Positions 1 to 64,000 of a DNA stretch of 64,000 bases are shown here, in pieces; the first letter of the stretch is position 1, and every line of letters begins with the position of its first letter. The stretch is from NCBI GenBank assembly GCA_049520815.1, contig JBEKPL010000002.1, forward strand, positions 14,654 to 78,653, in the 5' to 3' direction. The translations under genes were made by a program, and so were the position numbers. The notes beneath the pieces are model-generated. The model made no database searches. It was not told the origin of the DNA and worked only from the letters and a program-made list of their open reading frames with translations. This stretch comes from Candidatus Limnocylindrales bacterium. GTDB taxonomy: Bacteria > Chloroflexota > Limnocylindria > Limnocylindrales > CSP1-4.

Positions 1-288
1 CTTCTCTACTTGCCGAGGGTCCAGGCTTTCGTGAGGGTCTACCCGTCGACCAAGACGGCGAGCGGCGGCCTGCCTCGCCTCGATGAGATCGAGCGAATGA
101 TCAGACGCCACGGTCGGGGCAGCTTGCCGCGCTTCTTCCAGCGCGAGATGGTGACGGTAGCCTGGCAGGAGCTCAAGCTGGGCGTCTCGAGTCGTCGATG
201 GGGGCGGGCCGGCCGCGGCGCAATGGAGTTGGCCCGGTACGGTCCCCGAGTGACGGCCCGGAGAGTGGCTCGCGCGGTCCGCCGCTAG
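1..288 (+). CDS. 3' end of an unidentified ORF (partial, runs off the window start)
   Basis: Frame 1 is open from nt 1 to the stop at 286-288. No motif recognised. The C-terminus is Arg-rich. Confidence 0.25.
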   Translation, partial: LLYLPRVQAFVRVYPSTKTASGGLPRLDEIERMIRRHGRGSLPRFFQREMVTVAWQELKLGVSSRRWGRAGRGAMELARYGPRVTARRVARAVRR

Positions 289-346
289 TCGAAATGAAGG
301 CACCGCCGCGCTCGGTTGTCAGCGGGTAGAGCCCGAGTCGCGACCT

Positions 347-1276
347 TCAGGATCGAGCCCTCATCCGCGTCGCCACCGCCTGAAGCCTTCGACGGCCTCT
401 CCGCCACAAGAAACGTGGCACGTCCCCCGGGCCAACGAGCGGGACTCTGAGTGCGTCCACGGAAGCCCGGATCAACTCTCCTCGCCGAGCGCTGTCACGT
501 GCTCGAGACCAGAGGTATTCCCTGAGCCTTCGACGGCGAATCACGTCGAGCCTGCGCCGGTCGCCCCGCGGTGTCTGCTTGATCCAGTCCTTCGACAGCT
601 CCAGCACGCGAATCGCGTCGTCTTGAGCCCGTGGCAGATCTGTGGTCATCTCGGTGGCCATGGCGATTGAACGAATCCGATACACGCAGTCCGGGATGTC
701 GAGAACTCGGAAGTGGGCACCCAGAAGGGCAAGATGAAGCCACAAAGCCCAGTCCTCGTAGACAACGAGCGACTCGATGAATGGCCCCGGCACACGATCG
801 AGCAGCTCCCGAGAAACGAGGGCGGCATGCACGGTCAGGCGGTTGCTGTGAAGCAGGGCTTCGCGGGGGTCCCCGCCGAAATCCGGCCGTGTTCGAGAGG
901 GGCGTTCCCGGCCTTCTGCGAACTCTACGTGGTCGGTAACCACGATGGTGTCGGGACCTGCTTCCTCGAGGACCCGCAACCGTCGCTGGAGCGCACCGGG
1001 CTTCAGGAGATCGTCGGCATCGAGAAACACGATCGCCTGGCCGTTCGATGCAGCCAATCCCGCGTTGCGCGCGGCAGCGGCGCCGGTCCCGGAGCCCACC
1101 ACGATCCTGGGAGCGACAGCGTGGCCGGAGGCGATCTCGCGAGTGCGGTCAGTGGATCCATCGTCCACGACGATCGTCTCCACGTGGACGCCTGCCTGGC
1201 TGGCCACCGAGTCGAGGGTGGCGCCCAGCGTCGCCTCGGCGTTCTTCGCCGGAATGATGACCGAGATGAGGGTCAT
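347..1276 (-). CDS. Glycosyltransferase family 2
   Basis: Motifs 'LISVIIPAKNAEATLGATLDS..VVDDGSTDRT' and 'FLDADD' (DxD). Start placed at ATG 1276, which forms an ATGA overlap with the upstream stop at 1273-1275. Confidence 0.85.
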   Translation of the reverse strand: MTLISVIIPAKNAEATLGATLDSVASQAGVHVETIVVDDGSTDRTREIASGHAVAPRIVVGSGTGAAAARNAGLAASNGQAIVFLDADDLLKPGALQRRLRVLEEAGPDTIVVTDHVEFAEGRERPSRTRPDFGGDPREALLHSNRLTVHAALVSRELLDRVPGPFIESLVVYEDWALWLHLALLGAHFRVLDIPDCVYRIRSIAMATEMTTDLPRAQDDAIRVLELSKDWIKQTPRGDRRRLDVIRRRRLREYLWSRARDSARRGELIRASVDALRVPLVGPGDVPRFLWRRGRRRLQAVATRMRARS

Positions 1277-2076
1277 CGACGCCTTCGGACGATGCGACGG
1301 GCGAGGCCACGAGCCAGAGATCGCACCCGCCACTTGATGGGCCGCACATATGCGGCCTCCAGCAGCGTCAGCCCGGCCCGGCTCTTGAGCGGCATCCCGT
1401 GCCTGCGCCGAATGCCGAGATCCTCGCGGACGGCGGCCGTGGCGCGGTTGACGGACTTGGCCGAGGGATGGATCCGGAACCGGGACAGCACGGCGTCCGG
1501 CAGCGTTGCGATCGGGCCCAGTGCGGCCAGCCTCATCCAGAGGTCGACATCCATGGCCAGGTCGAACCTTCGATCCAGGCCACCTGCGCTCCGGTAGCAG
1601 GTTGCCCGAAAGAACGTCGAGGGCTGGGCCAGGTTGTACGGGTACGCCAGCAGCTCCTTCAAATTGCCCGCGGGCGGCGTTGGGATCGCCCCAGCGATGG
1701 CCCCGCTGGGACCGATCAGCAGCGCGCTGCCGCTGACCAGGGTCGCATCCGGACGCGCCTCGAACTCCGCCGCGACTCGCCGCAGGGCACCTGGCTCGAG
1801 AAGATCGTCGGCATTTAGCCAGCCGAATATGTCGCCGACGGCCCCGTCGAATCCCTTGATCAGCGCGTCCGTCTGGCCTTCATCCGGCTCGAACCTCAAG
1901 GTGACGTGCCTTCCAGCGTGGTCGCTCAGCCACTCACGCGACCCGTCGGTTGAGCCACCGTCCAGGACGATGTGCTCGACCTCGACGTCGGAGGCCTGCT
2001 TCGCGACCGACTCCACGTTCTCCACCAGCCATGGCATGCCGTTGCGGACCGGCGTGACGATAGTGAACCGCATCAT
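1273..2076 (-). CDS. Glycosyltransferase family 2
   Basis: Motifs 'FTIVTPVRNGMPWLVENVESV..LDGGSTDGS..LNADD', a typical GT2 Rossmann-like N-terminus with DxD. Confidence 0.85.
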   Translation of the reverse strand: MMRFTIVTPVRNGMPWLVENVESVAKQASDVEVEHIVLDGGSTDGSREWLSDHAGRHVTLRFEPDEGQTDALIKGFDGAVGDIFGWLNADDLLEPGALRRVAAEFEARPDATLVSGSALLIGPSGAIAGAIPTPPAGNLKELLAYPYNLAQPSTFFRATCYRSAGGLDRRFDLAMDVDLWMRLAALGPIATLPDAVLSRFRIHPSAKSVNRATAAVREDLGIRRRHGMPLKSRAGLTLLEAAYVRPIKWRVRSLARGLARRIVRRRR

Positions 2077-2500
2077 TGGCGTGGCTCGGGCCGCTGCGTC
2101 GAGGGCGCTCGCTGCGGCCCACCTTCGGACCGCAGTCCAACCGGAGGCAATCCGTGGCCTGGTCGGAATCGGCTGGAGAGACGATGAATCTGCGGCCTCA
2201 CCGGCATCCTCTCCTCAGGCGCGACGGTCGACCCGGCATCGCCATCGCCTCTCCGCGGTCGACCAGGTACTCTCGCCAGGGTCAGCACGAGCGGGACTCT
2301 ACCAGACAGCCGTCCCCCTTTGGTCTCTTGCCGGACTCGGGGCTGTGTCGGACGCACCGATCGCCGGTTGGAAACAGGGCCTTGGTTGAGACTCTCGGGC
2401 CAGCGCCTTCGCCTCGGCACGTGTGGTCTAACATAGGCAACCTTGGCCAGGGCCCTCGTCGCAAAGTCGGAGGCCACCTCACCGCACGGAGACAACAACA

Positions 2501-3697
2501 GTGAAGCAGCGCATTTCACAAGTGATCGAGCGCGTTTCGGCAGGGGCCGAGCGCGTTTGGAGAGGCCACAAGAAGCAAGTAGTCGCTGTCGGCGCCATCG
2601 CTGCGGCGCTGATCATCGTGGCCGCAGGGCTCCTGATATCGGCCGGACATCCCAGCCAGGTAGCGCAAGCCAGCCCTTCACCGAGCGTCAGCCAGACCCT
2701 GGCCACGCCGACGGAGTCGCCGACGGACGTTGTCCCCTCGCCGTCGGCGTCCGACCAAGCGGACCCGAACGCTCTGCCCGTCGGTTGGACGTACAGCGAC
2801 CTCGACGGAGTCTTGGCTCCGGCCGACCTCGCCCATCGCCTGCCGCTCGCGATCATGATCGACGACAACAGCGTGGCCAGGCCGCAGTCCGGCTTCTCCA
2901 GCGCCTCCATCGTCTACCAGGCTCCGGCCGACGGGGGCGAGGATCGCTACATGATCGTCTTCCAGGAGGGAACCGCATCGGACATCGGTCCGGTTCGCAG
3001 TGCCCGCCCCTACTACGTCTACTGGGCGGCCGAGTACAAGGCCCTGTTCGGGCACTTCGGTGGCGACGCCAAGTCGCTGCAGCAGGTCGTCCCCTCGATG
3101 TCCCAGAACATCTACGACCAGGATGACCTGAGGGGCGGATCCTGCCCGTACCACCGAATTGATACCCGGGCCTCGCCGCACAACGCGTATACGAACTCCA
3201 CGGTGCTGATCAGCTGCGCTGGGAAGAGGGGCTATCCGGCGACCTACCAGAACCTGCCGGTCCGCACCTTCGTTGACGACACACCGGCATCCGATCGGCC
3301 GGAGTCACAGTCGGTCACGATCCCCTATCGCACCGGGGCCATCGGCTACCAGTACGACCCGACGAGCAACTCGTATTTCCGCATTGTCGGCGGAGAGAAG
3401 CAGGTCGATCCGGCCAACAGCGCGCTGGTCCTCGCCCGCAACATCGTCGTCATGTTCCAGGTGGTTACCATCGACCCGCAGTCCGAGCCCGGCTACGCCA
3501 GACCCGTTGTGGCGAACGTCGGATCGGGCAAGGCCATCGTCTTCAAGGAAGGGAAGGCCATCACCGGCACTTGGAAGAAGACATCGAACACGGCCCTGAC
3601 TCGGCTTTATGACAACGCCGGCGCAGAGATCCCATTCGTCCGAGGCGAGATCTTCATGCAGAGCGTCCCTGTCGGCACGGCGGTCACCTACAAGTAG
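2501..3697 (+). CDS. DUF3048 (YerB-like) membrane-anchored protein, paralogue 1
   Basis: N-terminal TM segment ('VAVGAIAAALIIVAAGLL') followed by a Ser/Pro/Thr linker. Core 'PLAIMIDDNSVARPQSGFSSASIVYQAPADGGEDRYMIVFQ..RSARPYYVYWAAEY'. GTG start preceded by GGAG. Confidence 0.8.
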   Translation: MKQRISQVIERVSAGAERVWRGHKKQVVAVGAIAAALIIVAAGLLISAGHPSQVAQASPSPSVSQTLATPTESPTDVVPSPSASDQADPNALPVGWTYSDLDGVLAPADLAHRLPLAIMIDDNSVARPQSGFSSASIVYQAPADGGEDRYMIVFQEGTASDIGPVRSARPYYVYWAAEYKALFGHFGGDAKSLQQVVPSMSQNIYDQDDLRGGSCPYHRIDTRASPHNAYTNSTVLISCAGKRGYPATYQNLPVRTFVDDTPASDRPESQSVTIPYRTGAIGYQYDPTSNSYFRIVGGEKQVDPANSALVLARNIVVMFQVVTIDPQSEPGYARPVVANVGSGKAIVFKEGKAITGTWKKTSNTALTRLYDNAGAEIPFVRGEIFMQSVPVGTAVTYK

Positions 3698-3768
3698 GCC
3701 CAGCCGCGGACGACCACTGCCGGCCGAGAGGCCAAGGGACCACCAGCCAGCCTGCTACGCTTCACGCC

Positions 3769-4929
3769 GTGGAGACGATCTCTCGACCCCGGGAGACCTC
3801 GACGCCGGACCACCCGGCGATCGGCATAGACGTCACCCCCCTGACCTCCGGTCACGGCATTCGCGGTATCGGCAGGTACGTCGCCGGTCTGATCGAGGCC
3901 CTTGGCCGCGAGGAGCCAGACTGGTGTGCCGAGCAGCTGGGCGTTCTGGTCAACGGAGCGGCCGACCTAACCTGGCCCTCGGCGCGCACGTGGCGAGCCC
4001 GTCGGGCGACGATCCGCCCTCAGGACATCGGCTGGCTGGCCTCCGCCGTCTTCGACCGGTTGGCGATCCGGGGATCGGGCCCCCGGCTCTGGCACCAGAC
4101 CGATCCGAGCAGCCCGTTTTCGCCTGTTCCGGCACGACGCACGATCGCGACCGTCTACGACCTTATCCCGCTGCGCGACGCGGCCGTGATGCACCGCATG
4201 AGGCTTCACCGGCGCATCCCGTACAGGATCTACCTGCGCAGTGTTCGAAAGTCGGGCCTGGTCATCGCGATCTCGGAAACGACGGCCATGGAAGTCAGAG
4301 AGGTCCTGGGCGTGCCGGCCGAGCGAGTGCGCGTGGTATATCCCGCCGTTGTGCCGTTGATGGCTACCGATGCGCCGAAAGCTGCCGACAAGAGCAGCGA
4401 TCCCGACTTCCTGTTCGTGGGCGTCCCCGACCCTCACAAGAGGCCCGATCTGGCCATCGACGCCCTGGCCGCGTTCCGCCGGATCAACCATGCCGGCCGG
4501 CTGACGTTCGTTGGCTTCCATCCAGATCGGGATAGAGCGAGACTGGTCGCACGAGCCCGCACGGCAGCGGTGGCCGACGCGGTCGTGTTCCGGGACCTCG
4601 TCAGCGATCGGCAGCTGGCCGCGCTCTATACATCCTCGACCCTGATGGCGCTGTCGCGAATCGAGGGCTTCGGCCTTCCGCCCGTAGAAGCGCTGCTCGC
4701 GGGTGGCAGGGTGATCGCGGCCCGAGAGCCTATCTACGAGGAGGTTCTTGGAGATGCCGCCTGCTACGCCGCCGAGGCAAGCCCCGATGCCATCGCCGAG
4801 GCGATGTTGACAGCGACCCAGACAACGCCGCCCATCGCAGCACGCAGGCGTCTTGAGGCCCGGTTCTCCTGGCGCGCCACTGCCGATGCTCTTCTCGCCG
4901 CCTATCGAACAGCGCAGAACCTGCGATGA
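3769..4929 (+). CDS. Glycosyltransferase family 4 (GT-B)
   Basis: 'IGIDVTPL..GIRGIGRYV' N-terminus and 'LSRIEGFGLPPVEALLAG' E-x7-E region. The exact start is uncertain. Confidence 0.8.
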   Translation: METISRPRETSTPDHPAIGIDVTPLTSGHGIRGIGRYVAGLIEALGREEPDWCAEQLGVLVNGAADLTWPSARTWRARRATIRPQDIGWLASAVFDRLAIRGSGPRLWHQTDPSSPFSPVPARRTIATVYDLIPLRDAAVMHRMRLHRRIPYRIYLRSVRKSGLVIAISETTAMEVREVLGVPAERVRVVYPAVVPLMATDAPKAADKSSDPDFLFVGVPDPHKRPDLAIDALAAFRRINHAGRLTFVGFHPDRDRARLVARARTAAVADAVVFRDLVSDRQLAALYTSSTLMALSRIEGFGLPPVEALLAGGRVIAAREPIYEEVLGDAACYAAEASPDAIAEAMLTATQTTPPIAARRRLEARFSWRATADALLAAYRTAQNLR

Positions 4930-6002
4930 GGCTGGGCTACGACCTGAGCATCCTCCGCCATCCGCGGGCTGGTACGGCTCGATACGCGGAGGAACTTCTG
5001 GCGGCGATGACCACCACGGCCGCTCCAGGGGATGTGGTTCTGCCGATCCGAGGACTACCTCGAGGGCCGCGCGGCCTCCGCTTCCGCCGCTATCTGCATC
5101 TGGCAGAGGATCTCGCCTGGTGGGGAGTTGGCGGTGCGGCCGTCGCGGCCAGGACCCGTGTGAGCGCGTGGTTCTGCCCTGCCAACACGCTGCTCATGGC
5201 ACTTCCGCGACCGATGATCGTGACCATCCACGACGCCAACTTCCTCACGCAGCCGGACGCGTACGACCGCGGCTACCGCATGTACGCCAATCGGATGTTC
5301 CGCCACGCGGCGCAACACGCAAGGCGCATCCTGACCGACTCGGCGTACTCCGCCGGCGAGCTGGTGCGGCTCCTGGATGCTCCCGCCTCCAGCATCGTGG
5401 TCGCCTACCCCGGACTCGACCATGCTCTGAGGGTCCAGCCCGACCGGCCCGATCCGTCGCTGCCCAAACGCTATGCGCTTTGTACTGGGCAGACCGAGCC
5501 TCACAAGAACATCGGGTTGCTGATCGAGGCCTGGAGGGTGGGCGTGCCCGAGGACCTGCACCTGGTCATCGTGGGTCCGCCTGGCCGCGACGACGAGCGC
5601 TTGAGGGGCCTGGCCTCGCGGTCCGTCCTTCGAGAGCGGATCCACTTCCTGGGTCCGGTCTCCGAGGAGCGTCTCGCCAGGCTGTATGAGAGCGCGACCT
5701 GCTTCCTCTTGCCATCACGGGCGGAAGGATTCGGCTTTCCACCACTCGAGGCCATGGCACGCGGCGTCCCGACGGCGGTCGCTGCGGCGGGCAGTCTCCC
5801 GGAGGTCACGGCCAAGGGAGCATTGCACTTCGATTGTGAAGATGCCACCGCATTGGCCGGCCTGGTCCATGGCCTGGCAGACGATGATCGCCTGCGCAGG
5901 CGATTGGTGACGGAGGGAAGGCGCGTTGCCCGACGATACCGCTGGACGGACACGGCCCAGGTTGCCTGGTCGGCAGTCCGGGGGGCCATCGAGGATGGCT
6001 GA
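4926..6002 (+). CDS. Glycosyltransferase family 4 (GT-B)
   Basis: 'LPSRAEGFGFPPLEAMARGVP' E-x7-E motif. ATGA overlap with the upstream gene. Confidence 0.8.
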   Translation: MRLGYDLSILRHPRAGTARYAEELLAAMTTTAAPGDVVLPIRGLPRGPRGLRFRRYLHLAEDLAWWGVGGAAVAARTRVSAWFCPANTLLMALPRPMIVTIHDANFLTQPDAYDRGYRMYANRMFRHAAQHARRILTDSAYSAGELVRLLDAPASSIVVAYPGLDHALRVQPDRPDPSLPKRYALCTGQTEPHKNIGLLIEAWRVGVPEDLHLVIVGPPGRDDERLRGLASRSVLRERIHFLGPVSEERLARLYESATCFLLPSRAEGFGFPPLEAMARGVPTAVAAAGSLPEVTAKGALHFDCEDATALAGLVHGLADDDRLRRRLVTEGRRVARRYRWTDTAQVAWSAVRGAIEDG

Positions 6003-6023
6003 CCGGACGAGTCTCGAGACGCA

Positions 6024-7019
6024 ATGAGCGAGTCCGCGACGACCGAGCAGATGATGTCCAGCGAAACCCGCCCGGATTCCACCGAGCTGGTAGTCGCGAT
6101 CCTCAACTGGAACGGCTATGCCCTCACCCAAGCCTGCGTGGAATCTCTCGGACGACTTTCCGGGCCTGCCCATCGAGTCCTGATCGTCGACAACGGATCG
6201 GCGGAGCGCGAGGCGGAACGGCTGGCCGGCGAATTCGGAGGGCAGGTCGAGGCATTGGCGCTGTCTCGCAACGTCGGGGTCGGTGGCGGGTATAACGCAG
6301 CGATCCGGTGGGCGCGCGATCGCGGCGCGAAGTACGTGCTGCTTCTCAACAACGACACGCTCGTGAATGACCCGCTCCTGGCCAGGCGGCTGATCGACGC
6401 ATGCGGGCCGGACGTATTCGCGGTAGGACCGCTTGTCAAGGAACCCGGCGGCCGGGTGTGGACGGCCGGTGGGTTACTCAACTGGAGAACGTGCTGGACG
6501 GGCCACCTTCAAGCCGACGAGATCACCTCACCCACCTCGCCGTACCCGGTCGCCTGGATCGACGGCTCGTGCATGCTGGTGTCGGTGGCCGCCGCCTGTG
6601 AGATCCAAGGCTTCGACGAAATCTTCTTCCTCTACTGGGAGGAGGTAGACATCTGCGTCCGTGCCTGGCGCCATCGGCTCCGATGTCTCGTCGACCCACG
6701 GGCCTCCATCGTGCACCTGGTCAACCAGACCGCTCGGCCATCCCAGATCGACTACCTCATGCTGCGCAACGCCATCCTGTTCATGCGCCGCAACGGAACA
6801 CAAAGTCAGAACGCCACCTTCCTGCTGCACCTGCTTTGCCGCCGCATGCCGCTCTTCGTCGCCCGGCGGATCAGGCATGGTGGCGGGGTCCGAGAGAGCA
6901 TTGGAATGGCTCTGCGTTCACTCGGCTGGAACCTTCGAGACGCAGCCAGGCAGCGCGGCTGGAGGCGCGAGGCGGGAGGATCTATGGTGTGCGATCGCGA
7001 AGGCGGACGGCCGATCTAG
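6024..7019 (+). CDS. Glycosyltransferase family 2 (rhamnosyltransferase-like)
   Basis: Motifs 'VVAILNWNGYALTQACVESL..LIVDNGSAERE' and 'LLLNNDT'. Confidence 0.8.
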   Translation: MSESATTEQMMSSETRPDSTELVVAILNWNGYALTQACVESLGRLSGPAHRVLIVDNGSAEREAERLAGEFGGQVEALALSRNVGVGGGYNAAIRWARDRGAKYVLLLNNDTLVNDPLLARRLIDACGPDVFAVGPLVKEPGGRVWTAGGLLNWRTCWTGHLQADEITSPTSPYPVAWIDGSCMLVSVAAACEIQGFDEIFFLYWEEVDICVRAWRHRLRCLVDPRASIVHLVNQTARPSQIDYLMLRNAILFMRRNGTQSQNATFLLHLLCRRMPLFVARRIRHGGGVRESIGMALRSLGWNLRDAARQRGWRREAGGSMVCDREGGRPI

Positions 7020-7069
7020 AAGCGGCTGAAGCGGCCCAGTCCACCCTGCCTTGATTCACGTCCCGGCTC

Positions 7070-7085
7070 GATGCCGGCCGGCATC
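7070..7085. terminator. Perfect 16-bp palindrome GATGCCGGCCGGCATC between convergent genes (candidate bidirectional terminator)
   Basis: Read directly from the sequence. It lies in the 75-bp gap between the GT2 stop (7019) and the fcl stop (7095). There is no U-tract. Confidence 0.35.
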
Positions 7086-7094
7086 CAGGGCCGC

Positions 7095-8087
<993 letters not shown>

Positions 8088-8172
8088 TCAGAATACCCCA
8101 GATCGCGGAGCGCAGAAGTGATCTTCTCCCGCGGGCGTTCCAGGCCGTGGCGCTCTGACGCACGTCGACTGC

Positions 8173-8178
8173 CATAAT
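8173..8178 (+). promoter_or_regulatory. Candidate -10 box CATAAT placed 8 nt before ATG 8187 (leaderless-type arrangement)
   Basis: Sequence 'gccCATAATccgtggctATG'. No Shine-Dalgarno is visible. Confidence 0.25.
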
Positions 8179-8180
8179 CC

Positions 8181-9401
8181 GTGGCTATGGAATCCCGACC
8201 GCGCTTGCGGTTGCTGGCGGTCAGCCCATACGCCGCGTACCCCCCGGTTGGCGGCGGCAAGATGCGGGTCTACCACCTCCTGCAGGAGTGGATGCGGCTT
8301 GGGCACGAGGTCACCTTGTGGGTGGCGCCGTCGGACGAACCCGAGCTCGAGTGGTCGGACGGCGAGTCGCGGCCCCAGCTTCGGGCGCTCCCCGCCCTAA
8401 CCCGCGGGTCCATCCGCTCCAAGATCTCCGCGCTCCTCTCGCCGCTGCCGGGCGAGGTGTGGGCTCGCCCCTCGGGGGTCACCTGGCGTCGCGAACAGGC
8501 GAGCCGCTTCGACGTTGTCCTGTTAATGCAGGCTCATGTCGGACGATACGCCGCCCCGTTCATCGAGGCCGGCGTGCCAGTCATCCTCGACCAGCAGAAC
8601 GTGGAGTCCCAGGTATCAGGCGAGATTGCCCGCCTCGCGCCGACGCGAATGGGTCGAGCCCGCGCGCGCTTGGATGTCTGGAAGTGGCGATCCTACGAGC
8701 GAGGGCTGGTGTGGCGAGTCCAACGGACCGTCGCGGTCTCGGAGTCGGATGCTCTGGCCTTCCGCCAGCTCGTGCCATCGGCCTCGGTAACGGTCCGGCC
8801 TAGCGGTGCGGACTTGCGGTCGCTGAAGTACGTGGACCATGGGAAGAACCGCGGCGACAGCCTCCTGATGACGGGCACCCTGGGGTACCTGCCCAATCTC
8901 GATGCAGCGAACTGGATGATCGATCGGATTCTCCCGCTCGTGCGCCGGGTGCGTCCCTCGGCCCGCCTGGTCCTCGTAGGTGCCAGCGCCCCGGAGTCGC
9001 TGCGGAAGCGGGGCGGGGACGCCGTGGACATCGTTGGCCGCGTCCCGGACGTACGGCCCTTCCTGGAAGAGGCCGACCTGTTCGTGGCGCCGCTCCGGGC
9101 AGGCGGAGGCACCCGCCTGAAGCTGCTCGAGGCCTTCGCGGTCGGGCTGCCCACGGTCGCAACGACGGTAGCGAGCGCCGGAATAGCCGTTCGCCAGGGC
9201 ATCGATCTCGCGGTGGCGGACGACGAGGGAACCTTCGCCAAAGAGATCATCCGCCTCCTCGACGATGTCTCCGCGCGACGGGCGATGGCTGAGTCGGCCC
9301 GGCGCCTCGTCGAGGAGCGCTACGACTGGCGATCGATCGCGGCCGACTACGAGAATGATCTGTACGACGTCGTCCTGGCCGGTCAAGGCCGTGGTGGCTG
9401 A
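8181..9401 (+). CDS. Glycosyltransferase family 4 (GT-B)
   Basis: 'RLLAVSPYAAYPPVGGGKMRVYHLL' N-terminus and 'GGTRLKLLEAFAVGLP' C-terminal motif. Start is GTG 8181 or ATG 8187. Confidence 0.8.
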   Translation: MAMESRPRLRLLAVSPYAAYPPVGGGKMRVYHLLQEWMRLGHEVTLWVAPSDEPELEWSDGESRPQLRALPALTRGSIRSKISALLSPLPGEVWARPSGVTWRREQASRFDVVLLMQAHVGRYAAPFIEAGVPVILDQQNVESQVSGEIARLAPTRMGRARARLDVWKWRSYERGLVWRVQRTVAVSESDALAFRQLVPSASVTVRPSGADLRSLKYVDHGKNRGDSLLMTGTLGYLPNLDAANWMIDRILPLVRRVRPSARLVLVGASAPESLRKRGGDAVDIVGRVPDVRPFLEEADLFVAPLRAGGGTRLKLLEAFAVGLPTVATTVASAGIAVRQGIDLAVADDEGTFAKEIIRLLDDVSARRAMAESARRLVEERYDWRSIAADYENDLYDVVLAGQGRGG

Positions 9402-9518
9402 GGGGCCGGCAGGTTCCTGAAGCGCTCACCTGAGGTCGCCGGCTACGGCTACGCGCCGGCTACGTGTCGGTTGCTACGACTACGGCGCCCGCATCGCGGG
9501 CCTGCGTGCCCGCCGCGC

Positions 9519-10649
9519 TCACGGAGACCGGTCGCCGCCGAGAGCCAGACGGTATGCCTCCATCGTCCGCTCGGCACAGGCATCCCAGGTGAAAGCGGCT
9601 GCCCGCACGGGGCCGCCGAGACGCAAACGGGACCGCAGTGCCTCATCCGTGGCCGCCCGGAGCAGGCCCTGCGTGACCGCGCCGTCATCGTCCGGATCGA
9701 CAAGGACCGCGGCGTCGCCGGCGACTTCCGGGATCGCGGTGGCGTCTGCCGCGAGCACCACAGCGCCACAGGCTAGCGCCTCCAGCACCGGAAGGCCAAA
9801 CCCCTCGTACTTCGACGGGTAGGCCACCACGTGGGCGGCAGAGTTGAGAGCGCGGAGAGTCTCCACGTCCACGTAACCGAGTTCATGAACCCAGCCCCGA
9901 CCGTCGGCGGAGTCTATCGCCCCGTCGACGGCGGCGGCCTTCCAGGCGCGCTGGCCCGCGAGCACAAGATGGAGATCGCCGGCTCCTTCCGCCCTGGCTC
10001 CCGCGAGAGCGCGTATCAAGCGCGGGATGTTCTTCCGCGGATGAAGGTCCCCGACGGTCAGCACGAATCGCGCCGGGAGCCCCAGGGTGGAGAGATCGCG
10101 TCGGGCATCCTCCTCGCCCATTGGATGCCAGAAGGGTTCGACTCCGAGGGGGGTGACCACGATCCGCCCGGGGTCGATTCCGTAGTGGTGGCTGATCCGC
10201 GACCGCGTGAACTCCGATATGGTGATGACCGCCGCAGAGCGCCTTGCGGAAAGCCGGACTGTGAGCTTCAGGCGCATCTCCGTCCGGCGCGAGAACATCC
10301 CGGGCACGTCCTCGAACGACACGTCGTGGATGGCGGTCACGACCGGCAATCTGGCCAGTGGCGGCGCCACGTACTGGACGTGGAGCAACTCCGCGCCATC
10401 GCGCTTCGCGCGAAACGGGAGCTCCACGGCGACGCGAAGGTAGGGTGCCCTGACACGAAGATCGCGGCGGACAGGCGGGCTGGCCGTCGGCCATTCCGCG
10501 CCCGCGTCGACGTATACCGTCGGGGCGACGTCATCGCGCCGCTTCAGCGCCTGGGCCAGGTTGACGATGTAGGTCTCGTTACCGGTCTTGCGGCGGCCGA
10601 CGACATGAGCGTCCAGGGCTACTCGAATTCGGTGGGATGCGGGTACCAT
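9519..10649 (-). CDS. Glycosyltransferase family 4 (GT-B)
   Basis: 'RIRVALDAHVVGRRKTGNETY' N-terminus and 'PSKYEGFGLPVLEALACG' E-x7-E motif. The ORF is open to 10700. The start is probably ATG 10649 or 10658, because the canonical N-terminus begins just after them. Confidence 0.8.
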   Translation of the reverse strand: MVPASHRIRVALDAHVVGRRKTGNETYIVNLAQALKRRDDVAPTVYVDAGAEWPTASPPVRRDLRVRAPYLRVAVELPFRAKRDGAELLHVQYVAPPLARLPVVTAIHDVSFEDVPGMFSRRTEMRLKLTVRLSARRSAAVITISEFTRSRISHHYGIDPGRIVVTPLGVEPFWHPMGEEDARRDLSTLGLPARFVLTVGDLHPRKNIPRLIRALAGARAEGAGDLHLVLAGQRAWKAAAVDGAIDSADGRGWVHELGYVDVETLRALNSAAHVVAYPSKYEGFGLPVLEALACGAVVLAADATAIPEVAGDAAVLVDPDDDGAVTQGLLRAATDEALRSRLRLGGPVRAAAFTWDACAERTMEAYRLALGGDRSP

Positions 10650-10659
10650 CACAGTCATT

Positions 10660-12809
<2,150 letters not shown>

Positions 12810-12824
12810 AAGGGATCCCAGCGC

Positions 12825-13772
12825 ATGAGGGTCTTCGTCACCGGTGCCATCGGCTTCGTCGGCGGCTGGCTCCAGCGCGAGCTGGTGGCGGCAGGCCACG
12901 AAGTGGTCGCTGCCCCCGGCCCCGACGCGTTGGACATCACCGATCGCGCCGGATTGATGCGGTGGTTCTCCGGGCCGGACGGTCATCCCGACGCGGTTGC
13001 GCACCTGGCCGGGATGGCCTTCGCTCCCGATGCCGGCAGCAACCCGGCTGAGGCGTTTCGAGTCAACGTGGGCGGCACGATCGCCGTCTTCGAGGCACTC
13101 CGCGAATTGGGCTATCGGCCGCCGGTGCTCGTGTCGGGCTCGTCCGACGTCTACGGCGCCGTTGGTCGAGAGGACCTGCCCCTTTGCGAATCGACCCCGC
13201 TGAATCCACGACAGCCGTATGCGTACTCCAAGGCAGCCCAAGAGGCCGTCGCCGTGGAGGCCGGCTCGCGATGGGGCTTTCCGGTCGTGGTGACTCGCTC
13301 GTTCAATCACAGCGGACCGGGGCAACGGCCGGTCTTCGTGCTGCCCGCCCTGGCGCGACGCGTGGTAGCGGTCAGAAGAGGCGAAGCCCCGGCGATCGTT
13401 GCCGGCAACGTGGACGTGCGGCGTGACATAGGCGACGTCCGCGATGTCGTGCGGGCCTATCAACTGCTGCTCGTCTCCTCCGCCAGCGGCCACCTCGGCA
13501 GCGCTCCAATCGTGGTCAACGTGGCCACCGGCCAGGCAGACTCGATCCGATCGTTCATCGAGCGACTCTGCGCGCTGGCCGGCATCGCGCCCGTCGTCCA
13601 GGTGGACCCGGCGCTAGTGCGAGAGAACGACCCGCCAGAGATCTGTGGTGACGCTTCGTTGCTGGCCCAGTTGACCGGCTGGCACCCGGAGATACCCATC
13701 GAGCGCACTCTTGTCGACCTTCTCGCCGAGGCCGAGACCGAGGCTGAGGCGAGGGCAGGCAAGACCCACTAA
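12825..13772 (+). CDS. rmd: GDP-4-keto-6-deoxy-D-mannose reductase-like SDR (Rmd-like)
   Basis: Motifs 'MRVFVTGAIGFVGGWL', 'YAYSKAA', 'SFNHSGPGQ' and 'VAGNVDVRRDIGDVRDVVRAY' resemble the Rmd family. It lies directly downstream of gmd. Confidence 0.6.
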   Translation: MRVFVTGAIGFVGGWLQRELVAAGHEVVAAPGPDALDITDRAGLMRWFSGPDGHPDAVAHLAGMAFAPDAGSNPAEAFRVNVGGTIAVFEALRELGYRPPVLVSGSSDVYGAVGREDLPLCESTPLNPRQPYAYSKAAQEAVAVEAGSRWGFPVVVTRSFNHSGPGQRPVFVLPALARRVVAVRRGEAPAIVAGNVDVRRDIGDVRDVVRAYQLLLVSSASGHLGSAPIVVNVATGQADSIRSFIERLCALAGIAPVVQVDPALVRENDPPEICGDASLLAQLTGWHPEIPIERTLVDLLAEAETEAEARAGKTH

Positions 13773-13841
13773 CACAGTCGCATCGGAAGTAGCATGCGCA
13801 TTGGAGCGCTCCCCTGGCGTGCCAGCTACGACAGAGGTTGC

Positions 13842-15785
13842 CTACTGCGTAGGCGCCGAGCAGACCTCGAAGGGCTGCGTTCCGACTTGGGCAAGCAGCG
13901 CCTGCCACCGATAGGGTTCCGGAAGGTTGGGCAGGATCATGGCCTGCCCGTTGGCCAGTGCATCGCCGGCACGTCCGTCCAGCAAAGCGGATGGCTGACC
14001 GGCGATTCCCACCAGCAGGACCATGCCGGGCGGTGGCGACTTCAGCCAGATGGCGCGCCGGTCGACGGGTACGGAGACCACTGTGCTGGGCCCTGAAGGA
14101 CGCACCACGCTGCAACTGGCTGAGGTGCCGGATTCGGCGGTGCCATCCTTGACGTCGAGCGGCGGCGCGGCTGCGTCTGAGGGTGGGGGCGGGACGAATC
14201 GGACGGCAGGGCCGAGGAGTCGCACGGCCGTCATGTTGACCGCCTGGCTATCGGCCGCGGACTCCCAGTCCCAGGCCAGCGCCGGCGCTCCAAAGCGCTG
14301 GATGACGGCCAGGTAGTCTCGGCCCGTGAGTTGCGGAATGTAGTCAGGATCGATCCCAATGTCCAAGTCGACGCCGGGGACCGATCTCACCGCCACGGCC
14401 AGGTCCAGTTCGGCCATTTCGGTCGCTCGAATGCCCTTCTCCCCCCGGGCGGCGCCGACGAACTGGCGCATGTTCCCGATCGACATGGGCACGATCAGGA
14501 GGAAGATGGCGGCCGGGACGAGTACCAACCTGCCTCGCCCGATCCATGTGCCACGGTCGAGACCGCGCCCAACGATGCCCGAGATGGTCAGCCACACGAA
14601 AAGCGCAGCCGGGTATAGGTAGCCGGAGCGGGCTGCGTGCTCGACACCGAAAGAGCCGCGGAAGAACGCCTGGAGGCCGTACTCGGCGACGAGCGCCGCA
14701 AAGGCTGCGGCCGCCAGCGGCGCCGGGCGAAGTCCACGGATCACTGCGACCGCTACGCAGGCGCCGGCCGCCGCGAGTATCAAGGTGCCGATCCAGGCGT
14801 AGTGGTCCGGCGGCAGTCCAACGACGCCGCACGTGGCTGCCCCCAGGCCGTACAGGAGCGACTCGGTGCCCCTGACCAGGGAGAAACCCGTCCCGGGCAG
14901 CGCCTGGAATTCGCCCGACCAGATGGCGTACCAGACGCCGTACAGAGCGATTGCAGGTACGGTCGCGAGGAGCGCGGCCCGGTCGCGATGGAGCACTGCC
15001 CACACCACGATGAGTCCAACGAAGATAGGACCGAGGCTCGACGAGGCGACGGCGAACACGAGGGCCAGGACCGCCACTGTGAGATCTCGCCGGCTGTGAG
15101 ATCCGGAGATCTCCCCCTCCGCCAGCAGCAGTCGGTCCAGTGCGAGCAGGCCGCCCGCGGCCGCCAGCAGGTACTGCATCTGGAAGGGCTGCAGCAGGTC
15201 CTCGAAGGCGCTGCCGAGCAGCAGAACAGATAGGCCCGCCATGAGCCCGAGCAACACTCCGGATCGTCGGGCGACGATGTGGTACAGGAGACCGACGCAG
15301 ACGAAGTCCGCCAGCCAGGTGACGAGCAGGTAGGGCAGGTACGTATGCAGCCCGAAGGCGGCGAGCAGTACCTCGTAGACGGCGACCAACGTAGCCAGGA
15401 GAGTGTCGACCTGGGGGGCGAAGAACGAGCGGACGCTGGGATCGGGTCGTTGAACGATGAAGTTCCACTCGTCCTGCCAGAACGTCACCCAGCGAGACAC
15501 GAAGAGCAGGAGCCCCAGCATCGCAATGCCGACCACAACGAGGATCGCGATCGCAAGACGGCGGTCCCAGAGGAGGTCGGGCGAGAGACGACGCTGCCAC
15601 CTCCCCGGGTCGTTCGCTCGCGCAGTCGACGCCGGTTGGGTCACGCTCTCATCCCTCCTCTGTCGTTCTTCGTCGCCAGGCTCCGCGATAGTAGCGCCCA
15701 GCCTCGCCGAGCGGGCAGCGGCACCGTGACCGGGGGCCCATCCGCTATCCTCTTCCCGCCGAAGAGACCCCGTGAGCCTGCTCAT
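13842..15785 (-). CDS. Polytopic membrane protein, GT-C-like (putative extracytoplasmic glycosyltransferase) with a ~200-aa non-membrane C-terminal domain
   Basis: Many hydrophobic helices. 'FWQDEWNF' follows the first TM segment (an acidic loop motif as in GT-C enzymes). The start is uncertain: the first ~60 aa are low-complexity and overlap a repeat element. Confidence 0.55.
   Translation of the reverse strand: MSRLTGSLRREEDSGWAPGHGAAARSARLGATIAEPGDEERQRRDESVTQPASTARANDPGRWQRRLSPDLLWDRRLAIAILVVVGIAMLGLLLFVSRWVTFWQDEWNFIVQRPDPSVRSFFAPQVDTLLATLVAVYEVLLAAFGLHTYLPYLLVTWLADFVCVGLLYHIVARRSGVLLGLMAGLSVLLLGSAFEDLLQPFQMQYLLAAAGGLLALDRLLLAEGEISGSHSRRDLTVAVLALVFAVASSSLGPIFVGLIVVWAVLHRDRAALLATVPAIALYGVWYAIWSGEFQALPGTGFSLVRGTESLLYGLGAATCGVVGLPPDHYAWIGTLILAAAGACVAVAVIRGLRPAPLAAAAFAALVAEYGLQAFFRGSFGVEHAARSGYLYPAALFVWLTISGIVGRGLDRGTWIGRGRLVLVPAAIFLLIVPMSIGNMRQFVGAARGEKGIRATEMAELDLAVAVRSVPGVDLDIGIDPDYIPQLTGRDYLAVIQRFGAPALAWDWESAADSQAVNMTAVRLLGPAVRFVPPPPSDAAAPPLDVKDGTAESGTSASCSVVRPSGPSTVVSVPVDRRAIWLKSPPPGMVLLVGIAGQPSALLDGRAGDALANGQAMILPNLPEPYRWQALLAQVGTQPFEVCSAPTQ
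15714..15769 (+). repeat. Copy A of a duplicated gene-end/spacer element
   Basis: GGCAGCGGCACCGTGACC-ggg-GGCCCATCCGCTATCCTCTTCCCGCCGAAGAGACC. It matches 17830-17896: 17/18 in block 1, and 2 mismatches plus 1 indel over the 35/36-nt block 2. Confidence 0.8.
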
Positions 15786-15859
15786 GTCTGGCGGGCGTGG
15801 GCACGGCCGGCTAGCACGGCCCCGACGCTTCGTAGGGCCCGCGCAGATAAGGATCCGAC

Positions 15860-17845
15860 GTGACGAGCAGCGCCGTGGAGGTATCGCCCAGGCCAGCTGG
15901 AGGGTGGCACCGGCTGGAGAGCGGACTCGCCCACTTGGTTGCTCGTCCCCACTTCCTGGACGGGCTGGCAGCCGTCATCATCCTGGCCGGCGGGGTCCTT
16001 CGGTTCTTCCAATCGACGGCCCTCAGCTACTGGCTCGACGAAGGCTTCACGGTGATGTTCTCGCGTCAGTCGTGGGACCAGGTACTGGGCCTGAACGGTT
16101 CGTACGACACCCACCCGCCCCTGTACTACGCCGTCGTGAAGGCAGTCGCCCTGGTTCTTCCCGAGATTGACGCCGGCCGCTACTTGAGCGTCGTTGCCGG
16201 GACCGCAACGCTAGCCGTCTTCTACCTGCTCGCCATCCGACTCGTGAGCCGCCCTGCGGCGGTGATCGCCGTCCTGGCGGTTGCCCTCTCACCGCTCGCC
16301 GTCTGGTACTCGCAAGAGGCTCGCCAGTATGCCTTGGCCGGGCTTGCGGTCAGTCTGACCTACCTCGCGCTCGTGGCCTTCTACCAGGAGCCCCGGCGGC
16401 GCTGGGCGCTGCTCTACGGTCTGGCGCTGGCAGCGTCCATGTACCTCGACTACAGCGCTCTCTACCCTCTCGCCCCCCAGGTCTTCCTGCTGCCCATCGT
16501 CATCCGCCGACACCTGTGGCGCGCCGGGCCGCTCGTGATCGCTGGGATCGCGGCCGCCGTCGCATACCTGCCATGGGTTCCTCAGGTCCTCTCGACGGTA
16601 CAGACCCTGGGCAATGAGCGAGCATATTTCCTCGAAGCTAACCCGCCGGCCGTGAGGGACAGCCTCCTCTCGATCGTCGGGCTTGCGGGCCATACCATCT
16701 ACCACGCCGGCAGCAAGCCATCGGCATGGGATCGCTGGCCCGGCCTCGATCCCGTCATGGCCGGGCTCGCTGTGGTGATCATCTGCCTCGGCAGCCTCGC
16801 ACTTGTGCGACACCGGTTTGGCCTCGCGGTCGCGCTGGCCCTCTCGGTCGGCACAGTCGCGGCCGGGGCACTGTTCAGCCAGGTGAGCCCCGGATTCGCC
16901 CCTCGAACGGTGTCCTATGCGGTCCTTGGCTGGGCAATCCTGCTCGGAGCCGCGGCCGGCGCACGGGGTCTGTCGCTCCCCTTGCGGACTCTCGGCGTTG
17001 TGGCGGTCTGCGCAATGTTCGCGCTCTCGACCGTGTCGCTGTACGCCGTGTACCGCGGAGACAAGCAACACTGGCGGGACTGGGCGTCCGGCGTTGCCCA
17101 AGCGACTCGCCTGGGGTTCCCGGTCATCACGTTCCCGACGATCGCGCCCACGTTGATCGATGCCTACCAGCCCGGGGCTCTCGCGGGACCGCACCTTTCC
17201 CTGTACGACTCACCCGACCTCGCAGCGGTCGAGAGCTTCGCCAAGGGTCAGTCCGGCCTATGGATCGCCGCCTACAACATCGCTGGGAGCATCAGCATCG
17301 GCCAGAGGCTTACCGATCTCGGATTCGTGCACGTGACGAACGTGCGGTACTGGGATTTCCTTTCTTTGGATCTGTACTTGCGCCCGGGTGCCACGCCAGG
17401 GCGCCAGCTGGACGTGAATGGCGCGTTCTCGGGGTCCGGCAATGAGGCCACTGGCTGGGATCTGAGTCCCGGAGAAGCGACTCTGGCTCCCGGGCCGGAT
17501 GGCCGCGAGCTCACCCTGTCCAATCCCGGCGGCGCCGAGACGGCGGCGGTCTACGACCTGCCGGGCGGACCGTGGCGCCTCTACACACTGACGTTCGAGG
17601 CGGAGTCGCGCCTGACCGCCGGCGGGACGCGTGCCTTCCTCGAATGTGTCGGCGGCGGCAGCCTCGTCAGCGTCGCACCGGATGTGGCCGGACTACAGAT
17701 CGCAGCCGGCGGAGGCTGGCAGACGGTCACATTCAGCGCCCTCTGCCCTGACGGGACGGATGAGGTTCGGATCGACCTGCGTAACGCAGGCACAGGCGAC
17801 CTGGGCCTGCGCGGGGTCCGGCTGTTCGAGGCAGCGGCGCCGTGA
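15860..17845 (+). CDS. Glycosyltransferase family 39 / ArnT-PMT-like GT-C enzyme with C-terminal beta-sandwich (CBM-like) domain
   Basis: 'YWLDEGFTVMFS' and 'THPPLYY' in the first loop region, with more than 10 hydrophobic helices. The soluble C-terminal ~170 aa contains 'NGAFSGSGNEATGWDL..VRIDLRNAGTGDLGLRGVRLFE'. GTG start. Confidence 0.8.
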   Translation: MTSSAVEVSPRPAGGWHRLESGLAHLVARPHFLDGLAAVIILAGGVLRFFQSTALSYWLDEGFTVMFSRQSWDQVLGLNGSYDTHPPLYYAVVKAVALVLPEIDAGRYLSVVAGTATLAVFYLLAIRLVSRPAAVIAVLAVALSPLAVWYSQEARQYALAGLAVSLTYLALVAFYQEPRRRWALLYGLALAASMYLDYSALYPLAPQVFLLPIVIRRHLWRAGPLVIAGIAAAVAYLPWVPQVLSTVQTLGNERAYFLEANPPAVRDSLLSIVGLAGHTIYHAGSKPSAWDRWPGLDPVMAGLAVVIICLGSLALVRHRFGLAVALALSVGTVAAGALFSQVSPGFAPRTVSYAVLGWAILLGAAAGARGLSLPLRTLGVVAVCAMFALSTVSLYAVYRGDKQHWRDWASGVAQATRLGFPVITFPTIAPTLIDAYQPGALAGPHLSLYDSPDLAAVESFAKGQSGLWIAAYNIAGSISIGQRLTDLGFVHVTNVRYWDFLSLDLYLRPGATPGRQLDVNGAFSGSGNEATGWDLSPGEATLAPGPDGRELTLSNPGGAETAAVYDLPGGPWRLYTLTFEAESRLTAGGTRAFLECVGGGSLVSVAPDVAGLQIAAGGGWQTVTFSALCPDGTDEVRIDLRNAGTGDLGLRGVRLFEAAAP

Positions 17846-17896
17846 CCCGTTTGGCCCGGCGGCCCATCCGCTATGCTCTTGCCGCCGAAGACGACC
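17830..17896 (+). repeat. Copy B of the duplicated gene-end/spacer element (overlaps the GT39 stop codon)
   Basis: GGCAGCGGCGCCGTGACC-cgtttggcccggc-GGCCCATCCGCTATGCTCTTGCCGCCGAAGACGACC. Confidence 0.8.
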
Positions 17897-17951
17897 GGGC
17901 CAGCCAGCCTGTCGGTGACTTGTGAAGGTATAGAGGAGACAGGAGAACTGG

Positions 17952-19511
17952 ATGATCGCCCGTGTGAACGTGAGCCTGCTCAGATCCTGGCGATCTCTCG
18001 CGCTTGTCGCCCTCGTTCTGGGGGGCATCGCGGGCGTGTGGCGGCTAAGCGATCGCACACCGACCAGCCTTGCTCTCGCCACCCTTGCCGTCGGCGGAGC
18101 GGGCCTGGTCGCGTTCTTGTCCACGCGGCGCCCGGTGGTCGCGTTCGGGGTCCTTTTCCTGCTCGCCTCGCTGTCCCGGTGGACGATCGACACGCAGCTG
18201 GGCAACATGCGGCTCGAGCAACCCGCGATCGCTGCCGGGCTTCTCGCGATGCTGTATGCGCGCCGGCTGCCCGATCTCGCGACATGGCGACGTCTCCTGC
18301 CGATGGCCGTCGCCTTCATGGTCTACCTGGGAGCGCTCACGGCCTCGTCGCTGCTGCACTCACCGGACCGGGTCGACAGCCTGCGCATGGTCTTCTGGAT
18401 CGGTCTCTCCATGGCCGGCGGACTGCTTGCCTTCCTGCTCTTGTTTGGAGGGGATCCAGAGGGCGGTCCTCACTGGCTGCGACTCGCGGCCGCACCACAG
18501 GCGGCGGCGGGGATTCTGATCGCGCTCCTCTTCTTCTGGCTAGGCCCTGTCATCCTCGCTGGCGGGCAGTATTTGCCCGGCATGGACAACAAGGTCTACG
18601 GCATGTCGTGGGAGGCGAACGTATATGCCAGCCTCCTCGGGGCTGTAGGTCTCTTCGCCATCGAAGAGTCCCGATCCAGGCCGCGGCTGAGGAGCGTGGC
18701 GCTAGTTGCGTTGCTCCTTCTGGGAATGGCGGTGGGCCTGACCCGCGGCGCATACCTTGGGTTGACCGCCGGCCTGATCGCCTACATCGGCGTCATCCTC
18801 TACCGGAGGCAGCGACCGCGCAGCCTGCTGCTCCCGGGCTCGGTCGCCGTCGGGGCGATTGTCGTCGGACTCCTGGTCGCGCCGGTGCTGCTGGACTACG
18901 CTCGCACCCCGACCCAGCCGATCGACCTGACCACGCCCGGCTGGGGCAGGGGGCTTGCGATCGGGCCGTATCTCCTGCCGGGCCTGCCCGGTCACCCCCC
19001 ATCCGGACTCCTGAGGATGGACATAGTCCCGCCCGCCCCGCCTGTCCCGCCGGGGGAACCGAAGCCGCCCCCTGTCGCGCCGCCGCCAACTACCGATACC
19101 ATCGCGTTCCGCCTGGACCGCATACCCATAGCCCTCGCGGACTGGCACGGCGACCCGGTTATCGGCCTAGGCGCTAACTCGTTCGGCCAGAGACACGTAG
19201 ATCTGACCCAGGGTCCAGCAGCTCCCGACCATCTTGCCATTCTCGCCGTTGCCGCCCTTTACGAATCGGGCGTGGTGGGCTCTGTGGGTCTGATTGTCGG
19301 CTTCGCGTTGATCCTGCTGGCACTCTGGCGCGCGTCACGACGGCCCACCACGGGGCCAATGGCCGCAGCGTACCTGGGCTCGCTGGTCTCTCTGCTCGTC
19401 GCCTATCAGGCCACCAACGCCCTAAACTTCTCCCTGATATGGCTCATAGCGGGCGCCGGCCTGGCGATGGTCTTCAGCAAGACGGCGGACAGAAGCAGCG
19501 CACCTGAGTGA
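17952..19511 (+). CDS. O-antigen ligase/polymerase family (Wzy_C-type) membrane protein
   Basis: Polytopic. Contains a 'LLLGMAVGLTRGAYLGLTAGLIAY' Wzy_C-like region and a Pro-rich insert 'PPAPPVPPGEPKPPPVAPPPTTD' in a large loop. GGAG precedes the ATG. Confidence 0.75.
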   Translation: MIARVNVSLLRSWRSLALVALVLGGIAGVWRLSDRTPTSLALATLAVGGAGLVAFLSTRRPVVAFGVLFLLASLSRWTIDTQLGNMRLEQPAIAAGLLAMLYARRLPDLATWRRLLPMAVAFMVYLGALTASSLLHSPDRVDSLRMVFWIGLSMAGGLLAFLLLFGGDPEGGPHWLRLAAAPQAAAGILIALLFFWLGPVILAGGQYLPGMDNKVYGMSWEANVYASLLGAVGLFAIEESRSRPRLRSVALVALLLLGMAVGLTRGAYLGLTAGLIAYIGVILYRRQRPRSLLLPGSVAVGAIVVGLLVAPVLLDYARTPTQPIDLTTPGWGRGLAIGPYLLPGLPGHPPSGLLRMDIVPPAPPVPPGEPKPPPVAPPPTTDTIAFRLDRIPIALADWHGDPVIGLGANSFGQRHVDLTQGPAAPDHLAILAVAALYESGVVGSVGLIVGFALILLALWRASRRPTTGPMAAAYLGSLVSLLVAYQATNALNFSLIWLIAGAGLAMVFSKTADRSSAPE

Positions 19512-19766
19512 ACGCCGCGGCAACGATGGGGATTCGTCCGTTTGCCCTGGAGAACCCCATCGGGCAGGCCGCCCGGCTTGGCGAGACTTGGAGACACCTG
19601 CCTGGGACGGGGAGGCTATCATCGCAGAGGCGACGCAAGCGACGGACGGTTGGCTGCGCGGCTGAAATGATCGTGCCGTAGCACCTACCATGCGCGCTAG
19701 GCGACCGGCGGCAGTCCACGGTTGGGTGTGGTCGCGCGCTAGCAAGGGGTAGAGAAGCACAATCGG

Positions 19767-21002
19767 ATGGCGCACATCCTGTTTGCCGCGATCAACTACT
19801 GGCCGGAGCCCTCCGGAAACGCGCCGTATACCACGGGGCTCGCCGAGCACCTCGCTCAATCCGGCCATCGCGTCAGCGTGATCACCGGCTTCCCGCACTA
19901 CCCGTCGTGGCACGTGGACGCGGCTTATCGCGGTGGCCTGCGCCGACGCGAAGTGATCGAGGGGGTGGAGGTCATTCGGCGCCGTCACTACGTCCCGGCC
20001 CGCCAATCGGTCGTCGGCCGCGGCATGTACGAGGCGACGTTCCTGCTCCACGGCTTGTTCTGCCGCGTCGACCCCCCCGACGTCGTGGTAGGGGTCGTTC
20101 CGAGCCTGAGCGGAGGAGCCCTGGCCCGGATCTTCTCGGCGCGCTGGCACGTTCCGTACGGGGTCATCGTCCAGGATCTGATGGGGCGCGCCGCGGAGCA
20201 GAGCGGGATGGCTGCGGGCGGGCGCGTCGCCGGCGGCGTCTCACGCCTCGAGGGGTGGACGCTTCATCGCGCCCGGGCCGTCGGTGTCGTCTCCCCCTCC
20301 TTCGTGCCCTATCTGAGGTCGCTGGGCGTTCCGGCACGGCGGATCATCGACCTTCCCAATTGGATCGTTCGTCCCGCCGTCAAGGCGAGCGTTGCCGAGA
20401 CCCGTCAGCGCCTGGGGTGGGGCACCGAGCAGATCGTGCTTCACGCCGGGAACATGGGCCTCAAGCAAGGCCTCGAGCAAGTCCTGGACGCTGCGGAGCT
20501 GGCGGCGGCATCGGAGCCCCTCATTCGGTTTGTGCTGCTTGGAGACGGCAACCAGCGGGCGTCGCTCCAGCGAGCGGCGGCCCACCTGCGGAACGTCCAG
20601 TTTCTTCCGAGCCAGCCGGACGACGACTACGCAGCCGCGCTTGCCGCAGCCGACGTGCTTCTCATCAGCCAACGATCGACCGTGGCCGACATGTCGTTGC
20701 CGAGCAAGCTCACCTCATATTGCGTGGCCGGCCGGCCGATCGTGGCCGCGGTCCGCAACGACGGTGCCACCTACCGGGAAATCCAGCGAACCGGGGCGGG
20801 CATGACGGTTCCTGCCGGAGACCCCGACGCATTGCTGCGCGCCCTCGCCAGCCTCAGAAGCGACCCGGCACTGGCGGCCCGTCTCGGTAAGGCCGGAGCC
20901 AGCTATGCAGCGACCGCCCTCACATCGTCAGAGGGCCTGGAACGAGGGCGCAGGTTCGTCGAGAGGCTGCTCGTGCCGCCGCGGAGCGAAACAGCCCGAT
21001 GA
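19767..21002 (+). CDS. Glycosyltransferase family 4, WcaI-like
   Basis: 'ILFAAINYWPEPSGNAPYTTGLAEHLAQSGHRVSVITGFPHYPSW' is the typical WcaI-type N-terminus. Confidence 0.8.
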   Translation: MAHILFAAINYWPEPSGNAPYTTGLAEHLAQSGHRVSVITGFPHYPSWHVDAAYRGGLRRREVIEGVEVIRRRHYVPARQSVVGRGMYEATFLLHGLFCRVDPPDVVVGVVPSLSGGALARIFSARWHVPYGVIVQDLMGRAAEQSGMAAGGRVAGGVSRLEGWTLHRARAVGVVSPSFVPYLRSLGVPARRIIDLPNWIVRPAVKASVAETRQRLGWGTEQIVLHAGNMGLKQGLEQVLDAAELAAASEPLIRFVLLGDGNQRASLQRAAAHLRNVQFLPSQPDDDYAAALAAADVLLISQRSTVADMSLPSKLTSYCVAGRPIVAAVRNDGATYREIQRTGAGMTVPAGDPDALLRALASLRSDPALAARLGKAGASYAATALTSSEGLERGRRFVERLLVPPRSETAR

Positions 21003-21107
21003 AGGGCGCAATGGAGCAGGGGCAGTCTCCTTTGTCGGCGTGCCCCGCGACGGACGAGCCGGAGGCAAGGACATTGCGGCGAGCCTTTTCCCGACGGGAT
21101 TCGCCTT

Positions 21108-22448
21108 GTGACTGACGACGATCTTCAACCGGCAGGCCGGCAAATGAACCCAACTGGCCGTGACTCGGTCCGCGGGTCCACGTCGACAGCAGGGTCGATA
21201 TGGAGTGGTCGCGCGGCTGCGACGCTCGGGTCCGTGGCCACTGGCCTGGCGTACCAACCAGTCTTGATAGTTAGCGGCATCGCCGTGGCACGGCTCCTCG
21301 GCGTCGAGAACCGAGGCGAACTTGCGCTCCTATCGCTGGTGCCCATAGTCCTGTCACAGCTTGGCGGCTTGGGGCTTCCTCTCGCGCTCACGTACTACGT
21401 CGCAGCACGCCCGGAATCGGCGCGCCAGCTGCTCACATGTCTGCGGCCCGTCGTGGTCTGCCAGGTCGCGAGCCTATTGGCGCTGCACGCTTGTCTCATC
21501 TGGGCTCTGTTCTTGGGCTCTTCCTCGGTTGAGGTTCCGTATGCGGCGGCTGTGACCCTGCTCGTCGTTCCTGGGGTCCTGGCTCAGCAATACGGCTTCG
21601 CCATGCTACAGGGCCTCCAGCTGTATCGGGCGTTCAACATCCTGCGCCTTACCCCGGCCGTGCTGTATGCGCTTGGAGCAGCCGTTGCGTACGTCGCAGG
21701 GTGGCGTGATCTGCTCATCGTCACGGTGATCTGGGTGCTAGCGAGCGTCGGGGCGGGCGTCTTGACCATTGTCGTGGCAGCAGCCCGCGCCCGTGAGCGC
21801 AGGCGCGATTCTGAAGTTGATCGGCGGAAGTTGCTTGGGTTTGGCCTCAGGGGGCTGCTCGGCTATGTTTCGCCGGTCGAGACCTTCCGACTCGACCAAG
21901 CGGTTGCGGGCTTCCTGTTGTCGCCGCAAGCGCTCGGGCTCTATGTCGTCGGCGCGGCATTCACGAACCTTCCTCGTTTCGTGGCTCAGAGTGTCGGTAT
22001 GGTCGCGTATCCGGCCGTCGCGAGCCAGCCGACTCGGCGGCTGGCTCGCAGGGAGATGCTGCGGTTCTTCGTCGTTGGTTCGCTCATGGCAACGGGACTA
22101 GTGGCTATCCTGGCAGGGCTCGCGCCGTGGATGGTGCCGTTCTTCTACGGTCAGGAGTTCGAGCCGGCTGTGAGGATCACCCAGATCCTTCTACTTGGCG
22201 CCCTGTTCTTGAGCCTTCGTCGTCTGCTAGCTGACGGACTCGGAGGGATGGGCCTGCCAGGCATCAACAGTGTCGCGGAACTCGTCGGCTGGGTCGCGTT
22301 GGCGCCGTGTTTCCTCATTCTGGTCCCTCGCTACGGACTCGACGGCATCGCATGGTCTGTCGTGATCTCATGGGGCGTGAGTCTTATCGCAGTCGCGATT
22401 CCTGCCATCGCCATCAGTCGCGTGAAGGAACAGGCCGATGGCGCATAG
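21108..22448 (+). CDS. wzx: Oligosaccharide/polysaccharide flippase (Wzx, MOP superfamily)
   Basis: About 12 hydrophobic helices. The 'GIAVARLLGVENRGELALL' N-terminal region is typical of the Polysacc_synt family. Start is GTG 21108 or ATG 21144. Confidence 0.75.
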   Translation: MTDDDLQPAGRQMNPTGRDSVRGSTSTAGSIWSGRAAATLGSVATGLAYQPVLIVSGIAVARLLGVENRGELALLSLVPIVLSQLGGLGLPLALTYYVAARPESARQLLTCLRPVVVCQVASLLALHACLIWALFLGSSSVEVPYAAAVTLLVVPGVLAQQYGFAMLQGLQLYRAFNILRLTPAVLYALGAAVAYVAGWRDLLIVTVIWVLASVGAGVLTIVVAAARARERRRDSEVDRRKLLGFGLRGLLGYVSPVETFRLDQAVAGFLLSPQALGLYVVGAAFTNLPRFVAQSVGMVAYPAVASQPTRRLARREMLRFFVVGSLMATGLVAILAGLAPWMVPFFYGQEFEPAVRITQILLLGALFLSLRRLLADGLGGMGLPGINSVAELVGWVALAPCFLILVPRYGLDGIAWSVVISWGVSLIAVAIPAIAISRVKEQADGA

Positions 22449-22552
22449 CGGGTGCGGCCGCCAGCCTACACTGGGGCCCGTTTCTTGGTTTGCTCACGTC
22501 GGGACAAGGCGTCAGCTCCTCCTGGCCCTACCCGTTATCCGGCCGTGGCTGA

Positions 22553-22756
22553 TACGCGCATTCTTCTCCTGTCGACTGCTCCACTGGGAGATTAACGCGA
22601 TTGATCGCGTTGGGGCTGCGGATCATCGATGCTCGATGGGTACGGCTATCTCGGATGTCCAGAATCGGGCATTTCTCCGTGATCGGGAACCTGTCTTCAC
22701 TTCACCTCGGCGAGGAAGCATCGATCGGCAACTAGAACTCAATATCGTCGGCAGCG
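22553..22756 (+). pseudogene. Upstream remnant of the hexapeptide acetyltransferase, cut off by an in-frame TAG
   Basis: The frame of ORF 22757-23212 reads 'GLRIIDARWVRLSRMSRIGHFSVIGNLSSLHLGEEASIGN' and then TAG at 22733-22735. The hexapeptide-like periodicity continues across the stop. Confidence 0.5.
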
Positions 22757-23212
22757 ATGTCCACAGCCGCTGACCGGGCCGCAGGAACCTGCATTCTGAG
22801 GCTCCATGTCGGACGTCATTCATCGGTTGCGTGCCGTCACTACTTGGATTGTTCGGGAGGGATCAGCATCGGAGAGTTCACGACAGTCGAAGGCGTCCGA
22901 GCGACCATCTTGAGTCACTCACTTGACGTCGAAACCAGCGTCCAAATCAATAGACCAGTGAGGATTGGGGAGATGTGCTTCGTCAGCTCTAATGTGTGCG
23001 CAGTGCCCGGCGGCACCATTCCCGAAGGCTGCGCGATTGCGATGGGTGCCGTGGTTGTCGGAGAACTGCCCACCGGCAAGGCTATGCACGCTGGCGTCCC
23101 GGCCAAACCGGTCAAGATGAGAATCGAGGACGGTGCCTGTTTCCGCCGAAGACGGGGCGTCGTTGGACTCGACGAACCGGACGGGCTTGCGAACCCCGGG
23201 TCACGGCCATGA
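22757..23212 (+). CDS. Left-handed beta-helix (hexapeptide repeat) O-acetyltransferase, WcaF/Mac-like, possibly truncated
   Basis: Motif 'GGISIGEFTTVEGVRATILSHSLD..VRIGEMCFVSSNVCAVPGGTIPEGCAIAMGAVVVGE'. The stop overlaps the next start (ATGA). Confidence 0.7.
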   Translation: MSTAADRAAGTCILRLHVGRHSSVACRHYLDCSGGISIGEFTTVEGVRATILSHSLDVETSVQINRPVRIGEMCFVSSNVCAVPGGTIPEGCAIAMGAVVVGELPTGKAMHAGVPAKPVKMRIEDGACFRRRRGVVGLDEPDGLANPGSRP

Positions 23213-25122
23213 ACCTGCTGCGAGGGAGTGTCCCCACGTTCAAGCCGACACTGGAGTCAGCGGGAAGGTTGGCCGCAGCCGCGGCAGTTGTGACGGTTTC
23301 GTGGAATGCCGTCCGTCTCAGCTCCAGCGTCACGTTGTCGGACGCCTTCCTGCTGGTCGCCGCAGCGGTTCTCGTTTCGGCCGGCGTGACCGGTCGGCTC
23401 ACTTCGCTCGGCCTGACCGGGCGGCTCAGCGTCAGTTCGGTTCCCATGTGGCTGCCGATCTCGGGAGCTCTCCTGCTCGTCGCTGGCGTTCTGTCGGCAC
23501 TCAGCTCAGCCGACGTCAAAGGCAACCTAGCCCCCGCGGTCGCTTTCGTGATAGCACTCACGTTCGTTCCGCTGATAGTCGGCCTCGCGACTGGAACGAG
23601 CCGCTTGATCAGAACCTTTGCCTTGCTTCTCCTCGTGTCATCTGCGATCAGCGGCGGAGAGGCCGTAGCCGACTTGGTCAGCGGAGCTGGCATATCTACT
23701 GCGATCAGCGGCGCTGCGTTCTTGGGCCGCTCGGCAGGCCTGTCGGTTCATCCCAACCATATGGCTCTCGCGGCAGCCATGGGGCTCCCACTCGCGTATG
23801 GGCTGCTCGTCACGAGTAGACGACGCGCGGAGCAGACTTTCGTCTACCTGCTCCTCCTGCCGGTCACTGGCGGCATATTCGCATCGGGATCGAGGGCGGG
23901 GCTGGTCTGCGCTGTCGGGGGAGTTGCGACGGCTTGGTTCCTCTCGCGCGGGGAATACAAGCGGTGGCGCGTGGCTGTTGTTATGTTCGCGATCGGTCTC
24001 TTGGTGCTGATCGTATCGTCTGCCATGGGGTGGCACCAGCTGACGGTCGCAACCGATCGACTCGTTGGCCTTCAGCCGACCACAGAGAGCAACAGCATAC
24101 GCGTGGCGGATTACACGCAAGCGGTGGCTTCGATCTCCTCGAACCCCCTCGTGGGAACGGGGTTCTCGTCTGTTCGCATCGCGCACAACATCTACCTGCA
24201 AGTGCTCGAGGCCGGCGGCGTCCTCGGCATAACGGCCTTTGCCATCTTTGGAATCGGTTTCCTTTACTTGGGCCTTCGGCTCTGTCGGGATATGAGGCTG
24301 CCGGCGGAAATGGAAGCGTTCGCGGCTGCCGCTACAGCCTCCATGCTGACGTGGTTTGCGGGTGGGCTCGTCGGCAACCAGATCTACGATCGCTACCTGT
24401 ATGTGCCCTGCGGTCTCCTTGTTGGAATAGCCCTCATGGCTCGGAGTAGCTCAGCTAGCCGGATTGGCGCAGTCATAGGGAAAGAATGGATGAGAGATCC
24501 GCGCATCGAAGAGCATCTAGTCGGAGGCGCGCTTGCCGTTGACCTTGGGTGCGGAGGCGGCGAGTGGGCGGATGCCGCAATGGGCCGGTACGACCGGGTT
24601 GTGGGAATTGACGTAAGCCTCGACCGTCTCGAACGCAGAACGCACCCCAAAGGGGGCTGGGAGTTCGTTCAGGCAGATCTGAACAACGGCATCCCACTGC
24701 CGGACGCGTGCGCCGACGGCGTCCATGCGGACCAGGTGATCGAGTACGTGGCAAACCCACTGCAGTTCGTCCTCGAGGCCTACCGCGTGCTGCGCCCAGG
24801 GGGAGTTCTTGTGCTGGCGACGCCAAACGTGCGGGACATGCGCCACGTCATCCGGCTCGTTGCGGGAGGCCACGGGTCGATCACTTCTGGAGAGGTCCCT
24901 CGCACGCCAGAGGCATGGGACGAAGGCCGCGTTCACTTCCTGTCCTCGCGCGACCTCGAGCGGCTCGCTCGCACGGCAGGCTTCTCAAGCATTCAAACGG
25001 AGGCCCTCATCGACACATCGGGCTCGATGAGGCCCCTGCGGCGCCTCCTCAACAGTGCGAGAAGACGCGGCCTGGTCAAGGGGCTACTCTGTGGCAAATT
25101 GATGCTTGCGGCTACCAAGTGA
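23209..25122 (+). CDS. Fusion protein: Wzy_C/O-antigen-ligase-type polytopic membrane domain plus C-terminal class I SAM-dependent methyltransferase
   Basis: Membrane part: 'GSRAGLVCAVGG..GTGFSSVRIAHNIYLQVLEAGGVLGITAF'. C-terminal part: 'AVDLGCGGGEW..VVGIDVS..LRPGGVLVLATPN' (SAM motifs I and post-I). Start placed at ATG 23209 (ATGA overlap). The ORF extension back to 22996 is rejected. Confidence 0.75.
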   Translation: MNLLRGSVPTFKPTLESAGRLAAAAAVVTVSWNAVRLSSSVTLSDAFLLVAAAVLVSAGVTGRLTSLGLTGRLSVSSVPMWLPISGALLLVAGVLSALSSADVKGNLAPAVAFVIALTFVPLIVGLATGTSRLIRTFALLLLVSSAISGGEAVADLVSGAGISTAISGAAFLGRSAGLSVHPNHMALAAAMGLPLAYGLLVTSRRRAEQTFVYLLLLPVTGGIFASGSRAGLVCAVGGVATAWFLSRGEYKRWRVAVVMFAIGLLVLIVSSAMGWHQLTVATDRLVGLQPTTESNSIRVADYTQAVASISSNPLVGTGFSSVRIAHNIYLQVLEAGGVLGITAFAIFGIGFLYLGLRLCRDMRLPAEMEAFAAAATASMLTWFAGGLVGNQIYDRYLYVPCGLLVGIALMARSSSASRIGAVIGKEWMRDPRIEEHLVGGALAVDLGCGGGEWADAAMGRYDRVVGIDVSLDRLERRTHPKGGWEFVQADLNNGIPLPDACADGVHADQVIEYVANPLQFVLEAYRVLRPGGVLVLATPNVRDMRHVIRLVAGGHGSITSGEVPRTPEAWDEGRVHFLSSRDLERLARTAGFSSIQTEALIDTSGSMRPLRRLLNSARRRGLVKGLLCGKLMLAATK

Positions 25123-25196
25123 AGAATCCACGGCACTCACCGGTTGCGCTCCCGTGGCTTGGAGGCAGGCAGTTCGAGAGTGGAGACTGACCCAAG

Positions 25197-26189
25197 TTGA
25201 CTCAGCTTGACAACCGACCTCGCCGGATACTCGTCACGGGAGGCTCCGGTTTCATCGGGACCAACGCGATCGAGGCGTTGCGGCGTCATGGCCACACGGT
25301 CATCAACATCGATGTCGCGCCCCCCAAGGACCCAACACATGCGAGTTGCTGGCGCCAGGTGGACATCCTGGACCTGCCTGCGCTGCGTCAGGAGCTCCTT
25401 TCCTTCCAGCCGGAGATCGTGCTCCATCTTGCCGCCCGCGCAAGCCTCGACGGGAGGGGCGGCCTAGCTGCTTTCGCTGCGAACATCGATGGCGTCGCCA
25501 ACATGATCCAGGCGATCATCGCGGTGGGCTCTGTCGAACACAGCTTCTTCACGTCCACCCGCCTGGTCAACGACCTTGGCTACGCGCCCAAGCACGATCG
25601 GGACTACCAGGCGTCAACGATGTACGGGCTCAGCAAGGCGCGCGGCGAAGAGTTGGTCCGGGATGCCAGCCATGCGCTAGGCACGTGGACGATCCTGCGG
25701 CCCACAGGGATTTGGGGCCCATGGTTCGGCGTCCCATACCGGGACTTCTTCAAGACCATTGAGCGTGGTCTGTATCTTCACCCCGGGCGGCGCACCGTTC
25801 GGAAGGCATATGGATACGTTGAGAACACCGTCTATGAAATCGAGACGCTCATGGCACAACCAGCCGCCGATGTACACGGGCAAACGTACCTGCTCACGGA
25901 CTACCCAGCCGTCTCCGTTCGAGAATGGGCGGAACTGATCCGCGAGAAGCTCGGAGCGAGGCGGATCAGGAGCGTCCCAATCCCAGCGCTACGTGCCGCG
26001 GGCGCTATCGGCGATGTTGTGGAGCGAATTGGGGGCCACGCGCTGTTGACGAGCTTCCGTGTGAACAACATGGCGACTGACATGGTCTACGACACGTCGC
26101 CGCTCGAAGCGATGGTCGGTCGACTCCCCTTCAGCCTGGAGGAGGGCGTGGACCGGACCATCGCGTGGCTCAAAGCTGGAGCTGGATGA
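25197..26189 (+). CDS. NAD-dependent epimerase/dehydratase family protein (extended SDR)
   Basis: Motifs 'ILVTGGSGFIGTNAIEAL' and 'YGLSKARGE' (YxxxK). TTG start. Confidence 0.8.
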   Translation: MTQLDNRPRRILVTGGSGFIGTNAIEALRRHGHTVINIDVAPPKDPTHASCWRQVDILDLPALRQELLSFQPEIVLHLAARASLDGRGGLAAFAANIDGVANMIQAIIAVGSVEHSFFTSTRLVNDLGYAPKHDRDYQASTMYGLSKARGEELVRDASHALGTWTILRPTGIWGPWFGVPYRDFFKTIERGLYLHPGRRTVRKAYGYVENTVYEIETLMAQPAADVHGQTYLLTDYPAVSVREWAELIREKLGARRIRSVPIPALRAAGAIGDVVERIGGHALLTSFRVNNMATDMVYDTSPLEAMVGRLPFSLEEGVDRTIAWLKAGAG

Positions 26190-28402
26190 GAATCCTTCAC
26201 GTCACGGCGTGGCTAGCCCCCAGGTACGGCGGCCCCGCCGCCTTTCTCCCGAAAGCTTGCGCAGCGGTCTGTGCGCTCGGCCACGATGTTGAGATCGTGG
26301 CCACCGACGCCGATGGACCAGGCGTCGTCGACGCGCCCACGGGCCGTAGGGTGGACTGGGCGGGCGCGGCTGTGACATTCCATCCGCGGTCGTGGCCGCG
26401 GCGCTTCCTCGTGTCTTGGCCGCTACTGCGCGACCTCTGGCAACGGTCATCGCGGTTCGACGTTGTACACATTCACTACCTTTACCGCTTCCACACTATC
26501 GCCGCGGTTCTTGCCGCCCGACATGCCGGCGTTCCATACGTCATCCAAGCTCATGGCAGCCTCGATCCGTGGCACCGACGGCGACGACGGCGCACGAAGA
26601 GCCTTTACCACGCCCTCATCGAGGACTCGCATCTTCGCGGGGCAGCTGCGATCATCTGCACCACGGATCAGGAAGCGAGGGCAATCCGCGGTCTCGGCTA
26701 CGCGGGATCCACGTGGGTAATACCGATCGGGATCGACGCCGAGGATCTTCGGCGCCCGGCGTCGGCAGATGCCTTCCTGGCGCACGCCGGCGTGGAACCG
26801 AGAACGCGCGTCGTGACATTCCTGGGTCGGATCTCCGAGAAGAAGGGGCTGCCATTGCTCGTGGAGGCATTCCGCGACACTGCATCGCAGTTTCCATCCG
26901 CTCGATTGCTCGTGGCCGGCCCGGACGACGAAAGCATCGGGCGAAGGCTTGGTGGGCGCATCGAGGAGCTGGGCCTCAGCGGTCGCGTCTCGTTCCTCGG
27001 ATCGGTCGAGGGCGACGAGAAGCGGGCACTTCTCCAGCGCTCCGATGTCTTCGTTCTGCCGTCAGCCGACGAGAGCTTTGGGATTGCCGTTGCCGAGGCG
27101 ATGGCGGTCGGCTGCCCGGTGGTAGTGAGCCCCTACGTTGCGCTTCAGGATGTAGTGGCATCCACGGGAGCCGGCATCGTCGCAGAACGCACCAGTGCAA
27201 GCATCGCCACGGCCGTGAACGCGATCCTTCAGGATCGCCCGAAGGCGGACGGCATGGCGGCCGCAGGCAAGCGAGTTGTTGGCGACAAATACTCCTGGCC
27301 TCGAGTTGCGGCCGAGTTGGAACGCATGTATGCGAGCGTCCGGGCGACATCGGCTCGGCGAACTGGTCGAGCCGTCAACTCGGCCCCAGCTGCGGACTGG
27401 ACCCCCCGGGAGCCGCCCATTGTATGTCCGAAATGCCGTGGTCCGCTGCGACTTGAACCCGGCGAGTATGAATGCGTTGGGTGTCGCCAGTCGTTCTCCA
27501 TCATCGATGGGATCCCGGTTCTTGTGAGCGACCTCGGAGTGACTGTGCATGACGAGATAGACCACGTCCACGTGCAGGGCGAAGGTGCTCGGGATGCTGC
27601 AGCCCGCAAGGCGGCGCAGGCGCGGCACTTTGACCGCGATGTCACTGAGCAGTTCGAGATCGAGCGGCCCCACGGAACGCCGCGACTCTACCGTTTCTTC
27701 CTTGGGGAGAAGTTCCGTCGTGCAACTGAGCCCTTGGGGTGCCATCTGTATGGAGCAACTGCCCTGACCGTCTGCGGCGGGTCGGGCATGGATGCCGAGT
27801 ACCTGTCTCGTGCGGGCGCCACGGTCGTCAGTTCGGACCTGTCGCTGGGTGCCGCTACGCGAGCAAAGACCCGCTCTGAGCGCCATGGCCTGGAACTCGG
27901 ATCGATCGTGGCGGACTTGGAACGCCTTCCGTATGCCGACCATTCGGTGGATCTCGTGGCCGTTCATGACGGGCTGCACCACCTGGACGACCCATACGCC
28001 GGCGTGTCTGAGATGGCGCGCGTCGCTCGGCGCTGGGTCGTCATCACTGAACCAGCTCGGGCGTCGGTGACGAGGTTGGCGATCCGCCTGGGACTGGCTC
28101 TGGAGCGAGAAGATGCCGGCAATCGCGTCATTCGCCTTGAGCCGTCCGAGGTGGCCGCATACCTGGAAGCACGTGGGTTCGTGGTGCTACGGGCCGAACG
28201 CTACGCCATGTACTACTCACATCGTCCAGGGACGATCTTCCGGCTCCTGAGCCGGCCGGTCGTCTTCATGGTCGTGCGAGCCGGTTGGCGGGCGGCCAAC
28301 GCTCTGTTGGGCCGATTCGGCAACAAGATGGTTGTCGTCGCGGAGCGCACCCAGCGAGGCGAGGTCGATTCCAAGGCTCCCATGCCATGTCAGGCCTGGT
28401 GA
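26186..28402 (+). CDS. Tri-domain fusion: GT4 glycosyltransferase, Trm112-like Zn-ribbon and SAM-dependent methyltransferase
   Basis: GT4 part: 'MRILHVTAWLAPRYGGPA..LPSADESFGIAVAEAMAVGCP'. Zn-ribbon: 'CPKCRGPL..CVGCRQSFSIIDGIPVL'. Methyltransferase: 'LTVCGGSGMDAEYL..VAVHDGLHHLDDP'. ATGA overlap with the upstream gene. Confidence 0.8.
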   Translation: MRILHVTAWLAPRYGGPAAFLPKACAAVCALGHDVEIVATDADGPGVVDAPTGRRVDWAGAAVTFHPRSWPRRFLVSWPLLRDLWQRSSRFDVVHIHYLYRFHTIAAVLAARHAGVPYVIQAHGSLDPWHRRRRRRTKSLYHALIEDSHLRGAAAIICTTDQEARAIRGLGYAGSTWVIPIGIDAEDLRRPASADAFLAHAGVEPRTRVVTFLGRISEKKGLPLLVEAFRDTASQFPSARLLVAGPDDESIGRRLGGRIEELGLSGRVSFLGSVEGDEKRALLQRSDVFVLPSADESFGIAVAEAMAVGCPVVVSPYVALQDVVASTGAGIVAERTSASIATAVNAILQDRPKADGMAAAGKRVVGDKYSWPRVAAELERMYASVRATSARRTGRAVNSAPAADWTPREPPIVCPKCRGPLRLEPGEYECVGCRQSFSIIDGIPVLVSDLGVTVHDEIDHVHVQGEGARDAAARKAAQARHFDRDVTEQFEIERPHGTPRLYRFFLGEKFRRATEPLGCHLYGATALTVCGGSGMDAEYLSRAGATVVSSDLSLGAATRAKTRSERHGLELGSIVADLERLPYADHSVDLVAVHDGLHHLDDPYAGVSEMARVARRWVVITEPARASVTRLAIRLGLALEREDAGNRVIRLEPSEVAAYLEARGFVVLRAERYAMYYSHRPGTIFRLLSRPVVFMVVRAGWRAANALLGRFGNKMVVVAERTQRGEVDSKAPMPCQAW

Positions 28403-28520
28403 CGCGAACGCGATGACGAACAACGCGGGAGAGCGGCCAGAGCCGTCTTCGAGTCCTTACCCCTACAAGTAGAGGGCCATATTGGGGCAGCTTGAGCCTG
28501 CCGAGCTGGACATATTGCGG

Positions 28521-28642
28521 TCACAAGCTGCCGGACTGCCAAGGCTCCAAACACCGCGCGTGATGGCCTGATGTCCGTGTACTCTGGGCCTGCCGTCGTG
28601 CCGCTGCACAAGGGAGAATGAAACGAACAACCAGGGGCCACG
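28521..28642 (+). repeat. Copy 1 of a ~120-bp diverged direct repeat upstream of a plus-strand gene
   Basis: Blocks CTGCCGGACTGCCAAGGC (17/18 versus 31782-31799), CTCTGGGCC (9/9, same 36-37 nt spacing) and 'gaaacgaacaacca' versus 'gagacgaatagcca' (11/14). Confidence 0.65.
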
Positions 28643-28657
28643 ATCGAGGCTTCATCC

Positions 28658-29677
28658 TTGAGTCCGGCAGACACGCGAAATGTCGACACTCCGCTCGTGT
28701 CCGTCGTCGTTCCGGTGCACGGATCTGCCGAGTACTTGGAGACGACGCTGCGGGCGATCCAGAGCCAAACGTATAGGCCCATAGAGGTTGTGATCGTCAA
28801 CGAGCGAGCGACAGCCGATCTGAGGTCACGGGTGAGGGCCGTTCTTCCCGACGCCGTCGTCGTCGATTCGGCCGCACCCGGTCCGAGCGCGGCCAGGAAC
28901 TCAGGTCTCGCACACTCCGTCGGTCAGTTCGTCGCCTTCCTGGATTGCGATGACGTCTGGCTGCCAGGTTTCGTCTCGGCCCTGGTTGCGGAACTCGTAC
29001 GTACCCCTTCGGCTGTCTTGGTTGGGTGCACATTCATCGAGTTCGATGCCCGCGGTCCGCGGGCAATTCGTCCGTTCAGGCGAGTGCGCCTTTCACCGGA
29101 TCCCGTCCGCTCGACGTTGATCGACTATCAGGGCCCGCCGTCAGTCGTATTGTGTAGGCGAGATGTGGTGGACCGGCTCGGCGGGTGGGGCGAATATGCT
29201 GCCCTGGAGGACCGGGTCTTCTTCGGCCGCATGGCCGTCGCCGGTCCCGTAGCGCACGTCGACCAGCCTCTCGCCCTCTATCGTATCCATCCGGACAACC
29301 TGACTCGTCGCCAAGCCACAACTGATCCCAATTCGTTGTACCTCGCCGTGCGACAGGCGAACGAGGCAGTCCTGAAGGAGATCGAGGCATCTCCCCGCAA
29401 GACGCGCCTGGAGCGAACCCTGGATGCCAATGCACATCGGTCCGCGGCGCAGTTCCATCTCCTCGCGGGCAACCGACGGATGGCAGTTCGAGAGGGCCTG
29501 AAGGCTCTCCGCCTCGCGCCGACCAGCCCAGAGCCGTACTTCGTCCTACTGCGAGCGCTTCTGGGCGACCGGGTAGCGCGACGTCTTCGTAGCTCGGTCG
29601 AGCCAACGTTCTCCGAGGAGATCCGTGAGCAAGTGCGGCGAGCCAACCAGCCGACAGCGAGACCCCCTCAGCCGTGA
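28658..29677 (+). CDS. Glycosyltransferase family 2
   Basis: Motifs 'LVSVVVPVHGSAEYLETTLRAIQSQTY' and 'FLDCDD'. TTG start. Confidence 0.8.
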   Translation: MSPADTRNVDTPLVSVVVPVHGSAEYLETTLRAIQSQTYRPIEVVIVNERATADLRSRVRAVLPDAVVVDSAAPGPSAARNSGLAHSVGQFVAFLDCDDVWLPGFVSALVAELVRTPSAVLVGCTFIEFDARGPRAIRPFRRVRLSPDPVRSTLIDYQGPPSVVLCRRDVVDRLGGWGEYAALEDRVFFGRMAVAGPVAHVDQPLALYRIHPDNLTRRQATTDPNSLYLAVRQANEAVLKEIEASPRKTRLERTLDANAHRSAAQFHLLAGNRRMAVREGLKALRLAPTSPEPYFVLLRALLGDRVARRLRSSVEPTFSEEIREQVRRANQPTARPPQP

Positions 29678-29943
29678 CGGACCGACCCAATGCGCAGCTC
29701 GGATTTCGCTCCGGCGTCCCTATGCCTTCCTGACAGCCCCGAGGGCTTGCTGGCGCGACGGCGACGCATCTTACTCCGTTACTCCGTCAAGCCAAGTTCA
29801 CATACGACGACGCCGCTCTTGTCCTGTGCGCTCCGAGCGGGTGCAGTTCAGCGGTCCGCTCAGCCGATACCCACAGCGGCCTCTTTGCGGACGCTGTCAC
29901 CACAATGACCCTCGGATGCGGAATTCATAGGTCTTGCGACCCG

Positions 29944-30030
29944 GTTTCACGCGAATTGTCCACCGGAACTCGCCGGAATTGGCCGACCGTTTCACGGCTT
30001 TTGGCCACTCGTTTCACGGCTAGTGGTCAC
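29944..30030 (+). repeat. Triple terminal direct repeats GTTTCACGsnnnnTGkyCAC (IS21-type multiple transposase-binding repeats)
   Basis: gtttcacgcgaattgtccac (29944-29963), gtttcacggcttttggccac (29989-30008) and gtttcacggctagtggtcac (30011-30030). Confidence 0.75.
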
Positions 30031-30139
30031 CCCTCCTCGGAGACCACCAGCAGCGGCGGCGTGAGGTCGTCGGACACCGCACCATGGCCTCGATGTCGTC
30101 CATCGAGGAGAGATGCCGGTGCCCCGTTCCCGTTCTGCG

Positions 30140-30603
30140 ATGCGCAAGATCAGAGAAGTCCTGCGGCTTGCCCAGCCGAGGTCCCTATCGCCGACCCAGA
30201 TCGCGATCGCGGCGAGCTTACCGCGGACGACGGTCCGCAACTATCTGTCCCGCGCTGCGGCCGCCGGCCTGATCTGGCCGCTGCCGCCTGATCTCGATGA
30301 TCGCGGTCTAGAAGAGCGGCTCTTCGGGAGACCCGCTCCACCGCCGACGATCCTGGCGCGCCCCGTTCCCGACTGGGAAGAGCTCCACGCCGAGCTGCGC
30401 CGGCCCGGAGTCACCCAGGCCCTGCTATGGTCCGAGTATCGGGAGCACTATCCCGATCGCTTCGGATACACCTGTCCACCGAGACCTATCACGCCTATGC
30501 CGGCAAGCTCGATCTCGTGATGCGCCAGGACCATCACGCTGGCGAGAAGCTCTTTCTGGACTTCGCCGGCGACACGACCCCGATCGTCGACCCCGACACC
30601 GGC
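30140..30603 (+). pseudogene. istA: istA (IS21 transposase) fragment, frameshifted near 30470 and truncated after 'DPDTG'
   Basis: 'MRKIREVLRLAQPRSLSPTQIAIAASLPRTTVRNYLSRAAAAGLIWP..LLWSEYREHYPDRFGY' continues in another frame as 'YAGKLDLVMRQDHHAGEKLFLDFAGDTTPIVDPDTG'. Confidence 0.75.
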
Positions 30604-30647
30604 GGGTGCTGCTGCCAGACGAGCCTCAAGCGCGCGGCAAGTCAAGC

Positions 30648-31439
30648 TCACGGTGTCCCGCCATTGAAGACGCACCACCCCGAGTCTCCAGCCACCGTGC
30701 ATGCAAATCCGAGACTCTCCATGAGGAGAACCACATCTTCTGACGTCGTGCCAAGGGCTCGGAGTTGTCTAGGATGCAGTTCGAGCGCAACTTGTCTGAC
30801 CGCGCCACGCCGGAATACCTCGCGAGCACCATCAATGACGTGAGATTCGTACCCTTCGACGTCTATCTTCATGAGGTCCACCGTTTCGACGCCCAAAGAC
30901 GGCAAGAGGTCGTCGAGCTTGACCTGCGTGACATGCTCACGCCTAGTCGGATAACGGACGGGAGGAGTCGCCGACGATGCACCGGTGTTCACGGAAGGCA
31001 TGATGTGGAGAACAAGGACTCCGGCAACATCACCCACCGCCGCCCGCACGACATTCACGTTGGAGCAGCTATTCAGCCCGAGGTTGGCAGCTAGTACATC
31101 CGCCACCCTTTCTTGTGGCTCAACTGCCACAACACGCCCGCTGGCGCCGACGAGCGCTGAAGCCATGACCGTGAAGTATCCCTCGTTTGCGCCCACGTCG
31201 ACGAAGGTCATCCCGGCGCTGAGGTTGTCGGCTAGGCGTCGCGTCATCGACGGTTCGTACGCGCCAGTGCGAATAAGTTCTGCTCCGAAGTATGAGACTG
31301 GATCTACGAGAAACCTCCCAGCGGGGACGTGGACCTCGCGGCGCCGAACCCGCAGTAGCACCTTCACGACCGACAAAGCTGCAGCTGGCCTCATACGGAA
31401 GAGGCTGCGCTCCAATCGCGAGAGACTCTCCGGTGCCAC
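30648..31439 (-). CDS. FkbM-family SAM-dependent methyltransferase
   Basis: Motif 'FVDVGANEGYFTVMASALVGASGRVVAVEPQERVADVLAANL..NVNVVRAAVGD'. Confidence 0.8.
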   Translation of the reverse strand: MAPESLSRLERSLFRMRPAAALSVVKVLLRVRRREVHVPAGRFLVDPVSYFGAELIRTGAYEPSMTRRLADNLSAGMTFVDVGANEGYFTVMASALVGASGRVVAVEPQERVADVLAANLGLNSCSNVNVVRAAVGDVAGVLVLHIMPSVNTGASSATPPVRYPTRREHVTQVKLDDLLPSLGVETVDLMKIDVEGYESHVIDGAREVFRRGAVRQVALELHPRQLRALGTTSEDVVLLMESLGFACTVAGDSGWCVFNGGTP

Positions 31440-31513
31440 GAGCGATCCCTTCTTCCTCAGCCTAGTAAGCGGACTATCTCGAGCACGGCTAACCCCCGGT
31501 CGCTCAACGGCGG

Positions 31514-31858
31514 CTACCGGTCGGTGCCGTACCGAGAGTCCCGCTGACGTCCTGAATACACGTTGCGCTGCCGTGCGCGCGGTTCATTGCTGCCTCGCGA
31601 GCACGGGGCCAAGCGACCATCGCCCGGCGAATTGAACCAGTTGTGTCCGCCGCGTCTCACCCAGTCAACGGATCTTAGCAGATGGGCGCCGGCCAGCGAG
31701 TGTCGGAAGGCCCGATCCTCTAGATACCGGCCCCACTCCACGCCCAGATTCTCCGTCATGCTGGCCGGGAAGGTACAATAACTGCCCGACTGCCAAGGCC
31801 TAGCTACCATCCGCTGCGGTCGGATATCGATATGCTCTGGGCCGTACCATCCGCGCAT
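31514..31858 (-). CDS. Hypothetical 114-aa ORF (possibly spurious or a gene remnant)
   Basis: Co-oriented with the FkbM gene. No motif recognised. Many A/T-ending codons. Its 5' part coincides with repeat copy 2. Confidence 0.2.
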   Translation of the reverse strand: MRGWYGPEHIDIRPQRMVARPWQSGSYCTFPASMTENLGVEWGRYLEDRAFRHSLAGAHLLRSVDWVRRGGHNWFNSPGDGRLAPCSRGSNEPRARQRNVYSGRQRDSRYGTDR

Positions 31859-31897
31859 GCCGTTACAAGAGCAGAGCGAGACGAATAGCCACGAGGC
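31772..31897 (+). repeat. Copy 2 of the ~120-bp diverged direct repeat upstream of a plus-strand operon
   Basis: See copy 1. It ends about 20 nt before ATG 31916. Confidence 0.65.
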
Positions 31898-31915
31898 CAG
31901 GAATCACGGGAGACC

Positions 31916-32950
31916 ATGCTCCCATGGCGAAAGCGAAGCATGAGGGTCGCGGTCATCGGCTGCGGTCTGATCGGCACGCGCCGAGCGAAAGTCGCAGTCG
32001 ACTCGGGTGACGAGGTCGTCGTTGTTGCCGACATCTCCGCAGACCGCGCCCAAGCTGTAGCCGAGGCAACACGGTCAAAATGGACCGTGTCCTGGCCGGA
32101 GATCGTTTCTCGCGACGACATTGACGTCGTGGTCGTGTCCACATCCAACGATCTTCTCGCTGAAGCCTCGATCGCGGCACTGGAGTCGGGCAAGCACGTC
32201 TTGTGCGAGAAACCATTGGGCCGCAACGCCGCAGAAGCCACCGCGATCGTCGCAGCGGCCCAGGCGGCGGGGCGGCTACTCAAGGTCGGGTTCAACCACC
32301 GCCATCACCCGGCAATCGCCGCTGCGCGCGAGCTGGTGGGCGAAGGCGCAATTGGTGATGTTTTCGCGATCCGGGCGCTGTACGGGCACGGTGGCCGGGC
32401 GGGGTACGAGCGAGAATGGCGAGCGAACCCGGCTCGTTCGGGGGGTGGCGAGCTCCTGGACCAGGGCGTCCATATCGTGGATCTGGCGCGCTGGTTCATC
32501 GGGGAGATAGCTCAGGCCCAGGGCTACGTCGGAACATATCACTGGCCGATCCAACCGGTCGAGGACAACGCGTTCGCGCTCCTGCGCGCTAGCAGTGGTG
32601 GCATCGTGTCGTTCCACACGAGTTGGACTCAATGGAAGAACGCCTTCCGTTTCGAGGTACTCGGAACCGGCGGCTATCTTCGAATCGACGGACTTGGCGG
32701 CTCTTACGGTACCGAGCGCTTGACCCTCGCGAAGCGGAACGAGGACTCCTCGCCGCCCGTGGAGGAAACAACTTCATTCGAGGGCCCAGACCAGTCATGG
32801 CGCAGCGAGTGGCAGGAGTTCTCGACGGCGATCGGGCAGAACAGGCAACCCCTCGGCAACGGCGACGACGGTCTTGCGGCTGCGCGCATTCTCGACGCGA
32901 TCTACGAATCCGCCGCGTCGGGAAATGCCGTCGAGGTGGCTCACGCATGA
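31916..32950 (+). CDS. Gfo/Idh/MocA-family NAD(P)-dependent oxidoreductase
   Basis: 'MRVAVIGCGLIGTRRAKV' Rossmann N-terminus and 'GKHVLCEKPL'. Start is ATG 31916 or 31940. Confidence 0.85.
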   Translation: MLPWRKRSMRVAVIGCGLIGTRRAKVAVDSGDEVVVVADISADRAQAVAEATRSKWTVSWPEIVSRDDIDVVVVSTSNDLLAEASIAALESGKHVLCEKPLGRNAAEATAIVAAAQAAGRLLKVGFNHRHHPAIAAARELVGEGAIGDVFAIRALYGHGGRAGYEREWRANPARSGGGELLDQGVHIVDLARWFIGEIAQAQGYVGTYHWPIQPVEDNAFALLRASSGGIVSFHTSWTQWKNAFRFEVLGTGGYLRIDGLGGSYGTERLTLAKRNEDSSPPVEETTSFEGPDQSWRSEWQEFSTAIGQNRQPLGNGDDGLAAARILDAIYESAASGNAVEVAHA

Positions 32951-33678
32951 AGGCGATGCTGCTCGCCGCAGGACTTGGAACTCGCCTGTACCCGCTCACG
33001 GCGGATCGGCCGAAGTGCATGGTCTCCGTGGCCGGCCGCGAGGTCCTGATCCGCAATATCGACTGGCTTCGCTCGAATGGGATCCATGACCTGGTGATCA
33101 ATCTCCATCATCACGCGGAAGCGGTAGTGGACTCCATCGGTGACGGGTCGCGCCTGGGCGTGAGCGTGGCATATTCTCGCGAGCCAGAGTTGCTGGGTAC
33201 CGCCGGAGGGGTCCTGGCTGCGCGATCCCTGCTCGGGGACGAAACGTTCATCGTCGTCTACGCGGATAACCTGTTCGATGTCAGACTTCGGGCAGTGGTT
33301 GATGAGCATCGCCATTTCGGAGCGGAGGCCAGCATGCTGCTACTGGAGCGTCCGGATGTGAGCAGCAGTGGAGTGGCCGTGCTCGACGATGCCGGGTGGA
33401 TCACGGAATTCCAGGAGAAGCCCCGGCCGGGAACAGAGAGGAGCCACTGGGTGAACGCCGGCCTCTTGGTCTGCGAGCCTGAGTTGTTCGAAGTCATTCC
33501 CGGTGCAACCCCCAGCGACCTGAGCCTCGACGTCATGCCGAAGCTGGCGGAGCGTCAGCACGCGCTGCGAGGCCACCGTCTGGCACATGGCGAGCGCGTG
33601 ATGTGGATCGATACCATGGATGACCTAAGGGCGACCGAGGCAATGCTGGCAACCACAAGCGGCAGGGGTGGCCGATGA
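32947..33678 (+). CDS. hddC: Sugar-1-phosphate nucleotidylyltransferase (D-glycero-alpha-D-manno-heptose-1-P guanylyltransferase-like)
   Basis: Motif 'MKAMLLAAGLGTRLYPLTADRPKCMV'. ATGA overlap with the upstream gene. The operon context includes hddA, gmhA and gmhB. Confidence 0.75.
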   Translation: MKAMLLAAGLGTRLYPLTADRPKCMVSVAGREVLIRNIDWLRSNGIHDLVINLHHHAEAVVDSIGDGSRLGVSVAYSREPELLGTAGGVLAARSLLGDETFIVVYADNLFDVRLRAVVDEHRHFGAEASMLLLERPDVSSSGVAVLDDAGWITEFQEKPRPGTERSHWVNAGLLVCEPELFEVIPGATPSDLSLDVMPKLAERQHALRGHRLAHGERVMWIDTMDDLRATEAMLATTSGRGGR

Positions 33679-34664
33679 TCCTGACCAGGGCGCCGCTCCG
33701 CATCGCGCTCGGCGGTGGCGGCACCGATCTCCCTTCCTACTACGAGCAGCACGGCGGCTTCATTCTCAGCGCCGCCATCGACAAGTACGTGTACGTCTAC
33801 CTGAATAGGCCGGCGGCCGACGATCTCATCAGGGTCAAGTACACGCGTTACGAGGAAGTCACCACGCCCTCCGAAGTCCAGCACGATCTCGTGCGTCCCG
33901 CCCTGATCGAATTGGGAATACCGGGGAACATAGAGATCACGTCCATGGCGGACGTCCCCGCGGGAACCGGACTGGGCTCGTCGGCGACGTACCTGGTCGC
34001 GCTTCTAACCGGCCTGCATGAGTTGAAGCGCGAACGTATTCCCACACACGCACTCGCCGAAGAGGCTTGCCATATCGAGATGGACCTTGCCGGGCACGCC
34101 GTTGGCAAGCACGACCACTACATGGCGGCTTTCGGCGGCATTACGTGCCTGGAGATCGAGCGGGATGGTCGTGTCACCGTAACCCCGCTGGACATCTCCC
34201 CTACGGCAGCAGCCGAGCTTCGGCACAATGTCCTGCTCTTCTTCACGGGCATTACCAGGAGCGCCAACACCATCCTGGCGGAACAGAAGCGCGACACGGC
34301 CTCGGCCCAACCGGACGTTGTCGAGAGCCTGCACCGGACCAAGGAGTTGGGACGGCAAGTCAAGTCCGCGCTCGAAGCCGGTCGAGTCGACGAGTTCGGC
34401 GTGATCCTGCACGAACACTGGGAAAACAAGAAGCGCCGATCGGCCCTCATCAGCAATCCCGATGTCGATCGCTGGTATGGGATCGCCCGCGACTGCGGTG
34501 CCTTGGGCGGGAAGCTCGTTGGCGCGGGGGGAGGAGGGTTCCTCCTGCTCTACTGCCCGGGAACCGCAAAGGCCGCAGTGCGCGAGGCGCTTGGCCGCGA
34601 AGGGCTCCGCGAGATGCCCTACGCGTTCGACTACGACGGCGCCAAGGTGATGCTGAACGTATGA
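33675..34664 (+). CDS. hddA: GHMP kinase, D-glycero-alpha-D-manno-heptose-7-phosphate kinase-like
   Basis: 'MILTRAPLRIALGGGGTDLPSYYEQHGGFILSAAIDKYVYV' and 'PAGTGLGSSAT' (GHMP motif II). ATGA overlap. Confidence 0.8.
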   Translation: MILTRAPLRIALGGGGTDLPSYYEQHGGFILSAAIDKYVYVYLNRPAADDLIRVKYTRYEEVTTPSEVQHDLVRPALIELGIPGNIEITSMADVPAGTGLGSSATYLVALLTGLHELKRERIPTHALAEEACHIEMDLAGHAVGKHDHYMAAFGGITCLEIERDGRVTVTPLDISPTAAAELRHNVLLFFTGITRSANTILAEQKRDTASAQPDVVESLHRTKELGRQVKSALEAGRVDEFGVILHEHWENKKRRSALISNPDVDRWYGIARDCGALGGKLVGAGGGGFLLLYCPGTAKAAVREALGREGLREMPYAFDYDGAKVMLNV

Positions 34665-35800
34665 GCCTCGTCCTCGTCACCGGTGGAGCCGGCTTCATCG
34701 GGTCTCACACGGTCGACCTCCTGCTCGAGAAAGGGTATGAGGTCCGGATCATCGATTCGCTGCAGCCTCGGGTCCACCCCAGGGGCAAGCCCACGTACGT
34801 TCCGAAGGACATCGAGTTCATCCAGGGCGACGTAGCTAACCGCGCCGACATGGAACGGGCTCTCCAGGGCGTGGACTATGTGTTTCACATGGCTGCCTAC
34901 CAGGACTACCTGCCCGATTTCAGCACGTTCATCCACACCAACACCGAGTCGACTGCTCTGATCTTCGAGCTGGCGGTCTCCGATCCGGACCGTTTCCCGC
35001 TCCGCAAACTCGTCGTGGCGTCATCGCAGTCGGTGTCGGGCGAGGGCAAGTACAAGTGCAACGCTGAGGACACCATCTTCTACCCGGACCCGAGAACGCC
35101 TGATCAGCTCCAGCGCGGCGAGTGGGAGATCCCCTGTCCGACCTGCGGCTCCGCGGCTACGCCGCTCCTGATCGACGAGGCGACCTGCAGCAACCCTGGA
35201 ACCACGTACGGCGTCTCCAAGTACGCCCTCGAGCTGCTGGCTTTCAACCTGGGTCGCCGATACGGCATCGAGACCGCGGCGATGCGCTACACGTACGTCC
35301 AGGGGCCGCGCAACTCGTTCTACAACGCCTATTCGGGCATTGCGAGGCGCTTCGCCCTGCGTATCCGGGCTGGGCTTCCCCCGGTCTGCTACGAAGATGG
35401 GCTCCAGAGACGCGACTACGTGAATGTTCGGGACGTCGCCAGAGCCAACCTCATCGCCCTCGAGAACCCACTGTCGAACGGCCTGGCGTTCAACGTCGGT
35501 GGTGGCCGCGCCGTCACGGTTCTCGAGTTCGCCAGGATGATGCTCGACGCCTCGGGTAGTAACCTGGAGCCGATGGTGCCCGGCGAGTATCGGCTTGGTG
35601 ATACCCGCCACACCGTGAGTGACCTCACGAGGATGCGGTCGCTTGGCTGGGAGCCTCACACCCCGGTCGAAGACAATGTTCGCCAGTACCTCGAGTGGCT
35701 CGATACGCAGGTGGGCACGGACGAATACCTGCTGGAAGCCGAGCGGGTGATGAAGGAGATGGGAGTCGTGCGCAAGGTTGACCGCAAGGTACGACCATGA
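34661..35800 (+). CDS. NAD-dependent epimerase/dehydratase (extended SDR) with a Cys-rich insertion
   Basis: Motifs 'LVLVTGGAGFIGSHTVDLLLEKGY' and 'YGVSKYA'. The insert is 'KYKCNAEDTIFYPDPRTPDQLQRGEWEIPCPTCGS'. ATGA overlap. Confidence 0.8.
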   Translation: MSLVLVTGGAGFIGSHTVDLLLEKGYEVRIIDSLQPRVHPRGKPTYVPKDIEFIQGDVANRADMERALQGVDYVFHMAAYQDYLPDFSTFIHTNTESTALIFELAVSDPDRFPLRKLVVASSQSVSGEGKYKCNAEDTIFYPDPRTPDQLQRGEWEIPCPTCGSAATPLLIDEATCSNPGTTYGVSKYALELLAFNLGRRYGIETAAMRYTYVQGPRNSFYNAYSGIARRFALRIRAGLPPVCYEDGLQRRDYVNVRDVARANLIALENPLSNGLAFNVGGGRAVTVLEFARMMLDASGSNLEPMVPGEYRLGDTRHTVSDLTRMRSLGWEPHTPVEDNVRQYLEWLDTQVGTDEYLLEAERVMKEMGVVRKVDRKVRP

Positions 35801-35807
35801 GGACGGA

Positions 35808-36401
35808 ATGACCTACACAGACGAGTTCCTCTCCAACTCCAAGAAGATCATCGATCTTCTCGATCGAGAGGCAATCGAGCGCATCGCTTCGGAGCTCGCT
35901 GCCGTTCGAGCTCGTGGCGGTCGCCTATTCATCCTCGGGTCGGGCGGCGGCGCGGGGCATGCCTCGCATGCGGTCAACGACTTCCGCAAGATCGCCGGCA
36001 TCGAAGCGTACGCGCCCACGGACAACGTGTCCGAGCTCACCGCCCGGATCAACGACGAGGGCTGGGAGACGAGCTACTCCAACTGGCTCCGTGTAAGCCG
36101 GATCGAGGCGTCCGATGCGATCCTGATCTTCTCCGTCGGTGGCGGCGATGCCGTTCGCAGCATCAGCGTCAACCTGGTCCGATGCATCGACCTTGCTCGG
36201 GAGGTCGGGGCGACCGTTCTGGGCATCGTCGGCCGCGACGGAGGCTACACCGCTGCCGTCGGCGAAGCCGTCGTGATCGCACCCGTGGACCGCGACACCG
36301 TCACCCCGCAGACGGAGGGCCTCCAGGCGGTCATCTGGCATCTGCTGGTCTCCCATCCGGCCGTTCGTCAGAAGCCTGGGAAATGGGAGTCGGCCACTTG
36401 A
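35808..36401 (+). CDS. gmhA: SIS-domain sedoheptulose-7-phosphate isomerase
   Basis: Motifs 'GGRLFILGSGGGAGHASHAVNDFRK' and 'ILIFSVGGG'. ATG 35808 is preceded by GGACGGA. Confidence 0.8.
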   Translation: MTYTDEFLSNSKKIIDLLDREAIERIASELAAVRARGGRLFILGSGGGAGHASHAVNDFRKIAGIEAYAPTDNVSELTARINDEGWETSYSNWLRVSRIEASDAILIFSVGGGDAVRSISVNLVRCIDLAREVGATVLGIVGRDGGYTAAVGEAVVIAPVDRDTVTPQTEGLQAVIWHLLVSHPAVRQKPGKWESAT

Positions 36402-36958
36402 GCGGTCGGCCTGCGGTCTTCCTGGATCGGGACGGCGTACTGAACCAGAGCCTCATCGGTGCGGACGGCGTGCCCCGGCCACCGGCCGGCCTGGCTCAAT
36501 TCGCGCTTGTCGATGGAGCGGCCGAGGCCTGCTGCCGTCTCGGCGCGCTTGGCTTGCTGCGGATCGTGGTCACGAACCAGCCCGACGTGGCGCGAGGCAC
36601 GCAGCGACGCGAGGTCGTGGAGGCGATCCATCAACGGCTGCGAGAAAGCGTGTCGGTGGACGACATCCGGATCTGCTATCACGACGACGATGACCTCTGC
36701 GATTGCCGGAAGCCGAAGCCGGGCCTGCTGCTGTCGGCTGCGAATGATTGGGGGATCGATTTGGCAGCCAGCTTCATGATCGGCGACCGTTGGCGGGATA
36801 TCGAAGCGGGCCAGCGGGCCGGCTGTACGACGATCCTGATCGACACGCGTACGACCCAGCCTCTTGCGATCGAGCCGACGGTTCGAGTCGAATCACTTTC
36901 GAGCGCTGTAAGCTGGATCAGCGAGCGTGTCGCACGAGCGACGGGAGCAGCCAGATGA
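36383..36958 (+). CDS. gmhB: HAD-IIIA D,D-heptose-1,7-bisphosphate phosphatase
   Basis: Motifs 'AVFLDRDGVLN', 'VVTNQPDVARG', 'CDCRKPKPGLL' and 'IGDRWRDIEAG'. Start is ATG 36383 or TTG 36398 (TTGA overlap). Confidence 0.85.
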   Translation: MGVGHLSGRPAVFLDRDGVLNQSLIGADGVPRPPAGLAQFALVDGAAEACCRLGALGLLRIVVTNQPDVARGTQRREVVEAIHQRLRESVSVDDIRICYHDDDDLCDCRKPKPGLLLSAANDWGIDLAASFMIGDRWRDIEAGQRAGCTTILIDTRTTQPLAIEPTVRVESLSSAVSWISERVARATGAAR

Positions 36959-38253
36959 GGGTCTGCGTTGCCGGCCTCTGGCACCTCGGCACGATCACCG
37001 CGGCGTGCCTGGCGGCTGCCGGCCACGACGTAGTGGGTCACGATCCGGACCCGCAGAGGGTTGAGCTACTGGCGTCTGGCCGGGCACCGATCCAGGAACC
37101 TGGCCTCGACGCGCTCATCGGCGAAGGGCTCGCCAGCGGGAGGCTTCGTTTCTCCTCGGACGCGGCCGGGGCTGCCCGCGAAGCCCAGCTCGTCTGGATC
37201 AGCTACGACACCCCCGTGGACAGTTCTGATCGAGCCGATCCGGACTCGGTGGTCAAGGCCGCGACCGACTTCTTCCCCTCCCTCGGCGCAGGATCGGTCA
37301 TGCTGATCTCATCACAACTGCCGGTCGGAAGCACGCGCCAACTCATGAGATCCTTCGAGCGGCTGGGTGGGGATCGTTCCGTAGCATTCGCCTATAGTCC
37401 GGAGAACCTGAGGCTGGGTACCGCCATCGACTCGTTCACCAAGCCGGAGCGGATTGTCGTTGGCGTGGAGAACCCGAACGGTCGGGCAGTCATCACGGCT
37501 CTTCTCGAGCCTCTCGGAGCGCCGATCGAATGGATGCCTATCGAGGCGGCCGAGATGACGAAACACGCCCTGAACGTATTCCTGGCCACCTCAATCGTCT
37601 TCGCCAATGAGATCGCCGCGATCTGCGAGTCAGTCGGAACCGATGTTGCCGACGTCGTTCGCGCGTTGCGAGGCGATCCTCGCATCGGCCAGCGGGCGTA
37701 TCTCGGCTTCGGGACGGGCTATGCGGGTGGGACTCTTGGGCGCGACGTGACCTACCTGGCCGACCTGATCTCCGAGCGACACCTCGAGGCGCCGCTCTTG
37801 ACCAGCATCAGCCCGAGCAACCGGCATCAGCAGGGATGGGTGCGGCGCGCGCTGCGCTCCCAGCTGGGGGAGTTGCGCGGTCTACGGATTGGGATCTGGG
37901 GTCTTACCTACAAGCCTGGCACGGATACGCTCCGCCGGTCTGCCTCGATCGAGCTGTGTGAGTGGTTGGCGGACCGGGGCGCAATCCCAGCTGCACACGA
38001 TCCGGCCGTGCACGCCCTGCCGCCAGCCCTTGCCGGTCGCATCGACCTGCAGCCTGATGGGCTCAGCGCGGTTCGAGGCGCAGATGCTCTGGTCGTCATG
38101 ACACCGTGGCCGGAGTACCGGCTGGTCCCGCCCGACGCAGTCGTGGCTGAGCTCCGACGGCCTGTCATCGTGGACCCTGCGCGGTTCCTTGCCCTGCTGT
38201 TCGGGACCGATCCCAGGGTTCGGTATTCGGCCGTCGGATTGGCCCGAGCATGA
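36955..38253 (+). CDS. UDP-glucose/GDP-mannose dehydrogenase-family protein lacking the catalytic cysteine
   Basis: 'MRVCVAGLWHLGTITAACLAAAGHDVVGHD' and 'EMTKHALNVFLATSIVFANEIA' fit the family. However, 'GTGYAGGTLGRDVTYL' aligns to the family's 'SFGYGGYCLPKDTKQL' with Thr in place of the catalytic Cys. ATGA overlap. Confidence 0.75.
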   Translation: MRVCVAGLWHLGTITAACLAAAGHDVVGHDPDPQRVELLASGRAPIQEPGLDALIGEGLASGRLRFSSDAAGAAREAQLVWISYDTPVDSSDRADPDSVVKAATDFFPSLGAGSVMLISSQLPVGSTRQLMRSFERLGGDRSVAFAYSPENLRLGTAIDSFTKPERIVVGVENPNGRAVITALLEPLGAPIEWMPIEAAEMTKHALNVFLATSIVFANEIAAICESVGTDVADVVRALRGDPRIGQRAYLGFGTGYAGGTLGRDVTYLADLISERHLEAPLLTSISPSNRHQQGWVRRALRSQLGELRGLRIGIWGLTYKPGTDTLRRSASIELCEWLADRGAIPAAHDPAVHALPPALAGRIDLQPDGLSAVRGADALVVMTPWPEYRLVPPDAVVAELRRPVIVDPARFLALLFGTDPRVRYSAVGLARA

Positions 38254-39116
38254 CGCAGGCACTGCAGGGTCGCTCCGCGCTGATCACCGGGGCGAGCATG
38301 GGACTGGGACTGGCCATCGCTCGCGCCTACCTGGAGGCGGGCGCAAACGTAATCGTCTGTGCTCGCGACAAAGGCCCTCTTGACGACGCGCTCCGCGAAC
38401 TGGCCAGCCTGGCGAAAGAGGGCCAGATCGTGGCCGCTGAGACCGGGGACGTATCCAATCCAAGCGATGCTGATCGGCTTGTCGCGGCCAGCCTGGAGCG
38501 GGTCCCGGAGTTGCACATCCTCGTCAACAACGCCGGGGTCTACGGCCCGAAAGGGACGATCGACGAGGTCGAGTGGGAGCCGTGGGCCGAAGCGATCCGA
38601 GTCAACCTGCTGGGCTCGGTACTCATGGCTCGGGCCGTCCTCCCTCATTTCAAGGCGCACCGGTACGGCAAGATCGTCCAGTTGTCCGGTGGAGGCGCCA
38701 CGGCCCCCCTTCCTCGGATCAGCGCCTACGCGGCCTCGAAAGCAGGGGTCGTCCGGTTCGCCGAAACGTTGGCTGAAGAGGTCCGTGAGTTCGGCATCGA
38801 CGTGAACTCCATGGCGCCCGGAGCTCTCAACACACGACTCCTTGACGAAGTCCTCGAGGCCGGGCCGGAGAAGGTGGGGCGCGAGTTCTACGAGCGCGCG
38901 GCCCGCCAGGCCGCCGAGGGCGGCACATCGTTCGACCGAGGAGCTGGACTGGCCGTGTTCCTTGGGTCGTCCCTGAGTGACGGAATCACCGGTAAGCTGA
39001 TCAGCGCAGTGTGGGACCCATGGGAGACGTTGGCCGCCCATACTGCCGATCTCCAATCAAGTGACGTGTATACGCTGCGGCGCATCGTGCCCAAAGACCG
39101 TGGTTTGGTCTGGTAG
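38250..39116 (+). CDS. Classical short-chain dehydrogenase/reductase (SDR)
   Basis: Motifs 'ALITGASMGLGLAIA', 'NNAG' and 'YAASKAG'. ATGA overlap. Confidence 0.85.
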   Translation: MTQALQGRSALITGASMGLGLAIARAYLEAGANVIVCARDKGPLDDALRELASLAKEGQIVAAETGDVSNPSDADRLVAASLERVPELHILVNNAGVYGPKGTIDEVEWEPWAEAIRVNLLGSVLMARAVLPHFKAHRYGKIVQLSGGGATAPLPRISAYAASKAGVVRFAETLAEEVREFGIDVNSMAPGALNTRLLDEVLEAGPEKVGREFYERAARQAAEGGTSFDRGAGLAVFLGSSLSDGITGKLISAVWDPWETLAAHTADLQSSDVYTLRRIVPKDRGLVW

Positions 39117-39868
39117 TGGGACCCGCCGTAGGTGGAAGGCCAGGTCGAGATTTGACGACGTTGAGCGATCTGCGGGTCAAGGTGTTCGCCGATGGCGCGG
39201 ACCTCGCGGGCATGATCGAGATGCGGGCCAACCCGCTGATCCGGGGATTCACGACGAATCCCACCCTCATGCGTAAGTCGGGGGTCTCAGACTACCGAGC
39301 CTTTGCGCGGGCAGTCCTCGCCGCCATCCCGGACCGTCCGATCAGCTTCGAAGTACTGTCCGATGAGTTCGAAGTCATGCATCGACAGGCAGTCGAGCTC
39401 GCAGGCTGGGGCGCGAACGTGTTCGTGAAGATCCCTATCACGGACACGCAAGGGAGATCGAGCGCGGATCTCCTGCGTCGACTGGCTGCGGAGGGCATTC
39501 GAGTCAACGTGACCGCCATCCTGACCCTCGAGCAGGTAGCGGTAGCTGCCGAGGCTGTGTCGGCGTCCCCTGCTGCGGTCATCTCCGTCTTTGCCGGACG
39601 AATCGCGGACACCGGGCGCGATCCCGTGCCGCTGATGGAACGGGCTCTGGAGATCCTGCGGCCGCATCTGAACACCGAACTGCTCTGGGCGAGCCCACGT
39701 GAGCTTCTGAACATCCTCCAGGCGGACGAAATCGGGTGCCACATCATCACGGCCACGACCGACATCCTCAAGAAGCTCGATCTGGTCGGGAAGGATCTTT
39801 CGGAGTTCTCGCTCGAGACGGTGCAGATGTTCGTTCGCGATGCCCAGCTGGCGGGACTCGAACTCTAG
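39116..39868 (+). CDS. Transaldolase-family protein (short Fsa/TalC-like type)
   Basis: Motifs 'VFADGADLAGMIEM..IRGFTTNPTLM' and 'NVFVKIPIT' (Schiff-base Lys context). The start is uncertain; TTG 39152 or 39161 is plausible. Confidence 0.7.
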   Translation: MGPAVGGRPGRDLTTLSDLRVKVFADGADLAGMIEMRANPLIRGFTTNPTLMRKSGVSDYRAFARAVLAAIPDRPISFEVLSDEFEVMHRQAVELAGWGANVFVKIPITDTQGRSSADLLRRLAAEGIRVNVTAILTLEQVAVAAEAVSASPAAVISVFAGRIADTGRDPVPLMERALEILRPHLNTELLWASPRELLNILQADEIGCHIITATTDILKKLDLVGKDLSEFSLETVQMFVRDAQLAGLEL

Positions 39869-41046
39869 ATTGAAGGGTCTCCGAGTTCTCTCGACACCTG
39901 GGAGGCCCATCCAAGTCCGCCCGCGCGCTCGGCCACAACCGTCATCTTGTTACCGAAACGGCCGAGCACCGAGTTGCCGACTCGCCAGGACGATCGAGCC
40001 AACGGGAACAGCCCTCGCCGGCTGAGCAAGCCGAAGGCCCGTCCGGGCTCGTGGCGGTAGTACATCAGATACCGCCCATCGGCCAGCGTCCGAAATCCCA
40101 GTCCCTCGAGCTCAGCGGAGATCTCACCCGGGCGAAGCCGCATGACCACGTTGCCCGACTCCTCCTTATGCAACGCCAGACCGAGCTTCACCGCCAGCCG
40201 GGTTCCGGCGGCCCGTGCGGGCTCCGTGATCGAGACGGCCCTCCCGACCCTCGCCATCTCGGCGATCCCCTTCTCCGGATGCTCGAGGTGGTGGAGGCCA
40301 TCGTGGACGTAAACCAGGTCCACAGCAGCGTCCCCGGCAGGTAGCCGCTCGACGTCGGCAACGATCGAGAGGAGCGGGAACCCGCCACGCCGCGCTCGTT
40401 CACGGGCACGCTTGGCGGCCCCCAGCGAGATGTCGGAGGTTACCACAGCAGCGCCGCACTCCCGGAGGAACTCGGCATCCATACCTGATCCGCCGCACAC
40501 GACCAGTGCGGTCGCGCCGTCGAGTCGTCTTCCCAGCGGCGCCACCGCCCGCCGGAACTTCTCCCGCAGCAGCCACTCGTACAGCGGCGCCGTCCCGTGG
40601 GGGCGCGTCGTCTCGAACTCAGCCGCCGTCTCGCGATCGAAGTGCGCCGCCTGACGATCCTTGTGCTCGTCAGAAGTTCCGTGGCTGTGCCCATGTTCGT
40701 GGTCCAGTTCGTCCTGGTCAGCCGCAGCCCGATCGGCAATCAGAACGGGGATACCGTCCTCGATCGGATATCGCTGTCCGCAGCCATCACAGCTGGCTTC
40801 ATCCGGCCCCCAGGAGAGATGCGAACGGCACGCCGGGCACGAGAGGAGGGATTTCAGGCGCTCTATGTCATCTGGGGATTCGACGTGCGTCGCTCTGCCG
40901 TCTGTTGGCGCGGATATCACGGCGCGCACAGAGCCGGCGTCACTTCCTTCGGCGAGAGGAACGACGGGAGTTCGGCGAGCCAGGGCGAAACCCGCCGGGA
41001 TGTTGGGTAGACGGTGCGTGGTCCCAAAGCCCGCAGAATGTAGCAC
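39865..41046 (-). CDS. Zn-ribbon (Trm112-like) plus SAM-dependent methyltransferase, paralogue of the C-terminal half of 26186-28402
   Basis: 'CPACRSHL..CDGCGQRYPIEDGIPVL' and 'LVVCGGSGMDAEFL..VYVHDGLHHLEHP'. The C-terminal 'GRFGNKMTVVAER' is shared with the fusion protein. The start may be internal. Confidence 0.8.
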   Translation of the reverse strand: MLHSAGFGTTHRLPNIPAGFALARRTPVVPLAEGSDAGSVRAVISAPTDGRATHVESPDDIERLKSLLSCPACRSHLSWGPDEASCDGCGQRYPIEDGIPVLIADRAAADQDELDHEHGHSHGTSDEHKDRQAAHFDRETAAEFETTRPHGTAPLYEWLLREKFRRAVAPLGRRLDGATALVVCGGSGMDAEFLRECGAAVVTSDISLGAAKRARERARRGGFPLLSIVADVERLPAGDAAVDLVYVHDGLHHLEHPEKGIAEMARVGRAVSITEPARAAGTRLAVKLGLALHKEESGNVVMRLRPGEISAELEGLGFRTLADGRYLMYYRHEPGRAFGLLSRRGLFPLARSSWRVGNSVLGRFGNKMTVVAERAGGLGWASQVSRELGDPSI

Positions 41047-41181
41047 GACAGACGACGCGTCGTCCCGGTCCCCGCGAGCTTCGCCAGGACCATCCCGCCA
41101 CCCCTGAGAGGCACTCCCGGAGGCGCTGGCGGTAGGCCGTTGCCGCTATTCTGACTCGAGCCCGACGCTTGGAGACGCATC

Positions 41182-42381
41182 GTGATCGAACGCATCAGGG
41201 CTGGACTCGAACGCACCCGGACCAGGATCAGACCCATCTGGATCGGCCACCGTAAGCTAACGATCGCCGTTGGCGCGATCGCGATCGTGGCGATCGTCGG
41301 CACTGGGCTGCTGGTATGGCTCAGACCGGCGCAGGCGTCTCCAGCGGCTAGCCCTTCGTCGTCGCCGTCCCCGACCGCCTCTCCTACCCCGTCTCCTACC
41401 GCCTCACCAACGGCCTCACCGACCCCTTCACCCTCTCCCACCGAAGCGGGCCCCACGGATCTGCCCAGCGGATGGGAGTACAGCGATCTTGACGGAGTGG
41501 CGGCTCCGGCCAACCTCGCCCACCGCCTGCCGTTGGCGATCTCGATCGGCGACAACGCCATCGCCCGACCGCAGTCGGGCTTCTCTTCGGCCTCGATCGT
41601 CTACCAGTCGTATGAGGAATACGGCGAAGACCGCTACATGATGATCTTCCAGGAAGGAACCGCATCCGATATCGGCGGCATGCGGAGCGGTCGACCCTAC
41701 TTCGTGCGGTGGGCAGCCGAGTACAAGGCGCTGTACGGCCATGACGGGGGCGACACCAAGGTTCGCAGGGTGACGATCCCCGCGATGGCCAGCTACTTCT
41801 ACAACATGGACCCTGGCGCCGGCGGAGCTTGCCCCTACCACCGCATCACGACCAGAGTGGCTCCCCACAACGAGTACACGAACACGGCGGACCTCATCCG
41901 CTGCGCGGCGAGCAAGGGCTACCCGGCGACTTACCAGGGCCCACCCTCCCGACCCTTCGTCGCCGACATCCCGGCGGCCGAACGGCCCGAGACCGAGGCG
42001 GTCTTCGTCCCCTATCGCACCGTCTCCGTGAGTTACCAGTACTACCCGGAGAACGACTCGTACGTTCGCATCCTCGACGGGAAGCTTCAGATCGATCCGG
42101 CCAACAACCAGCAAGTGATCGCCCGCAACATCGTCGTCATGTTCCAGACGGTCACCAACGACTACATGGACTACAACATACAGAGAATCGCCATCGGCAA
42201 TGTCGGCTCGGGCAAGGCCATCGTCTTCAAGGAAGGCAAGGCGACCACCGGCACCTGGAAGAAGGATTCGGACTCGGCCCTGACCCACTATTACGACGAC
42301 TCGGGCAGGGAGATCCCGTTCGTTCGCGGCGAGATCTTCATACAGAGCGTCCCGCCCGGAACGGCCGTCACCTACAAATAG
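41182..42381 (+). CDS. DUF3048 (YerB-like) membrane-anchored protein, paralogue 2
   Basis: 'PLAISIGDNAIARPQSGFSSASIVYQ..GEDRYMMIFQ..RSGRPYFVRWAAEY'. The C-terminal 'GSGKAIVFKEGKATTGTWKK..IPFVRGEIFIQSVPPGTAVTYK' is nearly identical to paralogue 1. Confidence 0.8.
   Translation: MIERIRAGLERTRTRIRPIWIGHRKLTIAVGAIAIVAIVGTGLLVWLRPAQASPAASPSSSPSPTASPTPSPTASPTASPTPSPSPTEAGPTDLPSGWEYSDLDGVAAPANLAHRLPLAISIGDNAIARPQSGFSSASIVYQSYEEYGEDRYMMIFQEGTASDIGGMRSGRPYFVRWAAEYKALYGHDGGDTKVRRVTIPAMASYFYNMDPGAGGACPYHRITTRVAPHNEYTNTADLIRCAASKGYPATYQGPPSRPFVADIPAAERPETEAVFVPYRTVSVSYQYYPENDSYVRILDGKLQIDPANNQQVIARNIVVMFQTVTNDYMDYNIQRIAIGNVGSGKAIVFKEGKATTGTWKKDSDSALTHYYDDSGREIPFVRGEIFIQSVPPGTAVTYK
41347..41443 (+). repeat. 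Ser/Pro/Thr/Ala-rich low-complexity coding repeat (linker of DUF3048 paralogue 2)
   Basis: It encodes 'SPSSSPSPTASPTPSPTASPTASPTPSPSPT'. Confidence 0.8.
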
Positions 42382-42393
42382 GCACCCGCCGGG

Positions 42394-43905
42394 TCACGCC
42401 TGGCAGGCCGCCGGCACGACCCCCGGGAGCCCGTAGTAGCTGCTCTCCGAGCCGAACAACGCCACCGACAGGTTGGCGACCAGCGCCATGTCCAGCCGGC
42501 TGGTCCACGTCCCGCCCGTGGTGGACGTGTCCGGATGGTAGCTGTAGGGCGGACCAAGCACGCAGTTGGATATCGAGGTCACGTGCTGGGCGGCCGACAC
42601 GTAGTCGCGGGCGGTCGCGAGCGGAAAGTCCGTGGCGACGACCTTGCCGGCCAGCGAGATAAGGTTGCCCACATTCGGCAGGATGGACGGACTCGCCACC
42701 TTCCGCTCCAGAGCCACGAGCAGGGCCTGCTGGCGAGCTGCTCGCTGGTAATCACTGCCGCCCGCTCCTTCACGAGAGCGGACGTACAGCATGGCCAAAG
42801 AGCCGTTGAGGTGGACGCGGCCGACGCCCATCTCTATTCCGGTCGACGGGTCGTCGATCGCCCGCTCGTTGTAGATGTCCACGCCCCCGATCGCGTTGAT
42901 CATGCTGGCGAGGCCTCCCAGGTCGAGTGCGGCGTAGTAGTCGATGGGCAGGCCGACCAGGAAACTGACCTCCTTCTTCAGGGTGATCATCGGCGGATCC
43001 GGAGACTTGTAGTAGCCGTTGATCAGCTTGTTGACCAGCTCATTGAGCTTCAACCCGGACTCGGCCCAGCCGCCGTAGTACAGGTCGAAGGCGGAGGTGT
43101 CGCGGGGCACGCTGATCATGGTCACCTTGCCCGTCCCGGTGTCCATGCTCACAACCATCATGGTATCCGTGATGGCGTTTTGGAAGGCTCGGCCGGGCAT
43201 GTTGTCCAGGCCCACGACCAGGAAGGTGATCCGATTGGGATTCTTCGTTCGAGCGGGCGTAGGGTCGGCGCTCCGCTCGACGGTGGCTGCGGGATGGAAC
43301 GCCGACAGGTCGAGCGGCGTGGGAATCGGGGTGGCGGTGGGGCTGGGGCTGGGGGAGGACGAGGTGCCCGCAGCGAAGATGTTGTTGTTGGCCGCGATGT
43401 CGAGATCCGCCTGATGTACGAGCCATGCGTCGGCGGCCACGTAGGTGTGCATCCCGACGATGGCCACGAGGAGGGCGGCAACGACACCCGCCTCCAGGGG
43501 GCGGAAGCGGAAGCGCCGGGCCCGCGGCGCGGAGAGGAAGGCGTGGGCGGTCGACGCGACGCGCAAGGCCCCGGCCAGGACGACGAGAACGGCCACGGTC
43601 AGGGCATAGCTCTCGTCGAGCATGCTCGCGCCAACCCACCACAGCCCGTGGGTGAGCTGGACCACGACCCACACCGTCAGAACCAGGGCTGGCAGAGCGA
43701 AGATGGCGGCCCAGGCCCGGCGACCCAGGAACAGCTGGCCCAGGCCCGGCCAGAGGAAGGACAGAGCGGCCGCGATCAGGGGCGAGCGACGACGTACCGC
43801 CGGCTCAGCGGTGGAGTCGGGCTCGTGGGCGGAGCCGGGCTCGCCGGCCACCGGCTCAGCGCCGAAGCCGGCCTCCTCTGCGGTGTCTCGAGTCTCGTTC
43901 CCCAT
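42394..43905 (-). CDS. LCP (LytR-CpsA-Psr) family glycopolymer-to-peptidoglycan ligase
   Basis: N-terminal TM helices followed by 'RITFLVVGLDNMPGR..TDTMMVVSMDTGTGKVTMISVPRDT'. Confidence 0.85.
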   Translation of the reverse strand: MGNETRDTAEEAGFGAEPVAGEPGSAHEPDSTAEPAVRRRSPLIAAALSFLWPGLGQLFLGRRAWAAIFALPALVLTVWVVVQLTHGLWWVGASMLDESYALTVAVLVVLAGALRVASTAHAFLSAPRARRFRFRPLEAGVVAALLVAIVGMHTYVAADAWLVHQADLDIAANNNIFAAGTSSSPSPSPTATPIPTPLDLSAFHPAATVERSADPTPARTKNPNRITFLVVGLDNMPGRAFQNAITDTMMVVSMDTGTGKVTMISVPRDTSAFDLYYGGWAESGLKLNELVNKLINGYYKSPDPPMITLKKEVSFLVGLPIDYYAALDLGGLASMINAIGGVDIYNERAIDDPSTGIEMGVGRVHLNGSLAMLYVRSREGAGGSDYQRAARQQALLVALERKVASPSILPNVGNLISLAGKVVATDFPLATARDYVSAAQHVTSISNCVLGPPYSYHPDTSTTGGTWTSRLDMALVANLSVALFGSESSYYGLPGVVPAACQA

Positions 43906-43981
43906 TTGGATCCAAGTCTAGGGCCGTCGACGCGGCCCGCGTGGCCCGCCATGCCGGGTCTTCGCAGTGGCAGTCGCGCCG

Positions 43982-44731
43982 CTACTGCATCACCAGGCCG
44001 CCGTCGACCGCCAGAACCTGGCCGGTGATGTAGCTCGCCTCATCGGAAGCGAGGAAGGTGACCGTCGCAGCTATCTCCTCGGGCGTCCCGAAGCGTCCAA
44101 GCGGGGTCGCTGCCTTGATCTGGTCGGTCAGGGCCGCGGGCAGGTCCTTGGTCAGCTCGGTCACGACGAAACCGGGAGCCACGGCGTTGCAGGTGATGCC
44201 GCGCGAGGCCACCTCGCGGGCCGTCGCCTTGGTCAGGCCGATCAGGCCGGCCTTGGACGACGAGTAGTTGGCCTGGCCCATCTGGCCGGCCTGGCCCGAA
44301 ACGCTGGACATGTTGATGATCCGGCCGGCATGGGCCTTGAGCATCGGGCGGACGGCGGCCTTGATCATGTAGAAGGCGCCGAAGAGATTGACCTCCAGGA
44401 CCTTGCGCCAGTCGTCGATGGGCATCCGCATGATCAGGTCGTCGCGGGTGATGCCGGCGTTGTTGACCAGGATGTCGATCTTGCCGAAGGCACCGACAAC
44501 CGTCGCGACGGCCTTCACGCAGGCATCGGGGTCCGTCACGTCCGCGGCGATGTAGATGGCTCGACGGCCGAGGGCTTTGATCTCGGCGACTGTCGCCTCG
44601 GCCACTTCCGGACGGCCGATGTCGACGAAGGCGACGTCGGCGCCCTGGCGGGCGAGGTTCAGGCAGATGGCCTTGCCGAGACCTCGTGCGCCGCCCGTGA
44701 CGAGCGCGGATTTGCCGGTCAGGTCGATCAT
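43982..44731 (-). CDS. fabG: 3-oxoacyl-[ACP] reductase
   Basis: Motifs 'GKSALVTGGARGLGKAI', 'NNAG' and 'YSSSKAG'. ATG 44731 is preceded by GAAGGGAG. The ORF extension to 44983 is rejected. Confidence 0.9.
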   Translation of the reverse strand: MIDLTGKSALVTGGARGLGKAICLNLARQGADVAFVDIGRPEVAEATVAEIKALGRRAIYIAADVTDPDACVKAVATVVGAFGKIDILVNNAGITRDDLIMRMPIDDWRKVLEVNLFGAFYMIKAAVRPMLKAHAGRIINMSSVSGQAGQMGQANYSSSKAGLIGLTKATAREVASRGITCNAVAPGFVVTELTKDLPAALTDQIKAATPLGRFGTPEEIAATVTFLASDEASYITGQVLAVDGGLVMQ

Positions 44732-44798
44732 GATTGGCTCCCTTCTGCTCGAATTCCGGTCCGGCTGGTTCGAGCCCCCTCCAGCGTGGGCCTCTACC

Positions 44799-46049
44799 TC
44801 ATCGCTTGGGCCGGGTAGCGGCGGCGCCGCTGCCGGCGCCGGAGACCGCTGCGTCGGAGATCGTCGTGGTTGAGCGGGCGTCCAGCCTGGGGCGGCGGCC
44901 GTTGCCGGCCGCGTTGCCGGCGGCCTTCGCAGGCTCTTCGAGGAGCCACTCCAGGGCCGGTGGGAACGGATTGGCCGGCTCAATGCCGGGGTCCAAGATG
45001 CGGATATCCTGCGGTCGAATGTGCTCCGAGCGCAGACGATCTGCAGGGTCGGCGGTCCACTCCAGCGCCACGGCGCCGGCGGTGCCGCCCGCGCCGAATG
45101 CGACGAGCACGACTCGGTCGCCCTTGTGGATGCGCCCTTCCGCCACAGCTTCAGACAGGGCGATCGGAACCGATGCGGCGGAGGTGTTGCCGTAGCGGTC
45201 GATGTTCAGGAGGACCTTCTCCATCGGGAAACCGAGCGCTTTGGCGGTCGCCTCGATGATTCGGGAGTTGGCCTGGTGCGGCACGACGAGATCGACGTCT
45301 TCGAGAGCCAGACCGGCGTTCTCCAGAGCTCGAAGGGTAGTCGCGGTCAGCTTCCGCACCGCCAGCTTGAAGGTCTCCCCGCCCTTCATGCGCATGTAGT
45401 GCTCGCGAGCGGCGACCGTCTCGACCGTACTGGGACGGGCCGAAGCTCCACCCGGGATCCAGATCGAGTACGTGGCGGCAGTGTCAGTGGTCATCTCGAT
45501 GCCGAGGGTTCCGCCAGGCTCATCCGACGCCGAGAGCACGGTCGCACCGGCGCCGTCGCCGAAGAGAACGCAGGTGGCGCGATCGGCGAAGTCGGTACAA
45601 CGGCTCATCGTCTCCGAGCCGATGACCAGCGCATGCTTGCCCAGCCCACTGGCGAGATAGGCGTGGGCCATGGCATGACCGAAGACGTAGCCCGAGCAGG
45701 CCGCTGCCAGATCCATGGCTGCGGCCCGGGTGTTGCCAATGGCCTGCTTGACCAGCACCGCGGCCGAGGGAAGCGGGTAGTCCGGAGTGAGCGTGCCTAC
45801 GAGGATCAGGTCGATGTCGTCGGGTTGCAGACCGGCAGTGGCGATGGCCCGCAGGCCCGCTATTGCGCCCATGCTGGCTGTGGTCTCGTCGGGACCGGCG
45901 ATGCGGCGCTCGCGAATGCCGGTGCGACTGGCGATCCACTCGTCGGAGGTCTCGACCATCTTCTCGAGATCGGCGTTGCTCAGAACGTAGCGAGGGGTGT
46001 AGGCACCCCACCCGGTCACGCGTACACCGAACGTTGAACGCGACATCAC
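44799..46049 (-). CDS. fabH: 3-oxoacyl-[ACP] synthase III with a ~90-aa C-terminal extension
   Basis: Motifs 'AAACSGYVFG' (Cys), 'PHQANSRII' and 'GNTSAASVP'. The canonical end is at '..AVALEW', and 88 more residues follow it. Confidence 0.88.
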   Translation of the reverse strand: MMSRSTFGVRVTGWGAYTPRYVLSNADLEKMVETSDEWIASRTGIRERRIAGPDETTASMGAIAGLRAIATAGLQPDDIDLILVGTLTPDYPLPSAAVLVKQAIGNTRAAAMDLAAACSGYVFGHAMAHAYLASGLGKHALVIGSETMSRCTDFADRATCVLFGDGAGATVLSASDEPGGTLGIEMTTDTAATYSIWIPGGASARPSTVETVAAREHYMRMKGGETFKLAVRKLTATTLRALENAGLALEDVDLVVPHQANSRIIEATAKALGFPMEKVLLNIDRYGNTSAASVPIALSEAVAEGRIHKGDRVVLVAFGAGGTAGAVALEWTADPADRLRSEHIRPQDIRILDPGIEPANPFPPALEWLLEEPAKAAGNAAGNGRRPRLDARSTTTISDAAVSGAGSGAAATRPKR

Positions 46050-46594
46050 GGTTCGACCTCAATCAGCGGCTGCTTCGCCTTGACCAGCTTTCCTGACTCG
46101 GCGACCACGCGCACGACTCTCCCAGCCTGGTCCGACTTGATCTCGTTGAATAGCTTCATGGCCTCGATCAGGCCGATGACGTCCCCCACCTTGACGTGCT
46201 GTCCGACGCCGGTGTAAGGCGGCGAGGCCGGTGTCGGAGCCGCATAGAAGATGCCCGTCAGCGGCGCCTTCACTACCTTCACCGTCGAAACCGGAGCGGG
46301 GTCGGCCTGAGGGGCCGCCGCCGCGCCGCCGGCCGGATCCGCGCCCGCGGCGGGAGTCACGGCAACGGCCGCTGCCGACGGCGCCAGCGCCGCGGGCTTG
46401 CGCAGGACGATGCCCGTCTCGCCGGCCTCGACTTCCAGCTCGACCAGATCGCTCCGCTCCAGGAGTGCGCCGAGCCGATCGACCAGGCCCAGCAACGCTA
46501 CGGTCTCCTCGGACATGACCGGCTCGCCGGCCTCGGTTCTCTCGGGGTTCGCCCCTGTAGGCAGGCCGGGCGCTTCGTCGTGGCGCTCGCTCAT
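46046..46594 (-). CDS. accB: Biotin carboxyl carrier protein (bona fide, with the EAMK biotinylation motif)
   Basis: Motif 'VGDVIGLIEAMKLFNEIKSD'. ATG 46594 is preceded by GAGGGAGGG. Its stop overlaps the fabH start. Confidence 0.9.
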   Translation of the reverse strand: MSERHDEAPGLPTGANPERTEAGEPVMSEETVALLGLVDRLGALLERSDLVELEVEAGETGIVLRKPAALAPSAAAVAVTPAAGADPAGGAAAAPQADPAPVSTVKVVKAPLTGIFYAAPTPASPPYTGVGQHVKVGDVIGLIEAMKLFNEIKSDQAGRVVRVVAESGKLVKAKQPLIEVEP

Positions 46595-46604
46595 CGTCCC
46601 TCCC

Positions 46605-47870
46605 TCACTCGGCCCAGCGCCGGAAGACCAGGGCGCTGTTCTGGCCGCCGAAGCCGAAGGAATTCGAGACCGCGACATCCATTGCCCGGCGGCGGGCGTG
46701 GTTCGGCGTCAGATCCAGCCCGGCCGCGGCTTCGTCGGGATCGTCGAGGTTGATCGTCGGCGGCACGATCCCGGTTCGAATGCTCATGATCGTGGCGATG
46801 GCCTCGATGGCGCCTGCCGCGCCCATGGTGTGGCCGAACAAGCTCTTGTTGGCGGTCACGCTCACCTGACCGGCCCGCTCGCCGAAGAGCGTCCTGATGG
46901 CTTCGAGCTCGCGCGGATCGCCCTCCGGCGTAGACGTGGCATGGGCGTTCACCATATCCACATCATCTACCGTGAGGCCCGCCTTCTCCAGGGCGCAGCG
47001 AATGGCCCGGACCGCACCCGCGCCCCCAGGCGCCGGGAGAGTGATGTGCGAGGCGTCGGCAGTGGCTCCGTAGCCCACCATCTCCGCCAGCGGCTCCGCC
47101 CCGCGGGCTCGAGCATGATCGAGCGACTCCAGCACCACCACACCGGCGCCTTCGCCGATGACGAAGCCATCACGGCCGCGGTCGAAGGGGCGCGAGGCGC
47201 GCTCGGGCTCGTCGTTGCGAGTGGACAGGGCCCGCATCGCCGCGAACGCACCTATCAGCGCCTCGTGTCCGGGGGCTTCGGCGCCGCCGGCCAGCATCAC
47301 GTCCGCGTCGCCGCGGCGGATGATCTCCCAGGCCTCGCCGATGGCGTGACCGCCTGTCGAGCAGGCGGAGACGACGCTGAAGTTGGGGCCCTGCGGCCCA
47401 AAGACGATGGCGATCACGCCCGCGGCCAGGTTGCTGATGGCCATCGGGATGAGGAAGGGGGACATTCGATCCGGCCCCTTCTCGGCCATGAGCAGGACCT
47501 GGTCGGCCAGGGTTCGAATGCCTCCGATGCCGGTCCCGACCACGACGCCGGTCCGCTCAGCCTCCAGACCCTCGAGTCGCGCTGGGAGCCCGGCCTGGTC
47601 CATTGCCTGGCGGGCCGCCACGAGCGCTAACTGGACGTACCGATCGTTGCGTCGCTGGTCCTTGCGGTCGAGGACCGCGGAGGGGTCGAAATCCTTGACC
47701 TCGGCGGCGATGCGCGTGGTCAGACGCGACGGGTCGAACTGCGTGATCGGGCCGACGCCGGATCGGCCGGCTACCATCGCCTCCCAGGTGGACGGAAGGT
47801 CGAGTCCGAGCGAGGTTACCGCACCCATTCCGGTGACGACGACGCGAGGCTGGCCGTTGGTCGGACTCAT
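46605..47870 (-). CDS. fabF: 3-oxoacyl-[ACP] synthase II
   Basis: Motifs 'RVVVTGMGAVTSLG', 'ACSTGGHAIGEA', 'HATSTPEGD' and 'GHTMGAAG'. ATG 47870 forms an ATGA overlap with the upstream stop. Confidence 0.92.
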   Translation of the reverse strand: MSPTNGQPRVVVTGMGAVTSLGLDLPSTWEAMVAGRSGVGPITQFDPSRLTTRIAAEVKDFDPSAVLDRKDQRRNDRYVQLALVAARQAMDQAGLPARLEGLEAERTGVVVGTGIGGIRTLADQVLLMAEKGPDRMSPFLIPMAISNLAAGVIAIVFGPQGPNFSVVSACSTGGHAIGEAWEIIRRGDADVMLAGGAEAPGHEALIGAFAAMRALSTRNDEPERASRPFDRGRDGFVIGEGAGVVVLESLDHARARGAEPLAEMVGYGATADASHITLPAPGGAGAVRAIRCALEKAGLTVDDVDMVNAHATSTPEGDPRELEAIRTLFGERAGQVSVTANKSLFGHTMGAAGAIEAIATIMSIRTGIVPPTINLDDPDEAAAGLDLTPNHARRRAMDVAVSNSFGFGGQNSALVFRRWAE

Positions 47871-48610
47871 CGGACGAGCTTCCCCGTGCGAATCGTGGCG
47901 GCGCGATACACATCGCCGGGCAGGCCGCGCACCGTGAGGGCGTCCGAGACGGCCATGACGTCGTAGGTCGTCCGGCGGATCTCGGCTTTGATCTGCCCGT
48001 CCTCGATCTCGATCAGCGCCCAGCTGGCCGAGGGATCGCCGTCGAAGACGTACCCGGCACTGCCGTCGTTGACGATGGTCCGCCAGCCGACCTCGCGGAC
48101 CTCCGGCGTGTGAGTATGGCCGCAGACGATGACCTTGGCGTCCGTGCGGCTGACGCGGTCGATGATCACGACCGGATCGAGGTCCGCGGGGAAGCCGTCG
48201 GTCAGCGAACCCGGCGAGGCGTGGCAGAAGAGGATCAGGTCGTCTCCGACCCGCAGCCGTCGCTCCCACGGGAGGCGGCGCAGGTAGTCCACGCCGTCGT
48301 CGCCGATCTGGTCCCTGGCCCAGTCCGCTGCGACCTGGTACGAGTCGGGAGTTCCTTCGATGAACCACGGAAACGCGGCCGTGAAGTCGCCGTCGGCGAC
48401 GGCCACGTCCGCGTTGCCGAGCGTGACGTAGGCGCCGGCTCGCTCGAGCTCGCGGACCAGGGCTAGCGTCCCGACCGGATCCGGTCCGTTGAAGACCAGG
48501 TCCCCGCAGATCGCCACGTAGTCGGGGCGAGCGGCATCGACGGCCTTGCGCACGGCTTCGAGCGCGAGCCGGTTACCGTGGATGTCGGACAGGGCGGCGA
48601 TGCGAGCCAT
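47867..48610 (-). CDS. Metallophosphoesterase (YfcE/MJ0936-like calcineurin-fold phosphodiesterase)
   Basis: Motifs 'ALSDIHGN', 'ICGDLV', 'GNAD' and 'VCGHTH'. Its start overlaps the fabZ stop by 1 nt, and its stop overlaps the fabF start. Confidence 0.8.
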   Translation of the reverse strand: MARIAALSDIHGNRLALEAVRKAVDAARPDYVAICGDLVFNGPDPVGTLALVRELERAGAYVTLGNADVAVADGDFTAAFPWFIEGTPDSYQVAADWARDQIGDDGVDYLRRLPWERRLRVGDDLILFCHASPGSLTDGFPADLDPVVIIDRVSRTDAKVIVCGHTHTPEVREVGWRTIVNDGSAGYVFDGDPSASWALIEIEDGQIKAEIRRTTYDVMAVSDALTVRGLPGDVYRAATIRTGKLVR

Positions 48611-49083
48611 CAGCGCAGAGCGCTCTCGGGGGCGATGATGAAGCTGAGCTTGGCGTCGCAGGCCACGTCCCCGTCGACCGTCGCCACCCCATGACCCCGG
48701 CCGAACTTGCTGCCGAGCCGTTCCATCGTCACTTCCAGCCGGAGCTGGTCGCCCGGCGTGACGATTCTCTTGAAGCGGCACTCGTCTATCGCGGCAAAGA
48801 GTCCGAGCCGATCGCCGAAGCCTGGCTGCTGGGCCACGAACACGCCCATCGTCTGGGCCAGGGCCTCGATCTGGAGCACGCCCGGCATGATCGGCTGACC
48901 CTGGAAGTGGCCCTGGAAGAACCACTCCGTGGCCGTCACGGACTTGAGGCCCACGATCCGCTTGGCCTCCTGGTCGTACTCGACGATGCGATCGACGAGA
49001 AGGAACGGCCAGCGGTGCGGGATGAGCTTCTCGATCTGGCGAGTGGTCAGGATCGGCTCGTTCGTCGCGGCGGTGTCGGTCAC
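48610..49083 (-). CDS. fabZ: 3-hydroxyacyl-[ACP] dehydratase
   Basis: Motifs 'LIPHRWPFLLVDRIVEY' and 'FFQGHFQGQPIMPGVL'. GTG start. Confidence 0.92.
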   Translation of the reverse strand: MTDTAATNEPILTTRQIEKLIPHRWPFLLVDRIVEYDQEAKRIVGLKSVTATEWFFQGHFQGQPIMPGVLQIEALAQTMGVFVAQQPGFGDRLGLFAAIDECRFKRIVTPGDQLRLEVTMERLGSKFGRGHGVATVDGDVACDAKLSFIIAPESALR

Positions 49084-49113
49084 GGGGCGGCTCCTGGTGG
49101 CGTGGGCTGCGGC

Positions 49114-50478
49114 TCAGCGATTGCCGGCGGCGACGAACGGAGCGCTGCCGACGCGGTCGAGCAGGTTCGTCGTCACCTTGCCGTCGATGAAGATCTGATT
49201 GGCGAGGATCGCGCGGTGCAACTCGATGTTGGTCGTGACACCATCGACGAGCAGTTCGCGCAGCGCGGCGTCGCCGCGGGCGATGGCCGACGGCCGATCC
49301 GGAGCCCAGACGGAGAGCTTGCCGAGAAGGGAGTCGTAGTAGGGTGGGATCTCATAGCCCGGATAGAGGTGTGAATCCACTCGAACGCCAGGCCCGCCCG
49401 GGGCGAGGTAGGCATCGACCCGACCGCCCTGCGGCTTGAAGTCCTTGCCCGGATCCTCGGCGAGGATGCGGAACTCGATGGCGTGACCGCGCGAGACGAC
49501 GTCAGCCTGAGTCAGGCCCAAGGGCTCGCCGGCCGCGATCTTGATCTGCAGGGCCACCAGGTCGATGCCGGTACAGAGTTCCGTGATGGGGTGCTCCACC
49601 TGGACGCGGCAGTTGATCTCGATGAAGTACGCGTCGCCCTTGGAGTCGACGAGGAACTCGAGGGTGCCCAGGTTCTCGTAGCCGGCTGCAGCGATAGCCC
49701 GAACGGCACGTTCGGCCAGGTCCTGGCGGGCGGTATCAGAGAGAGCCGGGCTGGGCGTCTCCTCGATGACCTTCTGATGTCGCCGCTGTACCGAGCAGTC
49801 GCGCTCGCCCATGTGGACGGCGTTGCCGAAATGGTCCACGGCCACCTGGATCTCGATGTGGCGGTTGTCGTCGAGGAACTTCTCCATGTACAGCGCGTCG
49901 TCGCCGAAGGCCGCTTTGGCCTCGGAGCGGCTGATCTTGAGAGAGCCCTCCAGCTCGCGCGGCGTCCGCACCAGGCGCATCCCCTTGCCGCCGCCGCCGG
50001 CCGAGGGCTTGATCATGACCGGGTAGCCGATGCGCTCGGCCTCCTCCAGAGCATGAGCCTCATCGCGCAGCATGCCCGAGCCCGGAATGGTGGGCAGGCC
50101 GTGCGACCCGAGCAGCCGGCGAGTGGCCTCCTTGGAAGCGAAGCGCTCGAGAACCTCCGCCGGCGGGCCGATGAACGTCAGGTCGTGGGCTCGAACGACG
50201 TCGGCGAAGCCTTCGTCCTCCGCGAGAAACCCGTAGCCGGGGTGAATGGCGTCGCAACCGGTCACGATCGCGGCGGAGATGACCGCCGGCGCCGACAGGT
50301 AGCTGTGCCTGGCGTCGGCCGGGCCGATGCAGACGGCTTCGTCGGCCAGCTGAGCGGCCAGGCCGTCCCGATCCGCCTCACTGTAGGCCACGACCGCACC
50401 GATGCCGAGCATGCGGCAGGCGCGCAGGATTCGCAGGGCGATCTCGCCGCGGTTCGCGATCAGGACCTTGGTGAACAT
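49114..50478 (-). CDS. accC: Acetyl-CoA carboxylase biotin carboxylase subunit
   Basis: N-terminus 'MFTKVLIANRGEIALRILRACRMLGI' with the ATP-grasp core. Length is 454 aa. Confidence 0.95.
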   Translation of the reverse strand: MFTKVLIANRGEIALRILRACRMLGIGAVVAYSEADRDGLAAQLADEAVCIGPADARHSYLSAPAVISAAIVTGCDAIHPGYGFLAEDEGFADVVRAHDLTFIGPPAEVLERFASKEATRRLLGSHGLPTIPGSGMLRDEAHALEEAERIGYPVMIKPSAGGGGKGMRLVRTPRELEGSLKISRSEAKAAFGDDALYMEKFLDDNRHIEIQVAVDHFGNAVHMGERDCSVQRRHQKVIEETPSPALSDTARQDLAERAVRAIAAAGYENLGTLEFLVDSKGDAYFIEINCRVQVEHPITELCTGIDLVALQIKIAAGEPLGLTQADVVSRGHAIEFRILAEDPGKDFKPQGGRVDAYLAPGGPGVRVDSHLYPGYEIPPYYDSLLGKLSVWAPDRPSAIARGDAALRELLVDGVTTNIELHRAILANQIFIDGKVTTNLLDRVGSAPFVAAGNR

Positions 50479-51122
50479 CAGGCTTTTCCGACGGCGGCCG
50501 GCTGGCGCTCGGCCCTGGGGCCGTCGAGCTTCTCGACCCGTTCAGGCGGCTCGATCAGAACCAGATCCTGACCGTACTCGACTGCCTCGCCGGCATCGGC
50601 CAGGCTCGCTCCGACGAGGCCATCCAGTGGCGCGACCACGTCCTGCTGGACTCCGAGCACGTCGACCCAGCCGATGCGGTCGCCGGCCCGGACGGGCGTC
50701 CCGATCGCTAGATCGCGGCGCGGGTGGTAAATGCCCACGGCCGGAGAAGTTGCCGCAATGCGACCCGGCTCCACCCTGGCTGCCACTTCGTCGTCCTCGT
50801 GCCGCCTGTCTCGGTCTTCGGTCCCCCGCACGTGGCTTACGACTGGCCGTCCCGACGGAAGGCCGTGTCCGGCGTGGATCTCGACCGGACCCCTGGCCGC
50901 CGAGCGGCGGCCCTCTTCGACGCTGGGCGGCCTGCGCAGGCGCGCCTTCCAGCCATTCTGGCGAACCTCTATCTCACCCAATCCGCCGGCGGCGAGCCTG
51001 GCGATCAGAGCCGGCAGGACCTCGTCGGCCAGCCGGCCGATGGCATCGTGATCGCGCTGGATCCGAAGAGCGTGATCCGCATCGGGCCGGCTGACGATGG
51101 CAGTCTTCTCGCGGGCGGGCAT
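50478..51122 (-). CDS. BCCP-like protein lacking the biotinyl-lysine (biotin/lipoyl-attachment-domain paralogue)
   Basis: 'SPAVGIYHP..VRAGDRIGWVDVLGVQQDVVAPLDGLV..YGQDLVLIE' aligns residue by residue with accB 'VGDVIGLIEAMKLFNEIKSDQAGRV', with Gly in place of the biotinyl Lys. A strong GAGGAGG precedes the ATG. Its stop overlaps the accC start. Confidence 0.75.
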   Translation of the reverse strand: MPAREKTAIVSRPDADHALRIQRDHDAIGRLADEVLPALIARLAAGGLGEIEVRQNGWKARLRRPPSVEEGRRSAARGPVEIHAGHGLPSGRPVVSHVRGTEDRDRRHEDDEVAARVEPGRIAATSPAVGIYHPRRDLAIGTPVRAGDRIGWVDVLGVQQDVVAPLDGLVGASLADAGEAVEYGQDLVLIEPPERVEKLDGPRAERQPAAVGKA

Positions 51123-51125
51123 TGC

Positions 51126-52112
51126 CTACACCTCCTCGCGGCCGGACGAACCGCCGCGCCTCGCTCCGGGGAACGCGGGCATGGACGGCCGACCGGTGAG
51201 TAGACCACGTAGCCGATCCGCGATGCCGATCCGCTCCGTGGGAGCGGCCGACCGATCGGCCACGGTGAACGGGCCATAAGCCCGGTATCTCTTGAAGCGA
51301 GCCTCCACCAGCTCGTCGAGCGGCATGCGGCCGAGCGCATCGAGCTGTTCGATCACAGCCTCCTTGATGCGCCTGGCCGTCTCGGCCGGGTCCGTGTGGG
51401 CTCCTTCGCCGGGCTCCGGAATGACCGCGTCCACGATGCCGAGCTCCTGCTGCTCGCCGGCGGTGACCTTCATCGCGACGGCCGCCTGCTGCGATTGCTC
51501 GGCCGAACGCCACAGGATGGTGGCGCAGCCTTCGGGGCTGATGACCGAGTAGATCGAATTCTCGAGAGCCAGCACGACATCGCCGACCGCCAGCCCGAGC
51601 GCACCGCCTGAGCCGCCTTCGCCGGTGATGATCGCCACGATCGGAGTTCGGAGATGGGTCATCAACCCGACCGACTTGGCGATGGCTTCGGCTATGCCGC
51701 GTTCTTCGGCCGCGGCACCCGGGAAGGCCCCCTGGACGTCGACGAAGGTGAGAACCGGCATGGCGTAGCGCTCGGCCAGGTCCATGACGCGCATCGCCTT
51801 GCGATAGCCCTCCGGGTGGGGCAGGCCGAAGTTGCGGCGGATGTTCTCCTCGGTGTCCTGGCCTTTCTGGAAACCGATGACGACGATGCGCCGCCCCGCG
51901 ATCCGAGCCAGGCCCGCCACTACCGCGGAGTCGTCGCCGAAGAGCCGGTCGCCGTGCAGCTCGATGAACTCGTCGGCCATGACCTTGAGCAGCTCGAGCG
52001 TGTGCGGGCGCTTCAGGTTGCGGGCCTGCTGGACGTGGGCCCAGACCGCGGCCGTCACGTCTTCCGCCTCGCCTTCCGCGGCGTGGCCGCGGCCCAGAAG
52101 CCGATCAACCAC
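51126..52112 (-). CDS. accA: Acetyl-CoA carboxylase carboxyltransferase alpha subunit
   Basis: Motifs 'ELHGDRLFGDDSAVVAGLARI..GFQKG', 'GLPHPEGYRKA' and 'IITGEGGSGGAL'. GTG 52112 is preceded by GGAGG. The longer ORF to 52430 is rejected. Confidence 0.9.
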   Translation of the reverse strand: MVDRLLGRGHAAEGEAEDVTAAVWAHVQQARNLKRPHTLELLKVMADEFIELHGDRLFGDDSAVVAGLARIAGRRIVVIGFQKGQDTEENIRRNFGLPHPEGYRKAMRVMDLAERYAMPVLTFVDVQGAFPGAAAEERGIAEAIAKSVGLMTHLRTPIVAIITGEGGSGGALGLAVGDVVLALENSIYSVISPEGCATILWRSAEQSQQAAVAMKVTAGEQQELGIVDAVIPEPGEGAHTDPAETARRIKEAVIEQLDALGRMPLDELVEARFKRYRAYGPFTVADRSAAPTERIGIADRLRGLLTGRPSMPAFPGARRGGSSGREEV

Positions 52113-53079
52113 GGGGGGCCTCCCCGCGAGACCGGCTGGCCTCGCCGTTGCGTGACTCGCCGCTCTCGCCGCCAAGTGCCTCGGTGAGGGCCGAGAGCAA
52201 CGAGCGCGACCTGGGGGCGGGCGCCGCAAGAGGCTCGCCGGCGCCCGCCTCCGGCGGAGCGGCCAGGAACGCGAGCAGGGCGATGATCTCGTCGCGCAGG
52301 CGGGGCCGGGTGACGATCCTGTCCACGAACCCGTGGCTGAACCAGAACTCGGCGCGCTGGTAGCCGGGCGGCAATTCCTCGCCGATAGTCCCGGACGAGA
52401 CGCGGTCGCCGGCGAACTGGATGAGCGCATTCGGCTCGGCGATGTTCACGTCGCCGACCGCGGCGAAGGAGGCGAAGACGCCGCCCGTGGTTGGGTCGGT
52501 CAAGACCGAGATGAACGGCACGCGAGCCGCCCGGAGTCTCTCCACGACGCCCATCGTCTTGACGAGCTGCATGAGCGAGTACGTCCCCTCCTGCATGCGA
52601 GCCCCGCCGGAGGACGAGACGATGATGAGAGGGATGCGCTCCGCCAGGGCGGCCTCGCCGGCCCGCGCCACCTTCTCGCCCACGACCGAGCCCATCGAAC
52701 CGCCGATGAACCCGAAGTCCATGACGCACATCGACACCCGCTTGCCGCCCATGGTGGCCAGGCCCCAAACGGCCGCATCGCGCAGGCCAGTGGCAAGCTG
52801 GGCGGCCATGAGCCGATCCGGATAGGACTTCAGGTCCGTGAAGCCCAGGGCGTCCACCGGCTGCAGATCATCGTCTCTCTCTACGAACGAGCCGCCGTCG
52901 ACGAGCTGCTCGATGCGGGACTTGGCCGAGATCCGGAAGTGATGCCCGCAATGAGGACAGACGCGCAGCGTCTTCTCGAGCTGCTTGTTGAACAGCATCT
53001 CCGCGCAGTCCGGGCACTTGGTCCACAAGTCCGGCCGGTAGGCGTCGCGGCGGGGGCGGAAGGGCAACCTAACCGGCAT
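52105..53079 (-). CDS. accD: Acetyl-CoA carboxylase carboxyltransferase beta subunit
   Basis: Zn-finger 'CPDCAEMLF..CPHCGHH' and 'FGFIGGSMGSVVGEK'. ATG 53079 overlaps the upstream stop by 1 nt. Confidence 0.92.
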   Translation of the reverse strand: MPVRLPFRPRRDAYRPDLWTKCPDCAEMLFNKQLEKTLRVCPHCGHHFRISAKSRIEQLVDGGSFVERDDDLQPVDALGFTDLKSYPDRLMAAQLATGLRDAAVWGLATMGGKRVSMCVMDFGFIGGSMGSVVGEKVARAGEAALAERIPLIIVSSSGGARMQEGTYSLMQLVKTMGVVERLRAARVPFISVLTDPTTGGVFASFAAVGDVNIAEPNALIQFAGDRVSSGTIGEELPPGYQRAEFWFSHGFVDRIVTRPRLRDEIIALLAFLAAPPEAGAGEPLAAPAPRSRSLLSALTEALGGESGESRNGEASRSRGEAPRG

Positions 53080-53699
53080 CAGGACACGACCTCCAGGATT
53101 CCGTCGACGACCCCGGTTCGGCGGCGACCGGACCCCGTGGCACGATTGTGGGCCGCCCGTGCGGCACGGCCCATCCGGCCCGACGCCGGGTGCGAATGGC
53201 GCCAGGCAACGTAGACCGCGCCGATCGAGATCGCGGACGCGACGCCCACGCCGCCGACTATCAGCGGCCGTGACTGGCGCGCGGCCATCTCGGGGAGGCG
53301 GCGCAGCGCCCACGCTGGGGAACCCGCGTCCGGCTCCGTCAGAGCGGTGGCGGGCGGCATGGCCGTGGTCACGGGGCCTTCCCCCGCAGGCGAGCGGCTA
53401 CGGTAAGCGGCCATCGTCCCCGGCGTCGCGGCCGCAGCCTCGGTCTCGGCGACCTCTATGTGGAGGCCGGCCCGGAGCCGCATCGCGCCCGCCGCGAGGC
53501 GGGCGGCGAGCGCCTCCTCGAAGCGGAATGAGGGGTGGACTCGGACCAGATCCGCCCGCAACTCGCGCGCCGCGACGCGTATCTGCGGGTCGATGTCGAC
53601 GTCCACGGGGAATTCCGAGGCGCGCCGCTCGTCGGCGGCCATGAGCTCGTCCAGATACCGCTCAGTGCGCCGCGCGTCCCGCATTCCGCCGCCGAGCAT
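53079..53699 (-). CDS. Hypothetical single-pass membrane protein, putative anti-sigma factor
   Basis: It lies immediately downstream of the ECF sigma and overlaps its stop. There is one TM segment near the C-terminus ('PLIVGGVGVASAISIGAVYVAW'). No HxxxCxxC motif is present, so the function is inferred from position only. Confidence 0.45.
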   Translation of the reverse strand: MLGGGMRDARRTERYLDELMAADERRASEFPVDVDIDPQIRVAARELRADLVRVHPSFRFEEALAARLAAGAMRLRAGLHIEVAETEAAAATPGTMAAYRSRSPAGEGPVTTAMPPATALTEPDAGSPAWALRRLPEMAARQSRPLIVGGVGVASAISIGAVYVAWRHSHPASGRMGRAARAAHNRATGSGRRRTGVVDGILEVVS

Positions 53700-54349
53700 C
53701 AGCTCAGTTGCCCCCGCAGGTCGTTTGCCACGGAGCGCAGGGCACGATGCAGCAGCACCCGAACCGCTCCCTCGGAGCGACCCAGTATGGCCGCGATCTC
53801 GGCCGTCGACATCTCGTCGACGAAGCGGAGGATGACCGCCCGGCGGCGATCCTCCGGCAGGCGTGCGACTGCCTGCCAGGCCGCGCTGCCGGCCTCACGA
53901 GCGGCCGCGGTCTCCGCCACGTCGTCCGGGGCGGAGAGCTCCGCAGCTTCCTCGAGAGGGGTGGCGTGGCGGCGTCGGTCCCGGCGTCGCTCGTTCGCGA
54001 CGATGTTGTGGGCGATGCGGAAGAGCCAGACGCGGAACGTGGAGATGTCCGCGGGGTCCGCCCCGCCTTCGATCGTGACCGAACGCGAGGCAATGAAGGC
54101 GTCGACGCGCTCCTCGAAGCGGGGCAGGCCGGCCAGGGCCTGCATGAAGACACGCTCGCTCGCGTCTTCCGCGGCATGGTGGTCCCGGAGCTCGTAGTAC
54201 GCGTAGCTATACACCTGGGCCAGGTACTTCCTATACAGGGCATCGAAGCGAGTTGGATCGCGCCGGGCCGCCTCTACCAGGCCGCGGTCGCGGTCCAGTC
54301 GGGCGGGACGGGTGCCCTCCTGCGCTCTACTCAACACAAGCCGGCTCAA
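53699..54349 (-). CDS. ECF-type RNA polymerase sigma-70 family factor
   Basis: Region 2 'FDALYRKYLAQVYSYAYYEL..AEDASERVF..FRVWLFRIAHNIVANERRR'. Region 4 'LPEDRRRAVILRFVDEMSTAEIAAILGRSEGAVRVLLHRALR'. The start is uncertain (TTG 54349 or GTG 54337), and the ORF is open to 54430. Confidence 0.8.
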   Translation of the reverse strand: MSRLVLSRAQEGTRPARLDRDRGLVEAARRDPTRFDALYRKYLAQVYSYAYYELRDHHAAEDASERVFMQALAGLPRFEERVDAFIASRSVTIEGGADPADISTFRVWLFRIAHNIVANERRRDRRRHATPLEEAAELSAPDDVAETAAAREAGSAAWQAVARLPEDRRRAVILRFVDEMSTAEIAAILGRSEGAVRVLLHRALRSVANDLRGQLS

Positions 54350-54353
54350 TTCG

Positions 54354-55166
54354 TTACACCCCCGCCGTCGATGCGAGCCAGGCGTGGGCGACGTCCCCCG
54401 CGAGAATCTCCCGCTCGACGCCCGGCGCATCTGGGTCCTCGATCAACAGCGCCCCCGACGCCCCATCCACGCCGACCGCGCGAACCGACTCGCTCGAGCC
54501 ATCGGGCAGCTCCAACCTGACCATCCGATCCGTGGTCGCCTGGCGATCGTGCCAGCCCGCCACGTCGAAATGCCCGTCGCGCAGGGCCAGCACGCGCGGC
54601 TCCAGCCGAAGCAGGAACGCGGTCAGCAACTCGTCGGAGTCGATCGAGCGTCCCCGCGAGGCTTCGCGCAGGCTCGTCATCGAGCCCGCCAGCTCCGCCG
54701 GGAACCGTTCGCGCGGCCAGTCCGCGTTCATGCCGATCCCGACCACGGCCTGGACGGCCGCCGTGCCCACGCCCTCGCTCTCGCCCAGAACCCCGCCCAA
54801 CTTGCGCACGCCGGCGTCCCCTGCCACGACGATGTCGTTGGGCCATTTGAGGCGGAGCACGCCGATGGGCAGCCCGGCCACTTCCTCGGCGGCGTCGGCC
54901 ATGGCCAGAGCCACGACCGCACTGAGGCGCCACAGCCGGTCGGGCGGCAGGTAGCTCGGGCGGAAGCCGAGCGACACCAGCAGGGCGGCGCCGCCCGGCG
55001 CGCTCCAGGTTCGGCCCAAGCGCCCCCGCCCGGCCGTCTGCTCGTCGGCGACGGCCACACAGACCTCGGGCGTTCCTCCGGTCATCCAGTTCCGAACGAT
55101 GTCGTTGGTCGAGGGGACCGACCGGAAACGCTCGTGTCGCGAGAAGAACGCTGCGTTCGTCGTCAC
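54354..55166 (-). CDS. birA: Biotin-[acetyl-CoA-carboxylase] ligase (group I, no HTH domain)
   Basis: Motifs 'VADEQTAGRGRLGRTWSAPGG' and 'LKWPNDI'. The GTG start overlaps the lysC stop (GTGA). Confidence 0.9.
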   Translation of the reverse strand: MTTNAAFFSRHERFRSVPSTNDIVRNWMTGGTPEVCVAVADEQTAGRGRLGRTWSAPGGAALLVSLGFRPSYLPPDRLWRLSAVVALAMADAAEEVAGLPIGVLRLKWPNDIVVAGDAGVRKLGGVLGESEGVGTAAVQAVVGIGMNADWPRERFPAELAGSMTSLREASRGRSIDSDELLTAFLLRLEPRVLALRDGHFDVAGWHDRQATTDRMVRLELPDGSSESVRAVGVDGASGALLIEDPDAPGVEREILAGDVAHAWLASTAGV

Positions 55167-56470
55167 GCGCCCGACTTCGGGGTCCCGCCGGATCCCCCAC
55201 CGGCCTCGGCGGCCACCTCGCCCCCGAGCATCGGCTCCGGCTCCTCGAGAGCGAATGCCTTGTGCAATGCCCGAACGGCGGTCTCGACCTGATCCTCGGC
55301 GATCATGCAGGTGATCCGGATCTCCGATGTCGAGATGATCTCGATGTTCACTCCGGCTTCGGCCAGCGCGGCGAACATGCGCGAGGCGTAGCCCGGGGCG
55401 TTCTGGATGCCGGCTCCCACGATCGAGACCTTGGCCATCGCCGAGTCGGTCGTCATCTCGCGAAAGCCGAGCTCACGAACGATCGGCTCGAGGATACGCT
55501 TGGTCTTCGCCAGGTCGCCTCGAGTGATGGTGAAGCTCAGGTCCGTCGTGCCGTGGTGGCCGACGTTCTGGACGATCGTGTCGACGTTGATGCCGGCCTC
55601 GGCCAGGGGCGCGAATACGGCGTGAGCGACGCCAGGCCGGTCCGGGACCTCAACGAGGGTCACCTTGGCCACGTTGCGGTCGTGGGCCAGCCCGCGAACC
55701 TTGTTGCGCTGCTCCACGAACAGGTCCTCCTTGATAAGCGTGCCGGGGACGTCCTCGAACGAGCTCAGCACCTCGATTACGACGTCGTTGACCCAGCCGA
55801 GCTCGACGGCCCGGACCTGCACCACCTGTGCGCCCTGGTGCGCGAGTTCCATCATCTCCTCGTAGGAGACGACCGGCAGCTGGCGAGCCTCGGGCACGAG
55901 ACGCGGGTCGGCCGTGTAGATGCCTCGGACGTCGGTAAAGATCTGGCAGCGATCGGCTTCGAGCGCGGCCGCCAGCGCGACCGCCGTGGTGTCCGAGCCG
56001 CCACGGCCCAGCGTGGTGATCTCGGACAGGTGCGGATCTCGCACGCTCTGGCCCTGGAAGCCGGCGACGATGACGACTCGACCCGCCTCGTTCTCGCTGA
56101 CGATTCGCTTGGTGTCTATGCCGGCGATGCGGGCCTTGCCGTAGTTGCCGTCTGTGGTGATACCCGCCTGAGCGCCGGACAAAGCGATCGCCGGCACGCC
56201 CAGTGCGTGCAGGGCCATCGACACGAGCGTCGCGCTCTGGTGCTCGCCTGTCGCGAGGAGCATGTCCAGCTCGCGCGGATCCGGTTCGTCAGTGATCGCG
56301 CCGGCCAGGGCGAGCAGCTCGTCGGTGGTATCGCCCATCGCCGAGACGACGACGACGAGGTCGCAGCCGGTCGCCCGCTCGCGGGCGATGCGCGCCGCAA
56401 CGCGACGGATCCGGTCGGCGTTGGCGACGGACGAGCCACCGAACTTCTGAACGACGAGGGGTTTGGACAT
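55163..56470 (-). CDS. lysC: Aspartate kinase
   Basis: 'MSKPLVVQKFGGSSVANADRIRRVA' with C-terminal ACT repeats. ATG 56470; the ORF extension to 56566 is rejected. Confidence 0.93.
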   Translation of the reverse strand: MSKPLVVQKFGGSSVANADRIRRVAARIARERATGCDLVVVVSAMGDTTDELLALAGAITDEPDPRELDMLLATGEHQSATLVSMALHALGVPAIALSGAQAGITTDGNYGKARIAGIDTKRIVSENEAGRVVIVAGFQGQSVRDPHLSEITTLGRGGSDTTAVALAAALEADRCQIFTDVRGIYTADPRLVPEARQLPVVSYEEMMELAHQGAQVVQVRAVELGWVNDVVIEVLSSFEDVPGTLIKEDLFVEQRNKVRGLAHDRNVAKVTLVEVPDRPGVAHAVFAPLAEAGINVDTIVQNVGHHGTTDLSFTITRGDLAKTKRILEPIVRELGFREMTTDSAMAKVSIVGAGIQNAPGYASRMFAALAEAGVNIEIISTSEIRITCMIAEDQVETAVRALHKAFALEEPEPMLGGEVAAEAGGGSGGTPKSGA

Positions 56471-56477
56471 GGCGGGC

Positions 56478-56483
56478 ATTCTA
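56478..56483 (-). promoter_or_regulatory. Candidate -10 box TAGAAT placed 7 nt before the lysC ATG (leaderless-type arrangement)
   Basis: The minus strand reads 'gggctgcTAGAATgcccgccATGtcc'. No Shine-Dalgarno is present. Confidence 0.3.
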
Positions 56484-56771
56484 GCAGCCCGAGGCGGCCC
56501 TTCTCGACACCCCGGGGCGCAGCCGGCGGGACTCCTCAATGGCCCGGAAGCGCATCGGCGCTTCATCGCGGCTCACGGGGCGAAGTGGGCCATCAGCCGT
56601 CCTGCCGCGCCAGACCGCGCCGAGCAGCGGGCCACGGCGAGCCGTTACCTCCGCCGGCCAGAGTCTTGACCGCGACGCCATGCCTCAGCTGTGCGACCAT
56701 TCCCGGACGCGGCGCCCTTCACGACGAGGCTCCGCGACGCGGCGAGGCTCGAGACGGTCACCGGAGGCACG

Positions 56772-58103
56772 ATGTTCAGACGACGCGAACGACGCGACAA
56801 GGCGGCAGACGAAGCCGACGAGACGCGCGCCGAGCCCGAGCTCGAGGACGATCTGGCCGAGGGTCTCGACGACGAGCCGGAGGACATGTCCGCCGACCTC
56901 GAGTCGCAGGCCGCAGACTACCTCGCCGACAACGAAGTCTGGATGTACGGCCCCAACGCCGGGGCGGTGCTGGAGATCCTGGACCGGCTCGAGGAGATCA
57001 CCCCGGCCGAGGCCCGGCCCCTCGCCGAAGCGTGGCTGGCGGTCCCCAAGTCGGATCGCGAGCAGGCTCGCAAGGCGGTCCGGAAGCTCTACGAGAGCGA
57101 CGAGGAGACGGCCCGCCACCTTCAGCTGGTCAGGGAGGCCGTCGGAACGTGGATGGCAGTGACAGCCGGCCACCCGGAGTACGTGAGCGCGGAGCCGGAC
57201 TGGGCCCGCATCTGCGCCCAGACCGGCGAGGCGGCGCTGGACGCGGCCACGGCCGTGATCGTGGAAGAGACGCTCGAGGAGAGCCACTTCGAGGCGTTGT
57301 ACTCGCCGTGGTCGGAGACGACGGCCCAGCTGGACGCGGACGCCGAGGCGGCGAGCTTGGAGGGCGGCGACCGGGCTTCTGCAGCCGGCGGGGATGAGGC
57401 GGAGGGCGGCGAGGACGAACAGGATGGCGAGGAGGCCACTGGCGAGGAGGAGGCCCGGTTCGGCCCAAACTCAGACGCCGTGGTGGACTTCCTGAACCGC
57501 CTCTGGCTGCTGACGCCCGAACAGGTCGGGCGGCTTGTGAGCGGCTGGCAGAACGCCCCGCGCGAGGAGTTGCGCCAGGCCCATGACTCCCTGAGCGCCC
57601 TGGTCGACGAGGATCCCGAATGGCGCGAGCAGGTCCGCCAGGCCCAGGAGAAGCTGGCGCCGTGGCTGAACGCCGGGCGCCTCGAGGAGACGGCCGGCTT
57701 CCTCGGCCAGGCCGGCCAGGGTGAGTCCCGCAAGATGGCCGGCCCTGCGCTGGCCGACGCCGTGGCCGCGCTGGTGCTGGGAGATCTGCTCGATTCCGGG
57801 GACGCCGAGGTCCTGTACGGGCCGTGGTTCAACCTGATCGGTGCGCCGCCGCTCCCTGAGCCGGCAGGGGAAGAGGCAGCCAAAGCCAAGGGCAAGGGCA
57901 CGGCGAAGCCCGCCGCCAAGGCCAAGCCGAAGCCTGCGGCCAAGGCCAAGCCAAAGCCTCCGGCCAAGCCGAAGCCCGCCGCCCCGGCCAAGCCAACGCC
58001 TCCGGCCAAGGCGAAGCCCGCCGCAAAGGCGAAGGGCACACCCAAGAAGGCGACGCCGGCAGGCAAGAGTCCGCCCGGGCGTCGACCGGGCCAGGAGGGA
58101 TGA
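56772..58103 (+). CDS. Acidic protein of unknown function with two copies of a ~123-aa module and a Lys/Pro/Ala-rich C-terminal tail
   Basis: GGAGG precedes ATG 56772. GC3 is high on this strand. Modules are at aa 59-181 ('YGPNAG..LYSPW') and aa 230-352 ('FGPNSD..LYGPW'). It is a paralogue of the next gene. Confidence 0.75.
   Translation: MFRRRERRDKAADEADETRAEPELEDDLAEGLDDEPEDMSADLESQAADYLADNEVWMYGPNAGAVLEILDRLEEITPAEARPLAEAWLAVPKSDREQARKAVRKLYESDEETARHLQLVREAVGTWMAVTAGHPEYVSAEPDWARICAQTGEAALDAATAVIVEETLEESHFEALYSPWSETTAQLDADAEAASLEGGDRASAAGGDEAEGGEDEQDGEEATGEEEARFGPNSDAVVDFLNRLWLLTPEQVGRLVSGWQNAPREELRQAHDSLSALVDEDPEWREQVRQAQEKLAPWLNAGRLEETAGFLGQAGQGESRKMAGPALADAVAALVLGDLLDSGDAEVLYGPWFNLIGAPPLPEPAGEEAAKAKGKGTAKPAAKAKPKPAAKAKPKPPAKPKPAAPAKPTPPAKAKPAAKAKGTPKKATPAGKSPPGRRPGQEG
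57874..58066 (+). repeat. Low-complexity coding repeat (AKP/KPA units)
   Basis: It encodes 'AKAKGKGTAKPAAKAKPKPAAKAKPKPPAKPKPAAPAKPTPPAKAKPAAKAKGTPKKATPAGK'. The DNA shows reiterated gccaaggccaagcc(g/a)aagcc units. Confidence 0.85.
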
Positions 58104-59266
58104 TGTTCGGACGAGGGAAGGGGAGGAAGGGGCCCGTCGCCAACCAGCTGAGGGGTGAGGCCAAGCCCAACACACTGAGCTGGGTCGCGACGGACGCCGA
58201 GACCCGTGAGGCGGAGCTCGCGTACGACGAGCTCGCCGAAGATCAGGGGCTCGAAGAAGACCTGGAGGACGAGGCGGACGATCGAACGCCCGCCCAGCGC
58301 CGGGCCGACCTGCAGGCGGAACTCGATCGTCAGGCCGAGGAGTTCGGGCTCACCGGTTCGAACCCGACGGCGATCTACGGTCCGAACGGGGAGGACGTGG
58401 AGGCGGTCCTCGAGGCGCTGTCGGGCATCGACACGGACCGGGCGGAGCAGCTCGCAGATGCGTGGGTGGCCGGCGACGCGACCGAGCGCGAAGTCCTGGA
58501 GCGTGACCTGCTGCGTCGCAGCCGCCTCGGGACGCACAGTTTCGAGCTGACGGCAGCGGAGGACGCGGTCGCGGCCTGGCTCAACGCCCAGACGCCCGAG
58601 GACGATGCCGATGCCGCTCTTTGGAGCCTGGTGGCGGATGCCGCCCGCGGAGCAGTCGACGCGCTGATCCTGGACGAAGAACTGGACGACGCCGACTTCG
58701 GCCTGCTCTACGGTCCGTGGGCGGACGTCATGGACGCCGACGAAGAGAACGGCGCGGCCGAAGCCGTGGGAAGCGGGGCAACGCAGGAGGACCCGGCGCG
58801 AGGCCCCGAGGGATCCCCGGACGAGCCGGACGGGGAGTTCGGACCCAATACGGAGCTGGTCCGGCAGTTCCTCGTGAAGCTCGGCGAGCTGACTCCCGAA
58901 CGTATCGGGGAGTTGACCGCCTTCTGGAACGGGCAATCGAAGTCGGACCTGCGGCAGGCGCATCGGGCCATGCAGGAGTTGGCCAAGGAGGACGAGACCT
59001 GGCGAGAGCAGGTCAGGGCGGCACAGGAGCAGATCACGACCTGGGCCAACGGCCCTCACGAGATCCGGCACGGCGGTGGCCTTCGACGGCCCTCGAGCGA
59101 GGTCGAGGCCAGGCTGGCCGCGCTTCCTCCCGTCACCGATGCGGTCTCGGCGCTGGTGCTGGCCGACCTGCTCGACCGGGAGGATGCGGAGACGCTCTAT
59201 GCCGCCTGGGAAGCGGCGGTCGGCGAGCCGACGCTTCCGGCGTTCGAGGACGACGGGACCGCCTGA
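58100..59266 (+). CDS. Acidic protein of unknown function, tandem paralogue with two copies of the same module
   Basis: ATGA overlap with the upstream gene. Modules are at aa 93-207 ('YGPNGE..LYGPW') and aa 247-370 ('FGPNTE..LTPERIGEL..LRQAHRAM..WREQVRAAQE..LYAAW'). Confidence 0.75.
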   Translation: MMFGRGKGRKGPVANQLRGEAKPNTLSWVATDAETREAELAYDELAEDQGLEEDLEDEADDRTPAQRRADLQAELDRQAEEFGLTGSNPTAIYGPNGEDVEAVLEALSGIDTDRAEQLADAWVAGDATEREVLERDLLRRSRLGTHSFELTAAEDAVAAWLNAQTPEDDADAALWSLVADAARGAVDALILDEELDDADFGLLYGPWADVMDADEENGAAEAVGSGATQEDPARGPEGSPDEPDGEFGPNTELVRQFLVKLGELTPERIGELTAFWNGQSKSDLRQAHRAMQELAKEDETWREQVRAAQEQITTWANGPHEIRHGGGLRRPSSEVEARLAALPPVTDAVSALVLADLLDREDAETLYAAWEAAVGEPTLPAFEDDGTA

Positions 59267-59388
59267 GCCGAAGGTCCCAAGGCGGACGACCAAAGGCCGG
59301 ACGAACTGACGCCGGCCCCGGACAGGCACTCGCCGAGGGCTCCTGCCTCGCCTGGACACGCGACCGGCCATCTGCAAGACTCGCGGCC

Positions 59389-59994
59389 ATGAAGCAATCG
59401 ATCGTCACCCTGGACATGGAAGGCGTGCTGACGCCGGAAATCTGGATTGCCGTGTCCGAAAAGACGGGCATCCCGGAACTGCGCCGCACCACGCGCGATG
59501 AGCCCGACTACGACAAGCTCATGCGCGGGCGCCTGGCAATACTCGACCAGCATGGATTGAAGCTGTCGGACATCCAGAACGTCATCGGCACGCTGCGGCC
59601 CCTGCCCGGTGCAAAGGAGTTCCTGGACGAACTGCGCCCGTTCGTGCAGGTCGTGATCCTGTCCGACACGTTCGAGCAGTTCGCCGCTCCCCTGCTCCGC
59701 CAGCTCAATTGGCCAACCCTGCTGTGCCACCGCCTGGTCGTCGAGAACGATCACATCGTTGACTACCAGCTGCGCATTCGGGAGCAGAAGCGCGAGGCCG
59801 TGGCCGCGTTCAAACGGATGAACTATCACGTCATCGCTGGGGGCGATTCCTTCAACGACACGAAGATGCTCGCCGAAGCGGACTGCGGCATCCTGTTCCG
59901 CGCGCCCGACGGTGTGAAACAGCAATTCCCCCAGTTCCCGGCCGTGGAAACCTACGCCGACTTGATGAAGCTGATCAAGCAAGAGATGGCGTAG
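59389..59994 (+). CDS. thrH: ThrH-type HAD phosphoserine phosphatase / homoserine phosphotransferase
   Basis: 'IVTLDMEGVLTPEIWIAVSEKTGI..TTRDEPDYDKLM..RLAILDQHGLKLSDIQ..VVILSDTF..PTLLCH..GDSFNDT.ML..FPQFPAV.TY' is collinear with my recollection of Pseudomonas ThrH. Confidence 0.8.
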   Translation: MKQSIVTLDMEGVLTPEIWIAVSEKTGIPELRRTTRDEPDYDKLMRGRLAILDQHGLKLSDIQNVIGTLRPLPGAKEFLDELRPFVQVVILSDTFEQFAAPLLRQLNWPTLLCHRLVVENDHIVDYQLRIREQKREAVAAFKRMNYHVIAGGDSFNDTKMLAEADCGILFRAPDGVKQQFPQFPAVETYADLMKLIKQEMA

Positions 59995-60050
59995 GCGCTG
60001 CCGGCGGGCCTGCGAACGGCCGCCTGCTTGCTCCCGAGTTCCGCCGCTCT

Positions 60051-60078
60051 GCGCTTAAGTCGCATGCGACTAATGCGC
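60051..60078. terminator. 28-bp imperfect palindrome with a perfect 14-bp core AGTCGCATGCGACT between convergent thrH and thrC
   Basis: GCGCTTAAGTCGCATGCGACTAATGCGC has 12 of 14 arm positions complementary. It is relatively A/T-rich for this genome. Confidence 0.4.
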
Positions 60079-60125
60079 TGTCGCGTCGGACTCGATCGCG
60101 TCAGTCGGCCGACCCTGCCCCTCTG

Positions 60126-61226
60126 CTACCAGCCCAGGGCGCGGACGACGCCATCGATCGTCGCCGCCGACTCGCGGATCGCGCCGGCGCCGCCGGCGGT
60201 TCGCTCAGCAGTCTCCGGGTCCTTGAGGCCGTGGCCGGTCAGGACGCACACGATCGTGGCGTCGCGATCGATCCGCCCCGCCGCCGCCAGCTTGCAGATG
60301 CCCGCCAGGCTGGCGGCCGAAGCGGGCTCGCAGAAGACTCCCTGGCTCGTGGCCAGTTCCCGATACGCGGCCACTATCTCTTCGTCCGTGACCGTCTCGA
60401 TGAGCCCGCCGGACTCGTCGCGAGCGGCCTCGGCCTGCTTCCAGCTGGCCGGGTTGCCGATGCGGATGGCCGTGGCGATCGTCTCGGGCTTCTCGACGGG
60501 ATGGCCCAGCACGATCGGCGCCGCGCCGGCCGCCTGGAACCCGAACATGCGCGGCCGCGCCGAGATCCGGCCCGCGGCCTGATAGCGCGAGAAGCCGGCC
60601 CAGTAGGCCGTGATGTTGCCGGCGTTGCCGACGGGAATGGCCAGGATGTCGGGGACGCGGCCGAGGTCGTCGCAGACCTCGAACGCGGCGGTGGTCTGGC
60701 CATCGATGCGGTAGGGGTTGACCGAGTTGACCAGCGTCACCGGATGGGCGGTCTGCTCGGCCATCTCCCGGACGACCGTCAGCGCCTGGTCGAAGTTGCC
60801 GTCCACGGCGATGACCTTGGCGCCGGCGGCGATCGCCTGGATCAACTTACCCAGGGCGATCTTGCCCTTTGGCAGGACGACGATGACCTCCAGCCCGGCG
60901 GCGGCACCGTAGGCCGCGGCCGAGGCGGAGGTGTTGCCGGTCGAGGCGCAGATGACCGCCCGCGCGCCCTCCTCGACGGCCTTGGATATGGCCACGACCA
61001 TCCCCCGATCCTTGAAAGAGCCGGTCGGGTTCGTGCCCTCGTACTTCACGAAGAGGTTCGGAACGCCGATGCGCGCCCCGATATGGTCGAGCCGAATGAG
61101 AGGCGTGAAGCCCTCGCCCAGGCTGATGATCGGAGTGGCGTCCGATATCGGCAGGAACTCGCGATAGCGCTCGACCAGGCGCGGCCGGGCAGCGGAGACG
61201 TCCGAGAGGTTGAGGGGCGTGGACAC
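60126..61226 (-). CDS. thrC: Threonine synthase
   Basis: Motifs 'ISLGEGFTPLIRL' and 'VKYEGTNPTGSFKDRG' (PLP Lys). Confidence 0.93.
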   Translation of the reverse strand: MSTPLNLSDVSAARPRLVERYREFLPISDATPIISLGEGFTPLIRLDHIGARIGVPNLFVKYEGTNPTGSFKDRGMVVAISKAVEEGARAVICASTGNTSASAAAYGAAAGLEVIVVLPKGKIALGKLIQAIAAGAKVIAVDGNFDQALTVVREMAEQTAHPVTLVNSVNPYRIDGQTTAAFEVCDDLGRVPDILAIPVGNAGNITAYWAGFSRYQAAGRISARPRMFGFQAAGAAPIVLGHPVEKPETIATAIRIGNPASWKQAEAARDESGGLIETVTDEEIVAAYRELATSQGVFCEPASAASLAGICKLAAAGRIDRDATIVCVLTGHGLKDPETAERTAGGAGAIRESAATIDGVVRALGW

Positions 61227-61241
61227 GGCAGATGGCTCCGT

Positions 61242-62564
61242 CTACGAGGTCAGGATCGGGTAGATGGGGATGTCGCGGTCGGGGTCGATGAGCGGCTCGA
61301 TGGCCTCGCGGACCTCGGCCAGCGGCAGCGGCCGCGTCTGAACCGCCACCCAAGTCCGGCTCCGGTGCCGTGGGAGGCTGCTGGGCGGCGGCGTGGCCAC
61401 CTCCTCAGCGAGGCGACCCGGGACTTCGTCCGGCAGCACGCCGGGCAGGCAGACATACCACGGCCGGCGGATGGTGGCACGGTCATCGGCGAGGGTCACG
61501 AGACCGGGCGCCGCGGGCGGCAGATCCGCCCAGGTTGACAGGCCGCTCCGGACGACTTCGAGCAGGTCGGCAAGGACGGCGCTGCTGGTCGCGGGACCGC
61601 CGGCGCCGGGACCCTCGAGGGAGACGCGACCGACCGGGTCGGCGTCGACCTCCAATCGGTTGAGCACGCCGTCGGTGCGGCCGAGGGGCGCGGCTACCGG
61701 TACGGCGGAGGTCATCACGGAGCCGGCCAGGCCGAATGCGGGCTCGGCTGTGCCGGGCGTGCTGGCGGTGGCAATCAGCCGGATGGCCAGACCCAGGGCC
61801 ACGGCTCCGGCGATGTCATTGGCCGAAACGCCGGTGATGCCAGGCTTGCCGTCGCCGCGCAATGACGGCGGGCTGGCGATGATGGAGCCGATCTCCGGCC
61901 ACGCCCCAAAAGCCAGCCGGGTCAGGACGGCGAGCTTGTTGGCGGCGTCGTGGCCCTCAACGTCGGCGCTCGGGTCACGCTCGGCATAGCCCTGGCCTTG
62001 TGCCGCGGCGAGCACCTCCTCGTAGCTGCGCCTGGCCTGCATCATCTCGGTCAGGATGAAGTTGGTGCTGCCGTTGACGATGCCCCGCACCCGGCGGATG
62101 TGGTTGGCGGCCAGGCCGCGGGCAATCGCGTCCAGGACTGGGGTGCCGCCGCAGACGGAGGCTTCGTAGCGAAAAGCCGTGCCCTTCGCGCGCGCGATCG
62201 CCTCCAGCTCCAGGCCGTGATGAGCCAGGACATGCTTGTTCGCGGTCACGACCGGCTTCCCCGCCCCGAGCGCCTCGGCGATCAGCGAGCGGGCCGGCTC
62301 GTCTCCGCCCAGCAGCTCCACGACCACGTCCACGTCGTCGCGCCTGACCACGGCTCCGGCGTCCGGCACGATGATCTCGCGCGGCATGCCGCGGTCTACG
62401 GCGCCCTCCACGTCGAGGTCGGCGATGGCCACCAGCTCGAGCATCCGGCCGCGGGCCGGGCCGATGCGCCGGTCGGGGTTGCGAAGGAACCCTCGGGCCA
62501 CCTCTGCGCCGACGGTGCCCACGCCGAGGATCGCGACACGGACGGGTCGTTGCTCGGTGGGCAT
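61242..62564 (-). CDS. hom: Homoserine dehydrogenase
   Basis: 'VRVAILGVGTVGAEVARG' with a C-terminal ACT-like region. ATG 62564; the extension to 62777 is rejected. Confidence 0.9.
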   Translation of the reverse strand: MPTEQRPVRVAILGVGTVGAEVARGFLRNPDRRIGPARGRMLELVAIADLDVEGAVDRGMPREIIVPDAGAVVRRDDVDVVVELLGGDEPARSLIAEALGAGKPVVTANKHVLAHHGLELEAIARAKGTAFRYEASVCGGTPVLDAIARGLAANHIRRVRGIVNGSTNFILTEMMQARRSYEEVLAAAQGQGYAERDPSADVEGHDAANKLAVLTRLAFGAWPEIGSIIASPPSLRGDGKPGITGVSANDIAGAVALGLAIRLIATASTPGTAEPAFGLAGSVMTSAVPVAAPLGRTDGVLNRLEVDADPVGRVSLEGPGAGGPATSSAVLADLLEVVRSGLSTWADLPPAAPGLVTLADDRATIRRPWYVCLPGVLPDEVPGRLAEEVATPPPSSLPRHRSRTWVAVQTRPLPLAEVREAIEPLIDPDRDIPIYPILTS

Positions 62565-62736
62565 TGGCACTCGACTGGGGCCAGCGGCACCGAGTTGGAA
62601 CCGCAGCCGACGGTGACGGACGGGCTGTGCGTCGTCCAGGAATGGTACCCGAGGCGTCGCCACTTCGGTTCGTGGCCGCCAGGACGGTGGACGCGGGTCG
62701 GTCGCTCGCGGGGATCGGTGGTAGGTTCCCCTGGTC

Positions 62737-63306
62737 ATGGGCCCGATCCTCCTCATCGACAACTTCGACTCCTTCACCTACAACGTCTTCCACGGCCTGG
62801 TTGAGGCCGGCGCGAGGGTTGAGGTCCACCGGCGCGATCTGATCGATCTGGAGGCGATCGATGCCCTCGATCCGCGGATGATCGTGCTGTCGCCCGGACC
62901 CGGCCGCCCCGAGGAGACGGGCGTGTGCCTCGACGTCGCGCGGACCCTGTGCGGACGAGTACCGATCCTGGGCATCTGTCTCGGGCTCCAGGTCCTGGCC
63001 GTGACCTGCGGAGGCCGCGTGGGTCCGGCCCCGGAGCCAATCCACGGCAAGACTTCGGCCGTGGCGCACGACGGGCGGGGGCTGTTCGAGGGGTTGCCAT
63101 CGCCGATGACGGTCGGGCGCTATCACTCGCTCTGCGTGACGGAAGTCCCACCCGAGATGGATGTCTGCGCCCGCACCGCGGACGGCACCGTGATGGGCCT
63201 GCGGCATCGCCACTTGTCGATGGCGGGCCTGCAGTTCCACCCCGACTCCTTCCTGACGCAGGACGGCTCCAAGATGCTATGGAACGCGGTCCATGGACGT
63301 TTCTGA
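62737..63306 (+). CDS. pabA: Glutamine amidotransferase component II of aminodeoxychorismate/anthranilate synthase
   Basis: Motifs 'ILLIDNFDSFTYNV', 'PILGICLGLQ' (catalytic Cys) and 'GLQFHPDS'. Confidence 0.85.
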   Translation: MGPILLIDNFDSFTYNVFHGLVEAGARVEVHRRDLIDLEAIDALDPRMIVLSPGPGRPEETGVCLDVARTLCGRVPILGICLGLQVLAVTCGGRVGPAPEPIHGKTSAVAHDGRGLFEGLPSPMTVGRYHSLCVTEVPPEMDVCARTADGTVMGLRHRHLSMAGLQFHPDSFLTQDGSKMLWNAVHGRF

Positions 63307-64000
63307 GACCTGGACCGCCAGGCGCGAGACCTACCCGTCGGCCGGCCTGCCCGATCTGCCCGACATGACCCCGTTCGCCCTGCTCCACGGCGCAGGCCGC
63401 TGGGTCATCCTCGCCGAGGATCCTCTGGCGGCGGTCGAGGCGGCCGATTTCGCGCCCTTCCGCTTCGAGCGGTCAGGATCGGCGCCCCCGATCAGGCCGG
63501 ACCTGGTCGGCCTCGTCGGGTACGGATACGACGCCGGCTGCGGACCGACCACTCCCCGGCATCCCGCCCGCGAGCCACTGAGTCTCCCGGACTTCCGCTT
63601 CGTGTTGTACGGCCGGGTCCGCGTCTGGGACCGCGAACTGGGAATGCTGTACGAGGGAGTCCGCCGGGCGCCGCGTATGATCGAACCCAAGCCGAGCCTG
63701 GTGAGGCCCGGGCGCTTCCAGGCTCGCAAGGTATGGGACACCGATGCGCCGGCCGGCTACTGGGCCAAGGTCGGGCGCATCCGCGAGGAGATCGCCCGCG
63801 GCAACGTCTATCAGGTCGATCTCACGCGCCAGGAAGCCTGGGCGTACGAGGGCAGCCTCCTGTCGTTCGCCGGGCGCCTGGCCGAGGCCGACCCAGCGCC
63901 CCGATCGGCCATCGTCGTCGAGCCCGACTTCGCCATCATCGGCGCCAGCCCCGAGTCATTCCTACGCATTGATGGCGGGGTGATCACGACACGACCGATC
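63293..64000 (+). CDS. pabB: Chorismate-binding component I (aminodeoxychorismate synthase-like), partial, runs off the window end
   Basis: My own translation from ATG 63293: 'MDVSETWTARRETYPS..GRIREEIARGNVYQVDLTRQ..IIGASPESFLRIDGGVITTRPI'. It overlaps the pabA end by 14 nt. This ORF is not in the supplied track because no stop lies inside the window. Confidence 0.75.
   Translation, partial: MDVSETWTARRETYPSAGLPDLPDMTPFALLHGAGRWVILAEDPLAAVEAADFAPFRFERSGSAPPIRPDLVGLVGYGYDAGCGPTTPRHPAREPLSLPDFRFVLYGRVRVWDRELGMLYEGVRRAPRMIEPKPSLVRPGRFQARKVWDTDAPAGYWAKVGRIREEIARGNVYQVDLTRQEAWAYEGSLLSFAGRLAEADPAPRSAIVVEPDFAIIGASPESFLRIDGGVITTRPI

Follow-up and report, generated by a model that had tools for sequence, protein, structure and literature searches.

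A 64,000-nucleotide stretch of genomic DNA from a Candidatus Limnocylindrales bacterium (hereafter, the window) encodes a protein in which a Wzy_C-type membrane domain is fused to a class I SAM methyltransferase. This fusion is genuine, evolutionarily recent and narrowly distributed. The genome is of peat or soil origin, and the fused gene lies within an extensive cell-surface glycan locus of Wzx/Wzy type. According to the reading that we hold to be rather probable, the tethered enzyme would act as a sugar O-methyltransferase modifying a lipid-linked repeat unit before the action of Wzx, and the fused outer-face domain would polymerise or transfer this unit, within a cell-wall glycan locus.

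A single reading frame encodes both domains

Positions 23209-25122 of the forward strand correspond to one stop-free reading frame, and all the peptide strings quoted in a preliminary description of this DNA were found in its 637-aa translation. The architecture proposed there, i.e., a Wzy_C membrane part followed by a C-terminal class I SAM methyltransferase, was confirmed by Pfam matches to both parts. The protein comprises a 12-helix membrane domain of Wzy_C/WaaL fold, a linker of about ten residues and the methyltransferase, as listed below with the basis of each assignment.

23209..25122, forward strand: fused gene, Wzy_C-type membrane domain plus class I SAM methyltransferase, 637 aa plus stop (ORF, Pfam, AlphaFold, gap-free contigs)
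23209..24459, forward strand: membrane domain, residues 1-417, 12 TM helices, predicted N-in/C-in (AF2, positive-inside rule, Foldseek)
23854..24240, forward strand: Wzy_C (PF04932) match, residues 216-344 (Pfam, 38.1 bits against a cutoff of 31.7, E 1.6e-9)
24025..24189, forward strand: large, predicted extracytoplasmic loop between TM9 and TM10, residues 273-327 (AF2 secondary structure, low K+R content, conserved Arg/His)
24460..24489, forward strand: linker, residues 418-427, SASRIGAVIGKEW region (alignment of the junction with L001, L005 and L004)
24490..25119, forward strand: methyltransferase domain, residues 428-637 (Pfam, ortholog alignment, Foldseek)

The AlphaFold model of the whole protein had a pLDDT of 87.3 and a pTM of 0.77, the pLDDT falling below 50 at residues 425-428. 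In an NCBIfam search, neither domain received a family-level name. The fused gene starts with the ATG at 23209, which shares bases with the stop codon of the upstream ORF (22757-23212) and is kept in the orthologs P0002 and P0003; the P0001 record has 617 aa, the gene caller having chosen there a start 20 codons further in.

Authenticity and origin of the fusion

In the related locus L005, the Wzy and the methyltransferase are encoded by separate genes that overlap by 4 bp (ATGA) and are 60 and 74% identical, respectively, to the two parts of the fused gene product. In the alignment, the first Met of the window's methyltransferase domain (Met428) coincides with the start codon of the free-standing L005 ortholog, and the linker marks the place where the ancestral stop and start overlapped. 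Its conservation is poor; residues 416-432, analysed as the linker, show 47% identity and an omega of about 1.6 between the window and L001. The sequences show an ancestor in which a wzy gene and a methyltransferase gene of about 210 aa overlapped by ATGA, small indels before the overlap having given one frame. No methyltransferase gene was present downstream of P0003 (73% identical), the closest unfused relative, or of P0005 (55% identical). The 217-aa gene downstream in L006 was ruled out as a methyltransferase.

The long ORF could instead be an artefact, i.e., a missed stop codon or frameshift between two genes, an explanation to which we give a negligible probability. Since the ancestral genes overlap by 4 bp, a single-base error would indeed yield such a fusion. 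However, a separately assembled Logan contig from an independent peat-metagenome run (X1) spans 23209-24843 with one mismatch and no gaps, including at the junction, and a soil-metagenome contig (X4) spans 23473-25122 with 223 mismatches and no gaps. The ortholog P0002, 84% identical and of the same 637-aa length, is fused in the same frame on six contigs from three sources (ENA, JGI and Logan). Besides, about 26 extra bases and several substitutions, not one base, separate the junction from the unfused form. A sequencing or assembly artefact was thus rejected on the basis of independent contigs and of a diverged ortholog in the same frame, and the junction flagged in the preliminary description holds at the contig level. 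An identical 637-aa product, recorded from JGI/ENA (P0166), is present in the protein collection, although an exact look-up of this product on contigs gave no match.

Both domains are under purifying selection, as pairwise omega is 0.51 in the Wzy part and 0.23 in the methyltransferase, and no stop or indel occurs across the 210 methyltransferase codons in either fused lineage. The retained internal ATG at 24490 might nevertheless serve to make the methyltransferase mainly as a separate protein, in which case the two activities would not be physically coupled. We find this quite improbable. The exact alignment of Met428 with the L005 start codon and the purine-rich GGGAAAGAA stretch lying 5-13 nt upstream of this ATG are consistent with such a start, but in the sister lineage (P0002) the ancestral ATG is now AAG and the domain is nonetheless conserved. 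Moreover, as no stop separates the domains, the full-length protein must also be made.

The rarity of the combination, for which the preliminary description could cite no characterised example, was borne out. Among the 150 best-scoring matches from 1.84 billion representative proteins, only the window's own cluster joins both domains. Only two close lineages have the fusion, which was found in none of the 53 genome loci carrying the methyltransferase subfamily. The long relatives within the Wzy_C subfamily (P0029, P0052, P0058, P0087, P0135, P0141 and P0151) are Wzx or P-loop fusions or carry unassigned extensions, and a methyltransferase occurs in none of them. A scan of metagenome contigs with the full protein, using patterns from window-specific peptides, recovered only two remote methyltransferase loci with 26% identity. 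A Wzy_C plus methyltransferase architecture was not found described in the literature searched, and we know of no characterised Wzy with an appended methyltransferase, none having been returned by the searches.

Predicted fold and topology of the membrane domain

A separate AF2 model of the membrane domain (pLDDT 89.8, pTM 0.90) has WaaL (7TPG_B) as its top Foldseek match (E 9e-7, TM 0.57/0.59). The AF2 helices span residues 12-28, 43-65, 81-98, 103-127, 131-158, 182-202, 206-226, 229-245, 250-272, 328-359, 366-385 and 395-416. The segment matched by Pfam contains SGSRAG (R229), followed by an outer loop with R284, R298, GTGF and AHNIYLQ (H326). This loop (residues 273-327) is presumed to be catalytic, and three further helices follow it in the AF2 model. 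Among 47 subfamily members, R174, R229, R284, R298, G316, G318 and G337 are invariant and H326 is nearly so. The domain is thus a member of the Wzy_C family of Und-PP-glycan transferases that adopts the WaaL fold and whose Arg/His loop is predicted to face outside.

The topology was derived from the AF2 helices together with the positive-inside rule, the predicted inner loops having 15 K+R in 84 residues and the outer ones 8 in 131. From the helix count, this K+R bias and the match to WaaL, the C-terminus, and hence the methyltransferase, is predicted to lie in the cytoplasm, as the preliminary description had supposed. That description had also seen a topological oddity in the joining of an outward-facing catalytic domain to a SAM-dependent one, a view that the same evidence does not sustain. 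Because WaaL-type proteins end in the cytoplasm, the methyltransferase is predicted to sit at the cytoplasmic membrane face, where SAM is, and the topology would be conventional. It is normal for a membrane enzyme with an outward-facing active site to bear an additional cytoplasmic domain.

The methyltransferase domain and its divergence

The C-terminal domain matches Methyltransf_11 at residues 444-536 with 65.9 bits against a threshold of 21.2 (E 5e-18), and four more class I methyltransferase models also pass. A GxGxG SAM loop and an acidic residue after beta-2 are present, and the SAM-binding motifs VDLGCGGG, GIDVS and LRPGGVLVLATPN are intact in the window sequence. The AF2 model shows alternating beta/alpha elements in a Rossmann-like fold, with class I methyltransferase matches at E about 1e-7. 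Foldseek matches of this part include the sugar O-methyltransferases RebM and AtmM, and the best PDB sequence match is the D-glucose O-methyltransferase AtmM (6uv6, E 8.5e-6); the similarity to characterised sugar O-methyltransferases is weak, with E values of about 1e-5 to 1e-6. The NF045667 model (DVU_1556 family methyltransferase) gave 50.9 bits, below its cutoff of 155. Judging from these matches, the domain is most likely a SAM-dependent sugar O-methyltransferase. It also matches, over its full length and with 308 bits, the profile of the WDxGHxH methyltransferase subfamily, which was defined here from alignment A2 and includes free-standing orthologs of 210-236 aa.

The signature residues of this subfamily are H513, P557, H574, H576 and T579, H574 being one His of WDxGHxH. 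The window departs from the subfamily at H513Y, P557S, H574R and T579S, whereas P0002 retains all four residues. These changes are lineage-specific and fall at sites where at least 95% of family members share the same residue; as the loci L007-L059 were gathered with the pattern WDxGH[LVI]H[YF][FL]T, the conservation of those columns among them is biased by ascertainment. The window's own segment, WDEGRVHFLS, fails this pattern. Such departures suggest that the methyltransferase may be impaired or retargeted in this genome.

It is even conceivable, though in our view unlikely, that the fusion arose by accident and is simply tolerated, with no functional coupling between its parts, and that the methyltransferase of the window lineage is decaying into an inert cytoplasmic tail. 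The substitutions at four near-invariant sites, including one His of WDxGHxH, would fit such a decay, as would a relative-rate comparison giving, for the methyltransferase domain only, 14 unique substitutions in the window and 4 in the sister allele (p about 0.02). The restriction to two close lineages, the lack of any methyltransferase in the closest unfused relative (P0003) and the flanking gene content, which differs between the window and L001, point in the same direction. However, the pairwise omega of the methyltransferase is below that of the membrane domain, its 210 codons are free of stops and indels in both lineages, its SAM-binding motifs are intact, and the order methyltransferase-after-wzy is recurrent across phyla, as described below.

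Genetic context and probable activity of the membrane domain

The other features of the window that bear on the role of the fused gene are as follows.

17952..19511, forward strand: second, divergent Wzy_C-like polytopic membrane protein, 519 aa (hhalign, ortholog annotation)
21108..22448, forward strand: upstream Wzx-type flippase, Polysacc_synt_3 (Pfam)
22757..23212, forward strand: small ORF whose stop codon overlaps the start of the fused frame (ORF list; weak similarity to hexapeptide-repeat acyltransferases, Hexapep_2 matching only at E 0.06)
26165..28402, forward strand: GT4 glycosyltransferase fused to a second Methyltransf_11, 745 aa (Pfam; 735-aa ortholog in L001-L003)
42394..43905, reverse strand: LytR-CpsA-Psr (LCP) family protein, candidate wall-attachment enzyme (Pfam LytR_cpsA_psr, E 2e-30)

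The locus contains GT4 and GT2 glycosyltransferases, Gmd, a GDP-fucose-synthase-like gene, heptose-pathway genes, Wzx and LCP. Among the window ORFs scanned, a subset of all, neither an initiating phosphoglycosyl transferase nor a Wzz-type co-polymerase was found, and a Wzx flippase is present instead of an ABC transporter, of which none was detected. The housekeeping protein AccC (acetyl-CoA carboxylase biotin carboxylase subunit), encoded at 49114-50478 of the window, shares 88-90% identity with proteins from Ca. Limnocylindrales MAGs.

The preliminary description had placed a second Wzy_C-type gene at 17952-19511. Kinship with the family was upheld by hhalign against the Wzy_C-subfamily profile (probability 89%, E 2.5e-6), by SGSRAG-like and GxGxxxF...H motifs in register with the subfamily, and by orthologs, most of which have precomputed PF04932 matches; a direct assignment was not, since the window's copy has no Pfam match even at E 0.1. 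Three of the orthologs (42-54% identity) come from Ca. Limnocylindrales or Chloroflexota MAGs in NCBI, where two of the three bear the name 'O-antigen ligase family protein'.

Elsewhere, a Pfam-supported Wzy_C gene lies directly upstream of the methyltransferase in L028 (Desulforudis), L033 (Pirellulales) and L056 (Deltaproteobacteria). At the same place, L034 has a partial ORF matching the Wzy subfamily profile, L041 has a near-threshold O-ag_pol_Wzy gene, and four more loci have an unannotated protein with 8-10 TM helices. The methyltransferase-after-wzy order therefore recurs across phyla. In addition, wzx immediately precedes the gene of the Wzy_C ortholog in both L005 and L006, and relatives P0058, P0135 and P0141 are Wzx-Wzy_C fusion proteins. 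Because its relatives are paired with or fused to Wzx flippases, the membrane domain is most likely a repeat-unit polymerase, as far as sequence comparison can tell.

Alternatively, it might be a WaaL/PglL-type ligase or O-oligosaccharyltransferase transferring the completed glycan to a lipid or protein (e.g., an S-layer protein), with the 519-aa protein as the polymerase and the methyltransferase still cytoplasmic. We regard this assignment as possible but doubtful. The best structural match is a ligase (WaaL, 7TPG), the locus has two Wzy_C-like genes, and H[NSQ]x9Gxx[GTY], a WaaL signature motif, is present as HNIYLQVLEAGGVLG at residues 326-340; this motif is probably common to many Wzy_C proteins and hence non-discriminating. 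The best NCBIfam match of the membrane domain is likewise to a putative O-glycosylation ligase (TIGR03097, PEP_O_lig_1, exosortase-associated), but with 32.6 bits it is far under the cutoff of 188.1. Against a ligase, the adjacency or fusion of subfamily relatives to Wzx is typical of wzx-wzy pairing, and the LCP enzyme of the window would already provide wall attachment. Moreover, lipid A-core is not expected in Chloroflexota, which are not known to make it.

Proposed pathway

In the pathway that we infer, as regards its substrates, the choice between polymerase and ligase and the order of its steps, the repeat unit would be built on a polyprenyl carrier by glycosyltransferases at the inner face of the membrane. 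The tethered methyltransferase, held at this face by the linker of about ten residues, would add a methyl group to a sugar of the lipid-linked unit, which would be flipped by Wzx. Outside, the membrane domain of the same polypeptide would polymerise or transfer the unit, and the polymer would be joined to the wall by the LCP enzyme. The preliminary description had suggested that the fusion couples a capping step to polymerisation. This idea found no support, because polymerisation in a Wzx/Wzy-type pathway is extracytoplasmic and no SAM is present outside the cell, so that capping cannot follow it; the fusion is rather a recent merging of translationally coupled neighbours.

A more speculative proposal, which we judge very improbable, is that the tethered methyltransferase is a control element. 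Methylation of the acceptor hydroxyl of the non-reducing sugar, in a fraction of the lipid-linked repeat units, would block the receipt of a chain, and such units could only become the distal first unit. If this were true, the ratio between methylated and unmethylated units would set chain number and length, so that a Wzy-type polymerase would itself contain a means of chain-length control independent of Wzz. No Wzz/PCP gene occurs among the window ORFs scanned.

Significance of the fusion

The fusion can be considered as a natural "Rosetta stone", indicating that the methyltransferase subfamily acts at the membrane together with Wzy-type enzymes. This subfamily ranges over Chloroflexota, Proteobacteria, Planctomycetota, Nitrospirota and archaea, and its likely substrates are lipid-linked repeat units. 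Both halves of the protein belong to large families that are biochemically almost unstudied, and a single-polypeptide construct is convenient for studying cytoplasmic tailoring beside the flippase/polymerase machinery. Besides, the window offers a first view of a predicted methylated cell-wall glycan locus in Limnocylindria, which are abundant in soil and freshwater and for which we know of no cultured model for envelope biology. No rule is overturned, the topology being conventional and the fusion young and narrow.

Comparison with known systems

The O-antigen ligase WaaL (PDB 7TPG; CAZy GT121) shares with the window protein the Wzy_C family, 12 TM helices, a large outer loop with conserved Arg/His and a lipid-pyrophosphate-linked glycan as presumed donor. 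It differs in that the identity is only 16%, that a lipid A-core acceptor is not expected in a Chloroflexota host, that the window protein adds a C-terminal methyltransferase, and that its partners are Wzx and LCP, not core-oligosaccharide genes. The Wzy_C-bearing Wzy polymerases (BP-Pol families, PMC10920833) are likewise polytopic, encoded beside wzx in a repeat-unit locus and catalytic at the outer face, whereas the polymerase activity of the window protein is inferred from context alone.

The free-standing methyltransferases of about 210-236 aa with the WDxGHxH[YF][FL]T motif (e.g., the L005 gene, P0033 and P0047) align with the whole of the window's domain at 36-74% identity, and their genes often follow a Wzy-type gene immediately, but they are separate soluble proteins and are uncharacterised. 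In WsaE (Geobacillus S-layer glycan) and WbdD (E. coli O8/O9a), a SAM methyltransferase is fused to glycan-assembly modules, i.e., glycosyltransferase or kinase modules, and acts on a lipid-linked glycan in the cytoplasm (PMC2943079). However, these proteins belong to ABC-transporter pathways, where a methyl cap at the non-reducing end terminates the chain, whereas the window locus is of Wzx/Wzy type and no Wzm/Wzt ABC transporter was found among its scanned ORFs. A closer likeness to WsaE and WbdD is seen in the neighbouring gene at 26165-28402 (GT4 plus methyltransferase). Finally, WadA of Brucella/Mesorhizobium is a bimodular O-antigen ligase (GT121 + GT25; PMC10920833) in which, as in the window protein, a WaaL-fold module is fused to a globular enzyme of an earlier cytoplasmic step of the same glycan. 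Its partner is a glycosyltransferase, not a methyltransferase, and its clade spans five genera whereas the window fusion occurs in only two close lineages. WadA thus provides a precedent, as it illustrates that such couplings exist and mark joint action.

Integrity of the fused gene

The fusion is genuine, rare and, in evolutionary terms, recent. According to the ORF listing and its translation, the frame at 23209-25122 (+) runs unbroken through 637 codons plus stop. Two domains were recognized on the product by Pfam, Wzy_C (PF04932; residues 216-344, 38.1 bits against a cutoff of 31.7) and Methyltransf_11 (residues 444-536, 65.9 bits), with Methyltransf_23, _25, _31 and _12 likewise above threshold. 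The single 637-aa ORF of the preliminary description, joining a Wzy_C membrane part to a class I methyltransferase, was thereby borne out, and every peptide string quoted in it was found in the translation. A longer, GTG-initiated form begins at 22996; the 23209 ATG shares bases with the stop codon of the ORF before it (22757-23212), and two orthologs, P0002 and P0003, start at the corresponding position. The G+C content is ~62-63% in this region and 62-72% in the window as a whole.

An assembly or sequencing artefact was ruled out by independent contigs, an identical record, a diverged fused ortholog and selection on both domains. Junction integrity was checked on assembled contigs: X1, a Logan contig whose peat-metagenome run is independent, spans 23209-24843 with a single mismatch, and X4, a soil-metagenome contig, spans 23473-25122 with 223 mismatches, both with zero gaps. 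Both are thus gap-free across the domain junction, where the preliminary description had asked for reads to exclude a missed stop or frameshift. The sequence runs of the fused gene come from peat and soil metagenomes, and an identical 637-aa product (P0166) is on record from JGI/ENA on a 110-kb contig. The fused ortholog P0002, 84% identical and exactly 637 aa long, is found on six contigs (ENA, JGI, Logan) in a largely syntenic locus. Between the window and this sister locus (L001), dS is ~0.2 and omega (Nei-Gojobori) is 0.51 for the membrane domain and 0.23 for the methyltransferase; hence, selection has kept both domains since the fused lineages split. Omega reaches ~1.6 in the linker stretch of 17 residues (416-432).

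Origin and divergence of the methyltransferase domain

Next in similarity comes P0004, encoded on contig L005, with 60% identity across the membrane part; on that contig a separate 210-aa methyltransferase gene, 74% identical to the C-terminal domain of the window protein, overlaps the end of wzy by 4 bp (ATGA). In the junction alignment, the tail after TM12 is ~26 bases longer in the window than in L005, and the codons are TGG-ATG-AGA in the window versus AAA-TGA / ATG-AGC in L005. Therefore, Met428 (ATG at 24490) corresponds to the ancestral start codon of the methyltransferase. This codon is AAG in P0002, so that separate production of the domain is hardly possible in that lineage. Because L005 is unfused while the window and P0002 are fused, the fusion postdates the split from L005 and predates that between the window and P0002. 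No downstream methyltransferase gene follows the relatives P0003 (73% identical) and P0005 (55% identical).

The window methyltransferase departs from 59 family members at H513Y, P557S, H574R and T579S, four sites where at least 95% of these members agree, although for H574 and T579 this conservation is free of ascertainment bias only in the 11 sequences of A2, the alignment with free-standing orthologs. The consensus is retained at all four positions in P0002 and L005. In a relative-rate test with L005 as outgroup, 14 changes were unique to the window and 4 to P0002 in the methyltransferase domain (p ~0.02), against 19 and 20, without asymmetry, in the membrane domain. In this genome, constraint on the methyltransferase domain may be loosening, or its specificity shifting.

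Rarity and recurrent gene order

The full fused protein was searched by phmmer against 1.84 billion cluster representatives, yielding 13,478 matches. Among the best 150 of these, only the window's own cluster matched both domains; methyltransferase-type matches were 150-272 aa long, and the methyltransferase was absent from all other Wzy-type matches. Beyond the best 150, distant and independently arisen Wzy_C-methyltransferase fusions, weakly similar to both halves, may exist. Scanning genome contigs with the methyltransferase alignment gave 53 loci from many phyla, including Chloroflexia (closest, 42-56% identity), Gamma- and Zetaproteobacteria, Acidimicrobiia, Nitrospirota, Planctomycetota and archaea, and the methyltransferase was fused in none of the 53. 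Directly upstream of it lies a Pfam-supported Wzy_C gene in three loci (L028, L033, L056), a partial ORF matching the Wzy subfamily profile in L034, a near-threshold O-ag_pol_Wzy gene in L041, and an unannotated 8-10-TM protein in L010, L012, L013 and L015. Besides, a Chloroflexia MAG locus (L009) carries, upstream of its free-standing methyltransferase, a 793-codon stop-to-stop frame (3602-5983) in which Wzy_C matches weakly and DUF2304 and GT2 domains are also present. This frame may encode one more multi-domain protein or comprise several genes that share it.

Longer Wzy_C relatives are fused to a Wzx flippase (P0058, P0141, and P0135 with the order reversed), so that both Wzx-Wzy_C and Wzy_C-Wzx orders occur in the subfamily, or to a CbiA/ParA-type P-loop domain (P0029). 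This Wzy_C subfamily seems prone to fusing with pathway partners.

The surrounding glycan locus

The fused gene lies in a glycan locus of ~40 kb.

Main features of the glycan locus
Within the locus: several GT4 and GT2 glycosyltransferases
11799-13772: GDP-mannose 4,6-dehydratase and GDP-fucose-synthase-like reductase
13842-15785 (-): 647-aa membrane protein without any Pfam match
15860-17845 (+): PMT_2-type GT-C glycosyltransferase, 661 aa
17952-19511 (+): Wzy_C-like polytopic protein, 519 aa
21108-22448: Wzx
Directly after the fused gene: epimerase
26165-28402 (+): GT4-methyltransferase fusion, 745 aa, two positions downstream of the fused gene
30648-31439 (-): FkbM methyltransferase
32623-36401: nucleotidyl-transferase, GHMP-kinase, epimerase and SIS genes
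Also within the locus: UDP-glucose dehydrogenase
39865-41046 (-): Methyltransf_11 protein
42394-43905 (-): LCP ligase

The 647-aa and PMT_2-type genes are transcribed divergently, and this pair (13842-17845) suggests an extra extracytoplasmic glycosylation step using a polyprenyl-phosphate sugar. The second Wzy_C-type gene reported at 17952-19511 stands as a divergent Wzy_C-like paralog through its orthologs, which match Wzy_C and two of which are named O-antigen ligase family protein (Ca. Limnocylindrales, Chloroflexota MAGs); its own sequence has no Pfam match. It bears a proline-rich outer loop of ~100 residues.

The 26165-28402 product combines GT4, a Cys-rich CxxC...CxxC segment and Methyltransf_11, and is kept in the sister locus (L001 14341-16548, 735 aa); the gene between it and the fused gene is an epimerase in the window and a GT2 in L001. 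Since the 26165-28402 gene is also a fusion, the locus holds two different methyltransferase fusions in addition to FkbM and another Methyltransf_11. The run at 31916-36401 (+) encodes a GFO/IDH/MocA oxidoreductase, nucleotidyl transferase, GHMP kinase, epimerase/dehydratase and SIS-domain protein, and is suggestive of a nucleotide-activated heptose or modified-sugar pathway. As listed, ORFs 32623-33678 and 34067-35800 extend into adjacent ORFs; each probably begins further downstream. DUF3048 paralogs stand at both locus ends (2501-3697 and 41182-42381, both +), and L001 also has a DUF3048 gene (1539-2762). The housekeeping protein AccC (biotin carboxylase subunit of acetyl-CoA carboxylase) shares 88-90% identity with Candidatus Limnocylindrales MAG proteins. 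Given the locus content and the Limnocylindrales (Chloroflexota) host, a wall-linked, methylated polysaccharide from a monoderm-type bacterium is the most likely product, rather than an LPS O-antigen.

Topology and proposed mechanism

With a 54-sequence alignment, AlphaFold2 modelled the full protein at pLDDT 87.3 and pTM 0.77, and the membrane domain alone at 89.8 and 0.90. The model has twelve TM helices and, between TM9 and TM10, a loop (273-327) with three short helices; TM12 continues as a helix to ~residue 427, and a Rossmann-type domain begins at ~431. With the big loop placed outside, K+R make up 15 of 84 residues in inner loops and 8 of 131 in outer loops, the inner positive stretches including RRR (204-206) and RGEYKRWR (247-254). 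Because three helices come after the outer loop, the C-terminus is placed in the cytoplasm, a location on which modelled helices and K+R bias agree. This dissolves the "topological oddity" previously seen in an outward Wzy_C domain with a cytoplasmic methyltransferase: as modelled, the membrane enzyme faces outward and its cytoplasmic appendage is an ordinary one.

In Foldseek, the membrane domain matched WaaL first (7TPG, E 9e-7, TM 0.57/0.59), followed by the SEDS polymerases FtsW and RodA; the C-terminal domain resembles many class I methyltransferases, among them two that act on sugars, the O-methyltransferases RebM and AtmM. Among 47 subfamily members, R174, R229, R284, R298, G316, G318 and G337 are invariant and H326 nearly so; all are present in the fused protein. 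This Arg/Gly/His set is located in predicted outer loops and, by analogy with WaaL, should bind the lipid-linked donor at its pyrophosphate.

In the mechanism that we infer, the repeat unit would be assembled on a polyprenyl carrier at the inner face, where the methyltransferase, at most ~10 residues from the membrane surface, would methylate a sugar of the lipid-linked unit. Wzx would flip the methylated unit, the Wzy_C domain would then polymerise or transfer it, and LCP would attach the polymer to the cell wall. Capping after polymerisation is unlikely because SAM is absent where polymerisation occurs, and the formerly proposed coupling of a capping step to polymerisation is not supported. 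A polymerase role of the Wzy_C domain is favoured because its relatives adjoin or are fused to Wzx; a serious rival is that this domain is a ligase or oligosaccharyltransferase and the 519-aa paralog the polymerase.

The fusion joins two known families in a conventional topology, and implies that members of this methyltransferase subfamily act together with Wzy-type enzymes. A published precedent is WadA (GT121 + GT25; PMC10920833), likewise a fusion of a WaaL-type module and a globular enzyme, in its case one that acts at an earlier step.

Follow-up and report, generated by a model that had tools for sequence, protein, structure and literature searches.

In the lincosamide octose pathway, the transaldolase LmbR is reported to form an octulose from fructose-6-phosphate or sedoheptulose-7-phosphate and ribose-5-phosphate (PMC5854111), and the further enzymes are the isomerase LmbN, the kinase LmbP, the phosphatase LmbK, the guanylyltransferase LmbO, the epimerase LmbM, the dehydrogenase LmbL, the oxidoreductase LmbZ/CcbZ and the aminotransferase LmbS (PMC4351081). 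The GDP-octose is converted to GDP-lincosamide by LmbM, LmbL, CcbZ and CcbS (PMC12945683); the roles and sizes of the Lmb/Ccb octose enzymes are tabulated in Table 2 and the S1 document of PMC4351081. The lincosamide route is the one experimentally established pathway with the gene set described below, and it was absent from the first-pass annotation of this locus. The other close system, the GDP-heptose pathway, has neither a transaldolase nor a UGDH-family or Gfo/Idh/MocA enzyme in the 20-enzyme heptose set of C. jejuni, and no transaldolase was found at the four canonical gmhA loci inspected. Heptose tailoring there relies on a C4-dehydrogenase, a 4,6-dehydratase, cupin epimerases and C4-reductases.

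The module analysed here, from a Candidatus Limnocylindrales bacterium, resembles both systems. With the GDP-heptose pathway it shares four core enzyme families, the reaction order and the surface-polysaccharide destination; however, it contains the transaldolase as a core gene, its tailoring enzymes include UGDH-like and Gfo/Idh/MocA proteins, its core proteins miss every heptose equivalog cut-off and its isomerase is from an SIS family of its own. With the lincosamide pathway it has in common a cluster-encoded transaldolase entry, the order isomerase, 1-kinase, terminal phosphatase and nucleotidyltransferase and, at the family level, both a single operon encoding an SIS isomerase, a GHMP kinase, an HAD-IIIA phosphatase and a nucleotidyltransferase and a tailoring set of UGDH-family, Gfo/Idh/MocA and GalE-like SDR enzymes. 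Eight of the nine module families each have one counterpart in the lincosamide set (LmbR, N, P, K, O, M, L and Z), and this match is one of family and gene content rather than of demonstrated orthology. The protein sizes are likewise close, with Ccb and module lengths, respectively, of 185 and 186-191 aa for K, 436 and 432 for L, 202 and 197 for N, 323 and 329 for P, 232 and 243 for O, and 222 and 238 for R (PMC4351081).

A nine-gene operon in a polysaccharide locus

In the window, meaning the whole 64,000-nucleotide stretch analysed, ORF calling places nine co-directional, tightly packed genes on the plus strand at 31916-39868 (Table 1). Pfam and NCBIfam profiles recover all nine families in the order originally described, and the catalytic motifs are intact throughout, apart from a Cys-to-Thr replacement at the catalytic position of g7. 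No terminator-like or promoter-like site was found on the plus strand inside the block, and the nine genes form one operon. The overlaps of the ATGA type, earlier ascribed to nearly all junctions, are present at five of the eight, or at six if g6 starts at TTG 36398 (186 aa) instead of ATG 36383 (191 aa); g4 and g5 are separated by a 7-nt gap, and g8 and g9 by 35 nt when g9 begins at TTG 39152. The latter start is most likely the correct one, rather than GTG 39116; the resulting protein has 238 aa, as do nearly all homologues.

Table 1 Genes of the module and surrounding features in the window
Feature	Position	Strand	Profile matches
g1, Gfo/Idh/MocA oxidoreductase, 344 aa	31916-32950	+	PF01408, PF02894, PF22725
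g2, sugar-1-phosphate nucleotidyltransferase, 243 aa	32947-33678	+	PF00483 (NTP_transferase)
g3, GHMP-family anomeric sugar-phosphate kinase, 329 aa	33675-34664	+	PF00288, PF08544
g4, GalE-like extended SDR, 379 aa	34661-35800	+	PF01370, match in two pieces
g5, SIS-domain ketose/aldose phosphate isomerase, 197 aa	35808-36401	+	SIS_2, 29 bits
g6, HAD-IIIA sugar bisphosphate phosphatase	36383-36958	+	TIGR01656, TIGR01662
g7, UDPG_MGDP_dh family protein, 432 aa	36955-38253	+	PF03721, PF00984, PF03720
g8, classical SDR, 288 aa	38250-39116	+	PF00106, 165 bits
g9, short transaldolase of the TIGR02134 type, 238 aa	39152-39868	+	TIGR02134
FkbM-family (Methyltransf_21) methyltransferase, divergent from g1	30648-31439	-	PF05050, 71 bits
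Cell-surface polysaccharide locus around the module	2501-43905		Pfam families of called genes

An independent 438-kb contig (L006) carries all nine genes in unchanged order, with 67-86% protein identity, and the gene set occurs again in other phyla; this recurrence indicates more than a chance arrangement. The module is also present in Rhizobium jaguaris and in Lawsonia intracellularis, where the NCBI annotation of the module copies gives generic names only.

The surrounding locus encodes GT4 and GT2 glycosyltransferases, epimerases, a PMT_2 protein, a Wzx-type flippase, an LCP protein (LytR_cpsA_psr), a Wzy_C-methyltransferase fusion, a GT4-methyltransferase fusion and two DUF3048 proteins, and at related loci the polysaccharide genes are of the ABC type (Wzm/Wzt) or the Wzy type. 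The original view of one operon, complete in itself, that makes a nucleotide-activated higher-carbon sugar is supported. The neighbouring gene families place it in an envelope-polysaccharide locus, and we propose that this locus would use the sugar. The FkbM-family methyltransferase is tentatively assigned an accessory function in O-methylation of the sugar; Methyltransf_21 genes adjoin the module in L006 and L008 too.

Core enzymes and their heptose-pathway relatives

The four core genes had been named after GmhA, HddA, GmhB and HddC of the heptose route. The kinds of enzyme, namely isomerase, anomeric kinase, terminal phosphatase and nucleotidyltransferase, are as described, but none of g2, g3, g5 and g6 reaches an NCBIfam heptose-specific (equivalog) cut-off and the proteins are not recognisable as orthologues. 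The isomerase g5 scores 27-39 bits with GmhA equivalog models that have cut-offs of 209-320 bits and at most 37 bits with the solved GmhA structures, which are its sole detectable relatives in the PDB, and its phosphate loop has a 6-residue insertion. Canonical GmhA proteins from many phyla are 33-65% identical to a B. pseudomallei GmhA fragment, a range outside which g5 falls, and the g5 family comprises 375 clusters at 50% identity (E<=1e-30). An assignment of g5 as a GmhA orthologue was rejected on the scores, the loop insertion and the identity range; the sequence comparisons indicate a remote homologue of GmhA that belongs to a separate SIS family.

For g3, the top NCBIfam model is HddA, at 174 bits where the cut-off is 600, and the closest PDB entries are the heptose-7-phosphate kinases 3k85, 4usk and 4n3o (145-180 bits), so by family the protein would be an anomeric kinase of the HddA/WcbL/LmbP type. 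The g6 protein exceeds the general HAD-IIIA cut-offs (118 vs 84 bits for TIGR01656 and 74 vs 44.6 for TIGR01662) and remains under those of the GmhB equivalogs (120 vs 178, 86 vs 150 and 73 vs 250 bits); its DxDGV and CxH...CxC motifs are readable, and the family assignment suggests a GmhB/LmbK-like phosphatase. The g2 protein scores 130 bits with MurU, 118 with AglF, 117 with mannose-1-phosphate guanylyltransferase and 68 with HddC (cut-off 300), none of them at cut-off, and the solved HddC structures 5xhw and 6jq8 rank only eighth to tenth among its PDB matches. An HddC-type guanylyltransferase was accordingly rejected for g2, the HddC model being outscored also by RmlA-long. The first-pass annotation had counted a nucleotidyltransferase and kinase nearer to hexose enzymes as evidence against its own model; the scores of g2 partly show such a placement. 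In 10 related loci, the nucleotidyltransferase is a GalU-type enzyme beyond detection with g2 as the query.

The transaldolase and the tailoring enzymes

The transaldolase g9 scores 326 bits with TIGR02134 (cut-off 282), and in an alignment with the T. maritima transaldolase 1vpx it keeps the catalytic residues D, E, K (VKIP) and F (SVFAGR). Linkage was counted in those 25 metagenome loci where the g5-type isomerase has 3 kb or more of sequence on either side. Within about 4.5 kb of the isomerase, 19 of them have a transaldolase, 16 the kinase and 15 the nucleotidyltransferase. A transaldolase is also present in all 14 assessable loci that have the g1/g8(/g7) tailoring genes. Fusion partners of the g5 family are the nucleotidyltransferase, the HAD phosphatase and the transaldolase, and the in-frame fusions include a transaldolase-isomerase (P0179) and a phosphatase-transaldolase (L030, L078). 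A TalC/FSA-type transaldolase substitutes for the TIGR02134 type in several loci, among them L066, where the nine-gene module is otherwise complete. CcbR, at 222 aa shorter than the TIGR02134-type g9, may likewise be of the TalC type. The transaldolase belongs to the core of the pathway and is not an add-on; its linkage to the isomerase is as tight as that of the kinase and the phosphatase, which speaks against its earlier description as an optional local supplier of sedoheptulose-7-phosphate. We propose that g9 starts and commits the pathway by making the ketose phosphate that g5 then isomerises.

The presence of four redox tailoring enzymes in one operon with the core set, as originally noted, is confirmed by the families of g1, g4, g7 and g8. 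The EKP and D-x3-H motifs are readable in g1, whose homologues in module loci are 45-77% identical, and the protein is LmbZ-like by family and is proposed to act as a side-chain ketoreductase. The best PDB match of g4 is the UDP-glucose 4-epimerase 4zrm, and a role as an LmbM-like epimerase is proposed by analogy; the protein has an insert of about 35 aa with three invariant cysteines, C-x(~28)-CPxC, kept in six of six close homologues, for which there is no room in the 325-aa CcbM.

The g7 protein scores 284 bits with TIGR03026 (cut-off 190) and resembles the UGDH/GMD family (PDB 4a7p, 3gg2, 1mfz) in having all three domains and in keeping the catalytic Lys, Asn and Asp positions. It departs from that family at the catalytic Cys, where the GGTLGRD of g7 aligns with GGSCFPKD of the UGDH 4a7p and a Thr is found, and in the GLWHLG motif, which replaces GxGYVG in module-linked members; both GLWHLG and GGTLxRD are conserved among the module-linked homologues. 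The previous label of a Cys-less UGDH is thus right for the catalytic residue, but g7 contains cysteines elsewhere. As the catalytic Cys is a Thr, a four-electron oxidation to the acid via a thioester is not expected, and we propose that g7 is a two-electron dehydrogenase, LmbL-like by family. Since the nearest relatives of CcbL and CcbM outside the lincosamide clusters were in 2015 generic enzymes with 33% and 46% identity, respectively (PMC4351081), ordinary UGDH and GalE may be just as close to g7 and g4 as LmbL and LmbM are.

The classical SDR g8, which passes no specific NCBIfam model, has homologues with 42-77% identity that adjoin g1 homologues in 13 other module loci. In the lincosamide pathway the corresponding place is occupied by LmbS, and no counterpart of the LmbS/CcbS aminotransferase was found in the block or the adjacent genes; three related loci have DegT-type aminotransferases close to the module. 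We propose that g8 is a ketoreductase in place of LmbS, and the product is therefore expected to bear a hydroxyl where the lincosamide sugar has an amino group.

A proposed octose route and its alternatives

The gene set fits the lincosamide octose route better than the heptose route, and all four redox enzymes could be placed on a three-carbon side chain (C6-C8), whereas the two-carbon chain of a heptose would allow no equally economical assignment. By analogy, g9 would move a C3 unit from fructose-6-phosphate or sedoheptulose-7-phosphate to ribose-5-phosphate, giving octulose 8-phosphate, which g5 would isomerise to the aldose 8-phosphate. The kinase g3 would then phosphorylate C1, g6 would take off the terminal phosphate and g2 would form the NDP-octose, GDP being an assumption carried over from the lincosamide route. 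Subsequently, g4 may epimerise the sugar, g7 may oxidise a side-chain hydroxyl and so permit loss of the terminal hydroxyl, g1 may reduce one keto group, and the remaining one may be reduced by g8 rather than transaminated. The product would be an NDP-8-deoxy-octose, possibly O-methylated afterwards. Our preferred reading, held at about even odds, is that the module is such a transaldolase-initiated pathway, following lincosamide-octose logic and providing an 8-deoxy-octose for the surrounding polysaccharide.

The GDP-heptose model of the first-pass annotation, in which the transaldolase would raise local sedoheptulose-7-phosphate from fructose-6-phosphate and erythrose-4-phosphate and the four redox enzymes would tailor a heptose, appears possible but doubtful. 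Transaldolase does form sedoheptulose-7-phosphate where pentoses are the products of the non-oxidative pentose phosphate branch, and with this compound as the shared intermediate both the transaldolase-isomerase fusion and the transaldolase-then-isomerase order, which counts against the octose, are equally expected. It is nevertheless difficult to explain by precursor boosting why the transaldolase is kept across phyla, fused and swapped between subfamilies, and characterised heptose loci do without one. The relatives of the core enzymes point both ways: the best models and solved relatives of g3 are heptose-7-phosphate kinases, g6 is nearest to GmhB-type phosphatases and g5 detects only GmhA among solved proteins, yet all score far under the equivalog cut-offs, g2 scores higher on hexose and MurNAc nucleotidyltransferase models, and g5 lies outside a GmhA family that is well conserved across phyla. 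The Cys-less UGDH-like and Gfo/Idh/MocA enzymes belong to the octose toolkit and not to the known heptose toolkit. Further points against an octose are the missing LmbS counterpart, the possibility that CcbR is of another transaldolase type than g9, the possibly generic affinities of g7 and g4, and the six of the 25 assessable loci in which the isomerase has no transaldolase within about 4.5 kb, the latter also favouring a heptose. Heptoses, unlike octoses, are well known in envelope glycans, and we know of no report of a non-ulosonic octose in a bacterial polysaccharide.

If the transaldolase started the pathway on a different acceptor, such as arabinose-5-phosphate or a hexose-6-phosphate, the product would be another stereoisomer of the octose or a sugar with nine carbons, and the tailoring would be unrelated to LmbL/LmbZ; this reading seems improbable. 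The comparative data establish no more than the core status of the transaldolase and do not indicate the acceptor, and the module is plastic, with the nucleotidyltransferase swapped for other types in related loci and g7 missing from L019, L038 and L085, whose modules are complete in other respects; such a pathway, however, has no precedent and would make the family-by-family lincosamide match a coincidence. It is very improbable that g9 is an ordinary pentose-phosphate transaldolase merely adjoining the operon or that the block is part of a lincosamide-like antibiotic cluster. The 35-nt gap before g9 and the TIGR02134 family itself, defined as a housekeeping one, would suit the former, but the conserved linkage speaks against a chance adjacency, as do the in-frame fusions and the replacement of one subfamily by another. 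The gene set does resemble part of an antibiotic cluster; in contrast to the lincosamide set, it lies in an envelope polysaccharide locus, flanked by glycosyltransferases, Wzx/Wzy-type proteins and an LCP protein, with Wzm/Wzt or Wzy-type genes at related loci. Adenylation, carrier-protein, mycothiol/ergothioneine-related, resistance and LmbT-type genes are absent, the module has no carrier-protein fusions, and LmbC, D, E, F, T, V and LmrA-C were not found among the called genes of the window.

Returning to the octose reading, a transaldolase-initiated, non-ulosonic NDP-8-deoxy-octose route may be widespread in bacterial surface polysaccharide synthesis, with the lincosamide sugar pathway as a specialised offshoot, a proposal we advance tentatively and with slightly more doubt than trust. 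If true, Rhizobium, the pig pathogen Lawsonia intracellularis and numerous uncultured bacteria of soils and sediments would all use the route, as would the source lineage, possibly Chloroflexota, and in the lincosamide offshoot an aminotransferase would have taken the place of the final ketoreductase.

Organization and catalytic motifs of the operon

The families that the first-pass annotation assigned to the nine genes are borne out by both Pfam and NCBIfam, and the usual catalytic motifs are readable in all nine translations. Nearly all junctions had also been described as ATGA-type overlaps, which holds for five of them (g1/g2, g2/g3, g3/g4, g6/g7 and g7/g8) but not for g4/g5, where a 7-nt gap separates the genes, nor for g8/g9. 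The g5/g6 junction depends on the start of g6, being either a TTGA overlap (start at 36398) or a 19-nt overlap with the ATG at 36383 that is called on the source contig (metagenome contig ENA ERZ27250059 k141_245116, 110 kb, which includes the window). The TTG at 39152 is the most likely start of g9, since it is the one called on the source contig and yields a protein of 238 aa, the length of almost all homologues; it leaves 35 nt after g8 and thus no g8/g9 overlap at 39116. Inside the nine-gene block, the forward strand has neither a terminator-like nor a promoter-like site.

In the module-linked homologues of g7, GLWHLG is present where the GxGYVG dinucleotide motif is expected and GGTL(G/A)RD replaces GGSCFPKD; the catalytic Cys position of the g7 homologues is occupied by Thr, with the Lys, Asn and Asp positions retained. 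The g4 protein and its close homologues contain an insert of approximately 35 aa whose three cysteines, in the pattern C-x(~28)-CPxC, are invariant and may represent a metal-binding knuckle, and this form of g4 is limited to a subset of the loci.

Genes of the module with their motifs, heptose model scores and lincosamide counterparts
Gene	Family	Motif in translation	Best heptose model, bits (cut-off)	Counterpart
g1	Gfo/Idh/MocA	EKP and D-x3-H		LmbZ/CcbZ, Gfo/Idh/MocA oxidoreductase
g2	NTase	GxGTRL	HddC, 68 (300)	LmbO, guanylyltransferase
g3	GHMP kinase	GLGSSA loop	HddA, 174 (600)	LmbP, kinase
g4	extended SDR	YxxxK		LmbM, epimerase
g5	SIS isomerase		GmhA, <=39 (209-320)	LmbN, C8 isomerase
g6	HAD-IIIA phosphatase	DxDGV and CxH...CxC	GmhB, 120 (178)	LmbK, phosphatase
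g7	UGDH family			LmbL, UGDH-like dehydrogenase
g8	classical SDR	YxxxK		
g9	transaldolase	Schiff-base Lys in VKIP		LmbR, transaldolase

Comparison with the heptose and lincosamide sugar pathways

The products of g5, g3, g6 and g2 had been read as the GmhA, HddA, GmhB and HddC of a heptose pathway. While all four do belong to the right families, they are not recognizable heptose orthologues, as their NCBIfam scores lie below the cut-offs, and on g2 the MurU, AglF and mannose-1-P guanylyltransferase models outscore HddC. Against solved GmhA structures g5 reaches only 37 bits, and its phosphate-binding loop has a six-residue insertion. The GmhA and transaldolase folds of g5 and g9 are clear at the sequence level. 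The g5 family, with 375 clusters at 50% identity (E<=1e-30), is large and distinct from canonical GmhA. A search with a GmhA fragment, by contrast, retrieved canonical GmhA at 33-65% identity from 159 plasmid records that span many phyla. The known heptose toolkit lacks a transaldolase and comprises a C4-dehydrogenase, 4,6- and 3-dehydratases, cupin epimerases, C4-reductases and mutases; the tailoring set of the module differs from it.

The methylthiolincosamide branch of lincomycin and celesticetin biosynthesis, on the other hand, uses the enzyme families of the module (PMC4351081, PMC12945683). Eight of the nine genes map onto that pathway with similar protein sizes, a match of family and gene content only; the classical SDR g8 is the sole module gene without an Lmb counterpart, and the aminotransferase LmbS has no counterpart in the module. 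According to work from 2020, LmbM, LmbL and CcbZ reportedly carry out 6-epimerization, 6,8-dehydration and 4-epimerization, after which CcbS transaminates C6. A ketoreductase acting at the point where the transaminase does would lead to an 8-deoxy-octose, and with such a replacement all four redox enzymes would have a function on a three-carbon side chain. The product reported for LmbR is D-glycero-D-altro-octulose 8-phosphate, formed from fructose-6-P (F6P) or sedoheptulose-7-P (S7P) and ribose-5-P (PMC5854111), and the closest non-lincosamide relatives of CcbL and CcbM in 2015 were generic enzymes (PMC4351081). For CcbN, the top match outside the lincosamides in that year was Sorangium cellulosum CAN93908, then annotated as a 'sugar phosphatase'.

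Searches from the lincosamide side recovered no Lmb or Ccb sequence. A 30-mer derived from lmbN primers (S1 Table, PMC4351081) had no match among genome contigs, and a 19-mer on which several primers agree matched only four MAG contigs, all unrelated and none from Streptomyces; the primers N-dCPr and ExN_IDF in that table differ by one base, and a misprint may explain why the 30-mer had no match. A 47-aa query of primer-translated LmbN peptides found no protein with three common 5-residue words in the protein collection, and the LmbN carrier-domain peptides, used to seek CcbZ-CP, had no match in the PDB. A tblastn search of plasmids for Streptomyces octose clusters with a TalC-type module transaldolase recovered housekeeping fsa/tal genes only.

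The transaldolase and the nature of the product

The transaldolase g9 is part of the pathway. It had been taken for a possible local supplier of the precursor, yet comparative linkage, gene fusions and replacement all place it inside the pathway. A g5-family profile retrieved 80 metagenome loci. Of these, 25 extend at least 3 kb on each side of the isomerase, and within approximately 4.5 kb of it a transaldolase is found in 19 of the 25, the phosphatase in 22, the kinase in 16 and the g2-type NTase in 15. All 14 assessable loci with the g1/g8(/g7) tailoring genes have a transaldolase. In-frame fusions join transaldolase to isomerase (protein P0179), phosphatase to transaldolase (loci L030 and L078), isomerase to phosphatase (seven of the fetched loci) and NTase to isomerase. 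In several modules a transaldolase of the TalC/FSA type (approximately 32-36% identity) stands in for the TIGR02134 type, as in locus L066 with all nine genes, which shows that selection keeps the transaldolase activity itself. The catalytic residues are intact in g9, including a Phe at the position where Phe marks a transaldolase and Tyr a fructose-6-P aldolase.

A lincosamide-type pathway with a different last step appears to fit the module better than the heptose precedent, and we infer a C8 chain for its product, a reading with roughly an even chance of being correct. That estimate, and the appreciable but smaller probability left to a heptose product, reflect a match confined to families and gene content, the generic relatives of CcbL and CcbM, the possibility of S7P supply and the six of the 25 assessable loci that lack a nearby transaldolase. 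A transaldolase followed by the isomerase is also expected from an arrangement that supplies S7P for heptose synthesis; when the non-oxidative branch works in the direction of pentoses, S7P is formed by transaldolase. The six loci agree with a heptose product; the divergence of the core proteins from heptose orthologues and a heptose toolkit without transaldolase argue against one. In the literature searched, no transaldolase was described from heptose or polysaccharide loci, and no octose pathway from outside the lincosamides.

Some other chain length or chemistry is improbable, and incidental adjacency of the genes or a role in antibiotic synthesis more improbable still; nothing around the module suggests an antibiotic cluster, and a secondary-metabolite reading was rejected on the evidence of the neighbouring genes.

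Genomic setting, distribution and significance

Approximately 2.5-44 kb of the window constitutes one large surface-polysaccharide locus. Transferases of the GT4 and GT2 families are numerous in it, alongside epimerases, a PMT_2 protein and a Wzx-type flippase; it also holds a pair of DUF3048 genes and one LCP gene, and these three genes suggest a wall-anchored glycopolymer of a monoderm-type envelope. Both fusion proteins of the locus are unusual. Between 28400 and 31900 the source-contig calls contain only small ORFs without Pfam matches, and no recognizable gene was found at approximately 29.7-30.6 kb. A second methyltransferase gene converges on g9. In view of the two methyltransferase fusions and of the FkbM-type and Methyltransf_11 genes next to the module, the polymer is probably heavily methylated. 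The G+C content is 0.62-0.66 over 22001-40000, module included, compared to 0.66-0.72 in most of the remaining window, and lowered G+C is common in exchangeable polysaccharide gene blocks. The fatty-acid block downstream encodes FabG, KAS III, BCCP, KAS II, FabZ-like, AccC and AccA/AccD proteins, with an embedded metallophosphoesterase gene.

Coordinates of the module and of neighbouring features in the window
Feature	Position	Strand	Remark
DUF3048 / LCP (LytR_cpsA_psr) set	2501-3697, 41182-42381, 42394-43905	+, +, -	DUF3048 pair brackets locus, LCP closes it
Wzy_C (O-antigen polymerase/ligase-type) membrane domain-class I SAM methyltransferase fusion	22996-25122	+	708 aa
GT4 glycosyltransferase-methyltransferase fusion	26165-28402	+	745 aa
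GT2 ORF	28658-29677		intact, TTG start, just upstream of g1
FkbM-type methyltransferase	30648-31439	-	just upstream of g1; called on L002, a second assembly of the sequence
Nine-gene module, g1-g9	31916-39868	+	
Fatty-acid synthesis / acetyl-CoA carboxylase block	44000-53300	-	compact, downstream

Close g9 homologues are found on a 438-kb contig, where all nine genes occur in unchanged order at 67-86% identity, and a 558-kb contig has them within a reduced module; the sole taxon label seen for relatives is Chloroflexota, on a g9 homologue of 73% identity. Plasmid 3 of Lawsonia intracellularis PHE/MN1-00 (L013, NC_008014, 14.5-23 kb of the record) and the 2.6-Mb replicon pRCCGE525c of Rhizobium jaguaris CCGE525 (L014, NZ_CP032695, at approximately 973-982 kb) likewise carry the gene set, which places the module in a reduced-genome veterinary pathogen and in a nodule symbiont. 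The Lawsonia copies bear generic NCBI pipeline names ('SIS domain-containing protein', 'HAD-IIIA family hydrolase', 'galactokinase', 'nucleotidyltransferase family protein'), and between the transaldolase and dehydrogenase genes this plasmid encodes a membrane domain of the lysylphosphatidylglycerol-synthase type. Some modules lack g7 (loci L019, L038 and L085). A DegT-type aminotransferase near three related modules (L017, L019 and L020) makes amino-sugar variants possible, and a GalU-type NTase in place of the g2 type in ten loci (L018, L026, L028, L029, L039, L046, L048, L058, L060 and L063) suggests that lineages may use different activating nucleotides.

The module would represent a lincosamide-type or, failing that, heptose-type pathway to a higher-carbon sugar nucleotide, in a new setting and with a different last step. 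It is widespread, uncharacterized and readily testable: its nine enzymes are soluble, and two organisms that carry it can be cultivated or obtained. Its study would define several enzyme subfamilies, namely GmhA-related isomerases in several hundred clusters at 50% identity, UGDH-like dehydrogenases with Thr for the catalytic Cys and the GLWHLG motif, and GalE-like SDRs with a three-Cys insert. Even with a heptose as its product, the module would remain an uncharacterized, phylogenetically broad tailoring route with a transaldolase hard-wired into nucleotide-sugar synthesis. If the product is an octose, bacterial envelope glycans, those of a veterinary pathogen and a plant symbiont included, would gain a type of sugar tied so far to a single antibiotic family, and this would indicate where the lincosamide sugar pathway came from in evolution.

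Follow-up and report, generated by a model that had tools for sequence, protein, structure and literature searches.

Operon and surrounding genes

The window, a 64,000-nucleotide stretch of DNA from a Candidatus Limnocylindrales bacterium (Chloroflexota), encodes a 432-residue member of the UDP-glucose dehydrogenase (UGDH) family that lacks the nucleophile Cys (36955-38253, plus strand). We call this protein UGDH(T). It lies in one translationally coupled operon with members of eight partner families, all on the plus strand, several of which have counterparts of known role in the biosynthesis of the lincosamide sugar (Lmb proteins). Upstream are a Gfo/Idh/MocA oxidoreductase with an LmbZ-type role (31916-32950; PF01408/PF22725/PF02894), a sugar-1-phosphate nucleotidyltransferase with an LmbO-type role (32947-33678; PF00483), a GHMP-family sugar kinase with an LmbP-type role (33675-34664; PF00288/PF08544), an extended-SDR NAD-dependent epimerase/dehydratase (34661-35800; PF01370), a SIS-domain sugar-phosphate isomerase with an LmbN-type role (35808-36401, with an alternative TTG start at 35778; PF13580), and a HAD-IIIA sugar-bisphosphate phosphatase with an LmbK-type role (36383-36958; PF13242/PF00702), the stop codon of which overlaps the UGDH(T) start (ATGA). 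Downstream, a classical SDR of 288 residues (38250-39116; PF00106, 165.5 bits) overlaps the UGDH(T) stop by 4 nt, again as ATGA, and is followed by a small TalC/FSA-type transaldolase with an LmbR-type role (39116-39868, with an alternative start at 39152). The transaldolase scores 146 bits with PF00923 and passes TIGR02134 (326.6 bits, cut-off 281.95). No aminotransferase is present in the window operon; the adh_short SDR stands in the place of LmbS.

The operon is embedded in a polysaccharide locus. Assembly genes, including GT4 glycosyltransferases, extend over 19767-31439, and among them are a flippase (21108-22448), a Wzy-like polymerase fused to a methyltransferase (22996-25122), another epimerase (25197-26189), a GT4-methyltransferase fusion (26165-28402), a GT2 glycosyltransferase (28658-29677), and an FkbM methyltransferase (30648-31439, minus strand). 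Their G+C content is 62-65%, compared with 66-72% in the flanks. Envelope genes continue downstream (39865-43905), with a methyltransferase (39865-41046, minus strand), a DUF3048 protein (41182-42381, plus strand), and a LytR-CpsA-Psr (LCP) glycopolymer ligase (42394-43905, minus strand). DNA sequencing runs that contain the UGDH(T) gene point to a peat metagenome, and a search for RNA sequencing runs with the gene found none.

A Cys-less branch of the UGDH superfamily

UGDH(T) has the three-domain architecture of its family, as the original prediction had proposed. All three Pfam domains pass (PF03721, 122.8 bits, cut-off 27; PF00984, 78.0 bits, cut-off 25.4; PF03720, 72.4 bits, cut-off 30), and so does TIGR03026 (284.2 bits, cut-off 189.8). 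The AF2 model (pLDDT 93.7) shows the canonical UGDH fold, including a high-confidence Rossmann fold across the entire N-terminal domain, and Foldseek aligns it with BceC (2y0c) and 3gg2 at a TM score of 0.92 (E ~1e-38). The three-domain fold is common to UGDH(T), UgdG (4a7p), the P. gingivalis enzyme (3gg2), BceC, and human UGDH (hUGDH); relative to canonical bacterial UGDHs, TM scores are 0.89-0.92 at 31-33% identity. UGDH(T) falls below every NCBIfam equivalog model for UDP-Glc or UDP-ManNAc dehydrogenases, with bit scores against cut-offs of 235/700 for TuaD, 201/670 for AglM, 111/459 for WecC, 82/757 for Ugd, and 15/592 for TviB. Within the UDP-glucose/GDP-mannose dehydrogenase superfamily, UGDH(T) belongs to a separate and ancient branch.

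What has become of the active site in this branch? Six active-site residues are conserved in hUGDH: T131, E161, K220, N224, C276, and D280 (PMC3129169). In phmmer alignments to solved UGDHs (4a7p, 3gg2, 2y0e), G-Y-A-G-G-T-L-G-R-D in the query aligns with G-Y-G-G-S-C-F-P-K-D. This puts Thr260 (codon 37732-37734; this and all codons below are on the plus strand) at the position of the nucleophile, Arg263 (37741-37743) in place of the Lys of the C-x-x-K-D motif, and Asp264 (37744-37746) at the conserved Asp, exactly as had been read from the sequence. The protein contains exactly four Cys residues, at 4, 18, 224, and 335, in keeping with the claim that no other Cys takes over. Cys18 and Cys224 are not substitute nucleophiles because they align with Cys residues that canonical 4a7p also has. 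Four of the five non-Cys active-site residues are kept, namely Lys203 (37561-37563) and Asn207 (37573-37575) of the central helix, Asp264, and Glu150 (37402-37404), the equivalents of human K220, N224, D280, and E161. The NDP-binding K-P-x-T-D motif of canonical UGDHs is also retained.

The Thr is highly conserved. In a set of 121 sequences, made up of the query and the 120 homologues closest to it (51-92% identity), every member has Thr at the nucleophile position; after clustering at 50% identity, the same is true of 141 of the 147 representatives that were aligned. A decayed or artefactual gene, whether created by a sequencing error or encoding a functionless pseudo-enzyme, would have nothing in its favor beyond the missing Cys, and it is refuted by this conservation. 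Species genomes that share the fixed Thr260 number at least 566, its codon (ACT) lies two base changes from a Cys codon, the gene has an uninterrupted frame with translational coupling to both neighbors, and 74 positions are invariant in alignment A1, leaving this explanation with a negligible probability. The missing Cys is a clade signature and not a lesion. Nor is UGDH(T) an isolated oddity: it belongs to a large, conserved, phylum-spanning clade with further fixed changes that the earlier reading missed. Two cluster representatives, P0126 and P0216, were considered as fusions of Thr-type and Cys-type domains, but contain only canonical Cys-type motifs (two in P0126, one in P0216), and this motif check excludes them from the Thr clade.

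A wider remodeling of the predicted active site accompanies loss of the Cys. Fixed along with Thr260 are His10 in place of Tyr (human Y14; 36982-36984), Gln121 in place of human Thr131 (37315-37317; invariant in the clade), Leu154 in place of human Glu165 (37414-37416), and Arg263 in place of Lys (human K279); UGDH(T) also differs from canonical UGDHs in having Ser in place of Lys129. The N-terminal Rossmann motif, which had been taken as canonical, in fact reads G-L-W-H-L-G, with Trp9 (36979-36981) at the second Gly of GxGxxG. No sequence in alignment A1 departs from Trp9, and 114 of 135 cluster representatives have it; nine others have the canonical Gly and eleven a different residue. Trp at this position is normally expected to hinder pyrophosphate binding, and given Trp9, it is not certain that UGDH(T) uses NAD.

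Could UGDH(T) then be a non-redox partner? Without NAD turnover, the protein might act as a dehydratase, with Lys203, Asp264, and Thr260 in acid/base roles, or as a substrate-holding subunit, while the Gfo/Idh/MocA enzyme and the SDR carry out all hydride transfers. Besides the prevalence of Trp9, this would fit the replacement of E165 and Y14, which in hUGDH position the nicotinamide and act as a gate for the coenzyme, and the constant presence of two further oxidoreductases. However, Asp30 (37042-37044), the NAD-ribose acid, and Thr86 are invariant in alignment A1, 133 of 142 cluster representatives have an acidic residue (Asp or Glu) at position 30, and the N-terminal domain is the confidently modelled Rossmann fold described above. 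Moreover, nearly all of the 20 non-Trp9 representatives share the SSQ/E/L/GGT active-site residues, and L089 and the P0139 contig have such non-Trp9 proteins in the same gene neighborhood. Trp9 is not essential to function because members without it keep both the active-site residues and the neighborhood. We therefore consider a non-redox role quite unlikely. The suggestion in the original prediction that the protein is non-catalytic is likewise unlikely, as hardly any variation is seen at Lys203, Asn207, Asp264, Glu150, and Asp30 or in the NDP-binding motifs.

The hUGDH C276A variant is 1.8x10^4-fold slower, and C276S stalls, trapped as a stable ester (PMC3129169). With the nucleophile Cys absent and these defects in the human enzyme, the view that canonical thiohemiacetal/thioester chemistry is unavailable to UGDH(T) stands. 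C276A does still yield UDP-GlcUA with 2 NADH per substrate, although very slowly (PMC3129169), and a four-electron oxidation through a Thr ester or a gem-diol might allow UGDH(T) to form a uronate. We consider this very improbable in view of the severity of both human variants, the failure of every UDP-Glc and UDP-ManNAc dehydrogenase equivalog, and a conserved gene context that belongs to a higher-sugar and not a uronate pathway. In addition, how the coenzyme is bound and released over the two rounds of oxidation by hUGDH depends on control by Y14, E161, and E165 (PMC3129169), and the residues that gate coenzyme exchange between rounds are also replaced in UGDH(T). Judged from its residues, the clade appears to have abandoned the covalent route by which uronates are formed in two steps with removal of four electrons.

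A widespread and conserved cassette

The UGDH(T) clade is found in at least 566 species genomes, spanning many bacterial phyla and Ca. Methanoperedens archaea. It nearly always lies inside a nine-gene cassette within surface-polysaccharide loci, consisting of an epimerase, UGDH(T), SDR, Gfo/Idh/MocA oxidoreductase, GHMP kinase, nucleotidyltransferase, SIS isomerase, HAD phosphatase, and transaldolase. Among the matches listed, the cassette is frequent in Acidobacteriota and Myxococcota, with occurrences in Ca. Methanoperedens too; it is also present in the cultured species Rhizobium jaguaris and Lawsonia intracellularis. Literature searches returned nothing relevant on a Cys-less UGDH clade or on this cassette.

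The gene content of the cassette is strongly conserved. Across the 39 fully flanked loci, defined as having at least 6.5 kb on either side of UGDH(T), the SDR is present in 39, Gfo/Idh/MocA in 37, the kinase in 36, the epimerase and the transaldolase in 35 each, the nucleotidyltransferase and the SIS isomerase in 34 each, and the HAD phosphatase in 33. All eight partners occur together in 30 of these loci, and 24 have the same gene order. The SDR lies directly downstream of UGDH(T) in 74 of 76 loci, and five clusters (P0123, P0130, P0129, P0195, and P0243) are UGDH(T)-SDR fusions, in both orders. The SDR is an obligate partner of UGDH(T). Aminotransferases are absent from the annotated genes of the loci with gene tables that we examined, and the ORFs inserted in variant cassettes include none, only a GT2 and a methyltransferase gene.

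For the window operon, identity to cassette copies is 63-68% for the SDR, 63-65% for the transaldolase, 53-61% for the SIS isomerase, 49-53% for the HAD phosphatase, 48-50% for the kinase, and 46-50% for the Gfo/Idh/MocA enzyme. The nucleotidyltransferase (30-35%) is more divergent than the other window cassette genes, and the window epimerase is of another type than that of the standard cassette (~26% identity).

Higher-sugar pathways and the proposed role of UGDH(T)

What does the cassette make? The GDP-D-glycero-alpha-D-manno-heptose pathway uses an isomerase, an anomeric kinase, a phosphatase, and a nucleotidyltransferase in the same logical order as the cassette, which goes beyond it in having a transaldolase, the Cys-less UGDH homologue, an SDR, and a Gfo/Idh/MocA enzyme. 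The original prediction linked UGDH(T) to a heptose operon. Under such an explanation, an NDP-glycero-manno-heptose would be made from sedoheptulose 7-phosphate, with the transaldolase merely boosting the precursor; UGDH(T) would oxidize the C6-OH, or the C7-OH to an aldehyde, and the SDR would reduce it from the other face, giving a two-enzyme side-chain epimerase or modifier. The fusion of dehydrogenase to reductase is how an oxidize-then-reduce epimerase pair would be expected to look, the nearest PDB entries to the SIS isomerase are phosphoheptose isomerases (E ~1e-8), the window epimerase is a partial match to ADP-heptose 6-epimerase (100.6 bits with TIGR02197, below its cut-off), and the best named relatives of the four early enzymes are GmhA, HddA, GmhB, and HddC. 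However, each of these four enzymes scores well short of the equivalog cut-offs: 27-39 bits for the SIS isomerase with GmhA models (cut-offs 209-320), 173.6 for the kinase with HddA (cut-off 600), 119.5 for the phosphatase with GmhB PRK08942 (cut-off 178) and 72.6 with the alpha-specific model (cut-off 250), and 68.4 for the nucleotidyltransferase with the NCBIfam HddC model (cut-off 300). Moreover, a heptose pathway leaves the conserved Gfo/Idh/MocA enzyme without an obvious job. A dedicated transaldolase is retained in 35 of the 39 loci with full flanks; to our knowledge, known GDP-heptose loci have none, whereas the octose pathway has one. The cassette is probably not a heptose operon, and we regard a heptose product as unlikely.

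The lincosamide pathway provides a closer parallel. Its enzymes include the phosphatase LmbK, dehydrogenase LmbL, epimerase LmbM, isomerase LmbN, oxidoreductase LmbZ, kinase LmbP, nucleotidyltransferase LmbO, and transaldolase LmbR (PMC4351081 Table 2; PMC12945683 Table 1). By gene family and published description, the cassette has the same set. LmbR converts ribose 5-phosphate and a C3 donor to octulose 8-phosphate (PMC5854111), a dedicated transaldolase is the hallmark of LmbR-type octose routes (PMC5854111; PMC4351081), and GDP-octose is converted to GDP-lincosamide by LmbM, LmbL, CcbZ, and CcbS (PMC12945683). UGDH(T) and LmbL (ABX00608) or CcbL, compared here by published description, belong to the same superfamily, are similar in size (CcbL, 436 residues), and share partners of the transaldolase, SIS, GHMP kinase, HAD, nucleotidyltransferase, GalE-like epimerase, and Gfo/Idh/MocA families. 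LmbL/CcbL, called a 'C8 dehydrogenase', works with LmbZ/CcbZ and acts on an NDP-octose. Because C6 of this substrate is a secondary alcohol, no Cys-dependent second oxidation is possible. The division of labor between LmbL and LmbZ in the 6,8-dehydration is reportedly described by Wang et al. in PNAS in 2020. The cassette differs from lincosamide clusters in its very wide distribution, extending over many bacterial phyla and Ca. Methanoperedens, and in lying in surface-polysaccharide loci instead of an antibiotic cluster. The SDR, sometimes fused to UGDH(T), replaces the aminotransferase LmbS, and a hydroxy rather than an amino sugar is therefore predicted.

By analogy with this route, the cassette most likely builds an unusual eight-carbon surface sugar rather than a uronic acid. 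UGDH(T) would then most likely serve as a dehydrogenase that removes two electrons at C6 of an NDP-octose, in a route leading to an 8-deoxy-octose, an assignment that we make with moderate confidence. The cassette transaldolase would form octulose 8-phosphate, which the SIS isomerase, GHMP kinase, HAD phosphatase, and nucleotidyltransferase would convert stepwise to NDP-octose. UGDH(T), retaining the alcohol-dehydrogenase half of the UGDH machinery (Lys203, Asn207, Asp264, Glu150, Asp30), would use NAD+ to oxidize the side-chain C6-OH to a ketone, and since a ketone cannot be oxidized further, no Cys would be needed. His10, Leu154, and Trp9 would fit an enzyme with no mid-reaction coenzyme swap, in which NAD may be held tightly. 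The Gfo/Idh/MocA enzyme would process the 6-keto intermediate, with loss of the 8-OH and re-reduction, as in the '6,8-dehydration' by LmbL and LmbZ. The adjacent or fused SDR would reduce the remaining 6-ketone, at the carbon that LmbS aminates in the lincomycin route. The predicted product is an NDP-8-deoxy-octose, possibly then epimerized and O-methylated. This sugar would be built into a glycopolymer of the cell surface by the products of neighboring genes, namely the glycosyltransferases, the Wzy-like polymerase, the flippase, and the LCP ligase. A two-electron reaction on a higher-sugar side chain was among the options of the original prediction, and it is the one favored by gene context.

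More broadly, we tentatively propose, with somewhat less confidence, that the cassette is horizontally mobile and makes a nucleotide-activated linear C8 sugar for surface glycans, probably an 8-deoxy-octose, that UGDH(T), SDR, and Gfo/Idh/MocA together form a side-chain dehydratase/reductase, and that the lincosamide sugar pathway is a specialized offshoot. This reaction type would be one previously unassigned in the UGDH superfamily outside one antibiotic pathway. Literature searches on linear or 8-deoxy-octoses in polysaccharides gave nothing relevant, and turned up no linear 8-deoxy-octose from a bacterial one. If the cassette does make an octose, linear C8 sugars would be widespread on environmental bacterial and archaeal surfaces and not a lincosamide curiosity. 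Examples would be Chloroflexota, Acidobacteriota, and Myxococcota from peat, soil, and groundwater, and also a pig pathogen's plasmid-borne glycan locus. The cassette would also offer an evolutionary source for the lincosamide sugar pathway, and the clade a natural experiment in which a covalent four-electron dehydrogenase was converted to a simple two-electron one. Thousands of clade proteins are labelled 'UDP-glucose 6-dehydrogenase' or 'nucleotide sugar dehydrogenase', a label that is almost certainly wrong; the signature GLWHLG ... SSQ ... PENLRLG ... AGGTLxRD separates them from uronate-forming enzymes.

How close are the lincosamide proteins themselves to the clade? Lmb names were found neither among the 240 homologues listed nor in a look-up of high-G+C cluster representatives. 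Streptomyces is absent from the best 80 of more than 566 matches in a scan of genome contigs, and tblastn against plasmids returned only canonical Streptomyces UGDHs (~35% identity). In 2015, the best non-lincosamide match of CcbL was a Thermodesulfatator indicus protein at 33% identity (S1 Document, PMC4351081), and given so low an identity, LmbL/CcbL do not stand out as close members of the clade. At that time, the closest non-lincosamide relative of CcbM was from Methanosarcina, and those of CcbK, CcbZ, CcbO, and CcbN were from Acidobacteria and Sorangium (S1 Document, PMC4351081). Acidobacteriota and Myxococcota, the phylum to which Sorangium belongs, are groups in which the cassette is common among the matches listed, and it is also present in Ca. 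Methanoperedens.

A cysteine-less branch of the UDP-glucose dehydrogenase family

The open reading frame at 36955-38253 (+) encodes a 432-residue protein, UGDH(T), which had been predicted to be a UDP-glucose/GDP-mannose dehydrogenase-family enzyme whose catalytic cysteine is replaced by threonine. Profile matching placed all three family domains above their Pfam cut-offs, and the protein scores 284 bits against the NCBIfam subfamily model TIGR03026 (cut-off 189.8). Against the equivalog models for individual uronate-forming enzymes it always stays below the cut-off, as with TuaD (235 versus 700 bits) and AglM (201 versus 670 bits). In phmmer alignments with the solved bacterial UDP-glucose dehydrogenases 4a7p, 3gg2 and 2y0e (E 1e-68 to 1e-62), GYAGGTLGRD of the query lies on GYGGSCFPKD, and therefore the nucleophile cysteine is Thr260 in UGDH(T). 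Comparison with the solved structures thus bore out the substitution. The Thr260 codon (ACT, 37732-37734) is two base changes away from any cysteine codon. In the same alignments, the lysine after the nucleophile position has become Arg263 and the aspartate is retained as Asp264. Cysteines occur at positions 4, 18, 224 and 335, and Cys18 and Cys224 match cysteines that the canonical enzyme 4a7p also has. An AlphaFold2 model built from 55 relatives is confident (pLDDT 93.7) and superposes on solved UDP-glucose dehydrogenases with a TM score of 0.92.

The predicted family membership stands on the three Pfam domains and on the central helix, where Lys203 and Asn207 are retained. The Rossmann motif, which was also predicted, is non-canonical: the clade has G-L-W-H-L-G (36973-36990; G7-L-W9-H10-L-G12) where GxGxxG is expected. 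Trp9 replaces the second glycine in 114 of 135 cluster representatives, and His10 replaces the tyrosine of GxGYVG; both are invariant in a 55-sequence alignment. Position 9 is glycine (GLGHLG) in nine representatives and some other non-Trp residue in 11. Nearly all of these 20 share the rest of the signature, and their gene neighbourhood is the same wherever it is readable.

The cysteine-to-threonine change is a clade signature and is joined by further fixed changes. Threonine occupies the nucleophile position in all 120 best homologues (51-92% identity), within an invariant A-G-G-T-L-x-R-D. A profile search over 1.84 billion cluster representatives, from which the best 150 clusters were taken (each at least 391 bits), found it in 141 of the 147 representatives aligned at the site. 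Moreover, 'KST' has become 'SSQ' (Gln121 in 146 of 149 representatives) and 'PEFLxEG' has become 'PENLRLG' (Leu154 in 140). The original prediction was therefore real and wider in scope than the sequence alone showed, since the substitution is clade-wide and linked to a gene cassette.

We transferred the clade positions to the numbering of human UDP-glucose dehydrogenase (hUGDH) through family motifs and took residue roles from PMC3129169. Among the six conserved active-site residues, the clade keeps E161, K220, N224 and D280 and replaces T131 and C276. Three hUGDH residues are assigned to coenzyme binding and release in the two-fold oxidation (PMC3129169), and two of them (Y14 and E165) are replaced in the clade. 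Also replaced is the counterpart of K129, which stabilises the 'out' conformation of Glu161 (PMC3129169). Residual uronate formation by UGDH(T) is very unlikely, given that hUGDH C276A is 1.8x10^4-fold slower and C276S halts as a stable ester (PMC3129169). Trp9 at the second glycine of GxGxxG would suit a protein that does not turn over NAD and acts as a dehydratase or a holding subunit, but the NAD-ribose-binding Asp30 is invariant in an alignment of close relatives, as is the NDP-binding K-P-G-T-D motif, and we regard such a role as quite unlikely.

A conserved, probable higher-sugar cassette

In the window, nine plus-strand genes are tightly coupled, and the gene for UGDH(T) is number seven. 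It follows genes for a Gfo/Idh/MocA oxidoreductase (31916-32950), a nucleotidyltransferase (32947-33678), a GHMP kinase (33675-34664), an NAD-dependent epimerase (34661-35800), an SIS isomerase (35808-36401) and a HAD-IIIA phosphatase (36383-36958), and it precedes genes for a classical SDR (38250-39116) and a small transaldolase (39116-39868). At both ends it shares an ATGA overlap, with its start on the stop of the upstream gene and its stop on the start of the downstream gene. Decay of the gene is a very improbable account of the substitution.

On contigs with distant homologues, the cassette lies among polysaccharide genes in a standard order: epimerase, UGDH(T), SDR, Gfo/Idh/MocA, GHMP kinase, nucleotidyltransferase, SIS, HAD and transaldolase. 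This order is rearranged in the window and in its two closest relatives (L006 and L007). The epimerase of the window is longer and of another extended-SDR type; it is approximately 26% identical to its counterpart in the standard cassette and partly matches ADP-heptose 6-epimerase. The nucleotidyltransferase is divergent too (30-35% identity to the standard copy). Because these two enzymes diverge, this lineage may differ in its end product or in the nucleotide used for activation.

A search through GTDB, with one genome for each species, gave at least 566 carriers. The best 80 of these cover Chloroflexota, Acidobacteriota, Nitrospirota, Myxococcota, several Proteobacteria (including Legionella), Planctomycetota, Verrucomicrobiota, Chlorobiaceae, Actinomycetota and the archaeon Ca. 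Methanoperedens; the closest among them is a fen Chloroflexi MAG (93% identity). The DNA runs trace the window itself to a peat metagenome. By tblastn, the SDR lies immediately downstream of UGDH(T) in 74 of 76 loci. Where the sequence extends 6.5 kb or more to either side (39 loci), the partners were present as follows: SDR in 39, Gfo in 37, kinase in 36, epimerase and transaldolase in 35 each, nucleotidyltransferase and SIS in 34 each, and HAD in 33. All eight partners occur in 30 of these loci, with identical order in 24. Five independent cluster representatives are natural single-chain fusions, as SDR-UGDH(T) in P0123 and P0130 and as UGDH(T)-SDR in P0129, P0195 and P0243. The occurrence of fusions in both orders argues that UGDH(T) and the adh_short SDR are directly coupled, whether in function or physically. 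In a few genomes, at most the SDR accompanies UGDH(T) within 10 kb: it is present in three (L053, L076 and L055), and in one (L061) the UGDH(T) gene is on its own. The pair may also act on a substrate from elsewhere.

Three Ca. Methanoperedens MAGs (L013, L015 and L021) encode the complete bacterial-type cassette in the same gene order, and their UGDH(T) shares about 48-52% identity with the protein of the window or with the reference cassettes. That an archaeal methanotroph carries it in this form implies horizontal transfer between domains. Cultured carriers include Rhizobium jaguaris CCGE525, with a full colinear cassette on pRCCGE525c (L087), Rhizobium sp. CB3060 and Lawsonia intracellularis (plasmid 3, L086), whose UGDH(T) gene is annotated merely as 'nucleotide sugar dehydrogenase'. 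The clade is a widespread, mis-annotated, cysteine-less branch of the UGDH superfamily that is tied to a conserved, probable higher-sugar cassette.

Individual loci vary. A gene for a lysylphosphatidylglycerol-synthase-TM-like membrane protein splits the Lawsonia cassette (NC_008014.1, about 14.5-23 kb), whose flanks encode a GH99-like protein and very large hypothetical proteins; an LPG_synthase_TM gene also adjoins the cassette at locus L003. In a GLGHLG-subtype variant (L089, ENA contig, 11701-12756), the stretch read holds no transaldolase, and close by it encodes a radical-SAM enzyme and an aldolase of the DeoC/LacD family. For this reason L089 may use another route to build or modify the higher sugar.

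Likeness to lincosamide sugar biosynthesis

The enzyme families of the cassette are those of the sugar half of the lincomycin (Lmb) and celesticetin (Ccb) clusters. The early Lmb set comprises the transaldolase LmbR, isomerase LmbN, kinase LmbP, phosphatase LmbK and nucleotidyltransferase LmbO, and the late set comprises the epimerase LmbM, the UGDH-family 'C8 dehydrogenase' LmbL and the Gfo/Idh/MocA oxidoreductase LmbZ (PMC4351081; PMC12945683). By adding a C3 unit to ribose 5-phosphate, LmbR sets the pathway on course for an eight-carbon sugar (PMC5854111), and LmbM, LmbL, CcbZ and CcbS convert GDP-octose to GDP-lincosamide (PMC12945683). However, the lincosamide clusters encode the aminotransferase LmbS, whereas the cassette lacks it and has the SDR in its place. 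The 6,8-dehydration is reportedly the joint work of LmbL and CcbZ, according to Wang et al. in PNAS in 2020.

Two observations support an octose substrate. First, in 2015 the closest non-lincosamide relatives of CcbK, CcbZ, CcbO, CcbN and CcbM came from Acidobacteria, Sorangium and Methanosarcina (PMC4351081 supplement); the cassette abounds in Acidobacteriota and Myxococcota and is present in Ca. Methanoperedens. Second, the four early enzymes of the window all score far below heptose-pathway equivalog cut-offs. The same scores count against a heptose pathway in which UGDH(T) and the SDR form an oxidise/reduce epimerase pair, which we consider unlikely. On the other side, the top outside match of CcbL in 2015 was only 33% identical (PMC4351081 supplement), so that LmbL and CcbL are not evident close members of the clade.

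In an octose, C6 takes the place of hexose C6, but as a secondary alcohol. Its oxidation would end at a ketone, and therefore the nucleophile cysteine and a mid-reaction exchange of coenzyme would be unneeded. Judged from the sequences, the features needless for this reaction would be exactly those that the clade has lost, the cysteine and the coenzyme-exchange residues. The analysis itself shows the substitution and how widely it is conserved, the fold, the cassette and the fusions; by analogy with the lincosamide enzymes, we infer the substrate, the carbon attacked, the use of NAD, which step each of the three oxidoreductases performs, and the product. UGDH(T) would use NAD+ to oxidise NDP-octose to a 6-keto intermediate, which would lose its 8-OH and be re-reduced with the Gfo/Idh/MocA enzyme. 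Because the cassette has an SDR instead of LmbS, we propose that the SDR would reduce the 6-ketone, giving an NDP-8-deoxy-octose as a substrate for the adjoining glycosyltransferases. The role of NDP-octose C6 dehydrogenase is the most likely one for UGDH(T), which is best filed as a putative LmbL-like two-electron NDP-sugar side-chain dehydrogenase. As its end product we predict an octose-type surface sugar so far undescribed.

The surrounding glycan island

The operon is preceded by genes for glycosyltransferases, a flippase, a Wzy-like polymerase-methyltransferase fusion and further methyltransferases, and it is followed by those for a DUF3048 protein and an LCP ligase. This island (21000-41000) has a G+C content of 62-65%, compared with 66-72% in housekeeping flanks that encode fatty-acid and threonine biosynthesis, a difference consistent with horizontal acquisition. 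One protein (22996-25122) combines a Wzy/O-antigen-ligase-like membrane domain with a SAM methyltransferase, another (26165-28402) combines a GT4 glycosyltransferase with a methyltransferase, and stand-alone methyltransferases are encoded at 30648-31439 (-) and 39865-41046 (-). Taken together, these genes suggest that the glycan is heavily O-methylated. At locus L003, too, the cassette has methyltransferase fusions in its flanks, in that case with GT2.
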